In this document: in pieces, positions 1 to 64,000 of the stretch | How the letters are laid out: each line of letters begins with the position of its first letter | How positions within the stretch are numbered: the first letter of the stretch is position 1 | Assembly (NCBI GenBank): GCA_003602535.1 | Contig: QQSA01000078.1 | Span: 4,405 to 68,404 of the forward strand | DNA: 64,000 bases | Reading direction: 5' to 3' | Source: Candidatus Poseidoniales archaeon | GTDB taxonomy: Archaea; Thermoplasmatota; Poseidoniia; Poseidoniales; Poseidoniaceae | Notes under the pieces: model-generated | Told to the model about the DNA's origin: nothing | The model's database searches: none | Seen by the model: only the letters and a program-made list of their open reading frames with translations | Position numbers and translations under genes: made by a program

Positions 1-561
1 TGGAGCTATCAAAACTCTTTGACCATCTGGCTTTGCCCACATAATATCTGTAAATTCTCCAAATGGTGATTCATTCCATGCCCCAACAACAATTCTGTCT
101 CCAGTCGAAAATCCACTAGAAGTTATTCGGCCTTTGAAAACATCCATCATATCGATTAGTTTCTCTTTACCCTTGAACGGAGTTACCTCACCTATCCAGG
201 TGATTGTGATGATTAGAATAATCTGAATCACTAATCTCACTACATGCCAGATATCATCGTATGTTGTTCCATTCAGTGGAATATCATTGTACCACATGTT
301 GAAATTGGCCCAGTATAGTACAACTAACATCCAAGCAATTCCAACAGATGCTAGAGATCTAGTTCTAGGGATGATTAACATCAAACCAAGTACTGCTTCA
401 AAGAAACCGCTGAGTAGAACCCAAAATGTTGCAGAAGGCAATACCTCGGGAACAATTGGTTCATACCATTCTGGATTTATGAAATGGTCCACTCCTACCT
501 TGATGAAGGCAAGGCCTAAGCCTAAAGCCAACAAATCTCGTAAGGTGATTTTAGTTTTCAC
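1..561 (-). CDS. DoxX-like (DoxX_2/COG4270-type) membrane protein fused to a C-terminal extracytoplasmic domain; 5'-partial at the window edge. Probable GTG start at 561.
   Basis: Manual minus-strand translation gives (M)KTKITLRDLLALGLGLAFIKVGVDHFINPEWYEPIVPEVLPSATFWVLLSGFFEAVLGLMLIIPRTRSLASVGIAWMLVVLYWANF..., matching the DoxX-like motif pattern (INPEWY...VP..LP...SG..E..LG). The frame stays open to position 1. It is absent from the ORF track because it has a GTG start and runs off the edge. The plus-strand ORF 287..634 is its antisense shadow. Confidence 0.5.
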   Translation of the reverse strand, partial: MKTKITLRDLLALGLGLAFIKVGVDHFINPEWYEPIVPEVLPSATFWVLLSGFFEAVLGLMLIIPRTRSLASVGIAWMLVVLYWANFNMWYNDIPLNGTTYDDIWHVVRLVIQIILIITITWIGEVTPFKGKEKLIDMMDVFKGRITSSGFSTGDRIVVGAWNESPFGEFTDIMWAKPDGQRVLIAP

Positions 562-632
562 ATGCCTTCGAAATCAACTTGATAAAAAAAGGAATGTAAT
601 TTACCAAAGGGTAAATCAGCGATTTGAAAATT

Positions 633-671
633 AAAAAAAGCCCTTCACAGAGCCGAAGTTCTGTGAAGGGC
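633..671 (-). terminator. Intrinsic-type terminator hairpin: 12-bp perfect stem GCCCTTCACAGA/TCTGTGAAGGGC with an 8-nt loop, followed on the minus strand by T7.
   Basis: The inverted repeat is visible at 640-671, and the A7 run at 633-639 is T7 on the minus strand. It lies immediately downstream of the MC1 gene stop at 713. Confidence 0.6.
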
Positions 672-712
672 GAAGTCCCAAAGGGTGTTAGCAATCAATC
701 TTGATCCTTAGT

Positions 713-979
713 TCAAAGGTGCTCGATTCCTTGCTTCTTTACGTTAGCCTTCTTGATCTTGTCAGGAAGCCACGCTGGGCCATTTGCAGGCTTGTCTACC
801 TGTGTAATGCTGCCAGTGAAAACGTGGACTCTCTTTGTTCCACGCTCGCGTAGGCGTATGTCGGTGTGACCGCGAGTTGCTGCTTTTAGGGCTGCTCCTC
901 TAGGTTGTTTGCTTGCAAATACTTGGCTGGTGTCTTTTCCGCCCTTCATCAGGACGAAGTACTTCTTTCCATCGCTCAT
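713..979 (-). CDS. Archaeal chromosomal protein MC1
   Basis: The 88-aa basic protein contains ...KQPRGAALKAATRG...IRLRERGTKRVHVFTG...PAWLPDKI..KANVKK..IE.L, collinear with Methanosarcina MC1 (KQPRQAALKAANRG, IRLRERGTKKVHVF, RPAWMP). Confidence 0.8.
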   Translation of the reverse strand: MSDGKKYFVLMKGGKDTSQVFASKQPRGAALKAATRGHTDIRLRERGTKRVHVFTGSITQVDKPANGPAWLPDKIKKANVKKQGIEHL

Positions 980-1117
980 AGGTTATACCTCGGCACCCCT
1001 ACGAACTCCTAAAGGTTATAATATTTCCCCCAACAAACCGCTATACTGCGCCTCATATTGCACGCAGTAGGCCTTTTCGAAAGCCACTTTAGAGCAGTAT
1101 TGCTTTTGGCTATAGAT

Positions 1118-1357
1118 TTAAAATTCGGCTCCGGCAAGAGTCTTAGAATCGGTAACTCCAGGTACTTGTCGAATTATATCAACTACAGTTTGTGCAATGA
1201 TTCCTAAGGTGTCAGCTTCTAACTTTACAATAATATCATAATCGCCGAACAGAAGAGTTGAATCTACAACATTCTCGATCTCCTTAATCATTTGAAAGAC
1301 CTCGTACTCCTTGCCAGGAGAGACGTTTACCAGAACATATCCTACCGCCATGTACAA
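1118..1357 (-). CDS. Stand-alone Lrp/AsnC C-terminal (RAM/ACT-like) domain protein
   Basis: A 79-aa protein with the typical RAM-domain pattern (VNV.PGKEYEVF..IKEIENVVDSTLLFGDYDIIVKLEADTLGIIAQ). Confidence 0.65.
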   Translation of the reverse strand: MYMAVGYVLVNVSPGKEYEVFQMIKEIENVVDSTLLFGDYDIIVKLEADTLGIIAQTVVDIIRQVPGVTDSKTLAGAEF

Positions 1358-1382
1358 GCCAAGAATTCAAACTTGATGAAAC

Positions 1383-4300
1383 CTATGTTAATCTTAGATC
1401 ATCAAGGCTTTCTCGATATTGTTGCCATTGCTCTTCTTCCCAATCATCCGGCATAGGACCATCTAACCAGTTCAAAAATTCTTCAAGTGACCACCCTTCT
1501 GGGATTCTATCATCACTTTGAGGTGATGATTCTTCGACATTCCAGGTTTCAACTTCTTCGTTATCTTCTTTCGATCTAAATTTCAAACTGAATACGATTA
1601 TTGTGCCAAGTAGCAATAATATCCCTGAAATCGCCAACGGAGTAGATATTGACTGACTACTTTCATCAGCCTTTTCATCGACATCATCACAACCCTCTTC
1701 ACATTCAATTGGAGGATCAATGTAAAACGATGAAGAATAATTTACAGTATTGTCACTCCAATCAATGCAAGAGATATTGAAAGTCATGTTTCCTGACAAG
1801 CTATTCGGTAAAATCCATGATGATGTCCAGAAACCGGACTCATCTAGATCTGTAACCGCGCTATTTTCTCGAGAGTATACCTGAATACCATTTTGGAAAT
1901 AGTTGATCCCACAGGTCGCGTCAATTCCATCGGCATCTTCCATTTCAACAAGCACTTCAAATGCAGAGCCATGTGAGATATTCAAATCGTGGATTACTTC
2001 TATTGTTGGTGGAGAGTGCATGAATTCAAATTGAAGATAAGAATTCGATGCTATTTCATCAATATCAACTATCCTTACACCCAAACTTCCTTCTCCGGGA
2101 ACAAATGATGAATCCAATCGGATTCTAAAATGATAGATTCCGTTTTGTTCGGGAACATCAGTACCGCAATTGGCTGGGACCTGAGATGGTGCAGAAACAA
2201 TCCAACCGAATTGCTCAAGATTCGCTGTAACCGAAGCTACTGGGCGAGATGAATGAATTCGAACAACAGCATCGGCAGATTGGCCGAACATCAATTGATC
2301 AACCTTGGTTTCATTTTGGCAGAGGTCTATCGACAATATTGTTGGCGGGCTCAATAGAATAGTTGTTTCGAGAGATGATGTGCTACTCGCCCCATTTGCC
2401 CCTGTTACGGAGATATTAATTTGCAGACTACCGCTTTCGATTATATCAGTTGTAGATAATTGAATCATCGACAAACCATTATCAAAAACAACAGGGATTG
2501 TGTAAGGGCTTTGACCTGGCCATTTGATTGTGACATCGCCATAGACATTGCTTACTGTATCATCAGCATCGGTCACTATAATTCTGAGTTGCTCGTCTCC
2601 ACTCGCAACAACATTCTCAACCTGATTTCCAGATTGATCGACTATTGACATATCGATTACAGGGGCTTGGTCTCTTATTTTGATAGTCCTACTTGTCAAG
2701 AAATCTCCACTATTACTTCTTAATTCAAGACTGAATGAATCTAGACTTGTTTGCGTTGGAATCGTCAACGAGGCTATGTAGCAGTGATGCTCTGAACTGC
2801 TACCTTGACGATGTGACATACCATCGATATTACCACGTTCCGATATGAAAATCGGCAAATCGATTGCCGGATTGTGATCGGGATCTAATACGCAAGCCTT
2901 CAGTGTTGTAACATATCCTCTTCTCAATCCGATATACGGGTTTGAAGTAAGTACAGAGGCACCGCCCCATTCTGAGTCATCCACCCCCGAAACATGGATT
3001 CCAAACCAGAATGCGGGTGCATTTCTAATTTGAGCAATTGCAAGTGAAGTGGAATTCGTCGTGAGATTTGATTGGTCGGTAGAGATTACCTGTAAATCAA
3101 GTACACCAAGAGGGATGTCCGCTGGTAAATCGATAGTTGTCCACCAAAGGAACCCGTCCTGACTACCAGTATTTTGCCAAACCCATTCTGTACTATTATT
3201 TCCGAAACTTACTCTCCAAGCAATTTGTACCGAATCAACTGAAACATCATCTGAAGCTTCAATACTACAAACGAACCTGTCCCCTCTGCTATACTGAGTA
3301 GAATCACAAAAGATGTCTTCTATTACGGGTGGTGTGTTTACCCACAAAGTTAGATCGAATATATTGTTGTCAATATTCCTTTCAGGATTTATTGGGGTTG
3401 TTGCTTGCCATCTGATTACAAGATTGTTCCATCCGTCTCTTGACGTGTTTAACTGTAATTTGATTATTTGGCGACTACCATTTAACTCGCCATTAGGAAT
3501 TGTTAGAGATTGATTTACAAGCATGATGCTGCCTAATTTGTCAATCACACTTAACTCTCCAACCGCATCACCTGGGCCGATATTTTGTAGTGCGATTTCG
3601 ATTTCAAAATCCTGATTTTGTGAAACATTTTCCACTACTCGAACATCTATGATTTCGATATCATGAACAATATCGGCGTAAGGACTCATCTTTGGGTCTC
3701 CAACAACAACACCCATCCAACTAATCATTGTATTAGCTGCAGCATATGACTCGGCTAGATTGAAACCGCTTGTGTAAGATGATAACAGCACACTTGGAGA
3801 GGATACTGCTGTTAGATATGGTTCATACACGTAACCTTTGATTCCACTCGCTCCATCCTCAAGAATATCTGCAACCAGAGATTGCCCGTATGAGGTTCCC
3901 CAATTGAAGGATCTAGCTCCTGTACTTACCGCGGTTTCTACTATCGAACCATTTACCCAATTCATATGTGGCCTGATTACCCTCAATACTGTTGAATCAA
4001 TGAATAACGATCCTTCTGTGGAGGTAGGTACTATGTCGAGAGATATTCTAATTTTGAATGATGTCGCATTAGCATCTGGTCTAAATCTCATACTTTTGGA
4101 GCTCCAATCTACGTTGAATGCCTGATTAGATGATTCGTTGTTATTCAATTCGTTTCCATTAGAATCATACGATGTAACTTGAATATTGTATTCTCCAAAT
4201 ACATCTCCAGTTCTCTTACCATGAGTGTATACAACCCAAGCATGGTTAGTAAAATTAGTAGGTATACTGTGAGTTGTTTCTAAGTAAGCAACTCCCTGAC

Positions 4301-6509
4301 CGTTACCCGAATACGATGAACAATTGTTGACAATATCTCGGTTTAGGCTTGTAATTGAACCATTGGTCAATGCTGTGTCCCAGATCATTAGATTGTCAAT
4401 CATGCCCTCGAAATGTGAATTCCCTGCCCGGTTTACACCTAATTTGTATAAATCAAAATTATTTATCGAACCATTAGGGAAATAATTGGTATTAACCAAA
4501 ACTCCATCCATGTATTGCCTTGTATATCCGGATTCGTAAACAGTTACTAGATGTGTCCATTTTTGGGGATTAACATCTCCAAATGCTAGAGACTGATTGT
4601 TGTGTAATTTCCATTTACCTCCAGAGATCATATGCTGAAATGATTGATTCGAACCTGCTGCATCATCGATTGCGAAGGTAGAGGCATAGGTAGATTGATT
4701 GGAAATATTAGCCCAAACCCATTGACTGACTGAAAAATTACCCAACCAATCATCGACATTGACCTTAGCATAGTCATCAACACCATCGTACCATAGGCAA
4801 TCTCCATCTATGCAAGTTTTCCAGTTGGTTGAATTCATACCGTAAAGAGTAAAATTAGAACCATTAGATAAACTATCATTAGTTTGATTTCCAGAACCTT
4901 CATCAAAATTCCAATGATGAATCAGATTGTCATTTTGAGGTATGTAATCTCCTGCAACGTAAAATGCAGAAGAAGGGATTGTCGCTTTGCTAACATTATC
5001 ACTCTGCCATGATAATTTTAGTCCATGAGGGCCTCCTCCTTGGAAAAATTCAACTCTAAAATCATGATAGCCTTCGGTTAAGTTTAGGATTACTGAATGT
5101 TCTCTCATTCCATGCATTCCATAATTTTGGATTGCACTTTGTCCATCGATCCATAACTCACTGCCATCATCCGAGTTAAGATAAAATGTCCAATTTCCAG
5201 ATTCTGGAATATCGATTAAACCACTGAACCTAGCCCCCCAGTTATGTTTGAAACGGTTATCCAAACCAGGGTACGGGCTTCCGGACGAAGAATAAGCAAG
5301 ACTACTTTCTAAACGAATATGATCTGGAACTCTATCAATTAAATCAGGCATTGAGGCCGAATTAAAACTGATTCCTTCATTGTCAAAATATTCGGCGAAT
5401 ATTCCCTGCAACATTTCGCCTGATTCTTGGTTACAATCTGTAGATATTTGTGCTTCTAATGCTCCATTTCCACCTTGCTTGGTTTGTGTTTGATATGTCC
5501 AGTTAAATTCGTCTCCAGAGGAAACAGAAGGAGATGTAGCATTCCAATATCTAGAACCGCTAGTCCAAGCCGTATCAGTAGTATCAAAGCCGCCATTAGA
5601 GAGGTAATTCTTATTCCAATTCCCGTCATTACTTCCCCATGATGCATATCCAATTACATTGGAGAGATTAGTGACAAATTCTGTTTCTTCATCAAAGTAT
5701 ACTGGGAGATTCATTGTTCCGTTCAAAGTACTGTTAGTCACATACAAATCATCATTCCAGAATTTGTATCCAGACTCATTTCTATTTGTTGCCAAATCAA
5801 GTACATGAGTTCCTCTCGAGCCGTAAGAATTGTTTGCTTTCTCAATCAATTCTAGAGCGGTGTCTACAGAATATCCTGTTAGCCTTGTAACCAAAAAGAA
5901 TCCATATTCATCCCTAGTGAATTCCTTCATCTCTTTTCCTGCTAATGGCCCATAACCATGATTGGTCCACCAGTTTGACCCGATGTCCGCATCATAACTT
6001 CCTCCGACTAATGCTATCTCTTGATCAAATGATGCTTTACTATCTCCGCCACTAACTCTCAGTGGGATCCCCTTAGTTGTGACAAGGTAATTGATATCGC
6101 TACCATTGTATTCAGACAACATAAGTCTGAACGGTTCGAGGAAGTATGTCTCAAACTGATTTCGATTGATTGTTTCGCCCGTTGGAGTTGAAGAATTATC
6201 GAATATGAATATTCGATCAGAACTGATGTTTCTTGCAGTTACAAACGCCCAACCAATAGTTCGGCTAGCTTCTGATTGATTGTTGATTAACACCACCACG
6301 TCGCTGTAGTCGACAGCGGTTGAGAGATTGAATCCGCCAGGTACAGCAACTGTGCGGAATGGTGACTCGTTCCAGACATCATTCGATGTACTGGAAGCAT
6401 CGTATCTTGGCTCTTCAATATTGATATTTGAAGATACATCTGTTGGGATATGGATGCCTCCTAAGACAAAAAGCGCGACGAGTAGAAGCGCTTTTCTCAT
6501 AGAGGACAT
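1383..6509 (-). CDS. Giant (1708 aa) N-glycosylation-rich surface protein. It has a signal peptide, PA14-like, LamG/ConA-like lectin and CARDB-like domains, then a C-terminal TM helix and an acidic cytoplasmic tail.
   Basis: N-terminal MSSMRKALLLVALFVLGG is a signal peptide. PA14-like segment: GLIDIPESGNWTFYLNSDDGSELWIDGQ...GYHDFRVEFFQGGGPHGLKLSWQ. LamG-like segment: WYDGVDDYAKV...HLVTVYESGYTRQYMDGVLV...FEGMIDNLMIWDTAL. CARDB-like segment: VSQNQDFEIEIALQNIGPGDAVGE. C-terminus is ISGILLLLGTIIVFSL followed by a D/E/W-rich tail. NxS/T sequons are dense throughout. Confidence 0.8.
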   Translation of the reverse strand: MSSMRKALLLVALFVLGGIHIPTDVSSNINIEEPRYDASSTSNDVWNESPFRTVAVPGGFNLSTAVDYSDVVVLINNQSEASRTIGWAFVTARNISSDRIFIFDNSSTPTGETINRNQFETYFLEPFRLMLSEYNGSDINYLVTTKGIPLRVSGGDSKASFDQEIALVGGSYDADIGSNWWTNHGYGPLAGKEMKEFTRDEYGFFLVTRLTGYSVDTALELIEKANNSYGSRGTHVLDLATNRNESGYKFWNDDLYVTNSTLNGTMNLPVYFDEETEFVTNLSNVIGYASWGSNDGNWNKNYLSNGGFDTTDTAWTSGSRYWNATSPSVSSGDEFNWTYQTQTKQGGNGALEAQISTDCNQESGEMLQGIFAEYFDNEGISFNSASMPDLIDRVPDHIRLESSLAYSSSGSPYPGLDNRFKHNWGARFSGLIDIPESGNWTFYLNSDDGSELWIDGQSAIQNYGMHGMREHSVILNLTEGYHDFRVEFFQGGGPHGLKLSWQSDNVSKATIPSSAFYVAGDYIPQNDNLIHHWNFDEGSGNQTNDSLSNGSNFTLYGMNSTNWKTCIDGDCLWYDGVDDYAKVNVDDWLGNFSVSQWVWANISNQSTYASTFAIDDAAGSNQSFQHMISGGKWKLHNNQSLAFGDVNPQKWTHLVTVYESGYTRQYMDGVLVNTNYFPNGSINNFDLYKLGVNRAGNSHFEGMIDNLMIWDTALTNGSITSLNRDIVNNCSSYSGNGQGVAYLETTHSIPTNFTNHAWVVYTHGKRTGDVFGEYNIQVTSYDSNGNELNNNESSNQAFNVDWSSKSMRFRPDANATSFKIRISLDIVPTSTEGSLFIDSTVLRVIRPHMNWVNGSIVETAVSTGARSFNWGTSYGQSLVADILEDGASGIKGYVYEPYLTAVSSPSVLLSSYTSGFNLAESYAAANTMISWMGVVVGDPKMSPYADIVHDIEIIDVRVVENVSQNQDFEIEIALQNIGPGDAVGELSVIDKLGSIMLVNQSLTIPNGELNGSRQIIKLQLNTSRDGWNNLVIRWQATTPINPERNIDNNIFDLTLWVNTPPVIEDIFCDSTQYSRGDRFVCSIEASDDVSVDSVQIAWRVSFGNNSTEWVWQNTGSQDGFLWWTTIDLPADIPLGVLDLQVISTDQSNLTTNSTSLAIAQIRNAPAFWFGIHVSGVDDSEWGGASVLTSNPYIGLRRGYVTTLKACVLDPDHNPAIDLPIFISERGNIDGMSHRQGSSSEHHCYIASLTIPTQTSLDSFSLELRSNSGDFLTSRTIKIRDQAPVIDMSIVDQSGNQVENVVASGDEQLRIIVTDADDTVSNVYGDVTIKWPGQSPYTIPVVFDNGLSMIQLSTTDIIESGSLQINISVTGANGASSTSSLETTILLSPPTILSIDLCQNETKVDQLMFGQSADAVVRIHSSRPVASVTANLEQFGWIVSAPSQVPANCGTDVPEQNGIYHFRIRLDSSFVPGEGSLGVRIVDIDEIASNSYLQFEFMHSPPTIEVIHDLNISHGSAFEVLVEMEDADGIDATCGINYFQNGIQVYSRENSAVTDLDESGFWTSSWILPNSLSGNMTFNISCIDWSDNTVNYSSSFYIDPPIECEEGCDDVDEKADESSQSISTPLAISGILLLLGTIIVFSLKFRSKEDNEEVETWNVEESSPQSDDRIPEGWSLEEFLNWLDGPMPDDWEEEQWQQYRESLDDLRLT

Positions 6510-6569
6510 GGCACTAGGGCAGGATTGTTATTCAAAGTCACTTCGATTGATTGTATGTTGTAAAAAAAG

Positions 6570-7253
6570 GTGATTTATCGGTTTTTAGTCAATGTGTATA
6601 TGAAGGTCGGCCCCCCCTGCCCTAACATGGTCGAATTGTACATGGCGCGAAAATGTCGCTGGGGAGTCCTTCGAGTAATAGGAGGAGACCTACATCTACA
6701 AGAGGCCGATGCAGTAGTCACACCTGCAAACAATAGACTATCTGGCAGAGAAGGTATCGATTCTCAAATACACAAAGCAGCCGGAGATGAATTGCGTGAA
6801 TTCTGTCGAGAGGTTAGTATCGAACAACGTAAACTGAACCTACCTCCGTGCCCGGTTACAAGTAATGTAGTTTCAAAACCATATAATCTTGAAAATCGAT
6901 TCAAACATATTATCCATGTTGTAAGCCCTGATTGTAGAAGGCCAAATCAGGATGAGTCTCGTAGAACTCTATTGCCTACAGCATATGAAAATCTATTTTC
7001 AACACTAAAAGATCTCAAGGATGTAAGTGTTGTCGCTGCGCCCCCACTTTCGATGGGCGTATTTGCGTACCCGCACAGAGAAGGTGCTCGTCTAACACTC
7101 GAATGCCTACTAGGGATATTAGATGGAGAAAAAGATCCTGGAATTAAGGAATACAACATCATTGTTAAGGAAAGAAATTTCATCAAAAACATGAGAATAG
7201 TCTACCGTGAGTCGGAAGACCAACTTCCTGGCATTGACACCACAATGGAATGA
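6570..7253 (+). CDS. Macro domain protein (ADP-ribose binding / O-acetyl-ADP-ribose deacetylase-like). The true start is probably an internal Met (6600/6627/6642).
   Basis: VIGGDLHLQEADAVVTPANNRLSGREGIDSQIHKAAG...AAPPLSMGVFAYP matches the macro-domain motifs (GDIT..VDAIVNAAN..L.GGGGVDGAIHRAAG; PxISTGVYGYP). Confidence 0.7.
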   Translation: MIYRFLVNVYMKVGPPCPNMVELYMARKCRWGVLRVIGGDLHLQEADAVVTPANNRLSGREGIDSQIHKAAGDELREFCREVSIEQRKLNLPPCPVTSNVVSKPYNLENRFKHIIHVVSPDCRRPNQDESRRTLLPTAYENLFSTLKDLKDVSVVAAPPLSMGVFAYPHREGARLTLECLLGILDGEKDPGIKEYNIIVKERNFIKNMRIVYRESEDQLPGIDTTME

Positions 7254-7262
7254 GGTGAATAA

Positions 7263-8111
7263 ATGGTCGATCTGCCAAATATGGTAGCCTCGACTATCGA
7301 AAATGATCGTTCAGGTTTCACAGCCGCTGTTCTACTTTCAAACAACTCTAGAACAGTTCGGAAAATTAGAGAGTTATTACCAACAAAACTTCGGATGGTA
7401 ACTCTTACTTCTTCTTCAAAGGTTTATGAAAATCTCAAAGAGTCTAATATCGATGTAGAACTTCTTGAAGATTCACTATCCTCACAAGGTTTGTCAGTTC
7501 TAAATAGCCTCCATGACATCATCCTACAAGGTTTAGGTGAAGGTCGTTTCAAGTCTAACGATAGAATATTGGCGATTCTAGGTGAGCCAATGGATGGAGT
7601 AATAATAATCGAAGCTAATAGCTTAACTTCCAACCGTCTAGCTATTATGGCACAAGAGCATAGTATCGATATTGGAGTTCTTGCAAGGCTGATGGAATTA
7701 GCTCGACACATAGGAAGTAGAGGTCGAGAAGGGCATGCAGTTGGAGCATTATTTGCCATTGGATCCGTACCTAAATTGAGAAGATATTCCACCGCATTAG
7801 TATTGAACCCGTTCAAAGGTCATTCAGATTCTAAAAAGAGTGTTCTAGACACAAATAATCACGAAACATTAGCCGAATTCGCATGGCTAGATGGTGCAAT
7901 CCTATTCAATTCGAAAGGAATTGCTAGCGATGCAGGACGATATGTACAGGTCCCATCTGGAATTGCATCCAAACCTGGAGAAGGTGGTAGACACTTGGCT
8001 GCTCGTTCTATCAGCCAACTTGCAGATGCAATTTCGATATGTGTCTCCTCCAGTGGAGTAATCACATTGTATTCTAAAGGAAGAGAAAGATACCGCGTCA
8101 GGCTCTCTTAA
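7263..8111 (+). CDS. dacZ: Diadenylate cyclase (DAC/DisA_N domain), archaeal DacZ-type
   Basis: C-terminal half: GHAVGALFAIGS...LDGAILFNSKGIASDAGRYVQVP...GGRHLAARSISQLADAISICVSSSGVITLYSKG. This is collinear with the DAC-domain core (GALFVIG...DGAIII...GTRHRAA...VSE.G.I). It starts 10 nt after the macro gene stop. Confidence 0.7.
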   Translation: MVDLPNMVASTIENDRSGFTAAVLLSNNSRTVRKIRELLPTKLRMVTLTSSSKVYENLKESNIDVELLEDSLSSQGLSVLNSLHDIILQGLGEGRFKSNDRILAILGEPMDGVIIIEANSLTSNRLAIMAQEHSIDIGVLARLMELARHIGSRGREGHAVGALFAIGSVPKLRRYSTALVLNPFKGHSDSKKSVLDTNNHETLAEFAWLDGAILFNSKGIASDAGRYVQVPSGIASKPGEGGRHLAARSISQLADAISICVSSSGVITLYSKGRERYRVRLS

Positions 8112-8814
8112 TCGCTTCATCCATAGTCAATTCGCCGCATGCAACCATTCTAGCCAATTCAGTTGAAATTGTAATATCTCCAGAACTGTGTATTCTCGAT
8201 TGTCTCTTTACTTCCCGTAAATCGCCATCGGTAGGTTCCAATTTACGGATTTGATATGCTCTTTCTCCTTTGATTAGAGCAATTCTTGTAGCTGCATGAA
8301 TATGGGCCTTTGATCTTGAACCTGAACTGGTTCTATGTTCACTTACTTGGTATGTTTCAATATCTCTTTGCAGCAATTGATTGATGATTCTATCTCTGAT
8401 TAGCGGAGCACCGTCACCTACTTTGGCAATCATTCGCAGGTGTTCAACCGCGGTAGATAGAGCAACTATGTGGTCTGCAACAGTGTCGATACTTTCCAGT
8501 TGAGCGCTTCCTACAACCACTCCATCTGCCAACCATGCTAAACCGGGTCTTGGCCCTGGGTCGATTCCGAATACCAATTGAACTGCATTATCAAGACCTC
8601 TTGATGCTTGTATTGCCCTTTCAACAGCGATTTCGATATTCTCCTCGACCGCTGGTATTTCTCCATCAATTACCTCTTCAGGCGAGGTCAGTAAAACACC
8701 GTCCCATGAATCTTCAGATGATAGCATAACAAAGTTACATTTTCTTCTCTTCAATTCTCGCATCAAATGGAAAGAAAGTCGGAAATCTTCCGTTCTAACT
8801 GCTATGCGGCGCAC
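8098..8814 (-). CDS. Uncharacterised protein with an RNase H-like (RuvC/YqgF-type) domain
   Basis: VQLVFGIDPGPRPGLAWLADGVVVGS... resembles the first beta-hairpin/Asp motif of RuvC/YqgF-fold nucleases (GIDPG...G.A). No further family assignment is possible by eye. Confidence 0.4.
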   Translation of the reverse strand: MRRIAVRTEDFRLSFHLMRELKRRKCNFVMLSSEDSWDGVLLTSPEEVIDGEIPAVEENIEIAVERAIQASRGLDNAVQLVFGIDPGPRPGLAWLADGVVVGSAQLESIDTVADHIVALSTAVEHLRMIAKVGDGAPLIRDRIINQLLQRDIETYQVSEHRTSSGSRSKAHIHAATRIALIKGERAYQIRKLEPTDGDLREVKRQSRIHSSGDITISTELARMVACGELTMDEAIKRA

Positions 8815-8896
8815 ATACGGCCGTAGGCGTAATCACGCTTCAATATGACGCGTAAACAACGATATCATCAAAAGCATTTGACAATGATTCTGTATT

Positions 8897-9532
8897 GTGG
8901 GAAGTCAATACGAACGAGAACTTCGGGCAGTGCTTGCAGGTATTCCTAAGGGTGTAGATGCAGTGACTAGATCTTGTGATCATGTAGCGAAAGCAAAGGC
9001 CATGCAAGTTGTTGAAAGGCCGTTTCTGGTCGTTAGAGCTGCTGGTTCAGGAATGGAAGGAAGCGGGGATTTACTAGCACTTAGAGGAGACATGTGTTTT
9101 CCAATCGAAGTTAAGAGTTCTAAAAAATCAAAATTATACCTCTCAGGGCGTACATGGGACCAATACCTCGCAATGGTCTATGAAGGTCAAAGATGCGATT
9201 TGATGCCACTTTACGCTTACAGATTGAAAGGTGTAAGAGGTGATTCGTGGAGAATTTTCCGTGTAGAAGTTGGCAAGTTAAGTGGCAGGCTAGGGATTTT
9301 AGCTAGACGAATACCTGCTTTACCAGTTACTCGTAACGGAAAGGAGTTTCTGGATTGGGAAAAGGGTATGCCATTGCATCAATTTTTGTCATTAGTATGC
9401 AGGAAGGCTGCAAGTCCGTCCCTAGAGTCCTTGGATAAAAGAATCAAAAATATCGATTTGACTGGAGAAGATGAAATGGAAACTTCTCAAACACGTATCA
9501 CGGAAATCATCACAGATATGGCCCAATTATGA
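8897..9532 (+). CDS. hjc: Holliday junction resolvase Hjc with a ~70-aa C-terminal extension
   Basis: YERELRAVLAG...FLVVRAAGSGMEGSGDLLALRGDMCFPIEVKSSKKSKLYL matches Hjc (ERx..L...GFAVVRAPASGS....PDIIAL.....I.IEVKS....IY). Confidence 0.75.
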   Translation: MGSQYERELRAVLAGIPKGVDAVTRSCDHVAKAKAMQVVERPFLVVRAAGSGMEGSGDLLALRGDMCFPIEVKSSKKSKLYLSGRTWDQYLAMVYEGQRCDLMPLYAYRLKGVRGDSWRIFRVEVGKLSGRLGILARRIPALPVTRNGKEFLDWEKGMPLHQFLSLVCRKAASPSLESLDKRIKNIDLTGEDEMETSQTRITEIITDMAQL

Positions 9533-10970
9533 GTACACCCATTACCAACAGCAACAGCAACGACGACAACGTGGAGGCTTTGCGAGTAACATGTTCAACC
9601 CAAAGTGGATGTAACTTGTACAGACCTGTTTTCTTGCCAATATTACGAATCCCAGACATCGTTCCATGAACTATGTCCTTGAACAGATGACCGCCATCAA
9701 ATGGGATCATAGGGAAGAGATTTGTTAAACCAAGAAGAATGTTTACCCAAATCAGCCAAAATAGGATATTTATCAGAATTATCAAACCATCTAATCCAAG
9801 TAAAGAGGCCAACCAACCATCACCGGAATCTAGCATCTCTTCTTGGGCTGGATGTATCGCAACACCCTGATATTCAAATGGAGTAAACAATATTTGGACT
9901 GTGTTTATCGGCAAACTAATCAAATAACCAAGAGTGCTTGACTCAAAATCAGGATGTGCCCAGCCTGCAAGACGATCAACTCCTGCAGTCCCGCCCGAGG
10001 GGTTATTTACACCAAGGAAAGCATCGCCTTTCTCGACACCTAATGAATCCAGAGTTTCTTCATCATACCCCATGTCGAGATAATATTCATACTTATCAGT
10101 CAAGTTAACCTGCAATATTTCGGTGCTACCATTTTCATGACGAATTACTTCCATAGGCACTGTTTGGCCTGCAGAAAGATCATCCATAACATTAGCAAAA
10201 TCATCAGCATTTTCAATCTCATTTCCATCGATTGAAATGATAACATCCCATGCTTCAAGACCTGCTTCATCTGCTCCCGAATCGACTACGATTTGATTGG
10301 AGTGAACTCCAGGATCAGCTGCTGCAAACTGGGCTGCAACTTGCCCCAAAACAATCATCAGAATAAATGCTGCAAAGATATTCGTTGCAGGTCCTGCTGC
10401 AAACATTCTTTGTCTCTCCCTTCTAGGTGATTTACTAATTTCAGAATATTCTGGTTCCGCAAACGCTCCCAAAGGGAGGGGTCCCATCATCAATAATCCA
10501 AAATTGCGAACATTCATTCCATGGGCTCGCGCTTGAATTCCGTGGCCAAATTCATGTATTACTAAACAAACAACGAATGCGAGTACGCCATAGCCAAGTG
10601 GAATAATTGGACTAAGTCCTGGAATCGCAACTAATTCAGAAACAGGCCGAGGATCTGCTGGTCCGAAAAATATTGCAGCAACTATTGCTAATACAATACC
10701 AATCGCTACAATGAACATCGCACCCCAACAAACCCAGAGTGAAATTTCTCCATAGATTCTCCAAAATTTGCGCGGTTTGGAAATTTTTTCTAGTGTTTTT
10801 TGTCCTTTGTCAGTCCTCAACATTAAGACCATACCAAAGAAAATTCTAGAAGCATTCCATTCATCCAGTTTCCCAGTATTCTCCCAATATCTCAACAGGA
10901 AATACCATGCTATTACAAGGAGGAAAAACTCTGTCCAGCCAAAACTGACTGAAAGAAACCCACTTCCCAT
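9510..10970 (-). CDS. Site-2 protease (M50 family, RseP-like) with an internal PDZ domain
   Basis: HEFGHGIQARAHG carries the HExxH zinc motif. A PDZ-like segment lies between the TM blocks. The LDG motif is present as NLFPMIPFDGGH, and the protein has multiple TM segments. Confidence 0.85.
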   Translation of the reverse strand: MGSGFLSVSFGWTEFFLLVIAWYFLLRYWENTGKLDEWNASRIFFGMVLMLRTDKGQKTLEKISKPRKFWRIYGEISLWVCWGAMFIVAIGIVLAIVAAIFFGPADPRPVSELVAIPGLSPIIPLGYGVLAFVVCLVIHEFGHGIQARAHGMNVRNFGLLMMGPLPLGAFAEPEYSEISKSPRRERQRMFAAGPATNIFAAFILMIVLGQVAAQFAAADPGVHSNQIVVDSGADEAGLEAWDVIISIDGNEIENADDFANVMDDLSAGQTVPMEVIRHENGSTEILQVNLTDKYEYYLDMGYDEETLDSLGVEKGDAFLGVNNPSGGTAGVDRLAGWAHPDFESSTLGYLISLPINTVQILFTPFEYQGVAIHPAQEEMLDSGDGWLASLLGLDGLIILINILFWLIWVNILLGLTNLFPMIPFDGGHLFKDIVHGTMSGIRNIGKKTGLYKLHPLWVEHVTRKASTLSSLLLLLVMGVLIIGPYL

Positions 10971-11568
10971 GTTTCCGCCAACAACTGATTACACTTCAAT
11001 CCCCTGTCGAGTAGTTCTTGAGGGAAACCCACTTGGCCCTAACATGGACGATACCACTCGTGAAGTAAGAAGATGGGTGGAACATGAATTTGGAGAAGTA
11101 CCTGAAGACATCTCAGTATGGGCAGAGGAAGACGAAATTGTACAGGTGTTAATCCGTCTTTCAGATAAAGTGGTCATCTCAGACCTTACATGGCAAGATG
11201 AAGAGATATTAGAAGAAGCATCTCTAGTAATTCGTCTATCAAATTGGAAACCAAATTCAATTCAAACTCGAAGAATGCCTGACGGGCTAGTAAGATTCAA
11301 ACATCGTTCGAATGAGATAATGCTGGCCGCTAAAGTCAGAGCACCTGAATGGGCTGCTGCACTATTAGAAGAATGGTTAATGTCTATGAAAGGTAGAGAA
11401 ATTGTGCCTAAAGGAAGAGCCCACCAGATATCTGATTTGAAACGACGCAGGGACAAACTTAGCAAAACATTGGAACAGGCAGATCTAGCATCTATTAGAG
11501 GCGAATTGAAAATTATCGAAAACCGATTAAACAGTGCTGATGACAGGCTTTCTGGAAAAAAGGCATGA
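10969..11568 (+). CDS. Hypothetical protein with a C-terminal coiled coil. Start uncertain (10969 or 11044; the ORF-track start 10768 overlaps the S2P gene by 200 nt).
   Basis: The ORF is listed in the track. No recognisable motifs. The C-terminal segment KRRRDKLSKTLEQADLASIRGELKIIENRLNSADDRL is heptad-like. Confidence 0.4.
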   Translation: MFPPTTDYTSIPCRVVLEGNPLGPNMDDTTREVRRWVEHEFGEVPEDISVWAEEDEIVQVLIRLSDKVVISDLTWQDEEILEEASLVIRLSNWKPNSIQTRRMPDGLVRFKHRSNEIMLAAKVRAPEWAAALLEEWLMSMKGREIVPKGRAHQISDLKRRRDKLSKTLEQADLASIRGELKIIENRLNSADDRLSGKKA

Positions 11569-12531
11569 CTACTCTTCTTCACTAGAATGGATAAGAGCAA
11601 TGGCATCTTCTTGCTCTGCCTTTATCATTTCAGGAGAATTGCGTAAGATTTTATTGATCAGCGGCTCGATTAGCATCGGTGTAGCCAATACTGCTCCAAT
11701 TAGAAGAATTAGATATAATATCGAAGCTCCTGGAACTTGACTTATCCCAGGGGAGTCTCCTCCGCTGACCATCAACTTCACGATTCCAACCCAAGGAATT
11801 TCTGCTCCAGATATCCCAATTACCCATTCCTCTTGGACCGGGCGACAAACTCCCTTGTCTATTGAAAGACATGAGGCAAACATCGAAACATCGTGATCAT
11901 CATCACAATTATTGTTATCTCCCAATGTGATGTATCCGGGATTAGGGGGTTTGTAATCCTCAACACTGTACCATTTTGAACTGGCATGACCAGGAACTCC
12001 ATTGCAAGAATATTCACCAGTATTATTCCCATCGAATAGTAGATTTATTTTTCCAACATTCACTTGATCAGAACCCGGTACTGTCCAAGTAATGATACAT
12101 TGCCCATCCCAAAGTGTTGCGTTTTCTTGACAATTGCCTTGATCGTCAAGAGGGGTCGTTTCTCCGATTTCAACTTTGAATAGTGCTCTGTGAATGATAG
12201 GAGTGCTTTCGCTTTCTCCATTTCTTTCGTAAATAATCACATCACCCTCCATGCCGAGTGATTCGTAGCCATAATCTGAGGATTCTGGATTTGAAGCTTC
12301 TACAAAGGTGATTATTCGGTCGTTATCTGGTGCATGAACCAGAACTAAATCCCCTGCATCAATGGTGCCGAGTTCACCATTTTCATCATGCTGCATAGAA
12401 TTAGATTCGACGACTACGAGTGGAGGCATAGAACCAGTATGAGCCCACATTGCCAATACGAGAATAGTAATCATTCCGGCTGCCAAGATAATCTCGCGAA
12501 CGAGAGTACGCATCGGATCTGATTCGCCCAT
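11569..12531 (-). CDS. Signal peptidase I, archaeal Sec11/S26B-type, with a long C-terminal extension and a second TM
   Basis: N-terminal TM, then VVVESNSMQHDENGELGTIDAGDLVLVH, which is the Ser-containing SxSMxP/H box followed by the GDL(I/V) box of archaeal/eukaryal-type SPases. Confidence 0.65.
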   Translation of the reverse strand: MGESDPMRTLVREIILAAGMITILVLAMWAHTGSMPPLVVVESNSMQHDENGELGTIDAGDLVLVHAPDNDRIITFVEASNPESSDYGYESLGMEGDVIIYERNGESESTPIIHRALFKVEIGETTPLDDQGNCQENATLWDGQCIITWTVPGSDQVNVGKINLLFDGNNTGEYSCNGVPGHASSKWYSVEDYKPPNPGYITLGDNNNCDDDHDVSMFASCLSIDKGVCRPVQEEWVIGISGAEIPWVGIVKLMVSGGDSPGISQVPGASILYLILLIGAVLATPMLIEPLINKILRNSPEMIKAEQEDAIALIHSSEEE

Positions 12532-12547
12532 TAATACAACCCAAACA

Positions 12548-12919
12548 TCAACGCTTCTTCAATCCCTTCTCTTGAAGGAAGGAGTTCCATGCTTCTTGAT
12601 GGCCTCCTCCAAGAGTGGTTGCTGCTTCATCTCCGTCTGCCTTGTGTTTGCGTAATTCAGACATCGATTTCAGTTGCATCAAAGATTGAAGCAAAGTCGC
12701 CTTTGAATTCAAATTCAGGAAAGCCGGTGCCGATACAGCCAATCCTAATGCACCTATAACTATCAAAACGATGGATGCGCCAGTATACTCTTGATACTCA
12801 GCATTATCTTGTAAAAACAACAATTGAACTGCTGACATAGTGGTCAGTAACGCGAAAGCAAAGGTTGCAGTCCCGGAAATTCTCAATTGTCTGCCGTGTT
12901 GATTATCCCACCAGCCCAT
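12548..12919 (-). CDS. Small hypothetical membrane protein (2 TM)
   Basis: ORF listed in the track with two hydrophobic helices and no recognisable motif. Confidence 0.4.
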   Translation of the reverse strand: MGWWDNQHGRQLRISGTATFAFALLTTMSAVQLLFLQDNAEYQEYTGASIVLIVIGALGLAVSAPAFLNLNSKATLLQSLMQLKSMSELRKHKADGDEAATTLGGGHQEAWNSFLQEKGLKKR

Positions 12920-13008
12920 ACGCCTCGCCTAGTTCGCAAGTGGAGCCCTTATTATTCGTTTTTTGTATTTCAAAAATGACTTGTTTGGGTATTATTGAAA
13001 TGTAATGA

Positions 13009-13036
13009 GCCCGCGTGGGCCGAAGGCCCACAACGG
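13009..13036 (+). promoter_or_regulatory. GC-rich hairpin (GTGGGCC-GAA-GGCCCAC) in an otherwise AT-rich divergent intergenic region, 24 nt upstream of the giant-protein start codon
   Basis: Perfect 7-bp inverted repeat at 13014-13030. AT-rich TATA-like sequences lie upstream at 12950-13005. Confidence 0.35.
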
Positions 13037-13053
13037 GTTAAGGTGACATTCTG

Positions 13054-16000
13054 ATGCGTAAGTCTCTATTCCTAACCGCTCTTTTCGTATTGTCAGTGCT
13101 CTCTCCGATAGCCTCTGCCGATGTCACTGAAACACAATTCCAGGATGGTTCAACGTCCTATACTCATACTTTTTCGGGAACAGGGGATGGCTTTGCCGGA
13201 AACCTAACTTTCCCATATGGTGCCGAAGTGACTTCAGCCTCATTTGATATTGCAGGTAAGCCATCTTCTACTACCTGGGGTAATCTTACCACTACTGCTG
13301 ATTTTGGAGGGAAAGGCAGCTCTACTTGGATCGGAACCCCACCTGGCTTTGCATATGGAAGTCGTTCTAACTTGTATGTCGACAATGGGGATGTAGAGTT
13401 GGTTGGAAACCCGACCAACAATATCAATGGTTTAGATCGATCTGCAGAAGGAACATCCACTGAGACTATCAACAACTCTGGTGGCTTTGCTTCCAATGGA
13501 GATCAAGGATTTATCGGATCGACCAGCAAACAAACACCTTTCTCAATTTCAAGTTCTTCTTCGAACAACTACAGAGGGTTCGTAATTATGCATGAAGATG
13601 AGTACCACTCTGCAACTTATTCAGGCAGTAGCATTTACACTACTCCTGTTGTAAAACGATATAATTCCACCACTGGTACTTTCCTTGGATCTTCAACGAT
13701 CAGTTCTGGATCTTGTTCATACTCAACCCCACTTTATTCAACTTATGATGCTACAAGTGATGGGGAAGGAAATGTTTGGACTGTGTCATACAGTTACCGC
13801 ATTTTGGTGAAATGGAGTGTTTCAAGTACCGGGACATGGACATGTCAGAACACATATTCATACACAGGTAGCTATTACCCAATGGGAGTAGATATCGATG
13901 AAGATTCTGATCGTATGTTCCTTCTGATGTATGAAGCTGTACATCCAAATTACAACCGGTATTTGTATGAAATCAACCCAACGAGTCCTACATCTGTCAA
14001 TGGTAGTTGGCTTCTTGGTTCCAAAGAACAATTAGGAGATTCAAATACACAAGCAAGTGGTTTGATTGTTGATTTACCAAAAATTGTTACGAATGAATAT
14101 TACAGTCAAAGAGGATATCATAACCATTTCACAATGGATGGTTTCTTCGTAGAAAAAATGGGTAAAATTTTGATAAATGGTGGTGGGCATTATGGAATGG
14201 ACCAACTTGGAGATAACACATTTGGAATGCAATGCCATTACTATTCGTATTGTTCATCTAGTCTGAACAAAATCCAGAGACAAGGAACAGGTTCAATCTA
14301 TGATCATAGAACTCCTACTTCAACTACATCTGTTGTGACCAGTACCACATACTCAATCTCTAAGCAGGTAAGTGATATTACAATCTCTGCTTTAGTTGGC
14401 TATATTCCTTCAGGTACCAGTATTGAATTGCAGGTTTCTAATGATGGCGGAGCTACATGGATGAATGGCATATTCGATCAAAAGTTGACTTTTGCTAACC
14501 CAGGATCTAGTATTCTTTGGAAGGCTTACCTCAACGGTACAGCAACGGAAACACCTGTATTAGACTTCGTAGGATTAACGTATTCGACCAGTTATCAAAC
14601 CAGTGGATATTTCCAGCTTCGCTCGAACTATTATTCTGGAAATGCACCTGTTGCACTAACTGCTTGGTGGAACGCTACAACTCCTGCAGGTACTAGTTTG
14701 CAAGTTGAATTCCAGGATACTTCTACCAAATACTTCTCATTCAGTGGAGATTCGAAAACCGTATCGATGACAAGCGGTTACATCTACATCTATGTTAGAT
14801 TCACATCAACTGGCTCGAATACTCCAACATTGGAAGATCTGAATATTGCAATTCATTCTGATGCTCCTGAGCAGGTAGGAATCGATGTCGGCGCTGATGG
14901 AAGTAACGAATGGACTAGCCAAGGCGTTCTACTAGGAACCACTACACGTAGTGGAGTAGCATTCGTCAAATCATTCAATGATTTGATTCCAGATACTGGA
15001 TCAGGCAATGTTGTAATTCCAATCCATATCAATTCACAAACTGCTGGTATCGTAGAGTTGGAAAGATTTAGTGTAACATACAAGGTCAACACAGTAAACC
15101 TTGACATATCAATCCCTGATGGCGAAATTTTGCATGAGCGAAACGAACCTTATGAAGTTGTTACAAGGCATATCGTTGGCGATGGCACAAATAATTACAT
15201 CCAATCTGCAACACTAAGTTTCGTAGCGAGTCCTGCAAATAATGCGCCAACATTAGAATGGCAAGACGGGGATATTTTCCCTTCACCTAATGACCCTGAA
15301 GATTGGGTTGATATCGATCCTTCCTCTTGGTCGTCTCTAAACAATGGTATTTTGGAAATACATTGGCTGTTCAAAGTAACCTCAAATTTCCCTGACCAAG
15401 AAAACGTTCGGTTTAGAACAAATTGTATTGACAATACTGGAACAAATGGATATTCTCCAGCTCCGTTGTCTAGTGATACTGGATTAAGAGTAAACAATTC
15501 ATTCGGCTTGGGGTGGCTCAATATTAGGGATAACGACGGAGAGATAACCTCCGATAATGTCGTAGATGGTAGCTGGGTTGCTGCTGGCGAAACACTTCAT
15601 TTCCAAGGTGCAATGTGGTTCGCTGATTCGACAGATGCTCCAAAGGATAGTGCATTCGATGTTCGAATTGCCCAAAATGGATTTGTTCACGCTAATTGGA
15701 GAGATACCTCCAACGTCAACGGATCATTCTTCATATCTATTCAAATGCCAGAAATAGATGTTGAAGATGGATTAACCTATGAAATTCAAACATATAATGA
15801 AAGAGATGCTACAATGGTTATGAATTCTAATTCAGATTGGTTTAGGACTTACAAGGTAGATGCTACAGCTCCTGAAAACCTTGGGACTTACCCGCTAAAC
15901 GAAGCGTATGAAGCTGCTGATACTTCTCAAAAAGTTTCGATTAATGTGGCTGATTCTGTAGGCGACCCTAATGAGTTAACATTGTATTACTGGGTAGAAG

Positions 16001-18051
16001 CCGATCATGATATGAATCGAAATGGAGAAGCAGACCCTAGCGAATACGCTACGAAATTAGTCGTAAACGAAACTTCTGCTGATGTCAAAACATTCACTAC
16101 AACAATAGATCACTCAAGAAATCCAAACATGGGACGTGTGTCATATTACTGGGATGGAAGCGATAGAGCAGGAAACCCTCTACACTATTCTACAATAATC
16201 GATGATGAAGTATTCGATTGGGAAAGTGGACCTGGTTTTGATTCTGATGATGCTACCTTCAGAAGTAGAAAGGATTCAGTTGCAATATTCACTGGATTGG
16301 ATTGGGCTGGACACAACGATGGCGCACCAATTTTCGCAGGTACTGAGCAAACTATCTCGCTAGGTCTTATCGATGCTAATACTGCAATTGATTTCGAATA
16401 TATCGACCTGGTATTCGACTTTGAAGGACCTGATAGTGAAGTAGACCAACAGAGAATTTCATATTATGGAATAACTGACAATTTTGCTAGCCAATCCGAT
16501 TACATCGACCTAGCAACAAGTTCTACCATGGTTCAAACCACAAATGATTCAGGTTTGCCTTGGATAATTTTGGACTTTGACTTCACAATCGGTTGGGAAT
16601 GGCCTGACGAAGATATTTCCGACTTGGCTTTGGAATACAAAGAAAGAGGTTCTGAACATCCTACACGACACATTATCGCTGAACATACATTTACTGTTGA
16701 GAACGATTTGGTTTTAGAGCCATCCTCTTTCTTAGTACAAGATATCAGCGAACCTAGAACAGGTATAGTAGCAGATGGAAGCAGGGTAAGAAATGATGAC
16801 AGGCTAGAATTTACTGGTAAGGTAGTTTACGAAGGAAGCAATGTTCCTGCACCGAAAGATGCTGCAATTGTAATCGAGGTTTTCGACGGTGAAAGTATCT
16901 GGTCTGATGGATCATTAGATAGTGATGGAGGATATTCTGTCGAAGTTCCTCTTTCAAGTGCATTGACACTACAATCCTCGCCCACCAGAACCTGTTTGAT
17001 TTCAATTAATGGAATTCCTGGAGATGGAGAGGATATGACCGGACAAACCGTTTCTACAACCCTTCGTGTAATTGTTGATGATACAGCTCCAAGAGTTGTG
17101 ACTAGAGTTTCACCTCTGAACATCATAGACATTTCATCGAATACAGATCTAACCAATGTACCTGTAGAATTCTTTGGAACTGAAGATGCCGATATGACTG
17201 GATCTGAACAGGTTGTTCACTGGGTCATGAAAGATTCCAGTAGAACATTGACACTGGGCGCTGGACAGTCTGTTCTTGGAATGCAACAAGAAGGTCAGAG
17301 TGTTATTTGGACCGGTACTGTTGACTTAACAGATGGCGGTAAAATCACAATGCGTGAAGGAGACTGGGTAGGATTCTATATCACAGGATATGATTCTGCA
17401 GGCAATGAATTCCCTGTGGTTTCCAATTCTGAAGCAAGTCCAATTGCTGAAACTGCTGCTGATGATACCGACTTTGAACGACAATGGGTAAGATTAGGTG
17501 CAGTTGGGCCGCAATTGAAGATAAGCTCAATTTCGTTATCCGATGATCACGTTGCTCCTGGCCAAGAGATTATCATAACTGCAGACATACAGAATGTGGG
17601 CGGAGAGACTAATTCTCAATTCAAAGTCTCGTTCTATGCAGGTGATTCTATTGTACCATTTGATTCATCGACATTGAATAAGATTGGCGCTGGGGAAACA
17701 ATTCCTGTCAAGGTATCTTGGAATGCAGAAGAAGGAATTGATCGAATTCGTGTTGTTGTCGATCCTGATGATGTGATTGTTGAAGTCAATGATGAAGACA
17801 ACTCTGCTGAACACAAAGTCGAGATTGTTTATGTCTCTTACATGGGATGGTTTGATTCAATTCGCGAACAGCCACTAATTTGGTTATTCTCACTGATATC
17901 CATACTCGTATTAATTGGAATTGGAATTACTGCTAACCGTACTGCAATAAGTCATAATGAGGACTCCCTTTACGATGACGAATGGGAAGAAGAGCATGAT
18001 GATGATGAGTGGGAAGATGACGATGATGACGAATATGACGATGACTACTGA
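13054..18051 (+). CDS. Giant (1665 aa) N-glycosylation-rich surface protein with a signal peptide and CARDB-like domain(s), then a C-terminal TM helix and a poly-acidic D/E/W tail
   Basis: MRKSLFLTALFVLSVLSPIASA is a signal peptide. CARDB-like segment: SDDHVAPGQEIIITADIQNVGGETNSQFKVSFYAGD...IGAGETIPVKVSWNAEEG. C-terminal TM is LIWLFSLISILVLIGIGITA, followed by DDEWEEEHDDDEWEDDDDDEYDDDY. Confidence 0.8.
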   Translation: MRKSLFLTALFVLSVLSPIASADVTETQFQDGSTSYTHTFSGTGDGFAGNLTFPYGAEVTSASFDIAGKPSSTTWGNLTTTADFGGKGSSTWIGTPPGFAYGSRSNLYVDNGDVELVGNPTNNINGLDRSAEGTSTETINNSGGFASNGDQGFIGSTSKQTPFSISSSSSNNYRGFVIMHEDEYHSATYSGSSIYTTPVVKRYNSTTGTFLGSSTISSGSCSYSTPLYSTYDATSDGEGNVWTVSYSYRILVKWSVSSTGTWTCQNTYSYTGSYYPMGVDIDEDSDRMFLLMYEAVHPNYNRYLYEINPTSPTSVNGSWLLGSKEQLGDSNTQASGLIVDLPKIVTNEYYSQRGYHNHFTMDGFFVEKMGKILINGGGHYGMDQLGDNTFGMQCHYYSYCSSSLNKIQRQGTGSIYDHRTPTSTTSVVTSTTYSISKQVSDITISALVGYIPSGTSIELQVSNDGGATWMNGIFDQKLTFANPGSSILWKAYLNGTATETPVLDFVGLTYSTSYQTSGYFQLRSNYYSGNAPVALTAWWNATTPAGTSLQVEFQDTSTKYFSFSGDSKTVSMTSGYIYIYVRFTSTGSNTPTLEDLNIAIHSDAPEQVGIDVGADGSNEWTSQGVLLGTTTRSGVAFVKSFNDLIPDTGSGNVVIPIHINSQTAGIVELERFSVTYKVNTVNLDISIPDGEILHERNEPYEVVTRHIVGDGTNNYIQSATLSFVASPANNAPTLEWQDGDIFPSPNDPEDWVDIDPSSWSSLNNGILEIHWLFKVTSNFPDQENVRFRTNCIDNTGTNGYSPAPLSSDTGLRVNNSFGLGWLNIRDNDGEITSDNVVDGSWVAAGETLHFQGAMWFADSTDAPKDSAFDVRIAQNGFVHANWRDTSNVNGSFFISIQMPEIDVEDGLTYEIQTYNERDATMVMNSNSDWFRTYKVDATAPENLGTYPLNEAYEAADTSQKVSINVADSVGDPNELTLYYWVEADHDMNRNGEADPSEYATKLVVNETSADVKTFTTTIDHSRNPNMGRVSYYWDGSDRAGNPLHYSTIIDDEVFDWESGPGFDSDDATFRSRKDSVAIFTGLDWAGHNDGAPIFAGTEQTISLGLIDANTAIDFEYIDLVFDFEGPDSEVDQQRISYYGITDNFASQSDYIDLATSSTMVQTTNDSGLPWIILDFDFTIGWEWPDEDISDLALEYKERGSEHPTRHIIAEHTFTVENDLVLEPSSFLVQDISEPRTGIVADGSRVRNDDRLEFTGKVVYEGSNVPAPKDAAIVIEVFDGESIWSDGSLDSDGGYSVEVPLSSALTLQSSPTRTCLISINGIPGDGEDMTGQTVSTTLRVIVDDTAPRVVTRVSPLNIIDISSNTDLTNVPVEFFGTEDADMTGSEQVVHWVMKDSSRTLTLGAGQSVLGMQQEGQSVIWTGTVDLTDGGKITMREGDWVGFYITGYDSAGNEFPVVSNSEASPIAETAADDTDFERQWVRLGAVGPQLKISSISLSDDHVAPGQEIIITADIQNVGGETNSQFKVSFYAGDSIVPFDSSTLNKIGAGETIPVKVSWNAEEGIDRIRVVVDPDDVIVEVNDEDNSAEHKVEIVYVSYMGWFDSIREQPLIWLFSLISILVLIGIGITANRTAISHNEDSLYDDEWEEEHDDDEWEDDDDDEYDDDY

Positions 18052-18100
18052 CAGTCTTGGAATCGTTGCCCTCTTGAACCAGTGACATCGCCCAAACGAT

Positions 18101-21100
18101 ATGGCCGAAGGTGTATTCTCCAAACTCGATATGGGTTTGCAGAAGGCACTAGAGGAAAGAAAGTGGACACCGACGCCAGTTCAAGAAGCCACTCAGGAAG
18201 ATATTTCCTCTGGAAAAGATCGTTTGGTTGTAGCCCCAACTGGATCGGGGAAAACGATGGCTGCGATGCTACCCTTACTGGATCGTTGTCTTCGTGAAGA
18301 GTGGACTGGTATGTCAATTGTCTACATTACTCCACTCAGAGCACTGAATAGAGATGTTGACCGCCGGCTTGAAGAAATTACATCAGCAGTAGGCCTACGC
18401 CTCGGATTAAGGCACGGAGATACATCTCAATCGGACAGAAACAAACATGTTCGTAACCCTCCAAATGTAATGATTACAACTCCAGAAACATTTCAGTTAA
18501 TGTTCACTGGTTCAAAACTAAGAGAATTATTACGTACTGTTAAGGCAGTAGTTGTTGATGAAGTTCACGAAATGGCAGACGGAGAAAGAGGATGGCAACT
18601 TTCAATTGGATTATCTCGACTCGAGGCATTCAAAGGCTCGAAGGTACAAAAAATCGGATTGTCTGCTACAGTAGGTAATCCTAAACAGGTTGCAAGATGG
18701 TTGTCAAAAGATGCTGAACCAATAAATGCAATCGCACCCCGGTCTACGAAATTAACAGTAGATGCTATGATTCAATTACCTGAAGACGAAATCGGCTCGC
18801 TAGAATTAGCAATCTCTCCTAGAGCGCATGCGACTTTGAGAGGGCTTGCCGATATAGTAGCAAAAAAACATCCTTGCTTGATATTTGTAAATTCAAGAAA
18901 TAGTGCAGAAACTGTTTCTCAGAGAATTCAGGCAATAGCTCCTGAATTAGAAATCGGCGTCCATCATGGATCACTTGCTAAGGAAACTCGAACCCAAATG
19001 GAAGATGAATTGAGAAGTGGCAAAATCCAGGGACTTGTTTGTACTTCAAGTTTAGAATTAGGTATTGATGTAGGTAGTGTAAATCATATCGTGCAAATTC
19101 GTTCGCCACGATCTGTCGATAGAATGTTACAACGAGTGGGAAGGGCTGATCACCGATTGGGTGGAATCGGAAGTGGCCATCTACTTGGTTGGGAAAGTGA
19201 TGATTTATTCGAAGCAGCCGTAATCGCTAGAAAAGCAGTAGCTGGAGAATTAGAACCTGTTGAATGGAGAGAGAGGCCTCTCTCTGTAGCGGCCAACCAA
19301 ATTGTGATGATGGTACACAGTCATGGAGCATTACCTATTGAAGCGATCACGGAGTCGATTGCAGGTGCTTGTCAATTTGAAGGATGGACTGACGATGATA
19401 CGATTTCAATTGGCAAAGTTTTAGCTGACAGATGGGTGATTAGATGTGAAGATGACCCCTCTCAGGTGCCTTGGTATCGATGGCCCCACGATGTATGGCA
19501 AGAATTAATGAAAACATCAGAAAATTCTCTTCCTGAACAACCTAAACTCGCATTTGATGAAGAACCGAGCGAGGATTTAGCTAAACTCAAGTTTGAGGTT
19601 CCCGCTCGATTCTCAAAGGGATGGATAAGTCGTTCCGGTAAAACGCGTCAATGGGTAACTAAGCACTTGTCTATGATTCCAGATAAACAATCATACAGAG
19701 TTCGTGATGCAGTGACTCGCAAAAGCCTAGGAAATGTAGACGAGGCTTTCGTTCTTTCACTAAACGATGGAGGGGAAGAGGCTGATGGAAGACAACGACG
19801 TTTCGTAATGGCAGGCCGAACATGGGTTGTTGTTGATGCTGACCCTGAACAAAGCGAATTGCTGGTAGCACCGGTTTCGGACCAGGGTCATGCTCCCCAA
19901 TGGGTTGGCGAACTACCTCCTACTCCGGCAGAAGTTGCTAGGGAATCTGGGCGTCTACGCCGCCTATTTGCAATTGACCTTGGACTAATCGAGGATGAAG
20001 ACGTTGAACAGATTGACCCTGCAGAATTACTTAGTGGTAAATCAACTATTGATGAATATCCTCTAAATGGGGAAGCAAAAGGAATACTGGCCGAAATTGT
20101 AACCTCGCATTTCAACTCGGCTGGAATGATTCCTAGCGAACGCTTAATCACAATCGAAGATCGAAGTGAAGCGATTGTTCTCAACTGCTGTCAAGGTAAT
20201 AGAGTCAATGAAGCGATTGGCCATTATTTGTTAGCAATGGCAAGTACGCGTTCTGGAAAATGGGGGCGATTGATTGTAGAGCCTTGTAGAATTTCATTGC
20301 AGATTGCAGGAGTTCGCCCTGCAGAATTGATTGAGTGGTTATCAGAAACCCCTCCTGAAGCATTAGAAGGTGTCCTATCTGTCACTCTTCCTAATTCTAG
20401 AGAAGTTAGATGGCGATTTGCTCAAATCGCCAAAATATTTGGAATTCTACGTCACGGAGTAGATCCTAGAAAAATCAACATTCAAGCACTGTTGAAGAAA
20501 TACCGAGGAACTCCAGTAATGGACGAGGTTTTGGGGAAACTTTTCCATGAAAGGATGGATGTAAATGGCGCAATGGATGTATTACGAGCGATTCAATCAG
20601 GACTAATTGGATTGGAAGTAACTGCTGCTGGACCATTGGGGATTTCTAGTCGTTCAGAAAAGGATTTACTTCTTCCAAATTTTGATAATCAACAAGTTAG
20701 GGCTCGCCTTGAAGGTCGATTGATGAATGAAAGAGCCGCCTTATGCTGCTTAAGATGTTCAGCAGTACGAAGATTTAGAGTCGCAAGATATCCAGAGATT
20801 AATGATATCAAGAAGTGTCTAAAATGTGGCGGCCAAATGTTAGCATGCATGCGCGAAGGTTTGGAGAAGCAATTGGTAGAATGGGTAAATTCTGATGATG
20901 AAAAAACCCGTGATCGGATGATGAAGAATGCTCAGGCTGTAGCAAATAGAGGCATGGATGCGATACTGGCATTGATGGGAAGGGGTATTGGCGAAGCCAC
21001 TTGTCAAAGACTAATGCGTAAGGTTCAGAGAGGAGATCTTGATGGTTTACTAGAAGCGATACACATCGCCGAAATTGAGTATGCAAGAACTCGAAGGTTT

Positions 21101-21109
21101 TGGGGTTAA
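18101..21109 (+). CDS. lhr: Lhr-family (COG1201) DEAD/DEAH-box helicase with a C-terminal 4-Cys zinc ribbon
   Basis: KWTPTPVQEATQEDISSGKDRLVVAPTGSGKTMAAMLPLL is motif I. ITPLRALNRDV follows, then VVVDEVHEM (DEVH box). Zinc ribbon near the C-terminus: CCLRCSAV...CLKCGGQ. Confidence 0.8.
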   Translation: MAEGVFSKLDMGLQKALEERKWTPTPVQEATQEDISSGKDRLVVAPTGSGKTMAAMLPLLDRCLREEWTGMSIVYITPLRALNRDVDRRLEEITSAVGLRLGLRHGDTSQSDRNKHVRNPPNVMITTPETFQLMFTGSKLRELLRTVKAVVVDEVHEMADGERGWQLSIGLSRLEAFKGSKVQKIGLSATVGNPKQVARWLSKDAEPINAIAPRSTKLTVDAMIQLPEDEIGSLELAISPRAHATLRGLADIVAKKHPCLIFVNSRNSAETVSQRIQAIAPELEIGVHHGSLAKETRTQMEDELRSGKIQGLVCTSSLELGIDVGSVNHIVQIRSPRSVDRMLQRVGRADHRLGGIGSGHLLGWESDDLFEAAVIARKAVAGELEPVEWRERPLSVAANQIVMMVHSHGALPIEAITESIAGACQFEGWTDDDTISIGKVLADRWVIRCEDDPSQVPWYRWPHDVWQELMKTSENSLPEQPKLAFDEEPSEDLAKLKFEVPARFSKGWISRSGKTRQWVTKHLSMIPDKQSYRVRDAVTRKSLGNVDEAFVLSLNDGGEEADGRQRRFVMAGRTWVVVDADPEQSELLVAPVSDQGHAPQWVGELPPTPAEVARESGRLRRLFAIDLGLIEDEDVEQIDPAELLSGKSTIDEYPLNGEAKGILAEIVTSHFNSAGMIPSERLITIEDRSEAIVLNCCQGNRVNEAIGHYLLAMASTRSGKWGRLIVEPCRISLQIAGVRPAELIEWLSETPPEALEGVLSVTLPNSREVRWRFAQIAKIFGILRHGVDPRKINIQALLKKYRGTPVMDEVLGKLFHERMDVNGAMDVLRAIQSGLIGLEVTAAGPLGISSRSEKDLLLPNFDNQQVRARLEGRLMNERAALCCLRCSAVRRFRVARYPEINDIKKCLKCGGQMLACMREGLEKQLVEWVNSDDEKTRDRMMKNAQAVANRGMDAILALMGRGIGEATCQRLMRKVQRGDLDGLLEAIHIAEIEYARTRRFWG

Positions 21110-22236
21110 TCTGTTTCAAGTTCCATTAAGTTAACACGCTCAACAGCCTCTACAACATCTCCTTCTTCCCACCAATCTACAGCGATAAATGTCGGCCTCT
21201 TGCCATGTAAATCAATGCATTCAATCGCTCTTTCAACCATGAAGTCAACATCATTTGCTTCACCTGCACGATTTGGATCTGACAGCCCGGCTTGATTCTT
21301 TAACCAATTATTCATATGGAATACAGGTTGATTTACATCGCCTCTTAATTTTTCACAATCCATCGAAGATGTATCGTCATCTGCATAATTTGTGGTCCAG
21401 CTATGGGTTAGGAAATCATGGAAGTAAGGGTGTGAAGAATCACCAGATTGTTCCCAAAATACAACAAGTCTCTTGTTCATGTTTATCATTTCAATCAAGG
21501 TAGGCCATTCAGAATTCATATCATGAATGTACATCATTTCGGATAATCCTACATCATCGAATATCTCTTTCAAATGATCTGGCTCGACATAGTTTTCAAT
21601 GAGTAGTGTAACCACATCTCTGTCTTCACTATTCATTTCAGATTCCAATTTATTTAACCAAGCCCAAGGGTCTACTGCGCCGTAGGTACAAGGGCTAAAA
21701 CCTCTATCAGAATCCCCGTGACAAAATCTGACATTTGAGAGACTTTGTTCGGCAGTTGTCAAATAATGAGTATCTAACATGAAGGCCCTCATTCCAGCAT
21801 TCCATTGTGCTTGGAATCCCGTGCGGTGATTGCTAGCAGGATAGTAGATATTGTCTTCATGAGTCGAATATGAATTGTGTGTTTCAGGGAATGTTACTTG
21901 ATCATAAGTACGATGGCAAAGAATTACCAATCCATTGCAAGGTATGGTTTCCATGTATTCGCATGAGTCGTCATCTTGTGTTGCATTAGAGTCATAATTC
22001 ATTGCATCAGAATCAGTGCATCCTAAAACAGGTTCAGGCTCATCGTACTCGCATGAACCATCATCCTCATTTGCTTCGGAATCGTAATTGTTAGCCTCTG
22101 AATCAGTACATCCTAAAATCGACTCTTCCTCCGATATTTCTTCGGCGTCCTTTCCCTTTGGAGCACTACTTGGCTCGTAAGTACAACCAGGAGCTAGTAG
22201 GATGAGCAAGGACATCAGTATAACATGTCCTCGCAT
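21106..22236 (-). CDS. Secreted lipoprotein-like PLC-like phosphodiesterase (PI-PLC X-domain-like), with two N-terminal Cys-pair acidic mini-modules
   Basis: MRGHVILMSLLILLAPGC is a signal peptide with a lipobox-like Cys. The catalytic-domain-like segment PETHNSYS...GMRAFMLDTHY...RFCHGD resembles the PLC X-domain S(S/T)HN(T/S)Y His box. LGCTDS(E/D)A(N/M)NYDS(E/N)A..DD.SCEY occurs twice. Confidence 0.5.
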   Translation of the reverse strand: MRGHVILMSLLILLAPGCTYEPSSAPKGKDAEEISEEESILGCTDSEANNYDSEANEDDGSCEYDEPEPVLGCTDSDAMNYDSNATQDDDSCEYMETIPCNGLVILCHRTYDQVTFPETHNSYSTHEDNIYYPASNHRTGFQAQWNAGMRAFMLDTHYLTTAEQSLSNVRFCHGDSDRGFSPCTYGAVDPWAWLNKLESEMNSEDRDVVTLLIENYVEPDHLKEIFDDVGLSEMMYIHDMNSEWPTLIEMINMNKRLVVFWEQSGDSSHPYFHDFLTHSWTTNYADDDTSSMDCEKLRGDVNQPVFHMNNWLKNQAGLSDPNRAGEANDVDFMVERAIECIDLHGKRPTFIAVDWWEEGDVVEAVERVNLMELETD

Positions 22237-22304
22237 GAAAACTATTCAGCAAACTTTGCATTTTAACGCACCGGTATTGCGTTTAGATTAAACATAGTTA
22301 ACAA

Positions 22305-22742
22305 CTAAATCTTACGAACTACAACTCCAGCTTCTTTGAACATAGCAGTTGAGGTATTGAAATCATCAATCCATCTATCAGGAATCTCGATTTCATCGTT
22401 GTAAATTACTTCTTTAATTCCGGCCTGTATCAATGACCTTGCACAACGTGAACATGGGGGCCAAGTCACGTAAGCGACACTACCTTTTAGTGAAACACCA
22501 ATTCTTGCTGCATGCATAATCGCATTTTCCTCTGCATGACATATTAGTGGGTACTTCAAATTCCTGTCATTCAATCGCTCTTCGTCATCATTAATTCCTC
22601 TAGGGAAACCATTGAAGCCAGTAGAACGGATTTCACGATCTTCTCCGACAATGACACAACCTACTTTGGTTGATGGGTCTTTACTCCATTGAGCAATATG
22701 ATTGGCTAATTCGATAAAACGATGGTCCCATTTGTTAGACAT
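22305..22742 (-). CDS. dCMP deaminase (cytidine/deoxycytidylate deaminase family). Likely start is the internal Met at 22742.
   Basis: CHAEENAI...PCSRCARSLIQAGIKEV is the zinc-binding H(A)E ... PCxxC signature of dCMP deaminases. Confidence 0.75.
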   Translation of the reverse strand: MSNKWDHRFIELANHIAQWSKDPSTKVGCVIVGEDREIRSTGFNGFPRGINDDEERLNDRNLKYPLICHAEENAIMHAARIGVSLKGSVAYVTWPPCSRCARSLIQAGIKEVIYNDEIEIPDRWIDDFNTSTAMFKEAGVVVRKI

Positions 22743-22776
22743 ATCCTCGCCCCAAGTGAACTGACTAACTTCACAT

Positions 22777-23937
22777 TCAAGAAAGTATGTCGGCATTTAT
22801 TCCCAAGTAGGAAAGGATATTTCCGCACAGATACAATGAACCAGTTACTACTATCAATTCAGTTTCTTCCTCAAAAGATTCGATTGCAACTGACGGCTTT
22901 TCGATGTGCTTAACCCCGGTTAGTGGCTCTTCAACACCTGGATATCGGCCGTTTTGAGGCTCAGTTGTAATTATTTCAACAGGTGGAAAAATTTTGATTA
23001 ATTCGAGCATAGGGGATAGAAAATCATCCATATTTTGTTGCGGAGATGTACCGAGTAGAAGAGACCATTTTTCAGGTAGTATTGCAGCGATTTCGGGAAT
23101 CGCCCGCCTCATGCCGCTAGGATTGTGAGCGGCTTCCAATAAGAAACTCGGTTCTCCTTCGATGTATTGCATTCTTGCAGGCCAAGTTATTGGTCTCCTA
23201 ACAAATGAATATCCAATCATCGCACACAACATTTCGGCTAAATCGGCGGCTTCATCCATGAAAGTTGATTTTTCAGGATTGTAGAATCTTGCACTAATTG
23301 CTTCTTCGCGCATTGCATTGCGTACTTTTGCACTACCCGGGTCTCTAATCAACATAGGAACTCCGGATCTCCAAATTGCGGCCTTTTCTTTAGCAACCTT
23401 TTCGATTGTATCTCCAAGTATGTCGCTGTGTTCCAGACTAATAGCTGTGACTAAACAACCTACAACATCTGCAGATCTAGTAGCATCTAAACGGCCCCCA
23501 AGTCCAGTCTCTAACACCATAATTGATACTCCTGCTTCTTTACATGCGATAAGTGAAACAAGGTATGTGATTTCAAAAAATGTTAACTCCATCGGCAAAT
23601 CTTGAACCTTTGAAAGTGCATTATCGAAATCATCGCTAGAAATTGATTTTCCATTCACTCTAACTCGTTCTTCAATTCGCACTAAATGGGGGGAAGAAAA
23701 CAATCCAACATTGTATCCGGCTCTAACCAAGCCGGCAACCATCTGTGCACATGCACTGCCTTTACCATTTGATCCTGCAACATGAATACAATCCATCGCT
23801 CTATCAGGGCGTCCAAGGGCTTCCAGTGCCTCATTAACCCGAGAGAGGCCAAGAGACATACCCTTCGATTTTGAAGAGTTTAACCACTCCCTCGCAGACA
23901 TCACGGTCATTGGCCCCGTAGGGGCCAGACCATCCAA
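22777..23937 (-). CDS. folC: Folylpolyglutamate synthase / dihydrofolate synthase (Mur-ligase family)
   Basis: IHVAGSNGKGSACAQMVAGLVRAGYNVGLFSSPHLVRIEERVRVNG is the FolC P-loop region (H.AGTNGKGS...G..VG..TSPHL...ER). Confidence 0.8.
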   Translation of the reverse strand: MDGLAPTGPMTVMSAREWLNSSKSKGMSLGLSRVNEALEALGRPDRAMDCIHVAGSNGKGSACAQMVAGLVRAGYNVGLFSSPHLVRIEERVRVNGKSISSDDFDNALSKVQDLPMELTFFEITYLVSLIACKEAGVSIMVLETGLGGRLDATRSADVVGCLVTAISLEHSDILGDTIEKVAKEKAAIWRSGVPMLIRDPGSAKVRNAMREEAISARFYNPEKSTFMDEAADLAEMLCAMIGYSFVRRPITWPARMQYIEGEPSFLLEAAHNPSGMRRAIPEIAAILPEKWSLLLGTSPQQNMDDFLSPMLELIKIFPPVEIITTEPQNGRYPGVEEPLTGVKHIEKPSVAIESFEEETELIVVTGSLYLCGNILSYLGINADILS

Positions 23938-23972
23938 TGATTAGAAAACCACCCTCACTCTCGGTATGAAGT

Positions 23973-26234
23973 ATGGGAGAGCCTGCCTCTGAGGACCACA
24001 TCAAGCGCGTAGAGCGTGAATTGGCTAAAGAAGACAGTCTTTTGGCCAATATGATTCAACAAGCGCCAGGAATGCTTGGCATGGCATTTATGTTTGTTAT
24101 TACAATCTTATTGGGGCTTTGGTTGCAGCCTTGGTTTGAATCTTCAGGATTGCAAGCATTCGGTGAATCTGGATCCACCCAAGCACGTTGGGTAGGACTG
24201 CAACTTGTAGCGATTTTTGCTTTCACATTCGTTATTCTTTGGCTAGCAAAGAATCATTTACAGCATGTAATCAAATATGGATTGCTATTTGTTCTATTCC
24301 TTGCATTGTGTTACACTACAGTTCCAGGAGCGCATATATTGTTGGTTCCAGAGATTGAAACTGAAGATTTTGAATTTACAAATTCGATCGAAATAAACGA
24401 GGATGTAGTCTCTTTCAATTCAGACGGAACTATGATTACAAATATCGCTAAGTGGAGAGTAGATAACAGCACTAACAACACATTTGAGATTTCGAAGAGG
24501 GCAGCAGATACAACACTTGAGTGGTCATGGGAAATTAATGCAATGCCAGGTGGCCCAGACATTAGAGTGATGGAAGGAGATTATGCTTATACTGCTACCA
24601 ATGGCGATTGGATTTGGTCTTTTGATAAAGAAACGGGTGAAACTCTTAGCAAATACGCTTGTTTTGATGAAGATAAATGGAATGGAACACAAGAAAGTTA
24701 TACTCCAATTACTGGATTGGAAAGCTGTTTTTCTGCTGTTGAGGTTATAGAAAATCCAGAGGAAAACAAGGGTGCCCTGTACATCATAACTAGCGGAAGT
24801 GAAATGGTTAGGATAAATACCTTCGATGGCGATGAGAATACAAACATGTCAATCATTCAAGCCAGATGGGAGATTACTCAGTTACAAATGAACAACCCCG
24901 GTGTAGAGGTCCTACACATGAGTCAGTATGATGAAGATAGTATTCTGTTTGCTACATCATTGGGAGCAACAATGATTCACTTAGAGAAAAATTCGAAATC
25001 ATATGATGGTCCTGGTTCGAAACCACCTAATTGGGTTGACTCGTCTACTACTGAATGGGTTTATGAAATTGAAAATCAAAATAATTTGACTACATTCAAT
25101 ATTGTCGAAAGTATCTGGGACGATGATGATCAATTGATTATGGCAGGATTTGAAGATGGTATGATTAAATCATGGATTATTGATGAGAATTATGAAGATG
25201 AAATGATAGCTCCAAATGAATACCTTGGCATATTTGAAGAAGAAGACCGTTTCAAAGGCGGTGATTCCTTCGAAGGCCCAATCAGTGCGATAAATAGTTT
25301 CGATCTCGATGGAAATAATGGCAATGAATTGTGGATTGCTGATGCTGATGGAATTCATGGATTATTCTATGAAAAATTAATCGAATACGCGACTTTAGAT
25401 ATCGTTCTAGATGGACACAGTCAGTTAAGTTCCAAAGACTGGGAGATTCAAGCAATTGGTGCAGGCACTTGGGAAGATAATCTCAGTATTACTCATTCAT
25501 CTGTGGTAATTGATAGTGGAGAATTTGATCCAGACACAATGTACAACTCATACGGCATACAATGGGATGATACAGCTTTCTTCTTAGGAATTGGACTTGC
25601 AATTATTTTGATGGTCGCATTGATTATTCGCCCTGAATGGTACGTAGTCAATACAGTTGGAGTGTTGGTTGGCGCTGGCGTGATAGTAATGTTAGGAGTT
25701 ACATTCGTTCCAACCCTGATTGTCATATTCATGGTTCTAGCTGCTATTTACGATGCTTGGGCTGTTTACCGCTCTAAGCATATGTTGGACTTAGCGGATA
25801 CAATGATTGGACTCAATCTACCTATTCTACTAGTCGCTCCACAAGAGAGCGGTTATTCTATGTTGGATGAAAAGAGTAGTATTCGACCACCAGAACAAGC
25901 TGAAACAAAAGTCGAATCAGTTGCTGCTGCACCTGTAAAGATGAAAAAGCGCAAGAAACCAAAAGAAGCGATGTTCATGGGACTTGGCGATGTCATATTC
26001 CCCGGAATGCTGGTCATCTCCTGTGTCAATTTCATCTCTAGTGGAGGATTGGAAGTCGGAATATCTGCATTGATTGGAGGATTGGTTGGCTACTTTGTTC
26101 TGATGGCCTATGTCGCATCTGGGAGACCTCAAGCAGGATTGCCATTACTGAATGGTGGAGCAATTCTTGGTTACATCATTGGTGGATTGATATTCGTAGG
26201 AAGTGCTGCATTTTCGTTCGGTATTTCGTTGTAG
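23973..26234 (+). CDS. GxGD-type intramembrane aspartyl protease (signal-peptide-peptidase/presenilin homologue, A22) fused to a ~480-aa extracytoplasmic repeat-containing N-terminal domain
   Basis: C-terminal TM block carries LAAIYDAWAVY (SPP YD(I/V)FWVF box), MGLGDVIFPGMLV (GLGD(I/V)V.PG box) and QAGLPLL (PAL-like). Spacing is YD -> GxGD ~55 aa -> PAL-like ~60 aa, as in SPP/PSH. The N-terminus has 2-3 TMs, then a large domain with repeated hydrophobic..DG/NG blades. Confidence 0.65.
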   Translation: MGEPASEDHIKRVERELAKEDSLLANMIQQAPGMLGMAFMFVITILLGLWLQPWFESSGLQAFGESGSTQARWVGLQLVAIFAFTFVILWLAKNHLQHVIKYGLLFVLFLALCYTTVPGAHILLVPEIETEDFEFTNSIEINEDVVSFNSDGTMITNIAKWRVDNSTNNTFEISKRAADTTLEWSWEINAMPGGPDIRVMEGDYAYTATNGDWIWSFDKETGETLSKYACFDEDKWNGTQESYTPITGLESCFSAVEVIENPEENKGALYIITSGSEMVRINTFDGDENTNMSIIQARWEITQLQMNNPGVEVLHMSQYDEDSILFATSLGATMIHLEKNSKSYDGPGSKPPNWVDSSTTEWVYEIENQNNLTTFNIVESIWDDDDQLIMAGFEDGMIKSWIIDENYEDEMIAPNEYLGIFEEEDRFKGGDSFEGPISAINSFDLDGNNGNELWIADADGIHGLFYEKLIEYATLDIVLDGHSQLSSKDWEIQAIGAGTWEDNLSITHSSVVIDSGEFDPDTMYNSYGIQWDDTAFFLGIGLAIILMVALIIRPEWYVVNTVGVLVGAGVIVMLGVTFVPTLIVIFMVLAAIYDAWAVYRSKHMLDLADTMIGLNLPILLVAPQESGYSMLDEKSSIRPPEQAETKVESVAAAPVKMKKRKKPKEAMFMGLGDVIFPGMLVISCVNFISSGGLEVGISALIGGLVGYFVLMAYVASGRPQAGLPLLNGGAILGYIIGGLIFVGSAAFSFGISL

Positions 26235-26244
26235 GTGATAGATT

Positions 26245-27528
26245 ATGTTGAGTATGGAATTGTTCCGAAGTGATGCGGATAAAATTCGTGCTGATCATGA
26301 TAAACGTGGTATTCCACATGACCGAATAAATCAGGTGATTGAACTTGATGAACAGTGGCGAGGAGCCCTCAAAGAAATGGAAGAGGGACGCAGAGAGCGA
26401 AACCTAGCTGCAAGAGGAATTGCAGACGCAAAGAAAAGTGGTGACAAAGATGCTGCTGCCAAAATTATGGCCCAAGTTAAGGACTTGGGAGACCGAATTG
26501 CTGCTTTAGATGAGAAAGCAAATTCACTTCTTGAAAGTAGAGATTCTATCCGGATGCGTATTCCTAACCTACTACATGAATCAGTACCGGTTGGAGAGGA
26601 TGAAAGTGGCAATACCCAGCACTCGCTACATGGCGAAAAGCCGGAGTTTAATTTTGAGGCACGAACTCACAATGAACTCATTGAGATGAATAAATGGGTC
26701 GATTTAGAAAGAGCAGCAAAAATTGCAGGAAGTCGTTTCTTTTTCCTAAAGGGCGACCTTGCACGGCTTGAATTAGCCCTCCAGACATATGCAGTTGATT
26801 TTCTGGTAGAACGCGGATATACCCTTGTACAGCCACCGGTAATGATGAATCGAAACGCCTACGAAGGAGTTACTGACCTCTCGGATTTTGAGACTGTGAT
26901 GTACGGAATAACTCCAGACCCATTGTACATGATTGCTACAAGCGAACATCCTCTCACATCGATGTATATGGACGAAGTTCTTGAGCCAAGTCTACTACCG
27001 ATTAAGATGGTTGGAGTAAGTCCTTGCTTCCGCAGAGAAGTTGGCGCACACGGTCTTTCCGACCGAGGTATTTGGAGAGTTCACCAATTCACAAAGATTG
27101 AACAAATTGTAATTTCTCACCCTGATGATTCATGGGATCACCACGAGGATTTGTTGAAGAATTGTCTTGATCTTTGGAATGCTTTGAATCTCCATTATGA
27201 GGTAGTAAACATCTGTACTGGAGATATGGGTACAGTTGCTGCTCGCAAGTATGACCTTGAAGCATGGTTGCCAGGAGCTAATGCATACAAGGAAATTGTT
27301 TCTTGTTCAAACTGTACCGATTATCAAGCTAATCGCCTAAGAATGCGTTACAGGACTAGTGAAGGTAATTCTGCAGTGCACACTCTAAACTCTACAGCAG
27401 TCGCTACTAGTCGAGCATTAGTAGCAATAATGGAACAAAATCAACTAGAGGATGGGCGAGTCAAAGTTCCAGATTGCTTGATACCTTTGATGGGTGGAAA
27501 AACTCATCTTGAGCCTTGCCAATGGTGA
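26245..27528 (+). CDS. serS: Seryl-tRNA synthetase
   Basis: N-terminal coiled-coil arm. Class II motifs: FRREVGAHG...RVHQFTKIEQ...GDMGTVAARKYDLEAW...TLNSTAVATSRALVAIMEQ. Confidence 0.9.
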   Translation: MLSMELFRSDADKIRADHDKRGIPHDRINQVIELDEQWRGALKEMEEGRRERNLAARGIADAKKSGDKDAAAKIMAQVKDLGDRIAALDEKANSLLESRDSIRMRIPNLLHESVPVGEDESGNTQHSLHGEKPEFNFEARTHNELIEMNKWVDLERAAKIAGSRFFFLKGDLARLELALQTYAVDFLVERGYTLVQPPVMMNRNAYEGVTDLSDFETVMYGITPDPLYMIATSEHPLTSMYMDEVLEPSLLPIKMVGVSPCFRREVGAHGLSDRGIWRVHQFTKIEQIVISHPDDSWDHHEDLLKNCLDLWNALNLHYEVVNICTGDMGTVAARKYDLEAWLPGANAYKEIVSCSNCTDYQANRLRMRYRTSEGNSAVHTLNSTAVATSRALVAIMEQNQLEDGRVKVPDCLIPLMGGKTHLEPCQW

Positions 27529-27532
27529 TTGA

Positions 27533-28876
27533 ATGCGTTGTATTTTCCTCTGCTTTTTGATGGTGCTTGCACCCATGAGTGGTTGCTTTGGAGAAGAGAT
27601 TCCTGAAGAAATAGAACCTTCTTTGACTGTTGAAGAGATCAGTTCTGCAACACGAGGACAATATCTGACAATCGAAGTCGATTCTAATGTAGAGTGGACA
27701 TTTAATCGTTCAGCTGGATTATTCTATCTTGATGATTATGGAGTCCTTAGAGATTCTATCGAAGCAACGTTCCCACCAGAAAAGAAATCTCTAGAATTAC
27801 TAATCCTAGATACTGAAAGAGATAGTGTAAACATTTCAATTTCTGCCGGTGATGAGTTATGGCAAGCATCCCTAACCCTAGAGGATAGTCAAGAACTGAT
27901 GCTTGTAGACGGAAGAAGAGCTTACGAGACAATAGATATGCTAACGAGTTCTTACAACAATAGATGGTGTGCAAGTGCATCTGTTCATGAAGGTGGAGCA
28001 GCCTATGAAGCAGCAGCAGAAGCAATGGCTGAAGAAATGCGAGGAATGGGCTTTGATTTCGTAGAGGTTACTAGGTATGATGATGACCCAGACCAACTGA
28101 ATATTGTTGGATATAATTGGGGTAGAACTAATCCTGACGAATACATTGTAATCGGTGGCCACTTTGACATTGCATACATGTTTACCCCGCCAGGTGGCGG
28201 TACCAATGAAGGAGCAAATGATGACACATCCGGCTCAACAGTTTCTCTTGAAATGGCCCAAGCATTAGCAAAGATGGAATTCGATCACACAGTTGTCGCA
28301 GCACTTTGGGCCTGCGAAGAAGAAGGATTGCTTGGTTCTCGTGCATACGTTAGTCATCTTCCTGAGAATGTAACAGTCAAGTCTTACCTAAACTTTGACA
28401 TGGTTGCCCTAAACTATCCAATTATTCCTCTAACTGAACCTATTCTTGGACCAGGTGGAGAAATATTTTCTGCCACAAAATACGATTGGACGATTAGCAT
28501 AGCTGGTGCGAGTGATAGCAATATGGAATTGATGTATGAATGGGTTGGCACAACAATCGAAGAAGACCTGTATTACCAACCAACCGATGCGAATCCAATT
28601 ACCTGGCAGATTGCTGAATCATGTGCATCCGATCACTGTTCTTTCTTCTCTGCTGACTATCCAACATTCAATTTCTTCAGCCCAGGAGGAGATATTTCAT
28701 TCTGGCAAGAATGGCATTCACCATCGGATACACTAGAATTCATGACTGCTAAAGCCGGTGGCGAAGCTGGAATGGCCAGTGGTTTCAACAGTCTTGTTTG
28801 GTCATCATTAGACCTCTTTGTGCGAATCGATAACTCAGATGAAACGTTCCAAGGACGCTGGTTAAGTGAAGAATAA
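27533..28876 (+). CDS. Secreted M28-family zinc aminopeptidase
   Basis: Signal peptide MRCIFLCFLMVLAPMSGC. Metal ligand boxes: IGGHFDIAY, GANDDTSGS, CEEEGLLGSRAYV, NFDMVA. Confidence 0.75.
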   Translation: MRCIFLCFLMVLAPMSGCFGEEIPEEIEPSLTVEEISSATRGQYLTIEVDSNVEWTFNRSAGLFYLDDYGVLRDSIEATFPPEKKSLELLILDTERDSVNISISAGDELWQASLTLEDSQELMLVDGRRAYETIDMLTSSYNNRWCASASVHEGGAAYEAAAEAMAEEMRGMGFDFVEVTRYDDDPDQLNIVGYNWGRTNPDEYIVIGGHFDIAYMFTPPGGGTNEGANDDTSGSTVSLEMAQALAKMEFDHTVVAALWACEEEGLLGSRAYVSHLPENVTVKSYLNFDMVALNYPIIPLTEPILGPGGEIFSATKYDWTISIAGASDSNMELMYEWVGTTIEEDLYYQPTDANPITWQIAESCASDHCSFFSADYPTFNFFSPGGDISFWQEWHSPSDTLEFMTAKAGGEAGMASGFNSLVWSSLDLFVRIDNSDETFQGRWLSEE

Positions 28877-28896
28877 TTTCCTGGTAAAACCTTGAA

Positions 28897-29214
28897 GTGA
28901 TTATTATGCCGGTAACTGTCAAAATTAGTAATTGGAATACTTTATGTGAAATATTCCGCTCGTTTTTCAAAGAATTGGGATCGATTGAAGAAAATCAAGA
29001 ATATATTCAATTTGATTCTAACCCAGAAAATGTGGCAACTAATTTTTTGATTAGAAAAGATGGGAGGTTTATGGCAGCAATGCCATTACATGGGCTTGAG
29101 GGAGGATTGTCAACAGTGACTTTCAACCATGATAACTTCTCAGTAGTTGTCAAGGGCGATAATACAAAGTATACATACAGAGTCCCTAAGGAATTGATTG
29201 ATTTGAGAGATTAA
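28897..29214 (+). CDS. Hypothetical small soluble protein
   Basis: ORF from the track with no recognisable motif. Confidence 0.35.
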   Translation: MIIMPVTVKISNWNTLCEIFRSFFKELGSIEENQEYIQFDSNPENVATNFLIRKDGRFMAAMPLHGLEGGLSTVTFNHDNFSVVVKGDNTKYTYRVPKELIDLRD

Positions 29215-29215
29215 T

Positions 29216-30280
29216 TTATACTTTAGAATTCTTGGATATTTTTCTTAGCAGATTCTCGGCACTAAATCTTGGGCAGTACTTTTGCCATAGATGGGAGACT
29301 GGGACCCATATCAAAGTGTAAATCAAAACAACCAACATTGAAGTTGTTAAACTCCAATCATTAGTTTCATTCAGTGAATGGAATAAGCCGATTGGAATGA
29401 AGTGGAGCAAGTAAACGCTTAGAGAAAAATGCCCTAGTGGATTGAGAATGGTAGTACCGATCATTTGAATGAGCATCCACAGAATCGATACTCCGGTCAG
29501 TGCAGCGATTATGAATGGGGCATTGGATGGGAAAAAAGTAAGCGTTGCATCTCCGGATGGAGTAGCCCATTTCAAATCATTTTGAATCGAATAGAATAAT
29601 GTGATTACACAAAATATTAGTCCACTTGATATCGATAAGATACTTCCTTTTGTTACAGGTAATGTTCGCTCAATTCCTTGTTGAGAAGCGATCCATGAGC
29701 CAAAAATTGCGAAAATAATCCAAGGGAATAACGGATATGTTCCTGTCAAAATCGAGTGGCTAATCCATGCAAGAACAGTACTGGTCTCTACCCTATCATC
29801 CCATTGACTAGAACCTTGATAACTCCCTAAAAGGTATACTGAAGTCAATATCAACAATATCGAGACCCATACAACAATTGTTTGTTTATCTTGGTACTTC
29901 TCAAATAACTGCACCCAAAATGGTTGAGTCAGAATTAGAAGCGCAAACAAAGTTAGGACGCCGGGCGTAAATGGTTCGAACAAATGCGGTGCTGAAAGGT
30001 TGATTGCGATTTGTGCTGTAAACAAAAACATTGCACGGATTATCCGTTGCTTCGATGTCGCTGTTGAATGAAAACAACCCCACCCAAAGATAGTAACGAA
30101 TAATGGAGCTGCGAGTCCCCCAAGGCCAGATACTACATACACTAGAATTGATGATTGACTACTAGCACTAGGGCCCCAACTCGCAGCAGCATGAACCATT
30201 ACCATCAATAGAACTGCAACCGCACGAATCGAATCGATATGCTCGACACGTTGGCTCATGAAATGTGCTTGCAGATGCAC
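29216..30280 (-). CDS. Multi-TM membrane protein, acyltransferase-3/DUF1624-like
   Basis: N-terminal RVEHIDSIRAVAVLLMVMVHAA is typical of acyltransferase_3/DUF1624 membrane enzymes. About 9 TM helices. Confidence 0.45.
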   Translation of the reverse strand: MHLQAHFMSQRVEHIDSIRAVAVLLMVMVHAAASWGPSASSQSSILVYVVSGLGGLAAPLFVTIFGWGCFHSTATSKQRIIRAMFLFTAQIAINLSAPHLFEPFTPGVLTLFALLILTQPFWVQLFEKYQDKQTIVVWVSILLILTSVYLLGSYQGSSQWDDRVETSTVLAWISHSILTGTYPLFPWIIFAIFGSWIASQQGIERTLPVTKGSILSISSGLIFCVITLFYSIQNDLKWATPSGDATLTFFPSNAPFIIAALTGVSILWMLIQMIGTTILNPLGHFSLSVYLLHFIPIGLFHSLNETNDWSLTTSMLVVLIYTLIWVPVSHLWQKYCPRFSAENLLRKISKNSKV

Positions 30281-30301
30281 TATATCAACAACATCTCAAT
30301 A

Positions 30302-30325
30302 CACCCCTCCACAGATGGAGGGGTG
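30302..30325 (-). terminator. Perfect 10-bp hairpin (CACCCCTCCA-CAGA-TGGAGGGGTG) just downstream of the stop of the giant acidic-protein gene
   Basis: Inverted repeat read directly. It is located 26 nt after the stop of the minus-strand gene 30351..33872. Confidence 0.5.
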
Positions 30326-30350
30326 ATTGAAATCAACTCAGTATCTTATT

Positions 30351-33300
30351 TCAGTCTCTACGAAGTAGAGCAGCACCTAATAGGCCGATTGTCGCAATAA
30401 TTCCAGTAAATCCTGGAAGTGCTGGGTTCTCATCTGAATAAGAATCTGCTTCTTCGGAATATAGACGTGCTGTATTCCAATCTTCATCAACATCTAGAGT
30501 TGAATGATCAATCATTATGACATCTCCAGTTGTTAAACTATCACTGGAATCAGTATCCATGTACATGATTGATAATCCTGAAGTCATCATTTCATCTTCA
30601 GTCACTTGAATATCGGATAGTGTCATCGACCATATATCATCAGAGCAATCTAGGTCATTCAGATTCTCATCTTCATCTAAGTCGTCACAGTTTGCAAGAG
30701 TTAGGCTGTAATCATTCAATGATCCTCCGATTCCTCCATCCATTCCAACTACTACTAGGACTTGCATAGAGTCAGTGATGTCGCCACCATCTTCATCCAT
30801 ATCTTCCATAGCATCCATCATATTTTCGAATTCAGCGAAGTTCAGTCCACCGCTATCATCATCATCATACATGTCAACCATGTTTGAAAGATGGTTTTCT
30901 TCTTCACTGGACATAGTTTCGCCATCTTCATTGTTTTGATTTGCAGAATATATCCATTCTTCAGAGGTTACTTCTCCATCGTTATTTGCATCGATAATCA
31001 AGAAAATAAACTCGAGGTTTTCTTCCATATCATCATCCATTGCGTCAAACATATTCATGAATTCATCGAAATCCAATCCACCGTTTTCGTCATCATCATG
31101 CATAGCAAACATTGCTGCAAATGCATTGTAGTCTTCATCAGTCAATGGTTCGTCGTCTGAATTATTAGCCATCTCTGTCCATTCTAACAAGGTGACTTCG
31201 TCGTCATCATTAGTATCAATCATAGCAAACATGATTTCTGGAGAATCTTCCATGTTTCCACTTTCGATTTCCCACATCATATCTGCGAATTCAGTAATGT
31301 TCAATCCTCCACTCTCATCTTGGTCATACATGTCAAATAATACAGACATGCGGTCGATATCATCTTGGGTAATTTCTTCTCCATCATCAGATTCGTTAAA
31401 CATCTCAGTCCATTCGGTTAAGGTGACTTCACCATTTTCATCAGAATCCATCATATCAAACATCGTATCGATATCCATTGGCTCAGGTGAATCCATTAAG
31501 ATAAGATAACCACTCATTGTCGATGAATCGTATTCATAAAGAATCAAGATTTCGTATTCACCATCATCAATAAGGAATGCATGTCCATCAGCATCTACCA
31601 TATTTCCTAACCATTCAACACAAATTTCAGTAGCATTATTGAAATCTCCGTGGCAACTTTCGTAATCATCCATGAATATATCCCATACTCCGGTTGAATT
31701 GAAAATAATCTCTCCAGTTTCGCACATAGTTGCGTTGTCTTCATTTTCCCAGCATTCTTCGTAAAGTAAGTGCTCTGGCAAAGTCATAGTGGTTTCAGTG
31801 AATGTGTAATCCATATCAGTGACCATTTGTCCACACATTGAATCATCTAAGTTTGTACTGTCAAAGCTGGAATGGTTTCCATCGTTGAAATCAACTACAG
31901 CTAGACAATGGTAAACCATTTCATCATCATGACCATCGTGACGCATACATTCCCAACCCGGTTCAAGATCAGTACACTCATCCATTTCATAACCATCGCT
32001 TTCCATTATGTTACCATCAGAATCAACCCAATCATTCATCCAGCATTCGTAATAACTGTCCTCAGGATCGGTGCTTTCTGTACATCCATCATAGTAAATT
32101 GGTTCATCGTAATAGTGATCGTCGTGGTCGTCATGAGCTTCATCTTCACCATCAGGACAATCATCAGTTCCGTCATTCACTTGTGAAATCCAAACTTCAC
32201 TTCCATCCATACAATCGAACCAATTGATTTCATTTCCATCTGTGTCATATTGTTGCTCATCTGCTCCATCATCGCAATCAGCATCACCATCATTTACGTA
32301 GTGGAATGGAATTTCTGATCCATCTCCACAGATGAATGTTGGACCATCATCGTGGTCGTGGTCGGAGGAATGGTCGCATTTGTCTGGAGACCACATATTT
32401 TCAACCATACAATTGAGGTAAGAAAGCTCGTCGACATCCAAAAGACCATCGCTATCAATGTCGCTATTGTTAAACATATAATCGATGCTATCCGAGTCGT
32501 ATCCTTCTGCCAATCCGTCGTTAGTTAGATCCAAATATACACAATCATCTAATTCGTACCAGTCTAACATTAAGTCGCCATCAGAATCACATTCAGACAT
32601 TTCACGATTAAACGTCCAATATGGATCGTTGCCGTCGTCGTCATCGTCGCCTCCATCCATGCTGGTCCACATGTATCCTGCATCCCAACAATCATCTTCT
32701 TCATGGATATCTACAATTGTATGAGTTTCGATGTCGTAACATACCATTCCTTCATCGTCGTGGCTGTGATCATGGTCATCTCCAAACTCATTCATGTCCA
32801 TTAGCATGAAAGGAAGGGCATGTTGCTCAATACTTTCGTCAATAGAAATGTCACCTGAGTTAAGCAATTGGAATTTTACCCAGTTGTCTTCATTCTCAAC
32901 ATCCATAAGGTCGAATCCTGTTATTTCCATATCCGAGTTTGTGTACACATTCATAGCGCCAAATGGTGCGTCTTCGACATTTAGCATTCCACTAAATGTC
33001 ATTCCGCTATCTGTAACTTCAAATCCAGAAAATGTTGCTGATACAGGATCGAAAATACCAGTGTAGTCATCTGATTCTGGGTTTTCATCCTCTTCTTCAT
33101 CCATATCGTCGCCGTCATGGTCATCACCATGTTCATCGCCATGGCCATCGTCAGTAATCCAAATTCCACCAGAATCTTCACAATCTTCTTCGTTATCTAT
33201 TGAGTAATCATTAGTATGAGTATTCATGTCATGGCATACCATTTCGTCACCCATATCATCATCCATGTCTTCATCATCATTGCCCATGTTGTAAATAGAT

Positions 33301-33872
33301 TCGAATGTGCCTGAATGAGACATGCGTAGTTCCATCGATTGTTCATTGCCTTCATCATCAGTTCCTGTCATCGAATATTGAATTTGATTACCATAGTAGA
33401 TTACTTCTTCAGTACTGAAAGAGTCACCATATCTATCCTCAATACTAGATTTAAGACCGTCTGGAGAAACTAGCACAGTTTCCATGAAATACCAAACTTC
33501 TTCAGAAACTGAAGGACAACCGTTGTATGGCTGGCTTTCATCAACCAAATCAGGATTCCAATATTCCCACTCTTCACATTCATCAGTATTCGCATAAACC
33601 TCGGAAACTTCCATCGAGAATCCAATAGTAGTGTCAAGAGTTTCGATATCTGGGCCTTCATCCATGAAATTGATGAATTCTACAATTGCTTCTTCAAGTT
33701 CTTCTTCTGAAGAGCAGAGATCATCCTGAATATCTGTCGCTTCTTCGTTGTAATTAAGGGCGTCTTCATCCCCACATCCAACAATTTCTATTTTGTCTTC
33801 AGCATCTTCTGCATCTAAGCATCCAGCTAGAAGTAAAAGTGCAGTCAAGCATATGGCTATCGCTTTGTCCAT
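30351..33872 (-). CDS. Giant (1173 aa) hyper-acidic secreted calcium-binding protein with an N-terminal Cys-pair module, LDLa-like Ca-cage motifs, three tandem EF-hand-pair repeats and a C-terminal PGF-CTERM archaeosortase sorting signal
   Basis: Signal peptide MDKAIAICLTALLLLAGC. The sequence is D/E-rich throughout. LDLa-like: CGDGSEIPFHYVNDGDADCDDGADE and CMDGSEVWISQVNDGTDDCPDGEDE. Canonical EF loops include DSDENGEVTLTEW, DQDESGGLNITEF, DTNDDDEVTLLEW, DDDENGGLDFDEF, DANNDGEVTSEEW and DDDDSGGLNFAEF. C-terminus is PALPGFTGIIATIGLLGAALLRRD. Confidence 0.8.
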   Translation of the reverse strand: MDKAIAICLTALLLLAGCLDAEDAEDKIEIVGCGDEDALNYNEEATDIQDDLCSSEEELEEAIVEFINFMDEGPDIETLDTTIGFSMEVSEVYANTDECEEWEYWNPDLVDESQPYNGCPSVSEEVWYFMETVLVSPDGLKSSIEDRYGDSFSTEEVIYYGNQIQYSMTGTDDEGNEQSMELRMSHSGTFESIYNMGNDDEDMDDDMGDEMVCHDMNTHTNDYSIDNEEDCEDSGGIWITDDGHGDEHGDDHDGDDMDEEEDENPESDDYTGIFDPVSATFSGFEVTDSGMTFSGMLNVEDAPFGAMNVYTNSDMEITGFDLMDVENEDNWVKFQLLNSGDISIDESIEQHALPFMLMDMNEFGDDHDHSHDDEGMVCYDIETHTIVDIHEEDDCWDAGYMWTSMDGGDDDDDGNDPYWTFNREMSECDSDGDLMLDWYELDDCVYLDLTNDGLAEGYDSDSIDYMFNNSDIDSDGLLDVDELSYLNCMVENMWSPDKCDHSSDHDHDDGPTFICGDGSEIPFHYVNDGDADCDDGADEQQYDTDGNEINWFDCMDGSEVWISQVNDGTDDCPDGEDEAHDDHDDHYYDEPIYYDGCTESTDPEDSYYECWMNDWVDSDGNIMESDGYEMDECTDLEPGWECMRHDGHDDEMVYHCLAVVDFNDGNHSSFDSTNLDDSMCGQMVTDMDYTFTETTMTLPEHLLYEECWENEDNATMCETGEIIFNSTGVWDIFMDDYESCHGDFNNATEICVEWLGNMVDADGHAFLIDDGEYEILILYEYDSSTMSGYLILMDSPEPMDIDTMFDMMDSDENGEVTLTEWTEMFNESDDGEEITQDDIDRMSVLFDMYDQDESGGLNITEFADMMWEIESGNMEDSPEIMFAMIDTNDDDEVTLLEWTEMANNSDDEPLTDEDYNAFAAMFAMHDDDENGGLDFDEFMNMFDAMDDDMEENLEFIFLIIDANNDGEVTSEEWIYSANQNNEDGETMSSEEENHLSNMVDMYDDDDSGGLNFAEFENMMDAMEDMDEDGGDITDSMQVLVVVGMDGGIGGSLNDYSLTLANCDDLDEDENLNDLDCSDDIWSMTLSDIQVTEDEMMTSGLSIMYMDTDSSDSLTTGDVIMIDHSTLDVDEDWNTARLYSEEADSYSDENPALPGFTGIIATIGLLGAALLRRD
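30820..31470 (-). repeat. Three tandem ~65-aa EF-hand-pair repeat units within the acidic protein gene
   Basis: Repeated DxDx(D/N)GEVTxxEW ... DxDx(D/S)GGLxFxEF units are visible in the translation and as similar DNA blocks. Confidence 0.6.
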
Positions 33873-34034
33873 GACTATTGGGCTAAGTTATCATTTAAAG
33901 CCTTTAACTTTATTAATTAAATCAATAAATTACGACATATGTTGTTCTGAATAAATTAACAGTCTGTGATTTCAGGTATGAAATATGGGATATCGCGCGA
34001 AGGCTTCATATCTTGGAGCCTTTGATGATTTACC

Positions 34035-34073
34035 GTCCTTCGGGACACGGGATGCACGGCTCGCTTCGGCGAG
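34035..34073 (+). ncRNA. Two adjacent GC-rich hairpins each capped by a UUCG tetraloop (GTCC-TTCG-GGAC; CTCGC-TTCG-GCGAG) in the xerA upstream region. This is a candidate structured leader or small RNA.
   Basis: Inverted repeats with TTCG loops read directly at 34035-34046 and 34060-34073. Confidence 0.3.
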
Positions 34074-34080
34074 TTAGGCG

Positions 34081-35100
34081 GTGACGCCAATGAGAACAGA
34101 GCCATACAAGGCAAATCGCAAGGCTGTACAGCAACGTCTGTACACAGAGGGGCCAGTGCTACCGCCGCGTCTTGTTCAAAGAGGACATCTGCCTTGGTTA
34201 AGTACGTATACAACTCAGTTGAAAACGGAAGGAAAGTCAGTAAATACTCAAAAATCCTACATGATTGGTTTGAGACATTTGATTGAAACGCCATTACCTG
34301 GCGAGGATATAATTTCTGAATTCGAAAGGGATTCAATGAACATTGAACAATTATTAGAAAGGGTCGAGCCTTTCAATGGAAGGTTGGACCTATGGGTTCA
34401 GTCGATGGTCGATAGGTCTCCTTCTACTGTGAAGGCTAGGCTTGCAGCAGCTAATCATTTGATGAATTGGCTTGGGCAAAAGTGGCCGGAGCATCTTATT
34501 CGTCCAAAGAGTGGTAAGAAATTACCAAGGACTCTAACAAGTAGAGAATTATCACTCGTCAAAGAAGCTGCAGCATGTAGTGAAGATCCTGTAGCCAATT
34601 TGATTGTAACTATGATTCTAGATACTGGATTGAGAGTGAGTGAATTGTGTGAATTGAATATTTCAGACATTGATTTAGAAGATAATTCTGCGATGGTCAT
34701 TGATGGAAAAGGAGGAAAAGATCGTCTAGTTCTATTTACTCAATCAACTGTTGAAAGTATACTAGCTTGGTTGCCTTTGAGAGAATCTAGGAATCCATCT
34801 GGAGATAATTTACTTGTCACTAAAACAGGTAATGTATTCCAATCTAGAACGGTCCAGAGATTGATGGATAAGCTAGCAGATTTGGCAGGAATCCCCCGTG
34901 GGAGGCTCACTCCGCATGTACTCAGGCATAATTTTGCCACAGGATTATTGGAACGTGGAGCAGATCTAGTCAGCATTCAAAGGTTATTGGGCCATGCTAG
35001 TATAGCAACAACGAGAGTTTATCTTGAAATCAGCGATCAGACACTTAGAGAAATTTACAAGAGAGCACAAACCGTTCAAATTGAAGAGTGCGATTCATGA
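34081..35100 (+). CDS. xerA: Tyrosine recombinase, XerA/XerC/XerD family
   Basis: C-terminal catalytic motifs: RLTPHVLRHNFATGLLERGADLVSIQRLLGHASIATTRVYLEI (R..HxxR...LLGH...T..Y). N-terminal core-binding-like segment: EGKSVNTQKSYMIGLRHL. Confidence 0.8.
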   Translation: MTPMRTEPYKANRKAVQQRLYTEGPVLPPRLVQRGHLPWLSTYTTQLKTEGKSVNTQKSYMIGLRHLIETPLPGEDIISEFERDSMNIEQLLERVEPFNGRLDLWVQSMVDRSPSTVKARLAAANHLMNWLGQKWPEHLIRPKSGKKLPRTLTSRELSLVKEAAACSEDPVANLIVTMILDTGLRVSELCELNISDIDLEDNSAMVIDGKGGKDRLVLFTQSTVESILAWLPLRESRNPSGDNLLVTKTGNVFQSRTVQRLMDKLADLAGIPRGRLTPHVLRHNFATGLLERGADLVSIQRLLGHASIATTRVYLEISDQTLREIYKRAQTVQIEECDS

Positions 35101-35277
35101 ACGTGTTTTCTTGCGCTTTTTGATTTTAGAAGGCCCTGTCCATTCTCGATTGCTGGCAACCAAGTATCCATCATGACCCTCTATCGGGCAATGTTTGCCG
35201 CTACGGCAACGAGAACAATTCGATTTAGCAGGAAGTTCGACCGTTTTGCGCAACTTTCCGTACTTGCGCCTTGGCAT
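35095..35277 (-). CDS. Small basic Cys/His (zinc-ribbon-like) protein with a KKRKK tail
   Basis: 60-aa sequence MPRRKYGKLRK...CSRCRSGKHCPIEGHDG...KIKKRKKTRS. No confident family match by eye. Confidence 0.35.
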   Translation of the reverse strand: MPRRKYGKLRKTVELPAKSNCSRCRSGKHCPIEGHDGYLVASNREWTGPSKIKKRKKTRS

Positions 35278-35325
35278 GAATTGTCTGCATCAATGAAGGT
35301 CTTACAACATAACGGTGAATTTTGA

Positions 35326-35808
35326 TTACTTCTTATTGAACCAAGGCATATCTTTGACAGAACCAGGAATCTTCAGTGTCTTACCTTTTCGGCCATCGTT
35401 TGATTTAGAAGATTTTACAGTTTTACTGCCGATTGAAGATTTTATGGCCTCTTTGGCTACTTTACGGCTTGCAGCCGTGGCTTTCGAAATAGCTGCTTTC
35501 TTGACTGCATCTTTTGCTTTAGAAACCGCTTTCTTTGCCTTTGACTTCTTGGCAGGTGCTTTCTTTGTAGCAGCTTTTTTGGCAGGTTTTTCTTTTGAAA
35601 CTACAGAAAGTAATTTTTTCGAAATCATGGCACTAAGACCTGCTTTAACTAATCCTTTTTCGCCAGCCTTAACTATTCCAGCAGGCGATTTAATTCCAGC
35701 GTCATTCAATTTTTTTGCAGTTGCTTTTCCAACTCCAGGAAGTGCCAATAGTTTAGCGAGTGGGTCCTTCTTCGGCTTAGCGGCCATATCTTCACCTGAA
35801 TCATCCAA
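35326..35808 (-). CDS. HhH-motif DNA-binding protein with a long Lys/Ala-rich histone-H1-like tail
   Basis: N-terminal LAKLLALPGVGKATAKKLNDAGIKS is a helix-hairpin-helix motif (LPGVG). The remaining ~120 aa are about 30% Lys and Ala-rich (KKAATKKAPAKKSKAKKAVSKAK...). The plus-strand ORF 35315..35854 is its antisense shadow. Confidence 0.6.
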   Translation of the reverse strand: MDDSGEDMAAKPKKDPLAKLLALPGVGKATAKKLNDAGIKSPAGIVKAGEKGLVKAGLSAMISKKLLSVVSKEKPAKKAATKKAPAKKSKAKKAVSKAKDAVKKAAISKATAASRKVAKEAIKSSIGSKTVKSSKSNDGRKGKTLKIPGSVKDMPWFNKK

Positions 35809-35881
35809 AGAGGCGGCCGGTCATAACCCTTGTCTCAATTGTGCGGATTATTGAAGGGCAAAGCCTGTTCTGACCAGAAAC

Positions 35882-36604
35882 ATGCAAGAAGGGTTGGACC
35901 CAATGGTTTCCATCCTTTATGCGCAAGTTCGTGACGCTGGTCCCACACACGGATATGATATGGAGGGTTATCTAAGGCCGAAAGCTCATCCAGCAAATAT
36001 CTCGACTGTATATCTTGGAGATATTGCTAAGACATTGCTAAAAGTAATTCAAGGACATTCAACGCCTACAATGGTTGAAAAGCCAGGTTTTGATGAGCAA
36101 AAATGGGCTTTCAAATGCCGTTCAGGCGACGTGGTTCTTAATGTCGAAAGTTATTCTTATTGGGGTTTTGGATTATTCACAAAATGCTATGCAAATACGA
36201 TCACATTGGAAGGCCCTCTAGAAGAGAGATCAAGAATTATTTTTGACTTAGTAGCATCATTACCTCATAAGCCATGGGAATTTTCCAGGAGAGGGAAATT
36301 CAATTCAAAAATTGGTAATTGTCAAGAAAACGACCAGCGATGGATAGAACATATCAAGAGAGCCAAGTCTGATTTGAATGAATTAATTGAAGTCACTCTT
36401 CTAGAAAAAGGAGATTCGGAAGATATTGAAATTGCTAGAAATGCGCTGGCTGATGACAATGCTCCAGCTGTTTTACGAGCATTGGCCCGAATCGAAGCCG
36501 ATTCGATAGATATCGAAGTTGACGAAGTTGCGCCAGATGGAATTACTCTGAAAATTGACGAAAACGAGATACCATTCGTTGATTTATCTGAAGAAGAGGA
36601 ATAA
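35882..36604 (+). CDS. Hypothetical protein with an acidic C-terminus
   Basis: ORF from the track with no recognisable motif. Confidence 0.4.
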   Translation: MQEGLDPMVSILYAQVRDAGPTHGYDMEGYLRPKAHPANISTVYLGDIAKTLLKVIQGHSTPTMVEKPGFDEQKWAFKCRSGDVVLNVESYSYWGFGLFTKCYANTITLEGPLEERSRIIFDLVASLPHKPWEFSRRGKFNSKIGNCQENDQRWIEHIKRAKSDLNELIEVTLLEKGDSEDIEIARNALADDNAPAVLRALARIEADSIDIEVDEVAPDGITLKIDENEIPFVDLSEEEE

Positions 36605-36649
36605 TTATCGCGCGTCGCGTTGATAAAGGAAATCATTCTCGGCGGTTAC

Positions 36650-36832
36650 ATGGCAAAGAAAGACGGCAGTGGTATTCAACAGGCTGCAGGTCTAATTCGA
36701 TACTTCGATGAGGAATCTGAAGACGCTTGGAAAATTACTCCAAGGCAGATATATTTGGCATGTATTGGACTCTCTGGATTCATCTACCTCGTAAACGAAG
36801 GAGTTGTCTCTTGGATTATGGATATGTTTTGA
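36650..36832 (+). CDS. secG: Preprotein translocase subunit Sec61-beta (archaeal SecG)
   Basis: MAKKDGSGIQQAAGLIRYFDEESEDAWKITPRQIYLACIGLSGFIYLVN is collinear with archaeal Sec61-beta (MAKK....SSAGL(V/M)RY(F/M)DE.....I.P.......+...++++). Single C-terminal TM. Confidence 0.8.
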   Translation: MAKKDGSGIQQAAGLIRYFDEESEDAWKITPRQIYLACIGLSGFIYLVNEGVVSWIMDMF

Positions 36833-36833
36833 A

Positions 36834-37205
36834 TCACCTTAGTGGTTCAATTAATACAACAGAGCCTTCAGTTCTAGCCATTCCTTGTGCTACTTGCATT
36901 GCTGTATCTAAATCTAAAGTTGCCCCAAGTGTTCTGGGCCCTTCAGATTCATGAACAATTAATCTGTGAGTGAGATGTGTGAGAGTTTCCTGACTGATTC
37001 TTTCGAATACCCATTTCTCATTTTCTATACGTACCATTGCAGGAACTTCGACTAATGGCCCCATATCCGAACCAATAGATTTTGTTCTACCGCTAAGTCC
37101 TTGTAAATCTGCTAAAGGTTTCCAAGATCGTCTCTTGGGCCTCATTGTAACCTTCTTTTCTCGGCTTACGCCTTCTCTAAATGCTCTTCCCATCAGGATC
37201 CCCAT
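36834..37205 (-). CDS. Hypothetical protein (weak, unconfirmed resemblance to small RNA-binding beta-barrel proteins such as RNase P Rpp29)
   Basis: ORF from the track. The basic N-terminus MRPKRRSWKP carries only a weak pattern match. Confidence 0.3.
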   Translation of the reverse strand: MGILMGRAFREGVSREKKVTMRPKRRSWKPLADLQGLSGRTKSIGSDMGPLVEVPAMVRIENEKWVFERISQETLTHLTHRLIVHESEGPRTLGATLDLDTAMQVAQGMARTEGSVVLIEPLR

Positions 37206-37281
37206 CCCTTGGAGAATCGTAATTCTCCAAATCGCATTCGAGTTTTATCCATTCATAAGAGTTGGGGGGACATCCCGATAT

Positions 37282-38220
37282 TCAACCGACTTTTGTGGAG
37301 TTTTTTTCTAGCACCAATGGAGAACTAACCGAAACCATCATCGCGATTAACACTCCTAGCAATACATGGTTTGCCAAATCTGTTTGTAATGTAAGTAGCA
37401 TTGGGCTAAGCGCTATTCCAAAACGCCACCCCCAAGCTTCTGGCCGGGGATGTGAATCGAAACCGAGCAGAGGTAATAGCATCCCTAGTAGACCGATTCC
37501 AGTAACTGCAACTACCAACCATAACGATACTGCAATTGCCCCATTATCACTACCGATTCTATCAACATTAGATATTGAAACATAAGTCAATGCCAAGATG
37601 AATATTATGCCAATTAAAGTCGATGCACCCAGTGCTAAAGAACGGCCTTGGCCACTACCAATTTTAGGATTTATTTTTTGCTCAAAATATGGCATGAACC
37701 CAATCAATATTGCTGATGAAATAATTACTGACAAAATCTCACCATTGAATATCTGAGCTCCTAATTGCAATATGATAATGGTAACAAGCATCAATAAGCT
37801 CATTCTGCCATCAAAGGATACAGAATTGACTAACAATTGTGCGAGTAACAAACCAATAATTACAGCCTTGACAAACTCTTGTAAATTGGATGAAGTAGTA
37901 TATTCATTTACAGACTCATATACTCCTTCCTCTGGATATAATGCCAATAGTAGCAATAAGATAATTCCTCCACTCATTCCATTGAGATATTTTCTAATGC
38001 CGCCACTTTTGATTCGATATTGTATCAAACAACACATGCTCAATACAATCACCAAAACTAATCCTCCTGATTGCTGAATGGAATCGAAAGGGAGTGAGAA
38101 AAATGCTAGACCACAAAGAGCCGCAGTAATGCTTGCCAACCATTCACCTTTCTCGAAAATCGGAGAGATCAGCATGGCCAAAGCGGACAGAAAAGCAAGG
38201 GTGGTCAGTGTTTCTGCCAT
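37282..38220 (-). CDS. Polytopic membrane protein (about 9 TM), function unknown. The ORF-track start 38370 would overlap the divergent methyltransferase gene, so the internal Met at 38220 is preferred.
   Basis: Continuous hydrophobic helices (LTTLAFLSALAMLISPI..., GGLVLVIVLSMCCLI..., GGIILLLLLALYP... and others). Confidence 0.45.
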   Translation of the reverse strand: MAETLTTLAFLSALAMLISPIFEKGEWLASITAALCGLAFFSLPFDSIQQSGGLVLVIVLSMCCLIQYRIKSGGIRKYLNGMSGGIILLLLLALYPEEGVYESVNEYTTSSNLQEFVKAVIIGLLLAQLLVNSVSFDGRMSLLMLVTIIILQLGAQIFNGEILSVIISSAILIGFMPYFEQKINPKIGSGQGRSLALGASTLIGIIFILALTYVSISNVDRIGSDNGAIAVSLWLVVAVTGIGLLGMLLPLLGFDSHPRPEAWGWRFGIALSPMLLTLQTDLANHVLLGVLIAMMVSVSSPLVLEKNSTKVG

Positions 38221-38290
38221 AACACCCCCACGCAGAACTGAGCCATTAGACTTGCACAAGCAAGAAGAGTGAGATACCTGAGCCGCAACC

Positions 38291-39982
38291 ATGGTCCGAC
38301 CAGCCGACGAGGATTTACTCGAAGCGCTAGTTGAGACTCCATTAACTGGTTTAGCCAAAATTCTGGACATAGATATTGAGCGTTGGTTACCAATAGCATC
38401 CTCACCACTACCAATTACAATGCGTGTAACACCTGGAAGGCATGATATTGAATGGACTAGAGAGATGTTAGAATCAATTGGCGGTAAGAGAATTTCTTGG
38501 CTAAATTCAATTGAATCTTGGACTATGCCATTCTCTAAAGGAGATTACCCAGACCAATATTCAAAGAAGATTTTGATGCTATTGCACGAAACTGGAAGAA
38601 TTACTCGGCAGGAAGCGGTTTCGATGCTGCCCCCTGTTGTGCTAGAACCTGAAGATGGGACTCTAGTGATGGACACTTGTGCTGCACCTGGATCGAAAGC
38701 AACGCAACTTTCTGAAGCAGTACCAAATGGTTTGGTTCTTGCAAACGAGCCTTCTTCGGGGAGATTGAACTTGTTAGTCACCAATAGGGGCAGACTTGGC
38801 ATTGAAAACATGTTAATCATGCAACATGATGGAAGGCATATCGGAAGAATGCCTGAACCTGGAGTGGATGGAATAGTAGTAGACGCCCCTTGTAGTGGGT
38901 CAGCAACAACAAGAAAAAATAGAGAATTATGGAATTCTTGGACACCAAAGGTTGGAAGAAGTCTGTTCAAACTTCAAGTCGATATCGCTTACCGTGCAGC
39001 CCAATTACTACGCCCTGGCGGAAAAATAGTTTACTCTACCTGTTCTCTAGATCCCATTGAAAATGAGGCTGTCGTTTGCGAAATCTTGCAAAAATGCCCT
39101 TGGTTAAAGCTTGTAAATATTGATTCGGAAAGGTTGTTTCCGGGACTTATTGTTCATCGCGGAATAGATAATTGGCCTATACTTGATGAGAGTTCAAATA
39201 TTGTAGATTGGCAAGGGCAGATGCCAAAACTTCCTGGATTGTCTGAAGTAATGCTTAATCCAGAACAAAGAGGGGTTGAAGCCCCCGACCTATCTTCAAC
39301 CATCAGAGTTCATCAACACGATAATGACACAGGTGGATTCTTTGTTGCATTATTCGAGCATGTGGCTGAGAGAACTCCTGAGGGAGTTGCTAGGTCGATG
39401 ATATTGAAACGTGAATTGAACAGGGAGCCTGAACAATTACCACGTCAGAATAAAAATAAACATTCTACAGAAATTGCATCACTTGAAACTGTTTCAAAAA
39501 TATGTGACAAATGGGGCATTGACAGGGAGATGTTCACTTGGTGGCAACGTGGAAAAAGAGTTAATCTTTCGAATAAAATCGCTTATGACCGACTGTTCAA
39601 GCCAACCGTGGTAAACAAAAAAGGAGATTTTTGGCCAGGAGAAACATTCCATCCACTGCGCGTAATTCATGTCGGCCAACCAGCGTTCACAGATAACAAA
39701 GGGTTTTGGAGAACTCGTCAAGAGGCGCTTGAATTACTTCGACCGCACATTACTAAGGGATTGATTGAAATTGATGAGGAAACCATGATTTCAATGTTAA
39801 AAGGTCGAGCCCCACTTTGCGAAGACTTCCCTGCTGATGTCGAAAAGGGTTCTTCAATACTGAGATGTGGTGAGTTCCTGCTCCCGGTTTGGATTGCTGC
39901 GAGAGTTTCATTGATGATAGACCAAAAAGAACAAGATATTCTTCGACTTAAGTTAAACATAGAAGAGGAGGAGGAAGAATGA
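38291..39982 (+). CDS. NOL1/NOP2/Sun-family RNA (cytosine-C5)-methyltransferase with a C-terminal extension
   Basis: VMDTCAAPGSKATQL is the SAM motif I. VVDAPCSGSATTRKN is motif IV with the catalytic Cys. KIVYSTCSLDPIENEAVV is motif VI with the TCS Cys. Confidence 0.85.
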   Translation: MVRPADEDLLEALVETPLTGLAKILDIDIERWLPIASSPLPITMRVTPGRHDIEWTREMLESIGGKRISWLNSIESWTMPFSKGDYPDQYSKKILMLLHETGRITRQEAVSMLPPVVLEPEDGTLVMDTCAAPGSKATQLSEAVPNGLVLANEPSSGRLNLLVTNRGRLGIENMLIMQHDGRHIGRMPEPGVDGIVVDAPCSGSATTRKNRELWNSWTPKVGRSLFKLQVDIAYRAAQLLRPGGKIVYSTCSLDPIENEAVVCEILQKCPWLKLVNIDSERLFPGLIVHRGIDNWPILDESSNIVDWQGQMPKLPGLSEVMLNPEQRGVEAPDLSSTIRVHQHDNDTGGFFVALFEHVAERTPEGVARSMILKRELNREPEQLPRQNKNKHSTEIASLETVSKICDKWGIDREMFTWWQRGKRVNLSNKIAYDRLFKPTVVNKKGDFWPGETFHPLRVIHVGQPAFTDNKGFWRTRQEALELLRPHITKGLIEIDEETMISMLKGRAPLCEDFPADVEKGSSILRCGEFLLPVWIAARVSLMIDQKEQDILRLKLNIEEEEEE

Positions 39983-41118
39983 GAGTTTTCGCAATCTTTG
40001 TCGCATTGCTATTCTTGCCTCTTGCTTCGGCACTTTCTGATTTAACAGTATACGCAGAAGGTCATTACGAAAATCAGGAGGAGGCTCCTATACTAGTGGA
40101 ATGGTTTCACGGAGACGAGGACCAAGAGCAACTAAAGGACCTTGTTGAAATGGACAGGAATGGAGAAATTACTCTATTACACTGGAGGACTGGCGCTAAA
40201 GAAGAAGGTGGCGGTTTTCCTGAAGGAGATGCTAATGCAAGGATGATGTCACATGCATTCAATCAAACTCCTGCAGCCGCTATCGATGGATACCCTGAAC
40301 ATATTTCAGACCTAAAACCTAGCGTGAATGTCAATGAAGTAGAGATTGATTGGAATATTGAATTGATAGGATCAACCAGAGTTGAATTACTCAATATTAC
40401 TGCAACTTGGACCAATCCTCATACTCTAAATGGTGCGACTCAAATGCATGTATTCATTATCGAAACTGAAGCGGTAGACGCCAAAGGAAGAATTGTACAC
40501 AATTTAGTGAGGGATTGGGCAACTCAACCAACATCTTTCTACTTCGAAAACAATACTGTAAACGAATGGAATGAAACCATCTCGAGAGATCATTTGGATG
40601 GCGCTGGAATCGATTTAGGAGATGCTAGTCATGCCGATGATTACGAAATTCTACTAGTTATGATTGGAGGATTTGAAAATGATTCTTCACAAAATAGAGT
40701 TCTATCTATTCAAAGAGCTAAATTGCCCACGTACTGGCAATCCGTAGATAAAAGCGCTTCTTTAACACCTGCAATCTTCCTTGGAATTCTAATAATTTGT
40801 ATCGGTTTTATTGTCGCATCCGAAAGAAAGAGAGAATTGGGATTGCCACGTTTAGAAGGATCTTGGGCAGAAAAGGATGTGATTGAATATCGAATAATTG
40901 CTGGTTTTTCAGTGGATATCGGAGACCTAGAGATGGGTGAGGGGTGGAGAGCAAATGGCCGGATTAAGAAGCAAAATATTGCTGCCAATACCACTCACAA
41001 TGGGACATTGAGAGTCAGTGGCAGTGGGATTTTGTCATTGCAATTGGCGGTAAAGGTTGAACAGCTTGGAGATTGGATTCTGGATTTGAATTTGCCAGAT
41101 CCTGAAACGAATGATTGA
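39979..41118 (+). CDS. Hypothetical secreted/membrane-anchored protein (signal peptide plus one TM near residue 260)
   Basis: MRVFAIFVALLFLPLASA is a signal peptide. TM: LTPAIFLGILIICIGFIVA. Confidence 0.45.
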   Translation: MRVFAIFVALLFLPLASALSDLTVYAEGHYENQEEAPILVEWFHGDEDQEQLKDLVEMDRNGEITLLHWRTGAKEEGGGFPEGDANARMMSHAFNQTPAAAIDGYPEHISDLKPSVNVNEVEIDWNIELIGSTRVELLNITATWTNPHTLNGATQMHVFIIETEAVDAKGRIVHNLVRDWATQPTSFYFENNTVNEWNETISRDHLDGAGIDLGDASHADDYEILLVMIGGFENDSSQNRVLSIQRAKLPTYWQSVDKSASLTPAIFLGILIICIGFIVASERKRELGLPRLEGSWAEKDVIEYRIIAGFSVDIGDLEMGEGWRANGRIKKQNIAANTTHNGTLRVSGSGILSLQLAVKVEQLGDWILDLNLPDPETND

Positions 41119-41597
41119 ATAACGGCATCCTTTCGTTCTCAAACATGGTTCTTGATTCGACTGATCGTGCTATAATCGAAGCTCTTTGCCAAGATGCTCG
41201 CTTATCTCAAAGGCAATTAGCTCAAATTGTTGGCGTTGCACAAGGCACCATTACCAACAGATTAAGGAAATTGGAAGAGGATGGAACAATCCAGGGCTAT
41301 TCTCCGATTCTTAGTGCAGAATCTGTAGGTTGGAGCATGACTGTAATGGCGGGGCTGTGCATTGAAAAAGGCAAAATTATGGATGTTCAAAGACACATTT
41401 CTTCCGATTCTCGAGTTTTTAGTGTGTACGATGTAACAGGAGACTGGGATTCGATGGTGCTTGCACGCGTTAAAGACCGAGAGGATCTTGATAATTTGAC
41501 TAAGACTGTTTTCACTCTCGACGGTATTACTCGTTCATACACTCATGTAGTGTTGAATACTGTTAAAGAATCAGGCGTGATACTCCCCGAGGAATGA
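41115..41597 (+). CDS. Lrp/AsnC-family transcriptional regulator (HTH + RAM domain)
   Basis: LDSTDRAIIEALCQDARLSQRQLAQIVGVAQGTITNRLRKLEEDGTIQGY is the HTH_AsnC region. A C-terminal RAM domain follows. Confidence 0.85.
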   Translation: MNNGILSFSNMVLDSTDRAIIEALCQDARLSQRQLAQIVGVAQGTITNRLRKLEEDGTIQGYSPILSAESVGWSMTVMAGLCIEKGKIMDVQRHISSDSRVFSVYDVTGDWDSMVLARVKDREDLDNLTKTVFTLDGITRSYTHVVLNTVKESGVILPEE

Positions 41598-41960
41598 AGG
41601 TAAATCTTCAACACACATTGTATCTGGCTTCATTGCTTTAGATAATGCTCTACGGCATTCATCTGAAGGTTTGATATCCAAACTAGTCATTGAATCCATC
41701 AATTTTCTTTGTAAGCGCCCCCCTGTCCTATCCCAATCCATCAGAACAATGCATGAGCCATATTTTTCGACGATGTAAACCACTACCCTGTCTATTGTCC
41801 AACCACGATTCAATTTCTCTATTGGCCCGGAAAACCCCAATGATCTCAAAGCGGCTTCATCTCTTTTCCCCTCAACTAAAATTACCGTGCCTTCTGCATT
41901 CTCTTCAATGCAAGACTCCAAGGCTCTATTTGCCAATGCATAACGCTGTTCACGATTCAA
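41571..41960 (-). CDS. Small Toprim-domain protein (UPF0292-like)
   Basis: VILVEGKRDEAALRSLGF...IVLMDWDRTGG matches the Toprim E...DxD pattern of small archaeal Toprim proteins. Its 3' end overlaps the convergent Lrp gene by 27 nt. Confidence 0.55.
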   Translation of the reverse strand: MNREQRYALANRALESCIEENAEGTVILVEGKRDEAALRSLGFSGPIEKLNRGWTIDRVVVYIVEKYGSCIVLMDWDRTGGRLQRKLMDSMTSLDIKPSDECRRALSKAMKPDTMCVEDLPSFLGEYHA

Positions 41961-42291
41961 TTAATCCCTCCAAAATCTGAATAATCTCAGTAGATGTTAG
42001 ACCTTTGATACTGATTTTTTTCTGCCTTGTAGTATGCCCAGAAACTACAGAGACTGGAGTTGAGAAAATTTTTGAAAGTACATTACAAACAGCATGATTC
42101 GCCTTCCCTTTTTGCGCTTCGGCTTTGACTGCAACTTGAATTCGCCCCCGCCAATCGTTGAAACCAACAACTCCTTGGCGACTAGATCCGGGTTGAACTT
42201 CAATCTCAACCAAAACGGCACCATCAAGGGTTGTCTGAACACAAGCTGCTAGGCTCACAAAAACTCTGAAACATAGGCAGCACATCAACAA
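41950..42291 (-). CDS. DUF167 (YggU-family) protein
   Basis: AVLVEIEVQPGSSRQGVVGFNDWRGRIQVAVKAEAQKGKANHAVCNVLSKIF...VSVVSGHTTRQKKISIKG matches the YggU consensus (L.V+V.P.A....+.G.....L+V.+.A.P..GKAN..L...LA....V....+.+V.G..SR.K.+.+.G). Confidence 0.6.
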   Translation of the reverse strand: MLMCCLCFRVFVSLAACVQTTLDGAVLVEIEVQPGSSRQGVVGFNDWRGRIQVAVKAEAQKGKANHAVCNVLSKIFSTPVSVVSGHTTRQKKISIKGLTSTEIIQILEGLIES

Positions 42292-42355
42292 ACCTCCCTA
42301 CGGGAGGCGACACCTATACGCAATCGCTTAATACACCCGTCTAACCGCTCGGAGC

Positions 42356-43339
42356 ATGGGCGATTCGCGTGAGCTGTGGCCGGACGAGTATACAGTGTTC
42401 AATATTCTGTATGATAAATTTCTTTTCTGGTCAATAGTTGTCGGCCTGTTCACATTTGCATGGCTCTTAATCGCTGTACTGCGATACAGAGAAGGCATAG
42501 AGCCAGCAGGTAAAGAAGAGATCAAGGTCGGTACATTCCCGAAAGAACGTCACAACTTTGATCTTGAATTGGCTTGGTTCGTTGGACCAACGATTTTGGT
42601 CATATGGGTTACAATACTCGCTTTCGGTTCAATGAACATTGTTTGGGGAGAAGTTGCAGAGTTACAAAACGATGATGATTCATTTACTGTAGAGGTAAAT
42701 GGGCTGCAATGGTACTGGGACTTTTACTACCAGGACCAACTTACATGGGAAGACATGGACACCGGTCATGATGTCACATGGAACATCACATCTGGATTAA
42801 CGATCAACCCAGGACCTGGTGCCGTAACTGCTGATGTCACATACGGGGCTAGCACTGCGAAATTAGATCTTGCAAACAATACTACAATGGATGTTTTATT
42901 CAATGAATTGATATTCCAGAGCGTCGATATTTTAGATGCTGATGGAGACATAGTCCATCGCTGGCAGCACATTCCAGTAGAACACAAAATGAGCGGGGAT
43001 TTGATTATCCCGTGTGATACTAACGTTTTATTCAACATCCATAGTATGAATCCTGAGAGAGAGGCAAACTTTGACCCAACCAGTACATACCAAGGTGTTC
43101 AACATGCATTCTGGCTCCAAGAATGGGGCATGAAAGAAGATGCAGTTCCTGGGCTTGAAGGTGGAACTTGGATGTATGTCCAGCCTAACGAAGCAGGCAC
43201 ATTCCCTATCCGGTGCGCAGAATATTGTGGGAAAGAGCATTCATTGATGTATGGTCAAGTCGAGGTTGTTGCAGTCGAAGGTAAGACCTGTGACGAAGAC
43301 TTCGGTGTTTACTTTGAACATGAGGAGTTGAGAGAATGA
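42356..43339 (+). CDS. coxB: Cytochrome c oxidase subunit II (CuA subunit)
   Basis: Two N-terminal TMs. VNGLQWYWDFYY corresponds to the QWYW(S/T)YEY box. The CuA ligands are present as H...CAEYCGKEHSLMYG. Confidence 0.85.
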   Translation: MGDSRELWPDEYTVFNILYDKFLFWSIVVGLFTFAWLLIAVLRYREGIEPAGKEEIKVGTFPKERHNFDLELAWFVGPTILVIWVTILAFGSMNIVWGEVAELQNDDDSFTVEVNGLQWYWDFYYQDQLTWEDMDTGHDVTWNITSGLTINPGPGAVTADVTYGASTAKLDLANNTTMDVLFNELIFQSVDILDADGDIVHRWQHIPVEHKMSGDLIIPCDTNVLFNIHSMNPEREANFDPTSTYQGVQHAFWLQEWGMKEDAVPGLEGGTWMYVQPNEAGTFPIRCAEYCGKEHSLMYGQVEVVAVEGKTCDEDFGVYFEHEELRE

Positions 43340-45633
43340 GGGGCAGGACCATCGCAGTTCTTGCAATACTCCTAGTTGCGTTAGCATCGACTACAACGTT
43401 CGAAGCTAGACAAAATGGAATCGGTATTGGCGACAATGGATGTTCATGTCACGGTGAAATGACCGGAGATACTGTGATCACTGTAGAAGGCCTTCCAGAT
43501 GTCTTCAACGCTTCTGAAGAATATCTGATTACTCTAACAATTTCAAATGACGATGTTCCAGCGTCAAACCCTGACCAAAATGGTGGATTTAGAATTGTTA
43601 CCTCAGGAGGAGGGCAACTGGAATCTGTTCCAGACATTGATAGAAATGTCGCTAATGATGACGATGGTGGATTAACACACACTTTGGAACTTAACGATAG
43701 AAGAACTTGGGAATTCAAGTGGACTGCTCCTGCAGATGATACCGCAATCGTTGAGTTTACTATCTGGGGCAATGCTGTAAATGGAGATGGTGCAGCAACA
43801 AACGATGACGATTGGAATCGTAAAGATATCTCGGTCATGGGAATCAATGCTAATCCTGCAGCCCCAAGCGCTGCAGCATTAACGATTCTAATGACTGCTA
43901 TCGGTTTAGCTCTTGGATTGATTCTAATCGGCAGCATGTGGGTATTCTACACACGCAACCCTGACACTTTCTCAATTGGTAGTTTCTGGGCTTACCTCAA
44001 ACCTTGGTTAACAACTACGGACCACAAGCAGGTCGGCATTCTGTACTTCTTGTATGGTTTCTTCTTCTTCCTAGTAGGAGGATTGCTGGCGCTATTATTC
44101 CGTATACAGTTGGCGCTACCAGAGAACGATTTCCTTACTCAAGCAGAGTACAACTCATTCTTCACCCTCCACGGAACCACTATGATTTTCTTGGCTGCTA
44201 TGCCAATGATTGCTGGTTTCATGAACTACATCTTGCCACTACAGATTGGTGCTAAAGATCTGGCATTCCCTAGAATTAACGCTCTAGGTTTCTGGCTAAT
44301 TGTGGCTGCTGCTCCATTGATTTTCACTGGAGTTTGGAGTGGAGAGGCTGCTGACATCACATGGGTTATGTATCCTCCATATTCAAGCCTAACAGGGCAA
44401 GCTGGTGGGCCAAACCCTGGAACGATAGCCTTCATTTCCGGTATTGCATTACTTGGTGCTTCTTCGACACTATCAGGTGTCAACTTCGTAACCACTACCT
44501 TCACCATGCGTGCAAAGGGCGTAGGATGGATGAGAATGCCATTATTCACCTGGTCGGTTCTAATCAGCGTTTTCATGCTCTACGTGAGCCTGCCTGCTTT
44601 CGTTATCGGCGTATTCTTCTTATTGTTTGATTCGACTATAGGTACTACTTTCTTCACAGCGGGTGGAGATCCTCTACTGTTCCAGCACCTATTCTGGTTC
44701 TTCGGACATCCGGAGGTATATGTTGTCGTAGTACCTGCATTCGGAATTGTTTCCGAAGTTCTTGCAACAAGTGCAAGGCGTTCTATCTTCGGATACAGAT
44801 CAATGGTTTATGCAATGGTTGGAATCGGAGTAGTAGGATTCATTGTATGGGGACACCACATGCTAACTAGTGGAATGAGTCCTGGCTGGCGTGCTGCTTT
44901 CATGATTACAACTATGGCGGTAGCGATCCCGACTGGTGTGAAGATTTTCAATTGGCTAGCTACTCTGTGGGGAGGAAGTCTGGTATTCAAAACGCACACA
45001 CTTTGGTCGCTTGGATTCCTGATTACATTCACACTTGGTGGATTATCTGGAATGTTCTTCCCTGTTGCAGGACTAGATACGCAATTCCATGACGGATACT
45101 TCGTTGTTGCACACTTCCACTATGTGTTCATCGGAGGTATTATCTTCGCATTATTCTCAGGAATTTACTACTGGTTCCCGAAGGTTACTGGTCGTAAAAT
45201 GGATGAAAAGCTAGGTCTCTGGCACTTCATTATAGCATTCTGTTCATACAATGCTGCATTCTGGCCAATGCACGCCGTAGGAATCATGGGAATGCCTAGA
45301 AGAACACACACATATGCTGTAGATTCTGGATTCGCTGAATTAAACATGGCAATTTCTACATTCGCAATTATATTCGGACTATCTCAATTAATTCTGGTTT
45401 GGAATATTGTTCGCTCAGTAAAGAAGGGCGAAAAGGTCGGAAAGGATCCATGGGGTGGCTGGTCTCTAGAATGGGCAGTAACCTCTCCTCCTCCAACACC
45501 TTCTTTCGATGTAGAGCCTACTCAATTGGATGCAAACGAAGGTGCAGAGCATCATGAAACTAAGTTAGAATCAATATTGCGTTCACCATTCCGGGCGATT
45601 AGTAATCTATGGAATAAGGAGGCGAAAGTATGA
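43336..45633 (+). CDS. coxA: Cytochrome c oxidase subunit I (heme-copper oxidase) with a ~180-aa N-terminal extracytoplasmic extension containing a CxxCH (CSCH) motif
   Basis: Core: GTTMIFLAAMPMIAGFMNYILPLQIGAKDLAFPRINALGFWL; HPEVYVVVVPAFGIVSEV; GHHMLTSGM; YFVVAHFHYVFIGG. Extension: signal peptide MRGRTIAVLAILLVALAS, then NGCSCHGE in an acidic beta-rich domain. Confidence 0.9.
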   Translation: MRGRTIAVLAILLVALASTTTFEARQNGIGIGDNGCSCHGEMTGDTVITVEGLPDVFNASEEYLITLTISNDDVPASNPDQNGGFRIVTSGGGQLESVPDIDRNVANDDDGGLTHTLELNDRRTWEFKWTAPADDTAIVEFTIWGNAVNGDGAATNDDDWNRKDISVMGINANPAAPSAAALTILMTAIGLALGLILIGSMWVFYTRNPDTFSIGSFWAYLKPWLTTTDHKQVGILYFLYGFFFFLVGGLLALLFRIQLALPENDFLTQAEYNSFFTLHGTTMIFLAAMPMIAGFMNYILPLQIGAKDLAFPRINALGFWLIVAAAPLIFTGVWSGEAADITWVMYPPYSSLTGQAGGPNPGTIAFISGIALLGASSTLSGVNFVTTTFTMRAKGVGWMRMPLFTWSVLISVFMLYVSLPAFVIGVFFLLFDSTIGTTFFTAGGDPLLFQHLFWFFGHPEVYVVVVPAFGIVSEVLATSARRSIFGYRSMVYAMVGIGVVGFIVWGHHMLTSGMSPGWRAAFMITTMAVAIPTGVKIFNWLATLWGGSLVFKTHTLWSLGFLITFTLGGLSGMFFPVAGLDTQFHDGYFVVAHFHYVFIGGIIFALFSGIYYWFPKVTGRKMDEKLGLWHFIIAFCSYNAAFWPMHAVGIMGMPRRTHTYAVDSGFAELNMAISTFAIIFGLSQLILVWNIVRSVKKGEKVGKDPWGGWSLEWAVTSPPPTPSFDVEPTQLDANEGAEHHETKLESILRSPFRAISNLWNKEAKV

Positions 45634-46946
45634 GCGGAAGTCTACACGATGTCAAGAATGAGATATGGATGAAGACTGTCCTTATCTCTGTAGGACTGAT
45701 TTTCGCTGGAATTACCGCTTACGCAGTATTAGCGGAAGGTGTCGGTTCAGTAAAGCATCACGAGTGGGAAGAAGCTCACCATGATGTCGAAGAAGCAAAA
45801 GCGGAACTAGATGCAATTTCGGTAACTAACGCTTCATCTGAAGACAAAGATGCTGCTTACGATAAGTGGGAAGCTGCTGTAGATGCTGATGTCGATGCAC
45901 ATTTATCTTATCTAACTTGGAGTACAGCTGGAAAAACTATCATGGTTATGTTCATTGTTTATGCTGCATTCTACGGCATCGCAGGGTTCTACAATAGTAT
46001 TCAACCTGAAGAAGAACACCATCATGGTGATGATCACGAAGAACATCACGGTTCGGCATCTCCAATTTTGATGGCCGGCGGTCTCCTTCTATTCATGATG
46101 GGCTTCCCTGGTTTCGTCACCACGTGTAAAGCGTGGCTTGGACTTGACTATACTGCAGATATGTCAGGATTCATGCTGTCGGCAATAGGTTCAGTAATCC
46201 TGATTATTGGAATCGGTAATTGGTGGAATGAAGATCTAAAGGGCCACAAAGAGCAAATTGCTACATCACACCCATTCAAGGGACAAGATATTCGTAAGGC
46301 TGGAATGTGGATTTTCCTAATCTCTGAAACTATGGTTTTCGCATCATTCTTCTCATCTTACCTCAGAATGAGAACCGAATGGTGTACACAGTGGGCTGTA
46401 AACGCTGGAAAGTGTGATGTTGTAGACACATACACAGCTTCTGATTACTTGCGCCCTGGTGGAGCAACAGGTACTGGAGACTTCTGGACTTTGCTTCCTG
46501 GTGGAATAAACACATTCGCATTGATTATCTCTTCATACACCATTGTTCTGGCATTGAAGGCTGCAAAGAATGTCAATTGGGAACCATCAAAGAATAAATT
46601 GATGGCACGCTTATTCCCAACAAGAAAACAAACCGTACGCAATTATCTACTGATTACGTTAGCATTGGGTTCACTGTTCATAGTTTTGAAATTGATTGAA
46701 TGGAGCCACTTAATCGCTGAAGGTTTCACAATCGATAGTCAGGCAGGTTCGATATTCTATGTAGCAACCGGAGCACACGGATTGCACGTATTCATAGGAT
46801 TGCTAGTAATGTTATTCATGGTTTTCAAAGCCGATACTGTTGGCTATGATGAAGAAAATGGCCAAGGAATCGAGTACTTTGGATTGTATTGGCACTTTGT
46901 GGATTTGGCGTGGGTTGCCATCTTCCCAGCATTCTATCTATACTGA
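45630..46946 (+). CDS. coxC: Cytochrome c oxidase subunit III with a ~200-aa N-terminal extension (extra TMs and His-rich loops)
   Basis: The C-terminus FYVATGAHGLHVFIGLLVMLFMV...YFGLYWHFVDLAWVAIFPAFYLY is the canonical CoxIII end. The extension contains HHEWEEAHHD and EEEHHHGDDHEEHHG. Confidence 0.8.
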   Translation: MSGSLHDVKNEIWMKTVLISVGLIFAGITAYAVLAEGVGSVKHHEWEEAHHDVEEAKAELDAISVTNASSEDKDAAYDKWEAAVDADVDAHLSYLTWSTAGKTIMVMFIVYAAFYGIAGFYNSIQPEEEHHHGDDHEEHHGSASPILMAGGLLLFMMGFPGFVTTCKAWLGLDYTADMSGFMLSAIGSVILIIGIGNWWNEDLKGHKEQIATSHPFKGQDIRKAGMWIFLISETMVFASFFSSYLRMRTEWCTQWAVNAGKCDVVDTYTASDYLRPGGATGTGDFWTLLPGGINTFALIISSYTIVLALKAAKNVNWEPSKNKLMARLFPTRKQTVRNYLLITLALGSLFIVLKLIEWSHLIAEGFTIDSQAGSIFYVATGAHGLHVFIGLLVMLFMVFKADTVGYDEENGQGIEYFGLYWHFVDLAWVAIFPAFYLY

Positions 46947-46955
46947 GGCGATAAC

Positions 46956-47360
46956 ATGGGCGAAGACAAGTATACAGGACCAATTGCAGGATTATTCCAG
47001 AAAATGGCAGATATGATTGGAAAGGATGTTTACTACGTAAATTTCCTAGTTCTGATGTTCTTTACATTATTCGAAATCGCAGCGGTATTCTTTGAAACCG
47101 TGCCAGGAACCGATATCGAAATTACTAGAGATGCTGTTTGGGGCATTCTCATCGTTGTTGGAATCATCAAGGGTTACGGAATAGCTGCATTCTTCATGCA
47201 CTTGAAAGGAGATCCATTCATTTACACAAGAACGGCACTTTTCCCTGTTCTTTTCGCTGCATTGATGCTATGGGGTATCGGTTTATCCAACCCGGATGGA
47301 ATTGATGCATTGCCATCTTGGTGTACACCAAATTATGACTACTCATATGTTACCGAATGA
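46956..47360 (+). CDS. coxD: Small membrane subunit of the oxidase operon, prokaryotic CoxIV-like
   Basis: 134 aa with 3 TMs and the FMHLK box (GYGIAAFFMHLKGD) typical of bacterial/archaeal subunit IV-like proteins. It sits directly after coxC. Confidence 0.55.
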   Translation: MGEDKYTGPIAGLFQKMADMIGKDVYYVNFLVLMFFTLFEIAAVFFETVPGTDIEITRDAVWGILIVVGIIKGYGIAAFFMHLKGDPFIYTRTALFPVLFAALMLWGIGLSNPDGIDALPSWCTPNYDYSYVTE

Positions 47361-47418
47361 GTATTCATTATGAATATCTATCAAAAGTATTGATTAATGA
47401 GTCCCTAAACGGGGAACC

Positions 47419-49167
47419 ATGCGCTTTTTTGCTGCACTCATTGTGACTTTGCTCTGTGTTTCAACAATTCCTGCAACTACCGCTGGTGGCGATGGAGTTC
47501 ACTGGAATGGATATAATCTGGATAGAGAATCTGTTCAAAATAGTGTATTAATTGATCAAGATGGAAATAATTACGCACTACATACTGGAAGTGCTGATGT
47601 CAATGTAGTTGCTTTCATATTCACTACTTGTGTTGACGTATGCCCTGTAATTACCAGCAATCTGGTAGCTGCTGAATCAAAATTAGATGATGTCGATTAT
47701 CAATTCATCTCAATCACAGTAGACCCTGCAACAGATACGCCTGAAGTTCTGAAAGAGTATACCGATGAATTTGATGTTGATTGGCCTCACTTAACAGGAG
47801 ATATATCTGATTTAGAAGAGGTATGGTCAGATTTTCAAATCGCTGTAGAAACTGAAGTTATTGAAACAGATGACCATAATCATGACGTGGAGACTCCAAA
47901 AATCGTTCCTGAAGACTATTCAACGGTTACTGTAGTTGATTCTAGTGAAAACGCTGACTTGTTTTTCGTTGAGCCAAACGGATGGGACCAGCTGACTGCT
48001 GCAGAATACCAAAACAATTGGACGATTAACGCCAGTGAAAGTCAATGGGGTCATTACATTACTGGAGTAAATGGTGATGATTCTCCAAGTGATTATTCAT
48101 GGTGGTGGGAATTACATGTATGGAATATGTCTACTAATGCATGGGAAGAGAGTAATGTTGGAATTGATTCTGTCGATGTTGGCCAACTTGCGCTTGCCCC
48201 AAATACAACCGATGATACATTGATTCCAATTCCAGATATGGAAAATGATACATTCGTCATAGTTCAATCTGATGGGCAAAATGATTCTTCAGTGTTAAGT
48301 GAGATATCTGCTTGGCATTTGACCCTAGCTGCATTGGATTCATTCGATGCACCCTCTTCATCATTTGGCCACTACATGTCCTCGATCGATAATTTAAGTG
48401 CCCCTAGTGATTACTCATGGTGGTGGCAACTCCATTACTGGAATTTTACAAGTAATTCTTGGGAAGAAAGCCAGTATGGGATGGATAATCTATACAATCA
48501 AACCCATATTGCTTGGGCACCAAATAGTACATCTGATTCATTGATTCCTGTACCTGAATTTGAAGTTATGACTCACAAATTAGGAGTTGTATATCCAGGA
48601 GGAGATACTGCAATGTATACTGGTAATTATACCAGAATAGAGATGGTAAATGCGATGGAGCATTCGATTTACACTCTAGATCAAAGTGATTCAAATTACG
48701 TCATGGAAGGAGATTCGGCAATATCCATTGATGGTAATGATGGTGATTACAATCTATACATTTGGCATGAAATGGGAGAATATAGCCATTGGATGTCAAC
48801 ATCCGATAGCAGCTTTGAAAGCTATCTTGTAGATGATTACAATCACTATGCATGGGTTGCTAATGGAGAAGATGCTTCAAGCCTCCCTAATCCTGAGATG
48901 GAAGAGAGCCATAATGACAATCAAACAACAACATCAACATCTCATTCGACACAAACATTCATTCTCGATGAAGATTGGAAACCAATAGTAGTATTCTTAG
49001 GATATGATTGGAATGTTGATGATTTCGTTGAAGATGTTGAAAGGGCCGCAAATAGTGTGAGTAATCCTAGCAGTGATGATGACGATTCCGGATTACCGGG
49101 TTTCACCTTTGTAACTGTGGCAACAGGACTTGGTCTAGCGATTATCGCTAACAGTAGGGAAGAGTAG
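47419..49167 (+). CDS. SCO1/SenC copper-chaperone domain fused to an acidic Trp-rich tandem-repeat region, with a C-terminal PGF-CTERM sorting signal
   Basis: Signal peptide. VNVVAFIFTTCVDVCPVITSNL is the thioredoxin-like CxxxCP Cu site of Sco. Two ~95-aa repeats are present (GHY..SPSDYSWWW(E/Q)LH.WN.(S/T).N.WEES..G(I/M)D...APN(T/S)T(D/S)D(T/S)LIP(I/V)P(D/E)(M/F)E). C-terminus is DSGLPGFTFVTVATGLGLAIIANSREE. Confidence 0.7.
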   Translation: MRFFAALIVTLLCVSTIPATTAGGDGVHWNGYNLDRESVQNSVLIDQDGNNYALHTGSADVNVVAFIFTTCVDVCPVITSNLVAAESKLDDVDYQFISITVDPATDTPEVLKEYTDEFDVDWPHLTGDISDLEEVWSDFQIAVETEVIETDDHNHDVETPKIVPEDYSTVTVVDSSENADLFFVEPNGWDQLTAAEYQNNWTINASESQWGHYITGVNGDDSPSDYSWWWELHVWNMSTNAWEESNVGIDSVDVGQLALAPNTTDDTLIPIPDMENDTFVIVQSDGQNDSSVLSEISAWHLTLAALDSFDAPSSSFGHYMSSIDNLSAPSDYSWWWQLHYWNFTSNSWEESQYGMDNLYNQTHIAWAPNSTSDSLIPVPEFEVMTHKLGVVYPGGDTAMYTGNYTRIEMVNAMEHSIYTLDQSDSNYVMEGDSAISIDGNDGDYNLYIWHEMGEYSHWMSTSDSSFESYLVDDYNHYAWVANGEDASSLPNPEMEESHNDNQTTTSTSHSTQTFILDEDWKPIVVFLGYDWNVDDFVEDVERAANSVSNPSSDDDDSGLPGFTFVTVATGLGLAIIANSREE

Positions 49168-49210
49168 TCTAAGATAGATTATTGAAAGAAAGGCCCCACC
49201 GGCAAAACAA

Positions 49211-49293
49211 GCGGAGATCGCATAGCCTGGTATTGCGGTGGACTTGAAATCCACTGTCCCTCGGACACGGGAGTTCGAATCTCTCTCTCCGCG
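49211..49293 (+). tRNA. tRNA-Ser (anticodon UGA), class II with a long variable arm. No encoded CCA.
   Basis: Manual fold: acceptor GCGGAGA/TCTCCGC. Anticodon arm GTGGA-CTTGAAA-TCCAC, giving anticodon TGA. Long variable arm GTCCCTCGGACACGGG. T-arm GGGAG-TTCGAAT-CTCTC. Discriminator G. Confidence 0.8.
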
Positions 49294-49363
49294 CTTAACT
49301 ATCATTACCTATTGTATCTCTGAGATGAAAGGGTTCAACAACTCAAGCCACCGTAGGTGGTTC

Positions 49364-50743
49364 ATGTCCCGCACATATGCACGGCTGGCGTTGCCGCTGG
49401 TTCTTCTTATGTTCATGGCAGGATGTATTTACTCCTCGACTCCTGAATGGGGTACAGGTGATGGGGAAGTACATGTCGAAATCGATGACGAAGATAAAAC
49501 TGCTACAATTAAATCACAGTTAGGAAATGGATTTGACAAAACTGTAACCTTACAATGCGATGCAAAGGAGTTTACTATCACTGGAATGATTATTTCATCA
49601 CAGATTTATGATTCTCATCCAGATATCGAAGAAGGAGATATTGATTCGGCCATGGGTGCGTCCGTAATTATCCATAAGATGAGTTGGAGTCAAGCTGAGG
49701 GCGTAGAAGAAGGCAGTGCGGAACGAGTCAAAATCAAGGAATGGACATCTCCACTGGATCCTGTAGAAGATGGGGGATTAAGTAAGGTCGATGAAAATTC
49801 AGAAGATTGGGAAGTTATCGGAGTTATCCCTGGTTCAGAAAATATAGCTGATGGGCTGAATGTTCTCGAGCATTGGCATCAGCCAATCAAAATATCAGGA
49901 TATATGGTCCCTGTAGATCAGGCTGGCACAATAGGTCCAGGCCCAGATTGCGAATTAGAAGAGCAAGGCCACGGGATGATTGTTACCAAAATCAAAACCG
50001 GAGAAGGTGTCGTCAGCATGGACGGGGAAGACGATGATGAGTATTCATTAGGAGATACCGATTTATTCGGAGGATGGACGTTCATCCTATTCTTCTTGAT
50101 TGTTGGAGTAGGCGGAGGTATTGGTCTATTCATGGTATCAACAATGGTAATTCGACAAGGGGCAAGAGCAACCGCTGAAGCTTTGCTTGGAAGAGAAGGT
50201 TTTGCTAAAGCTATACAAATGAAAAAGGATGTGAAATCATCGAAAAAGGCCGGTCTTGAAAGTGCATCTGATCGTGCTGCTAAACAAAGGGCTAGTACGC
50301 CACCACCGAAAAAGGAAAAGCGAGAAGAAGTTGAAATTTCGGGCTTCAACCTTGATAGTGTGCTATCGGCATCAGGTAATGATGATGAAGGCCCGTCTAA
50401 ATTTGGAGGCGGGGGCTCTGTTGTCGTCACTAATGAAGCTAAACAAATACAGTCTCAACCAGTGGTAACTTCTGCACCGGTGAAAATCGATAATACGCCT
50501 ATGCCGTCATCAAATGTAACCTCTAGTCGACCTGAACCTGAAAAGAGAGGTCACTTCTCAGCATCGATGTCGAGTTCAAGAATTTCTTCGAAGCCAAGTT
50601 CTGAAAAACCTGTTAACAAGCCAGTAAAGAGACGAGCGGTCAAGAAGCGTGCGGCGAAGTCTGCGCCTGAACCTGAGCCTGAAGTGCAAGAGCGACGTGC
50701 ATCTGTTTCTGATGATGAAGAGTTTAGTGACTTCTCATTCTGA
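49364..50743 (+). CDS. Hypothetical membrane lipoprotein-like protein with an extracytoplasmic domain, one TM and a long Lys/Ser/Pro-rich disordered C-terminal tail. The ORF-track start 49238 lies inside the tRNA.
   Basis: MSRTYARLALPLVLLMFMAGC is a signal peptide with a lipobox-like Cys. TM: WTFILFFLIVGVGGGIGLFMV. The tail is rich in K, S and P with EPEPE. Confidence 0.45.
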   Translation: MSRTYARLALPLVLLMFMAGCIYSSTPEWGTGDGEVHVEIDDEDKTATIKSQLGNGFDKTVTLQCDAKEFTITGMIISSQIYDSHPDIEEGDIDSAMGASVIIHKMSWSQAEGVEEGSAERVKIKEWTSPLDPVEDGGLSKVDENSEDWEVIGVIPGSENIADGLNVLEHWHQPIKISGYMVPVDQAGTIGPGPDCELEEQGHGMIVTKIKTGEGVVSMDGEDDDEYSLGDTDLFGGWTFILFFLIVGVGGGIGLFMVSTMVIRQGARATAEALLGREGFAKAIQMKKDVKSSKKAGLESASDRAAKQRASTPPPKKEKREEVEISGFNLDSVLSASGNDDEGPSKFGGGGSVVVTNEAKQIQSQPVVTSAPVKIDNTPMPSSNVTSSRPEPEKRGHFSASMSSSRISSKPSSEKPVNKPVKRRAVKKRAAKSAPEPEPEVQERRASVSDDEEFSDFSF

Positions 50744-51793
50744 GGCCCAGGCAACATCTGAAGAGCCTCTAACAAGTAATTGCTCAGTGTGCCATTCCAG
50801 AGTGGCAGGGCTCACGATTACTGGCTCACCATCCGCTTGAACCCAAGTGGAATTTTTCAGCGGTACTTCGCTAATGCTTCCATCAGAATTTACTGGTTTA
50901 ATTTCAATTCTGTTCGCTTTTTGTTGTGTAATCCCCCATTTTCCAATATGTTTTCCTTTCTTCATTGGACCCATCAATGAGAGCATTGCAATTCTCGAAA
51001 GCCTTGGAGCATAAACAATACTTCCATTTTTGTCTACAGGTGATACTCCGGGGCATACTTGGTATCCTCCGCCAAAGGTTTCTCCTGTTGTAGCAGCAAA
51101 CATGGTGAAATCAAGTATCTCACCATCATTATCATCTAGTTTTAGCCAAACCTTTCTTCGCTTCCAGAAAGGAATCGTAGTAACACCAAGATAGGTGTAT
51201 TTTTTGCTACCCTTTATCCATTTGGCCCGGTGTAGTTTAGCTCTAGAAATTGCACTTGTAATTCCAGCATCCGATTCTAAGAAAACCCATCTTACAACCC
51301 GTCCCTCCTGTGATGCTGGGCCATCCCAGACATTTGGTTTGGGAGAGGGGTAATCACCTGCTTGAGATGCTGGGAAACCTTCCAGTCTCCATGCTGCACA
51401 TTTACGATCTTTTCCATTCACTAATACATCGATAGCTGAATCGATATTTTTGCGAGATATTCCTTGAGTAATTGCGTAATCATTTCCTGAGCCAAATGGC
51501 AGAATCCCCATGACTAAGTCGCCGCCTCTAAGTGCACTAGCAACCTCATGAACCGTACCATCTCCTCCAACTGCTACTACCATTCCATCCACTTTCTCAT
51601 TCCTTAATTTCCATGCTATTTCCCCAGCATGACCTACACGTGTTGTCATGTGCGTAATTACTTGGAATCCGCGCTCTTCTAATTTCGACGCTACTTTAGG
51701 CCACTTTTTGCCACAAGTATGGTCTCTGCTGGCCGGATTAACGATGCAGTGTAGTGGTCCCATAGTTGTACTAGAACAAGTTGAAGCACTCAA
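50735..51793 (-). CDS. Lipid kinase of the diacylglycerol-kinase catalytic-domain family (YegS/BmrU/sphingosine-kinase-like)
   Basis: LHCIVNPASRD...VAVGGDGTVHEVASAL...MGILPFGSGNDYA matches the DAGK_cat motifs (NP.SG; GGDGT; G(I/L)(I/L)P.GSGND.A). Confidence 0.75.
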   Translation of the reverse strand: MSASTCSSTTMGPLHCIVNPASRDHTCGKKWPKVASKLEERGFQVITHMTTRVGHAGEIAWKLRNEKVDGMVVAVGGDGTVHEVASALRGGDLVMGILPFGSGNDYAITQGISRKNIDSAIDVLVNGKDRKCAAWRLEGFPASQAGDYPSPKPNVWDGPASQEGRVVRWVFLESDAGITSAISRAKLHRAKWIKGSKKYTYLGVTTIPFWKRRKVWLKLDDNDGEILDFTMFAATTGETFGGGYQVCPGVSPVDKNGSIVYAPRLSRIAMLSLMGPMKKGKHIGKWGITQQKANRIEIKPVNSDGSISEVPLKNSTWVQADGEPVIVSPATLEWHTEQLLVRGSSDVAWASE

Positions 51794-51847
51794 ACCTTTG
51801 TTGAAACAAGCGATGGTCTCATGTCTGATGCCTAATCAGCAAGCAAC

Positions 51848-52849
51848 ATGACTTGGAGCGCGGAGCAGTGTGAGCACATGCGTCGCGCTCTAGAAGTTGC
51901 TGAAAAAGGCAGGGGGCGTGTGCGACCAAATCCTTTGGTTGGATGTGTTTTAGTCAAAGACGGAGTGGTTATTGCCGAAGGGTGGCATGACCACTTAGGC
52001 GGGTTACATGCTGAACAGATGGCCATACATGATGCAGAAGAAAAAGGGCACAATACAAATGGAGCAATTGCATATATCACCTTAGAGCCATGTAATCACT
52101 TCGGACGCACTCCTCCGTGCACTGAAGCACTATTATGGGCAGGAATAAGTGAAGTCATTGTTGCTCACAAAGACCCAAACCCTCTGGTGCGAGGCGATGG
52201 GATTTCAGTTTTGAAAGAGGCCGGAATTAAGGTTGAAAACGGGCTTCTTGAAGCTGAGGCTGCCATTCAGATGAGAGAGTTTCTGCATTGGTGTAAATAT
52301 CGCAGGCCATTTGTTACTGTCAAAATAGCTACCGATGCGAATGGTTCTGTCGATGACTTGTCTGAAGAGGCAGGCAGATTTACTAGCGAAGATTGTTTGA
52401 TCAAAGTTCACGAATTACGCAAGGATTGTGGGGCAATTCTTGTCGGCTCTAATACGGTAATTCGTGATGACCCATCTCTTACTGTTCGTCTTGTCGAAAC
52501 AGATAGACAACCGTTACGGGTTGTCATCGATCCTAATAATCGAATCCCTGCAGATTCGAAAATTCTGAATGACGGATTTGGCACCCGGCATCTTAGTGAT
52601 GATTTTAGAGGCCTAGATGCGATGCTTGACATGTTAGGTGACTTGGAGATTCAGAGATTGCTGGTTGAAGGTGGCCCTACTACAATCAATCACTTCTTGC
52701 AACAGAATTTGGTTGATGAATTCATCCTGGTCGAATCTGATGTTCAGCATTCTATCCCAGTAATTGCCGATTTTGATTTGTCATCTAGGTTTAGTAACAA
52801 GACTCAAACAAATTGGGGTAGTGAATCTGTAACAATATACTCGAGGTGA
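51848..52849 (+). CDS. ribD: Bifunctional riboflavin biosynthesis protein RibD (pyrimidine deaminase + reductase)
   Basis: Deaminase: NPLVGCVLVKDGVVIAEGWH...HAEQMAI...TLEPCNHFGRTPPC. Reductase: RPFVTVKIATDANGSV; LLVEGGPTTINHFL. Confidence 0.85.
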   Translation: MTWSAEQCEHMRRALEVAEKGRGRVRPNPLVGCVLVKDGVVIAEGWHDHLGGLHAEQMAIHDAEEKGHNTNGAIAYITLEPCNHFGRTPPCTEALLWAGISEVIVAHKDPNPLVRGDGISVLKEAGIKVENGLLEAEAAIQMREFLHWCKYRRPFVTVKIATDANGSVDDLSEEAGRFTSEDCLIKVHELRKDCGAILVGSNTVIRDDPSLTVRLVETDRQPLRVVIDPNNRIPADSKILNDGFGTRHLSDDFRGLDAMLDMLGDLEIQRLLVEGGPTTINHFLQQNLVDEFILVESDVQHSIPVIADFDLSSRFSNKTQTNWGSESVTIYSR

Positions 52850-52853
52850 TATA

Positions 52854-53885
52854 TTGCAATCCAACGGTAATACTACGGTTATTGCATTACGCGGGTGGCA
52901 CCCCGCACTATCTAGAGCAGAAGCAAAGGCAATGTTTCCTGAATGTGATTTAGAACGTACAGAAGCTCGCAGATTGATAACAACCAATGGTTCAAGCGAT
53001 TGGACCAGGTCTAGCCTAATGTCTGGTTGTGAGTGTGTATTAATAGAAGGCGGCATTACAAAATGGACCTCTATTGAGGATCTATTACAGTTAATCGATT
53101 ACAAGCAGATGGATGAAATGGCTGTCGAATGTTGGAGGCATGAAGGTAAATTACCTGTTTCGACCAAAGATATTGAGATGCAAGTGGGCGGTATGTTCCA
53201 TGATAAAGGATCTACATTCAATCTCAAGAATCCAAAGCATAGATTTGGAGTTGTTTTGGATGCATCAGCTGAATATGTTGCCTGGGGTTGGATGATTGGA
53301 GCCGGTCCAGGAAAGCATGGTTGGTCAGCCATGCGCGCAAATAAGCGCCCATTTTTCCGTCCAGTTAGTCTTGAACCTAGATTAGCAAGAGCTGCAGTAA
53401 ACATCGCTGCAGGCATTAGTGGAGGTTATGTTGTTGACCCGATGTGTGGAACTGGTGGCATTTTAATCGAATCAGCGATTACAGGGAGAAAGACTCTCGG
53501 GATTGATTTCGATCCGGTAATGGTAGACGGGACCAAAGAAAATTTGCAATGGGCCGGAGTTTCTGCTGAGGTAAAAAGAGAGGATGCAACTCGATTTCAA
53601 TTGCCAAATAATATCGCAGCAATAGTTGTTGACCCCCCATATGGTCGAAATTCAATAGGCGATGAGAAACTCTTAGAGGACATGTTGCAAAATATTTCTC
53701 GTCAAACTGATGAGTGTAGTTTGGTGGTGATTTTACCTTGCGAGGCAGGGAATGATAATCTCGATGAATCTATCGATTTTGAGTTTGATTTACCTGGCTT
53801 TACAATCGAGCAAACATTTGGTATTCCAGTTCACAAGTCGCTTGGAAGAGTGTTGATTATCGCTTCAATTTCTCCTCAAGGTTGA
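52854..53885 (+). CDS. SAM-dependent tRNA (guanine-N2)-methyltransferase-like protein (Trm11/TrmG10-type, DPPYG motif)
   Basis: VVDPMCGTGGILIESAITGRKTLGIDFD is motif I. AIVVDPPYGRNS is the N-methyltransferase (D/N)PPY motif. A THUMP-like N-terminal region is present. Confidence 0.55.
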   Translation: MQSNGNTTVIALRGWHPALSRAEAKAMFPECDLERTEARRLITTNGSSDWTRSSLMSGCECVLIEGGITKWTSIEDLLQLIDYKQMDEMAVECWRHEGKLPVSTKDIEMQVGGMFHDKGSTFNLKNPKHRFGVVLDASAEYVAWGWMIGAGPGKHGWSAMRANKRPFFRPVSLEPRLARAAVNIAAGISGGYVVDPMCGTGGILIESAITGRKTLGIDFDPVMVDGTKENLQWAGVSAEVKREDATRFQLPNNIAAIVVDPPYGRNSIGDEKLLEDMLQNISRQTDECSLVVILPCEAGNDNLDESIDFEFDLPGFTIEQTFGIPVHKSLGRVLIIASISPQG

Positions 53886-54339
53886 GCAAAATGTGCGCGT
53901 CATCCTCTCCTGGTTCATCGAAGGATTCTGTATACGGACATAAATCGTCTAAGATTGCCAAGTCCTCTTCATTGAGTATTACAGGGTAGGTTTTGCAACC
54001 AAGAGGTCTACTATCGTATACAGAACAAATTCCCGGTGCTGATGGAAGATCTGAACTTGTAGCCAAAAAAACGCATGCCCTAGTATCTTGATTATTCAGT
54101 AGTCTTCGAATTCCGTTCTCATCTTTACTACAGAATTGGTCTTCGGCCATACCGGTTCTTCTTGTTAAACGACTAGCCTCTACTGCAGTAATTGGCATTA
54201 CTGTCTCACGACAACACATGCTACAACCCTTACTTACGCAGGGAGATGCGCCGCTCATAAACAGTCCACCCACTCTAAGCACTTCATAAGCGCGAGGGTG
54301 TGATTCAAGAAGGGGAGGCTTTTCGGCAGGTTGGGGCAA
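53857..54339 (-). CDS. YkgJ/UPF0153-family Cys-cluster (putative Fe-S/Zn) protein
   Basis: CVSKGCSMCC...CVFL...CSVYDSRPLGCKTYP matches the YkgJ CxxxGCxxCC ... C...Y..RP..CR.YP pattern. Confidence 0.5.
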   Translation of the reverse strand: MPQPAEKPPLLESHPRAYEVLRVGGLFMSGASPCVSKGCSMCCRETVMPITAVEASRLTRRTGMAEDQFCSKDENGIRRLLNNQDTRACVFLATSSDLPSAPGICSVYDSRPLGCKTYPVILNEEDLAILDDLCPYTESFDEPGEDDAHILLNLEEKLKR

Positions 54340-54407
54340 TTAGGGTAGTCTGGATATCCTTTCGGCCTTCGGAGCCGAAGACGTGGGTTCGAATCCTGCA
54401 TTGCCCG
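54334..54407 (+). tRNA. Probable tRNA-Arg (anticodon UCG); the fold is slightly irregular
   Basis: Acceptor GGGCAAT/ATTGCCC with discriminator G. D-arm GGGT-AGTCTGGAT-ATCC. Anticodon stem-loop TCGGC-CTTCGGA-GCCGA, with U33, anticodon TCG and purine 37. T-loop GGTTCGAATCC, but the T-stem has two G:U pairs and the position-26 region has 2 nt. Confidence 0.55.
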
Positions 54408-54460
54408 CTTTCCTAAAATCGAGCCGTGAGGCTCAAGTGTATCCTATGTCAGCCCCTTAC

Positions 54461-55489
54461 ATGGGCTGCAATCTTCGTGACCTTGCAAACGCCGAGGACA
54501 CCACAGTTGAAGCTATGCGAGGAAAGCGGGTAGGTATCGACAGTTTCCTTCTGGCATTCCAATTTCTAACCACAATTAGAGACCGGTCCCCTACAGGAGA
54601 TGGGGGGCCTCTAAAATCCGATAATGGAAAAGTTGTCGCTCACCTAATGGGTTTTCTTTCAAGGGCATCTATGATGTTAGCAAAAGGTGTCAAGCCGGTA
54701 TTCATTTTTGATGGCAGTCATCCGGATTTGAAGAAAGACGAAATGGACGCTAGAAGGGCTAAGAGAGAACAAGCAGAAGCTGATTGGAAGGCAGCTTTGG
54801 AAGTTGGTGATTTCGCAACTGCGCAAAAAATGGCGCAGCGTTGTGTAAAATACACTCCTGAAATGGTCGAGGAATCTATCGAGATGTTGACCCTGATGGG
54901 GATCCCGGCCTTTAGAGCAAAAGCAGAAGGTGAAGCTCAAGCTGCAGTAATGGCTGCAAATGGCCAACTAGATGCAGTAGCTACTCAAGACTGGGACGCA
55001 TTATTGTATGGAGCTCCAGTAGTTATTCGCAATTTAACTTCAGATGGAAGCAAGAGAATGGGACGGGTAATACGTGCTCAACGAATAGAATTATCTCAAT
55101 TATTAACTGAAAATGAATTGACTCGGGACCAATTAATCGACTTAGCGATAATGATTGGCACCGATTTCCACCCAGGGATTAAAGGAATTGGTCCAAAGAC
55201 TGGACTCAAATTAATCAAAGAGTATTCTACAATAGAAGCGGTTTGTGAGGCCAAAGGAAAAGATATTCCTGATCGCCTTGATGAAATCAGAGAAGTTTTC
55301 CGCAATCACCCGGTTGTTGAGGTTGATGATGATTTTCTCAAACAAGGGGATGTCGACGTTGAAGGCCTCAAAAAATTCCTAGTCGAAGATAGGCAATTTT
55401 CACTGAAGCGTTTTGACAATGCAATGGATCTGTTAGAAGATGCTGGCCTAGTCAGAACTGGTGGTCAAACATCACTATTCTCGTTCTGA
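54461..55489 (+). CDS. fen: Flap endonuclease 1 (FEN1)
   Basis: MGCNLRDLANAEDTTVEAMRGKRVGIDSFLLAFQFLTTIRDRS is the canonical FEN1 N-terminus (MG..L.D........L.GK.VAIDA.N.LYQFL..IR). The H3TH region (GIKGIGPKTGLKLIKE) and a C-terminal PIP-like box (GQTSLFSF) are also present. Confidence 0.9.
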   Translation: MGCNLRDLANAEDTTVEAMRGKRVGIDSFLLAFQFLTTIRDRSPTGDGGPLKSDNGKVVAHLMGFLSRASMMLAKGVKPVFIFDGSHPDLKKDEMDARRAKREQAEADWKAALEVGDFATAQKMAQRCVKYTPEMVEESIEMLTLMGIPAFRAKAEGEAQAAVMAANGQLDAVATQDWDALLYGAPVVIRNLTSDGSKRMGRVIRAQRIELSQLLTENELTRDQLIDLAIMIGTDFHPGIKGIGPKTGLKLIKEYSTIEAVCEAKGKDIPDRLDEIREVFRNHPVVEVDDDFLKQGDVDVEGLKKFLVEDRQFSLKRFDNAMDLLEDAGLVRTGGQTSLFSF

Positions 55490-56500
55490 TATGAACCGTA
55501 ATGGGCTAGCAAGTACTGAATGTCCTTGCCAATCACCTATCACATTGCGCGCTATGCTCTGAATATCTGACAACGCTTCACTTATCTTATTGATAGGAGA
55601 CGTGGGTATTCCTTGCAGCAACTCGCATACCTGAGATCTGTTCATCTCGCTTACCTTAGATTGAACTAAATCTACAACCTCTTGCCTCGAATCAACACGG
55701 TTTTGATTCGTTGGCCATGAGTTTTGGAATTCTAATAATTCCGATAATTTCGCAAACTGAGAATCTGAACCAACGGCTATCACTACCCAACCATCACTTG
55801 CCTCGAATGCCTGGTAAGGAACTAGGTTTGGATGTCCCGAGCCGAGAAGGCCAGGGTCATCTCCGCTAACGATCTGATTTTGCCCTTGATTCGCAAGAGA
55901 TGCAATGGCGCAATCCCACAATGAAATGTCTAAATGATTGCAAACTCCTGTCTTTTCTCTATGAAATAAAGATGCCAATATCGCATTCCCTGCATATAAT
56001 CCTGTGATAATATCAATCCAAGCGACTCCCACCTTTACAGGGCCCCCTCCTTTCTCGCCGGTAATACTCATTATTCCACTCATGGCTTGTAATGCTAAAT
56101 CGTATCCAGGTTCTTGAGAACGTGGTCCTGTTTGACCGAACCCCGTAATTGAACAGAGTATCACATCTTTGGGAATTGGTCCAATCAGTCTCTCCAATTG
56201 CCCAGGTCTAAAATTCTCAACCACAATATCAGATTGAGAAATTAACTTCTGGATTTCTGCTTTGTCTTCTTTCAAATTGTGGAACACAATTTGCTTTCCG
56301 CGATTACAGGACAAGTGGTATGCTGCGGTTCCGTCTTCCAAGAATGGCGGCCCCCAGCCCCTGGTATCATCACCCCAAGGAGCCTCTACTTTGGTGACCT
56401 CAGCACCCAAATCTGCCAGCATTTGAGTACAATATGGCCCAGCTAGTATTCGCGACAAATCAAGAACTCTGACACCTGTCAAAACGCCCGCCATGTACAT
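55475..56500 (-). CDS. CoA-transferase family III protein (CaiB/BaiF/racemase-like)
   Basis: MAGVLTGVRVLDLSRILAGPYCTQMLADLGAEVTKVEAPWGDDTRGWGPPF is the hallmark N-terminus of family III CoA-transferases. Confidence 0.8.
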   Translation of the reverse strand: MYMAGVLTGVRVLDLSRILAGPYCTQMLADLGAEVTKVEAPWGDDTRGWGPPFLEDGTAAYHLSCNRGKQIVFHNLKEDKAEIQKLISQSDIVVENFRPGQLERLIGPIPKDVILCSITGFGQTGPRSQEPGYDLALQAMSGIMSITGEKGGGPVKVGVAWIDIITGLYAGNAILASLFHREKTGVCNHLDISLWDCAIASLANQGQNQIVSGDDPGLLGSGHPNLVPYQAFEASDGWVVIAVGSDSQFAKLSELLEFQNSWPTNQNRVDSRQEVVDLVQSKVSEMNRSQVCELLQGIPTSPINKISEALSDIQSIARNVIGDWQGHSVLASPLRFISERE

Positions 56501-56540
56501 ACGATGTGGGCAAAAGAGTTGAACCCCCCTGTTCTGAGAG

Positions 56541-57974
56541 TTGAATATGAAGTGGTTTGAAGAAAACAATGACCGCTTCTGGATTGGGTTATTAGTGGTC
56601 GCTGTTCTGCTAAACTTATTCGCAATTCACAACTCAGATTTGGGACTTGATGTTCATGTTAAGTCGGCTTATGTTGAAACTGACGATGGCTATGTCTTGG
56701 ATTGGGGGGATACACGACAAAGCGATCCAAACGCATCCGACCCTGAACAGGCCACTGTAATCGATTCCCCTCCTGCGATCCTGCCACCAATTGTGAGTCT
56801 AATTTTGTTGATTCTAGTCTTTCTTTTACTCTCTCGCCATAACAACAACATACCAATAATTGGAATAATATTACTTCACCCTACACTAATTTTTTCTTCA
56901 GGGAAATCGTATGATGAGTTAATGATTCTATCAATTTTTGGCGCTGGAGTCTTACTGCTAAATAATGCGTACACTCGTTCTGAAAATTCAAATGTTGCAC
57001 TCAGTTCAAAACTAGTAGCATACGCTGTAATGATTGGTGCAATAATGTTCAAATTGAATTTCGATTCATGGCTCGAGTTGTTTGTAATTGGAATTGCCAT
57101 AGCCACTATAATTAGCATATACATTCCGAAATTAGAACTCAATCCAAGATACATTTTGGTTGGAAGTTTTTCATTAGGAATGATTACTATTATTGGTCTC
57201 GGTGTTGTAGGCTATGGTACCTCAAAAATTATTGTAGATGAACCGATTAGATTCCTTTATTCCTTACCATTTGCAATGTTTGATTTGATAATAATATATG
57301 CAATATTTGGAATGATATTGTGGCCTTATGTCAGTTCTACATGGAGAAAAATGGGAGATGTGAAAGATGATTTAACTTGTGAACTTTCACTGATTGTTGG
57401 AGGAATTGCCGGATTAATCACTGCATATGTTGCAGTATTATGGACATATGAATCGGTTCTGTGGGATTCTGAGTGGCCATGGCATATGCTTACTATGGGA
57501 AATAATGGAAGATACATCACCCTTCTTGCAATACCACTCTGGATCTTGATAAATAGAGTAAATGGAGAAATAGATTGGAAAAATAAGAAATTATTCATCG
57601 GGATATTGCTGATTATGCCATTCTCTCTTCTAGCAGGTTTTCATGGTCAAACGATGTGGACTGATGATGCTGCAGATTCGATGGAATTAGAAGAAGGAGA
57701 ACATTTCTTATTTGTCTCCGATGCAACACTCGGAATGCATTGGTTGTATACATTTCATGAACCGCTCAATGCTGAAGAAAACAATATCACAGGTCATTGG
57801 AGAAGTGATCAATCCTCTTGGATCGGCGATTTAGATGGCGAACTTAGTCATATAGATTGGATTGTTTTGTCACCTGAAATTGATGATGTACCGGATGGTT
57901 GGGAGGTCAAAGGTTCGGGAACCGCTGATTACCTAAACGGTGGAGGAACTTGGCGTATACTTGTTAGGTTATGA
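56541..57974 (+). CDS. Polytopic membrane protein (at least 10 TM) with a C-terminal soluble domain; function unknown
   Basis: ORF from the track. Hydrophobicity pattern only. The first extracytoplasmic loop contains ETDDGYVLDW. Confidence 0.45.
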   Translation: MNMKWFEENNDRFWIGLLVVAVLLNLFAIHNSDLGLDVHVKSAYVETDDGYVLDWGDTRQSDPNASDPEQATVIDSPPAILPPIVSLILLILVFLLLSRHNNNIPIIGIILLHPTLIFSSGKSYDELMILSIFGAGVLLLNNAYTRSENSNVALSSKLVAYAVMIGAIMFKLNFDSWLELFVIGIAIATIISIYIPKLELNPRYILVGSFSLGMITIIGLGVVGYGTSKIIVDEPIRFLYSLPFAMFDLIIIYAIFGMILWPYVSSTWRKMGDVKDDLTCELSLIVGGIAGLITAYVAVLWTYESVLWDSEWPWHMLTMGNNGRYITLLAIPLWILINRVNGEIDWKNKKLFIGILLIMPFSLLAGFHGQTMWTDDAADSMELEEGEHFLFVSDATLGMHWLYTFHEPLNAEENNITGHWRSDQSSWIGDLDGELSHIDWIVLSPEIDDVPDGWEVKGSGTADYLNGGGTWRILVRL

Positions 57975-58716
57975 GTGGAGGTCTCCATTGACCATTTTTT
58001 TTCCCGTGATCAAGAATATGCCAATATACTGTTTCTTCAGCCTCATCGGGTAAAACAAACGGCCCTAAACGAGACCAAGCACGCTTTGCATTCCATCTCA
58101 AAAACGGAATAGATAGAGCAGGTCCACAAGTAGGAAGTCCGAATTTTGTTAACCATGGTCGGCTAATCAATCCTGAATCCTTCAATGCATTCTCTACTGC
58201 ATTCCAATCTTTCCACGGCCCTGCTTTTTTACGGACGAGCCACGAGGGATTTACACTGCTATCTAATTCAAAGCCTGCCTTGGCAATAACAGGCGCCATC
58301 CAAGGCGCGATATATCCGGCTGGAGCTCTAAACCATGGCCTCCACGCATCTCCTGCAAATTTATGCAGTTTGATATCTGCTTCGACAATGGCTGCCAAAA
58401 ATCCGTCTACATCTTCAGGGAATGCGGACCAACAGCGATGAGTTAATCCATGGCAACCAATGGTAACCTGTGGATGATTTTTCAGCAAATCACTCAACCA
58501 TTGATTGAAGATAGGATCATCTAACTGATCTGCAATAACAAATATGGTAAGTGTAACTTGAGTCCTATCCAACCATTTTCTGAATGCTTTCATAGCATTT
58601 TTCATTTCATTTGATGTTCCTTCGTGAGGTGCTCCCTTCGATCTTGTTGGATGACCTTGCGAAGAAGGTGTGTGACGAATGTCGTCTGAATCAACGGTCA
58701 ACCAGACCGGTCTCAT
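57964..58716 (-). CDS. Polysaccharide deacetylase (NodB-homology/CE4-like) family protein
   Basis: LTIFVIADQLDD, IGCHGLTHRCW and WFRAPAGY correspond to the TFDDG / H-x-x-x-H / RxPxG NodB motifs. Confidence 0.5.
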   Translation of the reverse strand: MRPVWLTVDSDDIRHTPSSQGHPTRSKGAPHEGTSNEMKNAMKAFRKWLDRTQVTLTIFVIADQLDDPIFNQWLSDLLKNHPQVTIGCHGLTHRCWSAFPEDVDGFLAAIVEADIKLHKFAGDAWRPWFRAPAGYIAPWMAPVIAKAGFELDSSVNPSWLVRKKAGPWKDWNAVENALKDSGLISRPWLTKFGLPTCGPALSIPFLRWNAKRAWSRLGPFVLPDEAEETVYWHILDHGKKNGQWRPPLIT

Positions 58717-59220
58717 CTAATCACCACGATTTAATTGCACTAGATGTAAAACATGTGGGATTGTTCTATTTCCAATTTCAATAGGAACGAATCCCTCAAT
58801 TGCTAGTCCTTTCCATTTTTCACAAATCGATTTACAAGCAGAAAGCCCTGCTTCATTGTGCGGATGAACAGTAATCTCAATCAGAGATTGTTCGGTTCTA
58901 TTACTCTGCCAAGAGAATATTGCATCAACACATGAACGGGCTATGCCTTGACGTCTCCAGTTTTTCTTGACCCAATATCCCAGATTGTATGCTGAAGCGG
59001 CTAATTGAAGCTCATCGCCTAGACCGATCAAACCAACAAATGAATTATCATCGAGGGAATGAATTGCCCAAAAATGAATGGTGTCTTGTTCTTTGTGCAT
59101 CTCTAAATCAATCATCAAATCAGCAATTTGTCTACGAGCTTGGTCTCCTTCTTTCAGCCAAGGTAATGCCGCTTTCGCTGCGTCTGGATCCTCGAGATAT
59201 GCCTCCATAACCTCCGGCAA
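58717..59220 (-). CDS. GNAT-family N-acetyltransferase (RimL/RimJ-like)
   Basis: GLIGLGDEL...YNLGYWVKKNWRRQGIARSCVDAI is the GNAT motif A region (Q/RxxGxG/A). Confidence 0.7.
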   Translation of the reverse strand: MPEVMEAYLEDPDAAKAALPWLKEGDQARRQIADLMIDLEMHKEQDTIHFWAIHSLDDNSFVGLIGLGDELQLAASAYNLGYWVKKNWRRQGIARSCVDAIFSWQSNRTEQSLIEITVHPHNEAGLSACKSICEKWKGLAIEGFVPIEIGNRTIPHVLHLVQLNRGD

Positions 59221-59295
59221 AATACGACGATTGATTGGCCGAAGAATGACCTTCTCATCGACTTTTATTTCCGGCGTTTCCAGAATTCTTCCTCC

Positions 59296-60417
59296 TTAAA
59301 TTACAAGATGGGTTATTGCTGAGGATACATGCTCATTTTCTGGCATTGCAATTTTCGCTCTTTCTAACATTGACTTTACTTCGTCAATACGATCAATTTG
59401 TTTCAATACCATTCCAATGTGATAGATAAGATCGATGTTTTCATCGGTTAAGTGAGGCCCTAATACGTCGATTGTGGATTTTGCTTCTTCAAGGTGCCCA
59501 CTTTTTGCCAACTCCAATGCAGAAACAACTTCGCGATGGATTTGGCGGGCATCCCAGGGTTCAGCAGCATTCCAAGGCCAAATTCTCTCTACAGTAGTTG
59601 GAGAAATCATTTCTGAACCCTCTTCTCCGACATCTGTCACTGGAGGGTCTTCTGGAATCTGTGGTAAATCCGCAACTTGGACTTCTGATGCAGTGTTTAC
59701 TACCGGAATTGGTACTTTTTCTACTGGCTCAGGTATTGCTTGAACTGTTTCAGATTGAATATCTGGAATCGCTGGTAAAACCGATGAAGGGGTAGGTGCA
59801 GGAGCTTTGGTAGCAGTGAGATTGATTCGGTTTTCATACAGATCTTCTGAAGGCAGAGAGGGCAGTTCTGTTCCTCCCACATGACCCTTCAAATCATCAT
59901 CGATTCCAGTAGGAGTATTCGGCGAATATAATGCGCCCTTTCCTTGGTGAACTGGTTCTGGGACTTGGTCAAATGGATCTTCTTTCGAGAAATCTAATTT
60001 TTCTACTCCTGGAATGGCCTCTCCAATATCGTCAACAGTTATCTCCTCTGGTTCATGGGCAACTGTGTTATGCAATTCGGGAGAAGACGATTTCATGAAA
60101 CCTACTTTTTCAGGTTCTTCTGAATTGAAATCTGTTACGCTATATTGGTCGACGTCAACCGGTTCTTGATCTAATGTGAGAACTACATCTAAGGCTTCAA
60201 CTTCTTTCCATGAATCATCGTCATCATCAGACATTAACTCATCAAAAATAGAATCGCTAACTTCAGTTGAAATTTGTTCACCCTGATCTCTAGGTGATTT
60301 GTTTAACTCGTAATAGCATTGTACACAGGTTTCCGAACCAACAGGGCTCACGAACTCGCAATAAGGGCAAACTTCACCCTCAATATCTACGGCCGCTTTA
60401 CGCCTGAACATAGTCAC
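59296..60417 (-). CDS. Zinc-ribbon protein with an acidic disordered middle and a helical (TPR-like) C-terminus
   Basis: N-terminal CPYCEFVSPVGSETCVQC is a CxxC...CxxC zinc ribbon. A long D/E/P-rich linker follows. Confidence 0.5.
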   Translation of the reverse strand: MTMFRRKAAVDIEGEVCPYCEFVSPVGSETCVQCYYELNKSPRDQGEQISTEVSDSIFDELMSDDDDDSWKEVEALDVVLTLDQEPVDVDQYSVTDFNSEEPEKVGFMKSSSPELHNTVAHEPEEITVDDIGEAIPGVEKLDFSKEDPFDQVPEPVHQGKGALYSPNTPTGIDDDLKGHVGGTELPSLPSEDLYENRINLTATKAPAPTPSSVLPAIPDIQSETVQAIPEPVEKVPIPVVNTASEVQVADLPQIPEDPPVTDVGEEGSEMISPTTVERIWPWNAAEPWDARQIHREVVSALELAKSGHLEEAKSTIDVLGPHLTDENIDLIYHIGMVLKQIDRIDEVKSMLERAKIAMPENEHVSSAITHLVI

Positions 60418-60478
60418 CAGCAGATATTCGGTTACTCATTTCCTTGTTAAGTATCACCTATTCCCGACCACCGGCAGC

Positions 60479-62488
60479 ATGCTATACAAGCAGCCCCACC
60501 GTTTTGTCATGGCCGAGAAGGGAGGGGTTCGAAGAATGAGCACCCGCTCTAAAGGTAAAGGCTCTTCAAATGTTGCACATGAAGCAAAATGGAGAAAATC
60601 CCAAGACCATTTTGAATGCTTTACAAATCTAATTGGGATTGAGCTTGAAGACGAGTTAAATCAAGTTCAAGAGCGATGGAAGAATTGGTCAAAACAAAAG
60701 ATGCTCAGCGCAGGCCTAGCTTTATTCGATTTAGTTGGACGAACTTCTGGTCGTTTTTTTGGAGATCCTATCATTGTGTTTGAAGCAAGAGGCGGGGGGG
60801 CATTGCCCTTCCACCGATTCGGTCATGGCGACATGGTGATCATTTCTCGGGCAAGGCCTTGGGGTGAGAAGGTTGTTGAGGGAGTGGTCTTAGATCGTAA
60901 TAATCGAAGAATTAGAATTGTTGCCAAAGATAAGCCAATCGACTTACGTAAAGGTGGTTGGCGTTTGGATAGAGGTGCGAATCGTGTTGCTCATGATAGG
61001 ATGCATGAAGCTCTGACTTCATTCCATTCAACCGAGGGCGATGGCGGAACTGTTTTGCGAGACCTGTTGCTTTGCCAACCGCATGATCTCGTTTCATCTG
61101 CTCAAAGGCCTCCCGAAATACATGGTCAGAAAATCCGCCCTGTAAATCTGAAAGGTATGTTACTTGATGAAAGTCAAAAACAGTCTATTGAGGCTGCTGT
61201 CGGACAACGGCTGACTCTAATTCAGGGACCGCCTGGAACCGGAAAAACACATACTGCTGTACATTTATTGAAGGCGCTGATAGATATGGGAAGAGGTCCT
61301 ATTCTAGCATGTGCAGAGTCGAATGTAGCAGTTGATAATTTACTTGAAGGTTTACTCGATTTAGATGTAAATGCCATTAGATTCGGAAGACCAGTGAAGG
61401 TCCGTGAAAGTCTTAGAGAAGCCACATTAGATGCTCAGGTTTCAAGTCACCCAAAGCAAGATGAAATCGCATTTATCAGGGAAGAAACTGATGCTATTCG
61501 CTCAAAGCTTCATGACTTGAAAGGTAAGGATAAGGGATTTGCTCATCGCGATATAAACAAGAATTATCGAGAGATTAGAGAACTAGAGCAACGAATTACC
61601 GATGATGTATTGGGTAATGCTCAGGTTTTGTGTACGACAAATATTGGTGCCGGACATTTCACATTGGCTAATCGTAAATTCTCAATTGTATTGATTGATG
61701 AAGCCACACAGGCTACTGAACCATCAGCTTTAGTCCCTATTGTCAAAGGTGCACGCCAGTTAATTCTAGTGGGAGATCATCGGCAATTACCACCAACTGT
61801 CACTAGTAGAAGAGCAGAAGAAGACGGTTTAGACATCCCGTTATTCGAACGCCTTCTCTCCAATGGTTTACCTGCACATATGCTGACTACTCAATATCGA
61901 ATGCATCCTAGTATTCGCGAATTTCCATCTTCTCGGTTTTATGAAAACAAATTGGAAGATGGTTGTTCTCCAACAGAGAGGCCGCCTGTCGCTGGTTTCT
62001 TGTGGCCAGATTGGGATAAACCAGTAGCCTTCGTACCAGTTCATGGTGCTGAAATTGAAGAAGAGGCCGGGTCGTCTCGTTCAAATATGGATGAAGCTGC
62101 AATAGTTGTCAAAGTAGTAAACGATCTTCTAGCACCTGGAGATTTAACTCCAGAAGACATTGGTGTAATCTCCCCTTATGCTGGACAAGTAAGATTGATC
62201 AGGAGCATGGTGGATGATGTCATTGAAGGTCTTGAAGTTAAATCGGTGGATGGATATCAAGGGAGAGAAAAGGAAATTATTGTTCTTTCAACGGTTCGTT
62301 CCAACGATGCGGGGAAAGTTGGTTTTCTTTCCAATTACAGGCGTCTAAATGTTGCTTTGACAAGAGCAAAACGCGGATTAATCGTTATTGGTGATGACCG
62401 CACCTTACGCAATGACTCCACATGGGCAAGTTGGCTTGATTGGATTTCAGAATCTAATCTCATGGCATGGCATGTTGTAAATTCTTGA
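60479..62488 (+). CDS. Upf1/DNA2-like superfamily-1 helicase (AAA_11/AAA_12 type)
   Basis: LIQGPPGTGKTHT is Walker A. VLIDEATQATEP is motif II. LVGDHRQLPPTV follows. DGYQGREKEIIVLSTVRSN and LNVALTRAKRGLIVIGD are motifs V/VI. Confidence 0.8.
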   Translation: MLYKQPHRFVMAEKGGVRRMSTRSKGKGSSNVAHEAKWRKSQDHFECFTNLIGIELEDELNQVQERWKNWSKQKMLSAGLALFDLVGRTSGRFFGDPIIVFEARGGGALPFHRFGHGDMVIISRARPWGEKVVEGVVLDRNNRRIRIVAKDKPIDLRKGGWRLDRGANRVAHDRMHEALTSFHSTEGDGGTVLRDLLLCQPHDLVSSAQRPPEIHGQKIRPVNLKGMLLDESQKQSIEAAVGQRLTLIQGPPGTGKTHTAVHLLKALIDMGRGPILACAESNVAVDNLLEGLLDLDVNAIRFGRPVKVRESLREATLDAQVSSHPKQDEIAFIREETDAIRSKLHDLKGKDKGFAHRDINKNYREIRELEQRITDDVLGNAQVLCTTNIGAGHFTLANRKFSIVLIDEATQATEPSALVPIVKGARQLILVGDHRQLPPTVTSRRAEEDGLDIPLFERLLSNGLPAHMLTTQYRMHPSIREFPSSRFYENKLEDGCSPTERPPVAGFLWPDWDKPVAFVPVHGAEIEEEAGSSRSNMDEAAIVVKVVNDLLAPGDLTPEDIGVISPYAGQVRLIRSMVDDVIEGLEVKSVDGYQGREKEIIVLSTVRSNDAGKVGFLSNYRRLNVALTRAKRGLIVIGDDRTLRNDSTWASWLDWISESNLMAWHVVNS

Positions 62489-62506
62489 GGACACCCTTTC
62501 AAAGGA

Positions 62507-63079
62507 ATGGCCCAACCCCGTGTTATGGCGGACTCCCCGGTCAGTGTGCATAATCCCGGAACGATGGCACAAGCAGCCGTTGCTGCAACTGCGCCAGAAG
62601 GGATGCTTATTGCCCCAATATGGAAAAGAATTGTTGCATTGAGTTTGGATGCATTTCTGATAACTTTGATAATCGCATTGCCAACAGGTGGCACGTTTTT
62701 CTTGTATTTGATGGCTATTGATTTATTGATAACAAACCAAGCTCCTTATGTAATTGCCACATGGGTTATGCATCTGACTTTTTATTGGCTGTACTTCAAA
62801 TACACTGGTAGAAATTATGGCCGCTCTCTCGGACAAAGAGCAATGAGAATTGCGATAGTTCACGATGATGGTAGTCTTCTAGGTGAAGCACACTGGGGTA
62901 GGAGAGCTGCTCATAAAATAAAGTACGTAATACCATTCGTCGGAATATTATTCGGAATTTGGGATGTATTGCAAACCTCTAGAAATGAAACAAAAAGAAG
63001 CCCAGTTGACCTTGCAAATCACACGGTTGCTGCTGTAGATTGGTCGCTCCCTGTTGAAACCCGTGGTGGATTAAGATAG
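62507..63079 (+). CDS. RDD-family membrane protein
   Basis: WKRIVALSLDAFLITLIIALP and the later YGRSLGQRAMRIAIVHDDG fit the RDD-family layout (R..A...D......I), with 3 TMs. Confidence 0.5.
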   Translation: MAQPRVMADSPVSVHNPGTMAQAAVAATAPEGMLIAPIWKRIVALSLDAFLITLIIALPTGGTFFLYLMAIDLLITNQAPYVIATWVMHLTFYWLYFKYTGRNYGRSLGQRAMRIAIVHDDGSLLGEAHWGRRAAHKIKYVIPFVGILFGIWDVLQTSRNETKRSPVDLANHTVAAVDWSLPVETRGGLR

Positions 63080-63137
63080 GGCTCTTGTTATGGTTGTCTT
63101 CAAGTATGGTTGCGTTAGTGGCAAGGTAGGTGAGCGG

Positions 63138-64000
63138 GATGAGTGTACCAACTTCTGGAAATAGTGGCTCTCTTCAAGCCGAAGTAATCGATATCAAAAT
63201 GGACATCAATGATGATGATGAAGATGTTATCATTGCCGTTGTTTCAATTACTAACGAGGCTCCTGTTCCAATGGGTGGATTAGATGTTTCAGTTATTACG
63301 AATGCTGGATTAAAATATTCATCAACCGAAGGCGTAACCAGTTTAGGCCCAGGTATTGAACGAGAATGGACTTTCGAATTTCCCCTTGATTCTGGTGAAT
63401 GGACTTTTTTGCTAAGTAGTTCATCTGATGAAATAAAAATGGGGCCTTTCGCTTATGATTTCGAATACAGTGTCACACAAGGAAGAAAGTTATCCAGCAA
63501 TATTGGTTCATCGTTATTCTCTGGAGCCTTTGATGATAACTTGGGTGACTTTGGAAATGTCAAAGAGCGCGAAATGATCGACCCTAGTAAAGTAACGATG
63601 AAATCGTATGCAGCAGAAAATTCGAGAGGCGGAGAAACGCTAATCAAGGCCGATCTTGGACATCTATCAACCGGCTTGACCGCTACCTCTAGCGACGATG
63701 CTCATGAAGCTCCAATCTTAAATTCAAACCCAATTCGTGAAGCCCCGTTATCTCAACCATCACGTACCGAAGATCCTCTATTGGCCCATGCTCCTTCGTC
63801 TCCATCCGTTAGAGAGCCTGAGTTGAATGCTGTCACTCCAACCATACCTCTCCCTCCTGCTGGGCCACCTACACCTCCTGCCGGACCGCCTTCGCCCCCT
63901 ACAGGGCCACCATCTGGCCCTCCTACACCTCCTGCCGGACCACCCACACCTCCTACAGGGCCACCATCTGGCCCACCTACGCCTCCTGCTGGGCCACCTA
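63138..64000 (+). CDS. Protein with an N-terminal beta-rich domain and a C-terminal PPxGPP(T/S) proline-rich tandem-repeat region; 3'-partial (runs off the window)
   Basis: Manual translation from the ATG at 63138 is open to the window end: MSVPTSGNSGSLQAEVIDIKMDINDDDEDVIIAVVSITNEAPVPMGGLDVSVITNAGLKY... ...PLPPAGPPTPPAGPPSPPTGPPSGPPTPPAGPPTPPTGPPSGPPTPPAGPP. It is absent from the ORF track because it is edge-truncated. Confidence 0.55.
63838..64000 (+). repeat. Imperfect tandem DNA repeat (~51-54-nt unit; sub-units cctcctgc(c/t)gg(a/g)cc(a/g)cc...) encoding PPAGPPTPPTGPPSG repeats
   Basis: Repeated blocks are visible directly in the last ~160 nt. The minus-strand ORF 63753..63947 (Gly-rich) is their antisense shadow. 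Confidence 0.6.

Follow-up and report, generated by a model that had tools for sequence, protein, structure and literature searches.

A predicted presenilin-type intramembrane protease of Marine Group II archaea with a β-propeller in its TM3-TM4 loop

Presenilin-family proteases have been intensively studied because of γ-secretase and Alzheimer's disease, and their choice of substrates, which is still debated, depends on accessory ectodomains: nicastrin acting in trans and the PA domain of SPPL2 acting in cis. The question of what such a domain does is raised afresh by a gene from Marine Group II (Poseidoniales), a group that ranks among the most abundant archaea of surface ocean waters. This gene is predicted to encode a protease of this type together with a large extracytoplasmic domain. 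The gene lies in a 64,000-nucleotide stretch of contig QQSA01000078.1 (positions 4,405 to 68,404), referred to here as the window. An earlier note on this DNA had proposed a core of about 190 aa, preceded by two or three TM helices and fused to an ectodomain of about 480 aa. How is the protein built, how widely does its architecture occur, and what might the additional domain contribute to intramembrane proteolysis? The literature searched contains no account of a PSH with a propeller, although the survey of archaeal intramembrane aspartyl proteases by Raut et al. (2021), which lies outside it, may mention the insertion; the protein is apparently an undescribed, lineage-specific variant of a known enzyme.

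The protease core and the position of the insert

The gene occupies positions 23973..26234 of the forward strand, as proposed earlier and as confirmed in the ORF list, and ends in a TAG stop codon (26232-26234); together with the Pfam, NCBIfam and PDB matches this marks it as a complete gene for a PSH-type intramembrane aspartyl protease of 753 aa with an inserted β-propeller. Its assignment to the A22, or GxGD presenilin-type, proteases holds up well, with matches to the Pfam SPP model PF06550 (E=1.6e-50; 172.7 bits, cutoff 23.9), to Peptidase_A22B (PF04258; 26.2 bits, cutoff 23.3) and to the NCBIfam equivalog model NF041679 'PSH' (214.5 bits, cutoff 125). MCMJR1 PSH (PDB 4hyc) is matched at E=3.2e-29 with the single sequence and at 4.6e-42 with a profile, and its catalytic residues D162 and D220 align with D594 and D673 of the query.

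All three active-site motifs lie where the earlier note had placed them. AIYDAWAVY contains Y593-D594 within the hydrophobic segment 581-600 (TM6), and D594 is invariant (54/54 sequences); GLGDVIFPGML (670-680) begins with G670-L-G-D673 at the start of TM7, which pairs with GMGD (D220) of 4hyc and is likewise invariant. The two catalytic aspartates thus sit on neighbouring helices of the membrane part, TM6 and TM7, as had been anticipated. The third motif, LPLL (723-726), belongs to an invariant PAL-equivalent, QAGLPLLNGG (720-729), which precedes TM9 and pairs with QAGLPPLNGG of 4hyc; in the TM7-TM9 region of this alignment, QAGLPLLNGGAILG pairs with QAGLPPLNGGAILG. The PAL-equivalent of MCMJR1 is likewise not a literal P-A-L (PMC2947513).

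Nine hydrophobic segments in the hydropathy profile and nine helical spans in the AF2 model account for the membrane part of the protein, all parts of which are given here on the forward strand. Residues 1-33 (23973..24071) form a predicted cytoplasmic amphipathic helix, seen in the AF2 model as a helix (H9-58) that continues into TM1; this segment contains 4 K+R and is conserved in the family, with a mean column identity of 73%. Residues 34-121 (24072..24335) comprise TM1-TM3 of the presenilin fold, as indicated by hydropathy peaks and by AF2 helices H9-58, H71-93 and H97-124. TM4-TM6 follow at residues 534-600 (25572..25772; Asp594 codon at 25752-25754), in gapless alignment to 4hyc 111-162. 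The TM6-TM7 loop (residues 601-665; 25773..25967), predicted to be cytoplasmic, contains 11 K+R and aligns to the 4hyc loop; its first half is conserved and its second half is variable, basic and disordered (KMKKRKKPK), with AF2 pLDDT <50 across residues 614-666. Residues 666-753 (25968..26231) make up TM7-TM9, with the Asp673 codon at 25989-25991 and the LPLL of GLPLL at 26139-26150. The positive-inside rule and homology both point to a presenilin-like orientation, in which the N-terminus and the basic TM6-TM7 loop would be inside and the TM3-TM4 loop outside, since the cytoplasmic loops hold 18 K+R and the short outer loops a single one. We predict that the gene encodes an active PSH (MEROPS A22) intramembrane aspartyl protease of Marine Group II.

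What sets this protein apart is where its extra sequence lies. When analysed alone, the N-terminal 125 aa match positions 2-80 of the NCBIfam PSH model through residues 37-117 (E=1.4e-6), and the C-terminal 229 aa cover positions 93-279; the domain is therefore inserted in the TM3-TM4 loop. The comparison with MCMJR1 PSH suggested by the earlier note gives the same picture, the alignment being collinear over TM1-3 and TM4-9 (4hyc residues 8-87, then 101-292). On these matches the three N-terminal helices are TM1-TM3 of a nine-helix PSH core with no added anchor. The earlier description has to be amended in two respects: exactly three helices precede the ectodomain, which is inserted rather than fused, and the ectodomain spans about 410 aa (residues 122-533) and not 480 aa. 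It is very improbable that a separate sensor module of two or three helices, with its ectodomain, was joined to the N-terminus of a shortened protease core of some 190 aa. Read along the chain, the segments have that look, and Pfam alone is silent on the N-terminal 125 aa scanned separately, but the match of that region to the PSH model, collinear with TM1-3 of 4hyc, already contradicts such a fusion, as do compact orthologues that join the same TM1-3 directly to TM4; moreover, the C-terminal part begins at model position 92-93 and would be left without TM1-3.

The resulting protein is far longer than the roughly 300 aa usual in this family, a discrepancy to which the earlier note rightly drew attention. 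The Pfam and NCBIfam models have 283 and 281 positions and 4hyc has 301 aa; compact PSHs typically have some 280-300 aa and short extracellular loops, that between TM3 and TM4 being of about 8-13 residues, whereas here about 410 aa separate model positions 80 and 93. The departure is from the usual architecture, not from the catalytic definition of A22. MCMJR1 PSH itself (Methanoculleus marisnigri; 4hyc/4hyg; NF041679; PF06550) has the same nine-helix core, with YD in TM6, GxGD in TM7 and GLPxL before TM9, but its TM3-TM4 loop is of about 13 residues; the window PSH has in addition a cytoplasmic helix of about 25 aa at its N-terminus.

An acidic seven-bladed propeller

The insert (residues 122-533; 24336..25571, forward strand) is predicted to be an extracellular seven-bladed β-propeller. 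Its model contains 28 strands, which make up seven four-stranded antiparallel sheets round an axis, and the top fold matches are all seven-bladed propellers, so that what had been offered as a guess at the fold is borne out by modelling. The domain is strongly acidic, as had also been noticed, with 83 D+E against 19 K+R (net -64), and it has 1.66 glycosylation sequons per 100 aa compared with 0.05 elsewhere in the protein. Cys230 and Cys252 (24660..24728, forward strand), which flank a long loop between propeller strands 9 and 10, are present in 53/54 and 54/54 sequences respectively, are mostly the sole cysteines of the insert, and may form a disulfide. The distribution of K+R, the net charge, the sequons and the conserved cysteine pair together place the insert, as judged from sequence, outside the cytoplasm.

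Links between this propeller and known families are distant. A profile of the insert searched against 1.84e9 representatives gave 60 matches, all of them PSHs with the same insert or fragments of these, plus one FG-GAP protein (P0174; E=6e-4); an SPP domain was present in 9/9 of the PSH-length or partial matches checked, and no free-standing or differently anchored copy of the propeller was found among these representatives. Nine of 14 inserts weakly matched Beta-prop_BBS7, the best at E=1.9e-4 and that of the window at 13.4 bits (cutoff 27), and FG-GAP and FG-GAP_3 were each matched weakly by one member of the 14 at E of about 0.02; the window insert did not reach the Pfam gathering threshold for the FG-GAP or BBS-type propeller families (PF01839, PF13517, PF23743). 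These weak sequence links suggest a distantly FG-GAP/BBS-like propeller. Propellers of this type (the integrin α N-terminal domain, BBS7, FG-GAP_3) likewise have seven blades, and the likeness extends to a D-x-D-x-N-x-G-x-E loop with a hydrophobic strand after it. Here the loop is D444-L-D-G-N-N-G-N-E452 (25302..25328, forward strand), a putative integrin-like Ca2+ site as judged by its spacing, in which D444 never varies and position 452 holds only E or D. It lies where conservation within the propeller is highest (about residues 422-481) and corresponds to the region of the profile that matches P0174.

Both the propeller and the core are under purifying selection, with dN/dS over 33 pairs at 0.116 in the insert and 0.036 in the core, a roughly threefold faster evolution of the propeller. 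The junctions of the insert are among its best-conserved parts (56% for residues 122-141 and 64% for 522-541), and within the propeller a conserved patch comprises residues of about 202-241 as well as 422-481. Conservation is also high in the linkers to TM3 and TM4, with Y114, P118 and H121 on one side and G516, F518, M523, Y524 and G528 on the other.

Distribution, compact orthologues and gene neighbourhood

The propeller-bearing PSH is widespread in Poseidoniales, and its propeller is found only in this PSH lineage. Relatives occur in 525 species-level genomes, and the whole protein is spanned in 78 of the best 80 matches, the remaining two ending at a contig edge. Full-length homologues number 116, measure 714-772 aa and come from independent samples; these homologues, the 78 species genomes, the purifying selection on both parts and the invariant catalytic residues already contradict the reading of the gene as an artefact, be it an assembly chimera, two genes read through as one or a pseudogene in decay. 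We found nothing in favour of that reading and attach a negligible probability to it. Matches of 200-490 aa (80-89% identity) were considered as a second compact class and rejected; they start within the propeller and are therefore truncated gene calls. Gene callers and assemblies often break this gene, and many database entries of that length are truncated calls of it.

The long form is not universal in the order. A search with a core-only profile identified compact orthologues of 354-377 aa in which TM3 and TM4 are joined by an 8-residue loop (GEGGVNAW in P0287), and these share with the long form the order Lhr, deaminase, FolC-like, PSH and SerRS, an identity of synteny that rules them out as paralogues. 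In a neighbour-joining tree of the core, rooted with one partial, distant outgroup and with families taken from the NCBI labels of MAGs, the compact forms nest among long forms in 273/300 bootstraps; the long form closest to them (P0141) and the compact P0287 both carry the label Thalassarchaeaceae. The compact PSH of one Thalassarchaeaceae sublineage most likely reflects a secondary loss of the propeller. We also considered that the propeller had split off as a separate gene, but found none free-standing, the short matches being contig-end or truncated fragments. Since a propeller-free orthologue exists, the propeller would be accessory to catalysis and not required for it, and with a whole sublineage lacking it, it may contribute only modestly or in certain niches.

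The neighbouring genes are those of a housekeeping locus. A seryl-tRNA synthetase gene identified by its Pfam match (26245..27528, forward strand) begins 10 nt downstream of the PSH gene, an adjacency that is kept at the related loci L001, L003, L084 and L086, and a divergent FolC/Mur-ligase-like gene lies upstream (22777..23937, reverse strand), its L001 homologue matching Mur_ligase_M/C and the same position being occupied in L084 and L086. Across distant relatives only housekeeping neighbours are conserved (Lhr helicase, deaminase, FolC-like ligase and SerRS), and this context gives no clue to substrates or to a functional partner. An M28 lipoprotein gene two positions downstream (27533-28876) was considered for a nicastrin-like partner, but it is absent at that position in the same four loci and its presence here is a coincidence. 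Two PGF-CTERM proteins are indeed encoded in the window (30351-33872 and 47419-49167), as the earlier note had said, but neither adjoins the PSH gene, and the suggestion that such neighbours are its substrates is unsupported because the neighbourhood is not conserved. Poseidoniales have many large surface proteins. Archaeal PSHs have no known physiological substrate, none having been assigned to MCMJR1 (PMC2947513), and their function is entered as 'Unknown' (PMC9263693).

What the propeller may do

The explanation that we favour, and consider reasonably probable, is that this is an active PSH whose TM3-TM4 propeller acts in cis as an accessory module for substrate selection or gating. The helices near the TM3-TM4 loop form the substrate pocket in PS1, and the propeller would lie at the outer side of the protease, beside TM2/TM3, although the pTM of the full-length AF2 model is only 0.62, which limits its placement over the substrate gate; the corresponding region of γ-secretase is that in which substrates dock and which nicastrin covers. 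From such a position it could keep out all but membrane-anchored stubs whose ectodomains are short, or recruit particular type-I membrane proteins, and the core would then cut the bound helix between Asp594 and Asp673. Soluble proteases in which a propeller filters the substrates that reach the active site are well established in the prolyl oligopeptidase/DPP-IV family and in tricorn protease, with seven-bladed (or 6/7/8-bladed) propellers; these are serine proteases whose propeller caps the catalytic domain, with no sequence relationship to the protein described here and no membrane component.

By analogy, the role of the propeller would resemble that of nicastrin or of the SPPL2 PA domain. 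γ-Secretase (presenilin, nicastrin, PEN-2 and APH-1) likewise combines a presenilin-type core with a large extracellular domain, and the PEN-2 site on PS1 TM3/TM4 is roughly on the side from which the propeller emerges. Nicastrin, however, forms a subunit by itself, with an aminopeptidase-like (M28-type) fold and its own helix anchor, whereas the window PSH has a propeller in a loop of the protease itself, with neither an M28-like fold nor a separate single-pass subunit, and it showed no homology to nicastrin, PEN-2 or APH-1. SPPL2a/b/c (A22B) likewise unite a GxGD core and an extracytoplasmic globular domain in one polypeptide, but their PA domain, of about 150 aa, is attached terminally ahead of TM1, and a Pfam scan of the window protein gave no PA-domain match at its N-terminus or elsewhere; SPP and SPPL proteases also have a membrane orientation opposite to that of presenilin and cleave type-II substrates. 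The PA domains of SPPL2 influence substrate recognition and kinetics (PMC12043953). The nicastrin ectodomain is described, in PMC7248309 citing Bolduc 2016, as sterically limiting γ-secretase to substrates with short ectodomains, and PEN-2 both binds PS1 TM3/TM4 and contacts the nicastrin ectodomain (PMC7248309). We hypothesize a functional equivalence of the propeller to nicastrin. More tentatively, Poseidoniales may have independently evolved a built-in nicastrin analogue, in which a propeller over the docking side picks single-pass substrates by the size of their ectodomain or by direct recognition, candidates including the membrane remnants of the abundant PGF-CTERM surface proteins after shedding or archaeosortase processing.

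Two other roles would fit the same architecture. The propeller could be a sensor, as the earlier note had proposed, of an extracellular peptide, glycan or Ca2+ that switches proteolysis on or off through a shift of TM3/TM4, making the protein a one-component device for regulated intramembrane proteolysis; propellers are commonly ligand-binding modules, the FG-GAP-like loop lies in the best-conserved stretch, and the conserved linkers are compatible with mechanical coupling. We think this rather unlikely, for no ligand-binding family was matched at significance in Pfam-type scans of the protein and the inserts, no conserved transcription factor or anti-sigma-like substrate is encoded nearby at the four related loci, and the domain is dispensable in one sublineage; furthermore, seawater would saturate a loop of the Ca2+ type, whose role is therefore more likely to be structural. 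Alternatively, the propeller could do work unrelated to proteolysis, such as attachment to the S-layer or cell envelope or the binding of a partner protein, with the PSH core serving as a mere membrane anchor. Its faster evolution, its loss without loss of the gene in the compact forms, the lack of a detectable relative outside the PSH protein and the abundance of large surface proteins in Poseidoniales would all suit such a role, which we nevertheless judge improbable: a domain in need of a membrane anchor would be strangely placed inside a loop of a nine-helix enzyme, the junctions of the insert rank among its most conserved parts, and the failure to find the propeller apart from the PSH among 1.84e9 representatives suggests that what it does is linked to the protease.

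If the propeller neither gates nor recruits, this is simply a decorated housekeeping protease. If, instead, the reading as a nicastrin analogue is true, it would be the first single-chain enzyme to combine a presenilin with its gatekeeper, and the propeller-less orthologue would be a natural control in a minimal system for substrate gating in the style of γ-secretase. More generally, should the propeller gate or recruit substrates, the pair of long and compact forms would provide a compact, genetically defined model for the control of intramembrane proteolysis by an ectodomain, and a handle on the turnover of cell-surface proteins in the uncultured Marine Group II archaea.

Family assignment and layout

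The ORF at 23973-26234 (+) was confirmed, and its 753 aa product carries in its C-terminal part all three boxes named in the earlier note, at the places indicated there: AIYDAWAVY (Y593-D594), GLGDVIFPGML (G670-D673) and QAGLPLLNGG (LPLL at 723-726). The assignment to the A22 presenilin/SPP proteases was also borne out, with scores above the cutoffs for Pfam SPP PF06550 (172.7 bits, E=1.6e-50; cutoff 23.9), Peptidase_A22B (26.2 bits; cutoff 23.3) and the NCBIfam equivalog NF041679, 'presenilin family intramembrane aspartyl protease PSH' (214.5 bits; cutoff 125). The suggested comparison with the solved PSH of Methanoculleus marisnigri (MCMJR1; PDB entry 4hyc) gave a match of E=3.2e-29 from the single sequence and 4.6e-42 from the family profile, in which D594 and D673 correspond, in an ungapped stretch, to the catalytic D162 and D220. 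Judged from its sequence, the catalytic GxGD core is complete and conserved, and on all the catalytic and HMM criteria applied the protein is unambiguously a member of PSH/A22, from which only its architecture sets it apart.

That architecture differs from the earlier description of a protease core preceded by 2-3 TMs and a fused ectodomain. Scanned alone, residues 1-125 align with positions 2-80 of the PSH model (E=1.4e-6) and the final 229 residues with positions 93-279 (E=1.9e-58), while the 412 residues in the middle gave no match to the same HMM models. Query and 4hyc align collinearly (33-115 to PSH 8-88, and ~530-743 to PSH 101-294). Hydropathy and the AlphaFold model, the full-length version of which reached a pTM of only 0.62, place an all-β region (137-517) between an initial set of three helices and a final set of six. 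Thus the N-terminal helices belong to the nine-helix presenilin fold as its TM1-TM3, and residues 122-533 stand in place of the short TM3-TM4 loop, as an insertion and not a fusion.

The inserted propeller and its orientation

Modelled with a 54-sequence alignment, residues 122-533 gave a mean pLDDT of 88.6, a pTM of 0.87 and 28 β-strands arranged as seven four-stranded blades; the insert is thus predicted to be a β-propeller, as the earlier note had guessed for the ectodomain, with seven blades. Among 14 family inserts, nine gave weak, below-threshold matches to Pfam Beta-prop_BBS7 (best E=1.9e-4), one matched FG-GAP and one FG-GAP_3. The best-conserved stretch of the propeller includes D444-L-D-G-N-N-G-N-E452 followed by LWIAD; D444 is invariant in the homologue alignment and only E or D occurs at position 452. 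The spacing resembles the Ca2+ loop of the integrin FG-GAP type, which makes this a putative Ca2+ site. The protein is neither a nicastrin nor a PA-domain protein, nor a recognised FG-GAP family member.

Loops predicted to be cytoplasmic contain 18 K+R versus 1 in the short outer loops, and one of them, between TM6 and TM7, holds KMKKRKKPK. The insert has a net charge of -64 and, across 54 homologues, 1.66 N-x-S/T sequons per 100 aa versus 0.05 in the remainder of the protein, together with a conserved Cys230/Cys252 pair. These features, considered alongside a homologous core oriented as in presenilin, argue that the insert lies outside the cell.

Distribution, constraint and the compact form

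A whole-protein search returned 116 homologues, all of 714-772 aa and with identity as low as 36%, those that are named being labelled Poseidoniales, Poseidoniaceae or 'Euryarchaeota archaeon'. Scanning one genome per species identified relatives in 525 genomes; the best 80 of these matches fall in Poseidoniaceae and Thalassarchaeaceae MAGs, 78 covering all 753 aa and two ending at a contig edge. An HMM of the insert alone matched only 60 of 1.84 billion representative proteins and, apart from one marginal FG-GAP-type propeller protein (E=6e-4), these are PSHs of ~690-780 aa with the insert at the same site, or fragments; the SPP domain was present in all nine PSH-length or partial matches scanned. 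Thus no free-standing or differently attached relative was detected among these representatives, and the propeller is lineage-restricted across the proteins searched. It evolves faster than the membrane core yet is clearly constrained, with a median dN/dS of 0.116 versus 0.036 (Nei-Gojobori, 33 locus pairs with unsaturated dS) and a mean column identity of 42% versus 78-85%; the ends that join it to TM3 and TM4 rank among its most conserved segments.

Searching with a C-terminal core profile yielded many proteins of 200-490 aa, most of which are truncated gene calls whose start lies inside the propeller. Many database entries of this size, up to 89% identical to the C-terminal core (P0187, P0194, P0206, P0233, P0257 and others), begin at an internal Met within the propeller, some on contigs >200 kb; the gene is often truncated by gene callers or assemblies, which could mask its architecture in automated surveys.

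A coherent class of 354-377 aa (P0287, P0255, P0265, P0271 and others) consists of complete nine-helix PSHs with a TM3-TM4 loop of 8 residues. One of these, P0287, labelled Thalassarchaeaceae, is an orthologue of the window PSH, since the gene order around it is exactly that found for the window gene and its long relatives, namely Lhr helicase, dCMP/dCTP deaminase (-), FolC-like ligase (-), PSH (+) and SerRS (+). In a neighbour-joining tree of 269 core columns with MCMJR1 PSH as the root, the compact forms group as one clade (296/300 bootstraps) that is nested among the long forms (273/300); the long forms are themselves monophyletic in only 24/300. The closest long relative of the compact clade is P0141 (713 aa, labelled Thalassarchaeaceae). 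Because long forms occur in both families and their propellers are homologous, the most parsimonious history is that the propeller was gained once, before the order radiated, and lost once, in a sublineage of Thalassarchaeaceae; this history is likely, allowing for the simple tree method and the single distant outgroup. Under either history the propeller would be a separable accessory module that a functional PSH does not need.

One propeller-bearing PSH of 779 aa, P0149 (locus L086, 8001-10340), branches close to the base of the core tree. It is encoded on a 3.0-Mb contig of ~69% G+C (versus ~42% for the window) from a high-GC relative of Poseidoniales; its locus retains the Lhr/deaminase/FolC-like/PSH/SerRS order.

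Gene context and possible role

The conserved neighbours of PSH are housekeeping genes. Two genes downstream, at 27533-28876 (+), is a 447 aa lipoprotein (signal MRCIFLCFLMVLAPMSGC; Peptidase_M28 E=4.9e-27). The nicastrin ectodomain has an M28-type fold; we treat the lipoprotein, a potential nicastrin-like partner, as a coincidental neighbour, since the gene is absent from that position in four related loci. The proposal that nearby surface proteins are substrates gains no evidence from context, as neither of the two PGF-CTERM proteins in the window adjoins PSH or is syntenic. One of these (30351-33872, -; 1173 aa) is a predicted surface protein with a lipobox signal, an LDL-receptor class A module, several EF-hands and PGF-CTERM (…PALPGFTGIIATIGLLGAALLRRD), a domain mix unusual for an archaeon; the other (47419-49167, +; 582 aa; C-terminal …GLPGFTFVTVATGLGLAIIANSREE) confirms archaeosortase-type surface anchoring in the source organism.

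Other window proteins include a 376 aa lipoprotein (21106-22236, -) with two tandem Cys-containing repeats, GCTDS.A.NYDS.A..DD.SCEY, which precede a further domain that had no Pfam match at E≤0.001, its homologue at related locus L001 matching PI-PLC_X (PF26146). Each of two very large secreted proteins, of 1708 and 1665 aa (1383-6509, -; 13054-18051, +), carries a signal peptide and a strongly acidic tail at its C-terminus; PGF-CTERM is absent from both. The listed 501 aa ORF at 49238-50743 (+), with a GTG start at 49238, overlaps tRNA-Ser(TGA) (49211-49294), and its real start is probably further downstream.

The PSH identity was already known, automated annotation labelling homologues as such; the inserted propeller is apparently new, and no description of one in a PSH was found in the literature searched, a scope that leaves out the survey of Raut et al. 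2021. In γ-secretase the substrate helix sits in a pocket of PS1 TM2, TM3, TM5, TM6 and TM7. PS1 TM3/TM4 bind PEN-2, which touches the nicastrin ectodomain, and nicastrin puts substrates with a long ectodomain at a steric disadvantage (PMC7248309); the propeller emerges between TM3 and TM4, roughly on the side that PEN-2 binds there. In SPPL2, a luminal PA domain fused in cis changes substrate discrimination and kinetics (PMC12043953). The propeller could possibly be a ligand sensor, or bind the envelope in an unrelated function. From the γ-secretase and SPPL2 parallels, we infer that it would act in cis on substrate access, perhaps by filtering type-I membrane stubs or by recruiting them.

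What the first reader, a model, noticed from the sequence alone, without database searches (positions are those of the whole stretch)
35095..35808. HhH DNA-binding protein with a histone-H1-like Lys/Ala tail, followed by a tiny basic zinc-ribbon protein, in a genome that also encodes MC1
Gene 35326-35808 encodes an HhH motif (LLALPGVGKATAKKLNDAGI) followed by ~120 aa that are about 30% Lys and rich in Ala/Ser. Such H1/Hc1-like tails are rare in archaea. The tiny 60-aa Cys/His basic protein immediately downstream (35095-35277) ends in KKRKKTRS. Together with MC1 (713-979), this points to an unusual chromatin-protein repertoire.
Basis: partly seen in the sequence, partly recalled or inferred. 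Interest (0 to 1): 0.5.

Follow-up and report, generated by a model that had tools for sequence, protein, structure and literature searches.

The report
Lysine-rich HhH protein plus zinc-knuckle partner
Marine Group II archaea, which have no histones, all carry a conserved pair of small, very basic genes: a DNA-binding (HhH)2 domain with a histone-H1-like lysine/alanine tail, followed by a 60-residue zinc-knuckle protein; these are plausible but untested extra chromatin proteins.

Summary
Both ORFs are real genes under purifying selection in a Candidatus Poseidoniales (Marine Group II) genome. They form a strictly conserved tandem pair, seen in 81 of 86 fetched loci.

- The first gene most likely starts at ATG 35787, giving 153 aa, behind an AGGTGA Shine-Dalgarno site.
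- Its N-terminus is a complete two-motif (HhH)2 domain of the RadA/Rad51 N-terminal type.
- The disordered K/A/S/T tail is repeat-like and varies in length. It resembles H1 or Hc2 only in composition.
- The 60-aa protein is not a zinc ribbon. It has one invariant C-x2-C-x5-C-x4-H site, no known family or fold, and is better conserved than its neighbour.
- MC1 lies at 713-979 on the minus strand. MC1 in MG-II and the loss of histones and Alba in this lineage are already published.

My best reading is a lineage-specific pair of non-specific nucleic-acid-binding proteins, probably nucleoid-associated. No expression or binding data exist. The conserved C-terminal peptide hints at an adaptor role. 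I rate it a new variant of a known kind, of moderate interest.

The parts
35326..35787 (-). Gene for the 153-aa (HhH)2 plus Lys/Ala-tail protein. The start is ATG 35787.
   Evidence: ORF list and sequence. This Met is conserved in the family alignments (invariant in A1, >=90% in A3), and residues upstream are not conserved. There are 75 homologues. The codon-position entropy pattern indicates coding.
35792..35797 (-). Shine-Dalgarno-like AGGTGA, 4 nt upstream of ATG 35787.
   Evidence: Read from the sequence. GGTGA(A/G) is present at the same place in most orthologous loci.
35821..35836 (-). Conserved upstream box (window: GAGACAAGGGTTATGA; family: G[AG]GAA[GT]A[AG]TT[CG]A[AT]GA). It looks like a promoter for the HhH gene. 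This is inferred.
   Evidence: Comparison of the 60 nt upstream of the start in about 70 loci. No functional test was done.
35593..35760 (-). (HhH)2 domain, residues 10-65. Hairpin 1 is LPGVG and hairpin 2 is KAGLS.
   Evidence: AF2 helices at 11-14, 21-29, 35-48 and 53-65, with pLDDT 85-89. The family profile matches the P. furiosus RadA N-terminal domain at E 6e-10. Foldseek matches RadA/Rad51 NTD, the AF1548 C-terminal domain and Hel308 domain 5 at rmsd 1.3-1.7 A over 51-61 residues. Pfam HHH_5 hits 55 of 56 members.
35428..35589 (-). Disordered Lys/Ala/Ser/Thr repeat region, residues 67-120 (33% K, 30% A). Its length varies between relatives.
   Evidence: Composition figures. AF2 pLDDT is below 50. 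Tail length across the family is 65-124 aa with median K 28.5%. There is a weak 15-nt (APAKK-like) tandem periodicity at 35546-35587.
35329..35427 (-). Conserved C-terminal peptide, residues 121-153. The window has SKSNDGRKGKTLKIPGSVKDMPWFNKK. The family consensus is DGRKGxT[LI][KR][VI]P[RK]SVxDM[PA]WF[KN]K[KR].
   Evidence: R, G, P, W and F are invariant in the motif alignments. AF2 pLDDT is 64-77. A minority variant...KGxxLKxPSL[KA][DE][MI]LKR, appears in 9 of 86 loci. A profile of the motif alone found only fragments of the same family.
35298..35321 (-). Conserved element in the intergenic spacer (window: CACCGTTATGTTGTAAGACCTTCA). It looks like a BRE/TATA box at a fixed distance upstream of the small gene's ATG. 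This is inferred.
   Evidence: Spacers from about 70 loci were compared. The alignment has no gaps between the TTG(T)AA box and the ATG, which lies 30 nt downstream. No consensus RNA fold was found. The core CGTTATGTTGTAAG is the only exact match in the window, at 35301-35314.
35095..35277 (-). Gene for the 60-aa basic Cys/His protein (MPRRKYG...KKRKKTRS). It is not annotated in the source record.
   Evidence: ORF list. There are 49 homologues, all from Poseidoniales-type sources and all named hypothetical. It lies immediately downstream of the HhH gene in 81 of 86 loci. Coding pattern shown. This exact sequence is absent from the 15-billion-protein collection.
35173..35217 (-). Putative zinc knuckle C21-x2-C24-x5-C30-x4-H35 (CSRCRSGKHCPIEGH).
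   Evidence: C21, C24 and C30 are invariant. H35 is invariant in A2 and at least 90% conserved in A4. H29 is replaced by Y or F in many relatives, so it is not a ligand. Metal binding itself was not tested.
34081..35100 (+). XerA-type tyrosine recombinase, convergent with the small gene. The two stop codons overlap in the palindrome TCATGA at 35095-35100.
   Evidence: Pfam Phage_integrase E 3.4e-36. The best NCBIfam hit is recomb_XerA_Arch at E 1.2e-54, which is below that model's cut-off. The arrangement is conserved in related loci.
35882..36604 (+). Conserved 240-aa protein of unknown function, transcribed divergently from the HhH gene. It is a syntenic neighbour only; a functional link is not shown.
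   Evidence: No Pfam, NCBIfam or PDB match. It is present in the same position in all related loci inspected.
713..979 (-). MC1 chromosomal protein gene. This is context for the chromatin repertoire.
   Evidence: Pfam MC1 E 2.2e-27, 95.6 bits. In the L002-L004 lineage, MC1 lies directly beyond xerA.

Best explanation
The locus encodes a pair of small, strongly basic nucleic-acid-binding proteins specific to Poseidoniales. They most likely act on the chromosome as nucleoid-associated proteins.

**Protein 1 (153 aa)**
- It would dock on the DNA backbone without sequence preference through a RadA-N-terminal-type (HhH)2 domain. This follows from established knowledge of HhH domains.
- Its intrinsically disordered Lys/Ala/Ser/Thr repeat tail (net protein charge +35) would neutralise phosphates and promote DNA compaction or bridging. 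This is how the H1 C-terminal domain, chlamydial Hc1/Hc2 and the PAKKA tails of actinobacterial HU work (inference by analogy).
- Its conserved C-terminal peptide, a hydrophobic M-P-W-F or L-x-x-[LIM]-L cluster followed by lysines, would either wedge into DNA or recruit a partner (speculative).

**Protein 2 (60 aa)**
- It is an extended, basic protein with a single CCCH zinc knuckle.
- It appears to be made from its own promoter-like box as a leaderless mRNA.
- It probably binds nucleic acid alongside protein 1.

**Context:** Marine Group II lost histones and Alba and has only a horizontally acquired MC1, so this pair would supply additional architectural capacity.

**Shown:** gene reality, domain fold, composition, order-wide conservation and strict gene pairing.

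**Inferred:** DNA binding, zinc binding, the chromatin role, and any interaction between the two proteins.
For: - **(HhH)2 fold:** the family profile matches the RadA N-terminal domain at E 6e-10. AF2 pLDDT is 85-89. Foldseek rmsd is 1.3-1.7 A. HHH_5 hits 55 of 56 members.
- **Tail:** 31-33% K, pLDDT below 50, length 65-124 aa across the family. 12 of 56 members hit Pfam HC2, the H1-like nucleoprotein.
- **Distribution:** 146 relatives among GTDB species representatives. The top 80 are all Poseidoniales or mis-binned marine MAGs, and they include the reference MG-II genome CM001443.1.
- **Pairing:** the HhH gene is followed by the small gene on the same strand, 36-58 nt apart, in 81 of 86 loci. 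This includes the most divergent members.
- **Selection:** both genes show the codon-position pattern of purifying selection. The small protein has 76% mean pairwise identity and 23 invariant positions.
- **Literature:** Diaforarchaea lost histones and Alba, and most MG-II encode MC1 acquired by HGT (PMC7613761). [quoted passage not shown]
Against: - I have no expression, abundance or binding data. MC1b is reported among the top 5% of transcribed MGIIa genes, but this gene could not be found in the held supplementary tables.
- HhH domains and Lys-rich tails also occur in ribosomal proteins, for example the haloarchaeal eL32 N-terminal extension at E 3e-3, a bL21 variant in NCBIfam, and K-rich bL21 LCRs. 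Similar tails also occur in polyphosphate- and PHA-granule proteins such as AlgP.
- A strongly conserved C-terminal short peptide and a conserved partner gene are atypical of plain NAPs. Hocher et al. note that NAPs are usually single-gene units.
- The promoter-like boxes are not canonical A/T-rich TATA boxes like the one upstream of MC1.
- Similarity to H1, Hc1 or Hc2 is compositional only. For the window protein, hist_H1_lk_Burk scores 10.5 bits against a cut-off of 80, and there is no HC2 or linker-histone hit.
Confidence: 0.5

Rival explanations
1. Adaptor or tether. The (HhH)2 domain and Lys-rich tail hold DNA, or another polyanion, while the conserved C-terminal peptide docks onto a specific partner. 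Candidate partners are a clamp, segregation or division factor, the membrane via an amphipathic helix, MC1, or the zinc-knuckle protein. The protein would then position the chromosome rather than coat it. Bacterial K/A-tailed PhaF and AlgP link granules to the nucleoid in this way.
For: - The last 25 residues are the best-conserved part after the HhH hairpins, with R, G, P, W and F invariant.
- AF2 gives this segment intermediate confidence (64-77) after a fully disordered linker, which is typical of a binding peptide.
- The alternative form PSL[KA][DE][MI]LKR[IV]KK, seen in 9 loci from several lineages, has an i, i+3, i+4, i+7 hydrophobic pattern followed by lysines, i.e. an amphipathic helix.
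- The H1-like protein AlgP spaces polyphosphate granules (PMC9239181).
Against: - No partner has been identified.
- The motif does not fit the canonical PIP box Qxx[ILM]xx[FY][FY]; I judged this by reading the sequence.
- The motif occurs in no other protein context.
- The zinc protein's sequence does not co-vary with the WF versus PSL motif type.
Confidence: 0.22
2. Ribosome- or RNA-associated pair. The tiny, extended, highly conserved zinc protein would be a lineage-specific ribosomal or RNA-chaperone protein. The HhH/K-rich protein would be an RNA- or ribosome-binding factor.
For: - The small protein resembles ribosomal proteins in style. It is 60 aa, has pI 10.6, is almost all coil in AF2 at pLDDT about 71, and is 76% identical across the order, which is higher than its neighbour.
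- The same type of HhH domain forms the N-terminal extension of haloarchaeal eL32.
- K-rich LCRs are common in bL21.
- Neighbouring genes include Sec61beta and an RsmB/NOL1-type RNA methyltransferase.
Against: - The pair is not located in a ribosomal-protein operon.
- There is no sequence or fold match to any ribosomal protein family.
- The neighbours are on other strands or in other transcription units.
- HhH domains bind double-stranded DNA in nearly all characterised cases (established knowledge).
Confidence: 0.13
3. Recombination or repair accessory. A free-standing copy of the RadA/Rad51 N-terminal DNA-binding domain would work with the adjacent XerA recombinase or with RadA, for example as an architectural cofactor at the dif site.
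For: - The closest sequence and structure relatives are RadA/Rad51 N-terminal domains and Hel308 domain 5.
- The pair is always tail-to-tail with xerA, often with overlapping stop codons.
Against: - Convergent orientation means no co-transcription.
- The whole block from RsmB to XerA is syntenic across the order, so adjacency to xerA is not specific.
- Archaeal XerA is reported to act without accessory factors (my own knowledge, not checked here).
- A variable-length K/A tail points to bulk electrostatic binding rather than a defined recombination complex.
Confidence: 0.08

Closest known systems
N-terminal (HhH)2 domain of archaeal RadA / eukaryotic Rad51 (e.g. PDB 1pzn, 2bke, 1t4g)
   Same: - It is the best sequence-profile match, at E 6e-10. 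The match includes the Lys-rich lead-in and both hairpins (LPGVG and AG[IL]S).
- The structures superpose at 1.3-1.6 A over 51-55 residues.
   Different: - There is no ATPase core. Here the domain stands alone.
- It is followed by a Lys/Ala tail and a conserved terminal peptide.
Linker histone H1 C-terminal domain and bacterial H1-like proteins (Chlamydia Hc1/Hc2, Pseudomonas AlgP, Burkholderia/Bordetella H1-like proteins)
   Same: - It has a disordered Lys/Ala-rich, repeat-like tail of variable length with a large positive charge.
- 12 of 56 family members match Pfam HC2.
- Charge neutralisation and DNA condensation are the expected behaviour.
   Different: - There is no winged-helix globular domain, and no homology beyond composition.
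- Proline is low (about 5%) and there are no S/TPKK motifs.
- The tail is internal, lying between a folded domain and a conserved peptide.
Actinobacterial HU (HupB/Hlp) with C-terminal PAKKA repeats
   Same: It follows the same design logic: a small folded non-specific DNA-binding domain plus a Lys/Ala low-complexity tail. One JGI record of this very protein cluster is auto-named 'DNA-binding protein HU-beta'.
   Different: The folded domain is (HhH)2, not the HU/IHF fold. There is no homology.
MC1 (PF05854), the known Marine Group II chromatin protein
   Same: It is small, basic and encoded in the same genome. In one lineage it lies only one gene away. MC1 was reported among the top 5% of transcribed genes in an MGIIa MAG (PMC9723583).
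   Different: The fold is unrelated. MC1 is a characterised DNA bender acquired by HGT (PMC7613761), whereas the HhH/zinc pair is uncharacterised and confined to Poseidoniales.
Zinc knuckles of nucleic-acid chaperones (retroviral NC CCHC, C-x2-C-x4-H-x4-C) and small archaeal zinc-finger micro-proteins
   Same: It has a single short metal site flanked by basic, unstructured arms with invariant aromatic residues (Y6, W46). The size is about 60 aa.
   Different: - The ligand order and spacing are C-x2-C-x5-C-x4-H.
- There is no Pfam, NCBIfam, PDB or fold match.
- There is no second CxxC/CPxCG pair, so it is not a zinc ribbon.

Membership tests
Helix-hairpin-helix (HhH)2 domain (Pfam HHH_5, RadA-NTD type) | Sequence match to the family model above the curated threshold. 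| tested here: met
   The window protein scores HHH_5 E 3.6e-6, 27.8 bits against a cut-off of 27. 55 of 56 family members match, with best E 9.6e-11.
Helix-hairpin-helix (HhH)2 domain (Pfam HHH_5, RadA-NTD type) | Two HhH motifs packed into a five-helix-type bundle with Gly-containing hairpins. | tested here: met
   AF2 places four helices within residues 11-65 at pLDDT 85-89. The hairpins are LPGVG and KAGLS, with P17, G18, G20, A49 and G50 invariant. Foldseek matches RadA, Rad51, AF1548 and Hel308 at rmsd 1.3-1.7 A.
Helix-hairpin-helix (HhH)2 domain (Pfam HHH_5, RadA-NTD type) | Non-sequence-specific binding to the DNA backbone. | not testable with these tools
   Needs EMSA or a structure with DNA.
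Linker histone H1/H5 | Winged-helix globular domain (Pfam Linker_histone). | tested here: not met
   Pfam returned no such hit for the window protein at E<=1 or for any of the 56 family members at E<=0.01. AF2 shows only the HhH bundle.
Linker histone H1/H5 | Lys/Ala/Pro-rich disordered C-terminal domain. | tested here: met
   Residues 67-120 are 33% K and 30% A with pLDDT below 50. Pro is only about 4-5% and there is no S/TPKK motif.
Chlamydial histone-like Hc2 (Pfam HC2) / Burkholderia H1-like (NCBIfam hist_H1_lk_Burk) | Match to the family model above threshold. | tested here: not met
   The window protein has no HC2 hit at E<=1, and hist_H1_lk_Burk scores 10.5 bits against a cut-off of 80. 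12 of 56 relatives hit HC2, which I attribute to composition.
Zinc ribbon | Two CxxC (or CxxH) knuckles supplying four ligands from two beta-hairpins. | tested here: not met
   There is only one CxxC. The conserved ligands are C21, C24, C30 and H35. AF2 predicts no strands. Foldseek against the PDB gave 0 hits.
CCHC zinc knuckle (Pfam zf-CCHC) | C-x2-C-x4-H-x4-C spacing and a match to the model. | tested here: not met
   The spacing is C-x2-C-x5-C-x4-H. H29 is not conserved (H, Y or F). None of the 37 members hit zf-CCHC at E<=10.
MC1 (Pfam PF05854), for the gene at 713-979 | Match to the family model above threshold. | tested here: met
   E 2.2e-27, 95.6 bits against a cut-off of 23, covering model positions 2-95 of 96.
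Archaeal nucleoid-associated protein, using the operational criteria of Hocher et al. 2022 (PMC7613761) | Small (<290 aa) and containing, or predicted to contain, a DNA-binding domain. | tested here: met
   153 aa with an (HhH)2 domain.
Archaeal nucleoid-associated protein, using the operational criteria of Hocher et al. 2022 (PMC7613761) | Abundance far above that of transcription factors. | not testable with these tools
   No quantitative proteome or transcriptome entry for this gene could be located.
Archaeal nucleoid-associated protein, using the operational criteria of Hocher et al. 2022 (PMC7613761) | Encoded as a single-gene transcription unit. | tested here: inconclusive
   The gene is always followed 36-58 nt later by the small gene on the same strand. 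However, the spacer carries a conserved box at a fixed 30 nt from the small gene's ATG, which could be that gene's own promoter.

The most novel reading that the evidence does not exclude
The two genes make up a previously unrecognised chromatin module specific to Poseidoniales, which filled the gap left when this lineage lost histones and Alba. The (HhH)2-Lys/Ala protein would be a functional analogue of a linker histone in an archaeon. Its conserved WF/PSL end would dock onto a defined partner: the zinc-knuckle protein, MC1, or a segregation or membrane factor. Such docking would organise or anchor the nucleoid of one of the ocean's most abundant archaeal groups.
Probability: 0.15. Interest if true: 0.75.

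Novelty: new variant of a known kind. Interest (0 to 1): 0.45.

Why it matters
Marine Group II archaea are among the most abundant planktonic archaea. They are uncultured, and according to published surveys they lack histones and Alba, with MC1 as their only recognised chromatin protein.

A universally conserved pair of very basic small proteins is therefore a concrete, clonable candidate for the missing part of their chromatin. One member combines a non-specific DNA-binding (HhH)2 domain with an H1-like tail. I found no report of this arrangement in archaea.

The 60-residue CCCH protein is an orphan family with no Pfam, NCBIfam or structural relative. It is not even annotated in this genome. 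Both proteins are short enough for direct biochemical testing.

Tried and rejected
- **Antisense artefact:** rejected on homologues, indels in multiples of three, and codon-position entropy.
- **Mobile-element context because of a 'phage integrase' neighbour:** rejected. The neighbour is the chromosomal XerA type and the whole block is syntenic across the order.
- **Zinc ribbon, or a known ribosomal, RNAP or Elf1-like small zinc protein:** no support from Pfam, NCBIfam, PDB sequence or Foldseek searches. The recurrent sub-threshold RseC_MucC hit is only a shared Cys pattern.
- **Homology of the tail to H1, Hc1 or Hc2:** the similarity is compositional only.
- **C-terminal peptide in other protein contexts:** a motif-only profile retrieved only fragments of the same family.
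- **Conserved RNA hairpin in the spacer** (suggested by eye from several loci): RNAalifold found no consensus structure, so I dropped it in favour of a promoter-like box.
- **Co-variation between the C-terminal motif type and the zinc protein:** none seen.
- **Known RNA families in the region:** Rfam finds only two tRNAs elsewhere in the window.
- **Expression data from the Damashek et al. supplement:** the gene was not identifiable there.
- **ComEA-like DNA receptor:** rejected, because there is no signal peptide or membrane anchor in the sequence.
- **Canonical PIP box:** rejected, because the spacing does not fit.
Full report
**Source and observation.**
The window comes from a Candidatus Poseidoniales (Marine Group II) archaeon. 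The 160-aa translation of 35326-35808 (-) is identical to NCBI RJU86198.1, 'MAG: hypothetical protein DWC02_05000 [Candidatus Poseidoniales archaeon]'.

- The HhH motif is detected by Pfam HHH_5 just above its curated threshold, at E 3.6e-6 and 27.8 bits against 27.
- The protein is 26.8% Lys, 17.6% Ala and 10.5% Ser, with pI 10.7 and net charge +35.
- The 60-aa protein has pI 10.6.
- MC1 is confirmed at 713-979 on the minus strand, at E 2.2e-27.

**Are they real genes?**
Yes. The HhH protein has 75 homologues and the small protein has 49. All come from marine metagenomes or Poseidoniales MAGs.

A scan of one genome per GTDB species found 146 loci encoding a relative. The best 80 are all Poseidoniales, apart from a few obviously mis-binned marine MAGs. 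They include the reference MG-II assembly CM001443.1.

Across about 78 distinct orthologous DNA sequences, variation concentrates at third codon positions. Entropy at positions 1, 2 and 3 is 0.83, 0.61 and 1.69 for the HhH domain, and 0.59, 0.37 and 1.45 for the small gene. The + strand ORF 35315-35854 is therefore the mirror artefact, not the other way round.

**Anatomy of protein 1.**
The start is most likely ATG 35787.
- This Met is conserved in the family alignments (invariant in A1, at least 90% conserved in A3).
- What gene callers place upstream of it is not conserved.
- AGGTGA lies 4 nt upstream, and GGTGA(A/G) recurs there in most orthologous loci.

From that start the protein has three parts.

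(i) Residues 10-65 form a complete (HhH)2 domain, not a single motif.
- AF2 predicts four helices at pLDDT 85-89.
- A family profile hits the N-terminal domain of P. furiosus RadA at E 6e-10. It hits other RadA/Rad51 N-terminal domains at 1e-5 to 1e-2, and the N-terminal extension of haloarchaeal eL32 at 3e-3.
- Foldseek superposes the model on the RadA/Rad51 NTD, the AF1548 C-terminal domain and Hel308 domain 5 at 1.3-1.7 A over 51-61 residues.

(ii) Residues 67-120 are a disordered Lys/Ala/Ser/Thr region.
- pLDDT is below 50, with 33% K and 30% A.
- Its length varies among relatives. The whole tail spans 65-124 aa through gain and loss of AKKA- or KAKSTAKKAA-like units.
- A weak 15-nt periodicity is still visible in the window.

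- The consensus is SKSxDGRKGxT[LI][KR][VI]P[RK]SVxDM[PA]WF[KN]K[KR], with R, G, P, W and F invariant. AF2 confidence rises here to 64-77.
- Nine of 86 loci, from several separate lineages including the most divergent family members, carry a related alternative...KGxxLKxPSL[KA][DE][MI]LKR[IV]KK. Its hydrophobic pattern fits an amphipathic helix.
- A profile of the motif alone found nothing outside this family.

**Relation to H1, Hc1 and Hc2.**
The resemblance is compositional.
- No winged-helix linker-histone domain is present.
- The window protein does not hit Pfam HC2 at E<=1.
- The NCBIfam Burkholderia H1-like model scores 10.5 bits against a cut-off of 80.
- Twelve of 56 relatives with longer repeats do hit HC2, with best E 3.8e-7. 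That shows how H1-like the composition is, but it is not evidence of homology.
- Proline is scarce and there are no S/TPKK motifs.

**Anatomy of protein 2.**
The 60-aa protein is the better conserved of the two. Mean pairwise identity is 76%, against 61% for the HhH domain.
- 23 positions are invariant in the 37-sequence alignment: M1-P-R-R-K-Y-G7, L9, K11, P16, C21-S-R-C24-R, G27-K28, C30-P31, G37, W46, G48-P49. H35, K54 and R55 are conserved in at least 90% of those sequences and are invariant in the 25-sequence alignment.
- H29 is freely replaced by Y or F. The metal site, if there is one, is therefore C21-x2-C24-x5-C30-x4-H35. That is a single CCCH knuckle, not a zinc ribbon.
- AF2 predicts an almost entirely extended chain at moderate confidence, with mean pLDDT 71.
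- There is no Pfam, NCBIfam, PDB-sequence or Foldseek match. The only recurrent signal is a sub-threshold match of the Cys pattern to RseC_MucC.
- This exact sequence is absent from the 15-billion-protein collection, so the gene is not annotated in the source genome.

**Gene pairing and context.**
The small gene lies on the same strand immediately downstream of the HhH gene in 81 of 86 fetched loci. In at least two of the five exceptions (L014, L022) the contig ends within about 60 nt of the HhH match; the other three (L023, L031, L036) were not examined. The spacer is 36-58 nt, with a median of 48.

The spacer contains a conserved element, (C)CG[CT]TA..(A/T)TTG(T)AA[GA][AG]CC. The alignment is gap-free between this element and the ATG 30 nt downstream. 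Its centre lies about 26-27 nt from the ATG, which is what a BRE/TATA promoter for a leaderless mRNA would look like (inference).
- The core sequence is the only exact match in the window.
- Apparent hairpins seen by eye in some spacers are not supported as a consensus structure.

The HhH gene has its own conserved upstream box plus a Shine-Dalgarno site.

The surrounding order is conserved across the order: RsmB/NOL1-type methyltransferase, two unknown genes, Sec61beta, an unknown 240-aa protein (divergent), the HhH gene, the small gene, then a convergent XerA-type recombinase. Adjacency to xerA is therefore not specific evidence of function.

**Published background.**
- Hocher et al. 2022 report that Diaforarchaea lost histones and Alba at their root. 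They also report that most MG-II encode MC1, probably acquired by HGT (PMC7613761).
- Damashek et al. 2021 list MC1b among the top 5% of transcribed genes of an MGIIa MAG (PMC9723583).
- No held paper combines 'Marine Group II' with 'helix-hairpin-helix'.
- The papers I read on archaeal NAPs and on low-complexity regions do not describe this family.
- The 'MC1' part of the finding is thus known. The HhH/zinc pair appears to be undescribed.

**Most likely mechanism.**
I commit to a pair of non-specific nucleic-acid-binding, probably nucleoid-associated, proteins.
- The (HhH)2 domain contacts the DNA backbone (established for this fold).
- The Lys/Ala tail neutralises charge and promotes compaction or bridging (by analogy with the H1 C-terminal domain, Hc1/Hc2 and HU PAKKA tails; see also PMC6821194).
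- The conserved end either wedges hydrophobic residues into DNA or recruits a partner.
- The zinc-knuckle protein binds nucleic acid alongside.

I put about 0.75 on 'binds nucleic acid non-specifically' and about 0.5 on the chromosomal or NAP reading as a whole.

Rivals:
- A tether or adaptor whose essential feature is the C-terminal peptide (0.22).
- A ribosome- or RNA-associated pair (0.13).
- A recombination accessory (0.08).

None of these can be separated further without expression or biochemical data.

**Verdict.**
- What is new is an order-wide, uncharacterised two-gene module in a histone-less archaeal lineage.
- I found no other report of an archaeal (HhH)2 domain carrying an H1-like tail.
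- The partner is an orphan CCCH micro-protein.
- The design principle, a folded DNA-binding domain plus a Lys/Ala tail, is well known from bacteria and eukaryotes.
- I therefore rate it a new variant of a known kind, with moderate interest (0.45).

Noticed in passing
window 35298-35321 (-), and the equivalent spacers in L001-L089: A 20-24 nt non-coding element, (C)CG[CT]TA..ATTG(T)AA[GA]ACC, is conserved across the whole order between the two genes. It always lies 30 nt upstream of the small gene's ATG. It may be a promoter for a leaderless mRNA or a regulator binding site. Its core is the only exact match in the window.
   Followed up: partly
window 35095-35100: The small gene and xerA converge, and their stop codons overlap in the palindrome TCATGA. 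The same 6-nt overlap occurs in L001, L005 and L006, while the genes abut without overlap in L002. The 3' ends of the two transcripts must therefore overlap in antisense.
   Followed up: no
window 35095-35277 (-): The exact 60-aa sequence is absent from the 15-billion-protein collection. This highly conserved small gene is therefore unannotated in the source MAG, and it was also not called in L002-L005. It is an example of a conserved micro-protein that gene callers miss.
   Followed up: partly
window 34081 leftwards, compared with L001, L005, L089 and L002-L004: xerA marks a synteny breakpoint. To the right, the block from the HhH gene to RsmB is conserved. On the other side, lineages differ: RimK plus a SAP-domain protein in L001, L005 and L089; MC1, AsnC and a PA14 giant protein in L002-L004; and a 1173-aa acidic EF-hand protein in the window. 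In the window, the MC1-AsnC-PA14 block (713-6509) is inverted and lies about 27 kb away.
   Followed up: no
window 30351-33872 (-): A 1173-aa extremely acidic (Asp/Glu-rich) protein. It has multiple EF-hand pairs, an LDL-receptor class A module and a PGF-CTERM-like end (PALPGFTGIIATIGLLGAALLRRD). It is probably a calcium-binding surface protein.
   Followed up: partly
window 35882-36604 (+): A conserved 240-aa protein with an acidic C-terminus is transcribed divergently from the HhH gene in every related locus. It has no Pfam, NCBIfam or PDB match, and its function is unknown.
   Followed up: partly
P0142, P0170, P0163, P0185, P0189: The family profile also retrieves long proteins of 500-1200 aa with 5-8 tandem copies of the same HhH unit. 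These multi-(HhH)2 arrays are reminiscent of topoisomerase V tails. I did not examine them.
   Followed up: no
PMC9723583, supplementary file 4, SIMO Bin 19-2 genes 1026-1028: In this annotated MAG from the Damashek et al. supplement, only about 280 nt separate the 286-aa neighbour gene from xerA, and no HhH gene is called there. Either this lineage lacks the HhH gene or the region is mis-annotated. I could not check this without the sequence.
   Followed up: no

Follow-up and report, generated by a model that had tools for sequence, protein, structure and literature searches.

The locus considered here raises the question of how a copper chaperone, a set of Trp-rich tandem repeats and a hydrophobic PGF-type tail are put together in a single protein, and what the repeats contribute to it. 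The gene lies at 47419..49167 on the plus strand of the window, i.e., the whole 64-kb stretch of DNA that was analysed and in which all coordinates below are given, and encodes a split Sco1/SenC protein of 582 aa (plus stop codon). Its hosts, the Poseidoniales (Marine Group II), are uncultured and rank among the most abundant archaea of the surface ocean.

That the protein belongs to the Sco1/SenC family, as a sequence-only reading had proposed, is confirmed by a match of the intact protein to the Pfam model SCO1-SenC (PF02630) over aa 44-151 (78.1 bits, cutoff 22.8), with the CVDVCP motif at aa 71-76. The copper-binding/redox Cys pair C71-V-D-V-C75 (47629..47643, +) aligns with C45/C49 of the B. 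subtilis protein BsSco and the third copper ligand, H509 (48943..48945, +), with its H135, all three residues being invariant among 73 homologs. The same reading had described the repeats as fused to Sco and followed by an acidic region; instead, they interrupt the Sco fold between its Cys pair and its His ligand, and what was taken for an acidic region comprises a third repeat and the closing 45 residues of that fold, among them the His that ligates copper. Since these 45 residues follow the repeats, the latter constitute an insertion within Sco and not a C-terminal fusion. The N-terminal two thirds of the fold, with the CxxxC pair, span aa 28-150 (47500..47868, +), and the C-terminal third, comprising three strands and a helix and holding H509, spans aa 504-548 (48928..49062, +). 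When aa 157-503 were removed in silico, the PF02630 score became 86.6 bits and coverage of the profile was extended from positions 6-115 to 6-131 of 134; the thioredoxin-like Sco fold is complete. The Cys pair and H509 are 434 residues apart because three folded domains sit in the loop preceding the His. Both the Sco identity and the insertion topology can be held with high confidence. An assembly chimera is ruled out by the occurrence of the same architecture in 235 homologs and in about 80 species. Judging from the residues present, the copper site (C71, C75, H509) is intact, and copper binding and/or thiol-disulfide reductase activity toward CoxII are predicted.

Pfam and NCBIfam searches with the intact protein and with the insert alone returned SCO1-SenC only. 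Databases label these proteins merely as 'SCO family protein' and Pfam recognises just the leading two thirds of the domain, an annotation which is corrected here. The insert before the His ligand, which parts the copper ligands by about 350 residues of folded domains, makes for an unusual architecture in a very well-studied chaperone family. We know of no Sco protein with an inserted domain, and none was encountered in the literature covered by our non-exhaustive search, which also returned nothing on Sco in Marine Group II.

The genomic context agrees with the earlier suggestion that this Sco stands beside a CuA-containing oxidase, as sco is the last gene of a coxII-coxI-coxIII-coxIV-sco operon which is conserved in Poseidoniales and was found in about 80 species of this order. 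The coxII gene (42356..43339, +; Pfam COX2) encodes the likely Sco client, in which the CuA motif CAEYCGKEHSLM stands at aa 287, while coxI (with an N-terminal extension of ~230 aa), coxIII and coxIV occupy 43336..47360 (+; Pfam COX1, COX3 and COX4_pro) in the same order as in loci L001-L003, in which synteny of sco with the cox genes persists down to 35% identity. Downstream, 49238..50743 (+) encodes a ~500-aa single-pass protein of no assigned family (no Pfam or NCBIfam match), syntenic with sco in L001-L003, which is a possible functional partner. The first 23 residues of Sco itself (MRFFAALIVTLLCVSTIPATTAG, 47419..47487, +) read as a Sec-type signal peptide, and this N-terminal region, modelled as a helix over aa 2-15, has a start conserved among homologs, from which we infer that the protein is exported.

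The insert begins with a linker (aa 149-165, ETDDHNHD..., 47863..47913, +) which is disordered in the structure model (pLDDT <50 for aa 149-162) and His-rich in the family. It continues with repeat A (aa 166-275, 47914..48243, +) and repeat B (aa 276-382, 48244..48564, +), both SLBB/DUF4430-like beta-grasp domains, and with repeat C (aa 383-495, 48565..48903, +), a degenerate third copy. The Trp-rich motif noted from the letters alone is present as SPSDYSWWWELHVWN (aa 222-236) and APSDYSWWWQLHYWN (aa 328-342), together with the second motif pair APNTTDDTLIPIP / APNSTSDSLIPVP. The tandem repeats are likewise real, with A and B sharing 40% identity over 107 aa in pairwise alignment (E 1e-30), but their period is ~106 aa rather than ~95 and a third copy had been overlooked. 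This copy is recognised by its 31% identity to B (E 1e-7), by a score of 60.6 bits on the family profile (132.7 bits for A and 128.5 bits for B) and by having its secondary structure elements in the same order in the model.

Nor is the repeat domain novel, as had been supposed. Structure comparison of the model obtained for repeat B in isolation places it in the DUF4430/transcobalamin-beta (SLBB) fold, with a beta-grasp topology whose helix is followed by a hairpin insert, similar to the transcobalamin beta domain; in the model of the complete protein the inter-domain arrangement is uncertain (pTM 0.51). The DUF4430 model PF14478 (gathering score 23.8 bits) found no match at E<=1 on either the window protein or repeat B, and in a per-unit Pfam scan only 2 of 41 family units matched it, weakly (best E 0.0036), so sequence did not suffice and structure had to be brought in. 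A profile link to PF14478 nevertheless exists, as the repeat profile retrieves bona fide PF14478 proteins which score 51-266 bits on that model. The same profile had no match at E<=10 among PDB sequences and, out of 1.84 billion representatives, identified only 155 clusters at 50% identity. On the strength of the model, the inserted domain is a known but poorly understood domain of ligand-binding type, present in three copies; our search found no functional literature on prokaryotic DUF4430.

A search for the repeat elsewhere, which the sequence-only reading had recommended, was rewarded: the repeat profile found the domain in ZnuA, in a plastocyanin, in a NosD/MopE protein and in surface proteins. 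Among Poseidoniaceae ZnuA homologs, 66 of 120 carry the same subfamily as an insert, invariably at a point between the ligand motifs H[DE]YE and DPHxW, just before the ligand His. These inserts contain 9-16% His and their position is that of the canonical His-rich loop, which in AdcA aids Zn recruitment under scarcity (PMC7858048). In generic surface proteins the domain accompanies beta-propellers, PKD, CARDB and SLH, so that it is not confined to metal proteins.

Conservation within the domain was compared between the two hosts. Sco- and ZnuA-hosted copies have in common five Trp, Gly, Pro, one Asp and one sequon Asn, all of them structural, and share neither a set of His/Cys/Met residues nor a conserved polar ligand set, so the domain itself is probably not metal-binding, and direct metal coordination by it was rejected on this ground. 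With conserved residues of this kind, the contribution of the insert could be purely structural. At the N-junction of Sco, four alignment columns hold His in 60, 45, 28 and 22 of 73 sequences; the junction linkers of the window protein have two or three His only.

The explanation that we favour, in which a Sco for CuA assembly carries a lineage-specific accessory cassette in the loop at its metal site, seems to us somewhat better than evenly probable as a whole. The analysis establishes the Sco identity, the insertion topology, the fold of the repeats, the operon context and the distribution of the family over Poseidoniales. The protein is a Sco1/SenC-type copper chaperone/thiol-disulfide oxidoreductase, which most likely matures the CuA centre in CoxII, the product of the gene four positions upstream, and would be exported via its N-terminal signal peptide and anchored to the membrane's outer face through its C-terminal hydrophobic tail. 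The loop before the His ligand is enlarged by a short linker that contains His and, after it, three tandem transcobalamin-like SLBB/DUF4430 beta-grasp domains, which are probably N-glycosylated. As an accessory of the metal-site loop, this cassette may help to recruit scarce copper from seawater, with flexible His-rich linkers doing the metal binding and the folded domains providing a rigid, protease-resistant scaffold from which they project. This accessory role, proposed by analogy with the His-rich loop and accessory domain of ZnuA/AdcA, is a tentative suggestion that falls a little short of an even chance.

A bolder version, which at present must be called improbable, would make the Trp-rich SLBB cassette an unrecognised trace-metal acquisition module of Marine Group II, placed beside the ligand His of both Sco and ZnuA, which takes up metal held in organic complexes, or arranges His-rich capture arms, and passes the metal to the adjacent site. 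If true, such a cassette would be an adaptation of an abundant ocean heterotroph to free Cu and Zn at sub-picomolar levels. The presence of the domain at an equivalent spot in Sco and ZnuA offers a concrete, testable hypothesis for the uncharacterised prokaryotic DUF4430 family.

Among the alternatives, the one that survives best gives the insert no metal role and regards it as lineage-specific structural decoration, be it a glycosylated spacer, a tether to the S-layer or envelope, or a place where the enlarged CoxII docks, which several exported proteins of Poseidoniales tolerate in their surface loops. The structural nature of the conserved residues is in keeping with it, as are the 12 N-x-S/T sequons of the protein, 11 of them inside the insert, with two positions conserved in about 60% of repeat units. 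The number of repeats, moreover, varies freely among Sco homologs (0, 1, 2, 3 and up to 5), a Cys-rich module can take the third position in some of them, and the generic surface proteins mentioned above carry the domain alongside propellers, PKD, CARDB and SLH. Burroughs et al. also suggested that in such multi-domain proteins the domains fused beside SLBB may serve as tethers to the cell surface (PMC1796856). What decoration leaves unexplained is why two unrelated folds, Sco and ZnuA, should receive the domain in the loop right in front of a metal-ligand His and in His-rich surroundings, and why homologs P0099 and P0101 should have, in place of the domains, a ~100-aa His/Asp tract at the insertion site. 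We consider it doubtful, if by no means negligible.

It is less probable still that the SLBB inserts are true ligand-binding modules which capture a soluble organic molecule, e.g., metallophore-complexed copper or a corrinoid/tetrapyrrole, and present it by the Sco metal site. The fold does match the B12-binding beta domain of transcobalamin, and the SLBB superfamily was defined as one of soluble-ligand binders, whose extracellular prokaryotic members were predicted to be scavengers, in archaea possibly of 'a distinct metabolite' (PMC1796856). The 'GHY.T.I.G' hairpin region, which corresponds to the ligand-contacting insert, is well conserved across the Sco repeats, an aromatic surface for binding could be made up of the five Trp that are invariant in each ~105 aa, and metal proteins are enriched among the hosts (Sco, ZnuA, plastocyanin, NosD/MopE). 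However, the 'GHY' His is not kept in ZnuA-hosted copies, genes for the transport or biosynthesis of such a ligand are absent nearby in the 64-kb window, and the alpha/alpha toroid domain, which makes most of the B12 contacts in transcobalamin, is absent here.

The C-terminal tail bears on how the protein is anchored. An acidic Ser/Asp linker (aa 549-558, NPSSDDDDSG, 49063..49092, +; pLDDT <50 for aa 549-559) leads into a tail of LPGF, 15 hydrophobic residues and NSREE (49093..49164, +), modelled as a helix over aa 561-580; the C-terminus reads GLPGFTFVTVATGLGLAIIANSREE and the C-terminal peptide TFVTVATGLGLAIIANSREE. In layout the tail resembles the PGF-CTERM claimed for it, with an exact P-G-F, a hydrophobic stretch of ~15 residues, an Arg and the acidic linker in front, but its scores do not bear the claim out: neither TIGR04126 nor PF18204 matched the whole protein or its tails of 34-45 aa at E<=10, against 50.7 bits for the positive control. 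On TIGR04126 (cutoff 24.5) homolog tails score 7.9-19.3 bits, the second PGF-tailed protein of the window (30351-33872, -), which had been correctly spotted, scores 21.0 bits, and the tail of a non-Sco protein bearing the same repeat passes at 26.7 bits. Among A1 homologs P560 does not vary and conservation of G561 is 90% or more, yet among the 79 complete orthologs recovered from 80 genome loci the motif is PGF in 20, PGM/PGL in 26 and something else in 33 (PSV, PFL, PSL, PAL, PWA and more), with the Pro alone constant; in Haloferax, permuting PGF to PFG blocks ArtA processing (PMC6098224). The tail also lacks a basic cluster, ending in one basic and two acidic residues, where close homologs have RR. 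None of the six polytopic membrane ORFs examined in the window proved to be an archaeosortase: 29216-30280 was rejected as an Acyl_transf_3 acyltransferase, 9510-10970 as RseP-like, 23973-26234 as presenilin-like, and 37282-38370 and 56541-57974 as having no significant family match. The literature searched held nothing on PGF-CTERM or archaeosortase in MGII, Poseidoniales or Thermoplasmatota.

Without a TIGR04126 match, with PGF drifting in orthologs and with no artA found in the window, the ArtA-dependent anchoring that had been implied is unproven, and the tail is best described as a predicted membrane anchor, PGF-CTERM-like yet below threshold. The earlier model as a whole, in which Sco carries a C-terminally fused novel repeat domain and is cleaved by ArtA at PGF for lipid anchoring, is very unlikely, its fusion topology and its fold novelty both being refuted.

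Compared with known systems, the tail resembles that of archaeosortase A substrates such as the S-layer glycoprotein of Haloferax volcanii in having a C-terminal P-G-F, a hydrophobic helix, a charged end and an acidic/Ser-rich linker, but differs from PGF-CTERM substrates in falling under both HMM thresholds, in its single Arg followed by Glu-Glu and in a motif that orthologs do not keep. With the Sco1/SenC/PrrC chaperones that were compared (B. subtilis Sco/YpmQ, 1xzo; B. anthracis, 4hde; A. thaliana Sco1, 6n5u; T. thermophilus Sco1, 2k6v) the window protein shares the CxxxC pair and distal His ligand at equivalent positions, and like them it is predicted to be extracytoplasmic and membrane-tethered and is encoded with a CuA-containing oxidase. 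In contrast, its Cys-to-His spacing is 434 residues against 86 in BsSco (C49 to H135), and its anchor is C-terminal, whereas known Sco proteins use an N-terminal TM helix or a lipobox, the latter being found in some relatives, e.g., P0111 and P0153.

The repeats are closest to the transcobalamin-like clade of the SLBB beta-grasp superfamily, i.e., Pfam DUF4430 (PF14478; structures 5no0, 4kkj, 2pmv, 2bb6 and 3u7z), with which they share the beta-grasp core, the extra short strands after the helix, an extracellular location and frequent tandem arrangement. They are only 13-20% identical to the solved members, carry an S-W-x-W-x-L-H-x-W-N and A-W-A-P-N-S/T-T signature that sets them apart from the clade at large, have no alpha/alpha toroid partner, unlike transcobalamin, and are lodged within other domains instead of forming a terminal module. 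The nearest parallel to the insert as a whole is found in ZnuA and S. pneumoniae AdcA (cluster A-I), which also have a flexible His-rich element right before a metal-ligand His, and in Poseidoniaceae ZnuA this His-rich loop houses the same SLBB domain as Sco; the two folds are unrelated, Sco handles copper, and the analogy is one of position and presumed role only.

The gene at 47419..49167(+) is a genuine ORF whose 582-aa product is strongly acidic (D+E 17.7% versus K+R 1.7%). The Sco1/SenC module seen in the sequence-only reading was confirmed by Pfam, with SCO1/SenC as the sole family on the intact protein (aa 44–151, 78.1 bits) and the match ending at profile position 115/134, while an NCBIfam scan of the protein gave no match. 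That reading had the repeats fused C-terminally after Sco, which is not the case, as they are an insertion within the Sco domain. The post-repeat sequence TSTSHSTQTFILDEDWKPIVVFLGYDWNVDDFVEDVERAA resembles the end of a Sco domain, and removal of aa 157–503 in silico widened the Pfam match to profile positions 6–131/134 (86.6 bits). In the alignment with B. subtilis Sco (BsSco, 1xzo) C71 corresponds to C45, C75 to C49 and H509 to H135, the copper-ligand histidine of BsSco, and all three are invariant across 73 aligned family members. The AlphaFold model obtained from the 73-member alignment (mean pLDDT 86.1, pTM 0.51) predicts strands at aa 504–508, 512–516 and 522–527 and a helix at aa 533–545, each with pLDDT >90. 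The splice test, the BsSco alignment, the 73-member invariance and the model therefore place the insert in the loop directly N-terminal to the His ligand and, judged from the aligned residues, the C/C/H site is intact.

Pairwise BLAST of segments bore out the tandem repetition of units A (aa 166–275) and B (aa 276–382; 40% identity over 107 aa) and revealed a degenerate third copy that had been overlooked, unit C (aa ~383–495), with 31% identity to B (E 1e-7) and 25% to A. With a profile derived from homologous units, A, B and C reached 132.7, 128.5 and 60.6 bits, and none of the window's remaining ORFs did better than E 0.14. The units had been described as a novel domain; modelling of unit B by itself (pLDDT 92, from 41 diverse units) instead assigns the inserted domain to the transcobalamin-like clade of the soluble-ligand-binding beta-grasp (SLBB) superfamily, defined by Burroughs et al. 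2007 (PMC1796856), and to Pfam DUF4430 (PF14478). At the sequence level the support is indirect: the Pfam DUF4430 model itself matches only 2/41 units (best E 0.0036) and the repeat profile had no match among PDB sequences. Searched exhaustively over 1.84 billion representatives, the profile retrieved 155 clusters, and of the 66 non-Sco matches scanned 19 received a bona fide DUF4430 call from Pfam (e.g., 266 bits in P0209 and 101 bits in P0125; P-numbers denote homologous proteins from database searches); this makes the 'SDYSWWW' repeat no new fold but a divergent subfamily of an already known domain. No literature on prokaryotic DUF4430 function was found.

Sco homologs numbered 235; where the source gives a name, it is 'SCO family protein' or 'cytochrome oxidase Cu insertion factor', and organisms, where named, are Poseidoniaceae, Euryarchaeota or Thermoplasmatota. 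The best 80 loci in one-genome-per-species contigs were all from Poseidoniales except two, on contigs assigned to Verrucomicrobiales and Rhodobiaceae MAGs but with a Poseidoniales-type split sco (L067, NZEQ01000060.1; L076, CALDQY010000018.1), which are probably binning errors. Among 79 complete species-level orthologs, 68 carry two units, 10 three and one a single unit; one-unit and five-unit forms also exist beyond these, and in some relatives a Cys-rich module occupies the third repeat position. Some one- or two-repeat relatives have an N-terminal lipobox replacing the C-terminal anchor, and others have His-rich tails at the end (e.g., ...HDDHSGHDHH; P0111, P0153, P0174, P0203, P0212, P0231 and P0237; P0154, P0155, P0239 and P0123). 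At locus L085 P0203 adjoins a second, ordinary Sco gene instead of a cox operon. Two Sco proteins without repeats (P0099 and P0101, 325–339 aa) hold at the identical insertion point a ~100-aa His/Asp/Glu-rich low-complexity tract (HDDHSGHDNHSDD...), and the N-terminal junction is His-rich family-wide, with aligned columns containing His in 60, 45, 28 and 22 of 73 sequences.

The split Sco protein is predicted to be exported and membrane-tethered. Its tail, an acidic linker followed by L-P-G-F, 15 hydrophobic residues and N-S-R-E-E, is similar in layout to PGF-CTERM, as which it had been read, but neither TIGR04126 nor PF18204 matched it, even as short fragments at E<=10. With TIGR04126 (cutoff 24.5 bits) a Haloferax-type positive control tail scored 50.7 bits, that of P0234, a non-Sco protein sharing the repeat, 26.7 bits and Sco-family homologs 7.9–19.3 bits. 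Of the motif, the Pro alone is constant across orthologs, which have PGM, PGL, PSV, PFL, PSL, PAL or PWA in place of PGF; in Haloferax, permutation of PGF to PFG blocks processing (PMC6098224). No archaeosortase was found within the 64-kb window. A C-terminal membrane anchor can be safely claimed, but the proposed ArtA-dependent lipid anchoring cannot. As for a second PGF-tailed protein in the window, the tail exists at 30351–33872 (-) and scores 21.0 bits, under the cutoff. This 1173-aa product (Asp+Glu 30%) contains EF-hands and an LDL-receptor class A module, and its N-terminal lipobox-like 'LLLAGC' and C-terminal PGF tail suggest that both termini may possibly be used as anchors. Two giant surface proteins, of 1708 aa with PA14 and LamG (1383–6509 (-)) and 1665 aa with CARDB (13054–18051 (+)), each end in a TM helix and acidic tail. 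The window also encodes a presenilin-type intramembrane protease homolog with a ~500-aa N-terminal extension (23973–26234 (+)) and a 362-aa protein with ~9 predicted TM helices (37282–38370 (-)) and no Pfam or NCBIfam match.

The sco gene closes a coxII-coxI-coxIII-coxIV-sco operon, and CoxII, with the CuA motif CAEYCGKEHSLM, is the presumed co-encoded client. Relatives as distant as 35% identity share this gene order and, downstream, a gene for a ~500-aa unknown protein, a diacylglycerol-kinase-like gene and ribD. The ~500-aa protein (49238–50743 (+); 9248–10813 in locus L001 and 9768–11252 in L002) is single-pass and its long cytoplasmic tail is rich in Ser, Pro and Lys; neither Pfam nor NCBIfam matched it. 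Its gene invariably comes after sco in Poseidoniales, and it may be a functional partner of the sco product. CoxI carries an extracytoplasmic N-terminal extension of ~230 aa (43336–44028 (+)) comprising a signal peptide, an 'NGCSCHG' motif, a beta-rich region and an additional TM helix; it has no Pfam match, might serve as a module for electron entry or metal binding, and CoxI is comparably long in related loci (772–775 aa). CoxII (42356–43339 (+)) has 327 aa, of which Pfam COX2 covers aa 244–303 only, against 214 aa in L001, and may therefore itself hold an extracytoplasmic insertion.

Partner domains in the 66 non-Sco matches scanned were PQQ-like propellers (19), ZnuA (10), EF-hand (7), SLH (5), plastocyanin (Pfam Copper-bind, 4), PKD (4) and NosD (2, one of them, P0161, with MopE motifs as well). 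In P0200 and P0234 the SLBB domain is fused on the N-terminal side of a plastocyanin-like cupredoxin, and the protein has a PGF-CTERM tail; the P0161 cluster combines the domain with NosD and MopE copper-binding motifs, and one member, P0273, is assigned by NCBI to a Candidatus Altiarchaeales archaeon. The top-scoring non-Sco proteins in the repeat-profile search were of the ZnuA zinc/manganese-binding type. The ZnuA N-lobe of P0151 and P0163 stops near aa 122 and the AdcA alignment is picked up at the 'DPHxW' ligand motif 400–530 residues further, the intervening stretch holding long His/Asp tracts, the SLBB domain of the Sco insert and, in P0151, an EF-hand. Such proteins (P0151, P0163, P0279–P0395; locus L084 1513–3540) are annotated Poseidoniaceae, and P0163 is encoded within a znuA-znuC-znuB operon. 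The SLBB domain occurs in 66/120 ZnuA homologs, invariably between both ligand motifs, in inserts of 315–706 aa with 9–16% His and in many cases EF-hands.

Across Sco and ZnuA hosts the domain conserves five Trp, Gly, Pro, one Asp and a sequon Asn, and no common His/Cys/Met set was found; the SLBB domain itself therefore probably does not coordinate metal. It might, as an alternative, bind a specific soluble ligand, or else be structural decoration independent of metal. Eleven of the 12 N-x-S/T sequons of the Sco protein lie in the insert, two positions being conserved in ~60% of units, a pattern that would fit a glycosylated extracellular scaffold. To both alternatives we prefer, by inference, a scaffold with capturing linkers: the insert would be an accessory of the Sco metal-site loop in which the folded domains extend and shield His-rich linkers, and these linkers, not the domains, would capture copper for recruitment when free copper is low.

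The sequence-only reading is thus confirmed in part as to what it observed and supported in part as to how it interpreted this. The split Sco is distributed lineage-wide and its architecture is new, within an already known Sco family and with an inserted domain that is known yet poorly understood. The ZnuA parallel is informative here: the ZnuA insert sits where the canonical His-rich loop lies, a loop that in S. pneumoniae AdcA comes before the ligand residue His140 and assists zinc recruitment under restriction jointly with an accessory domain (PMC7858048).
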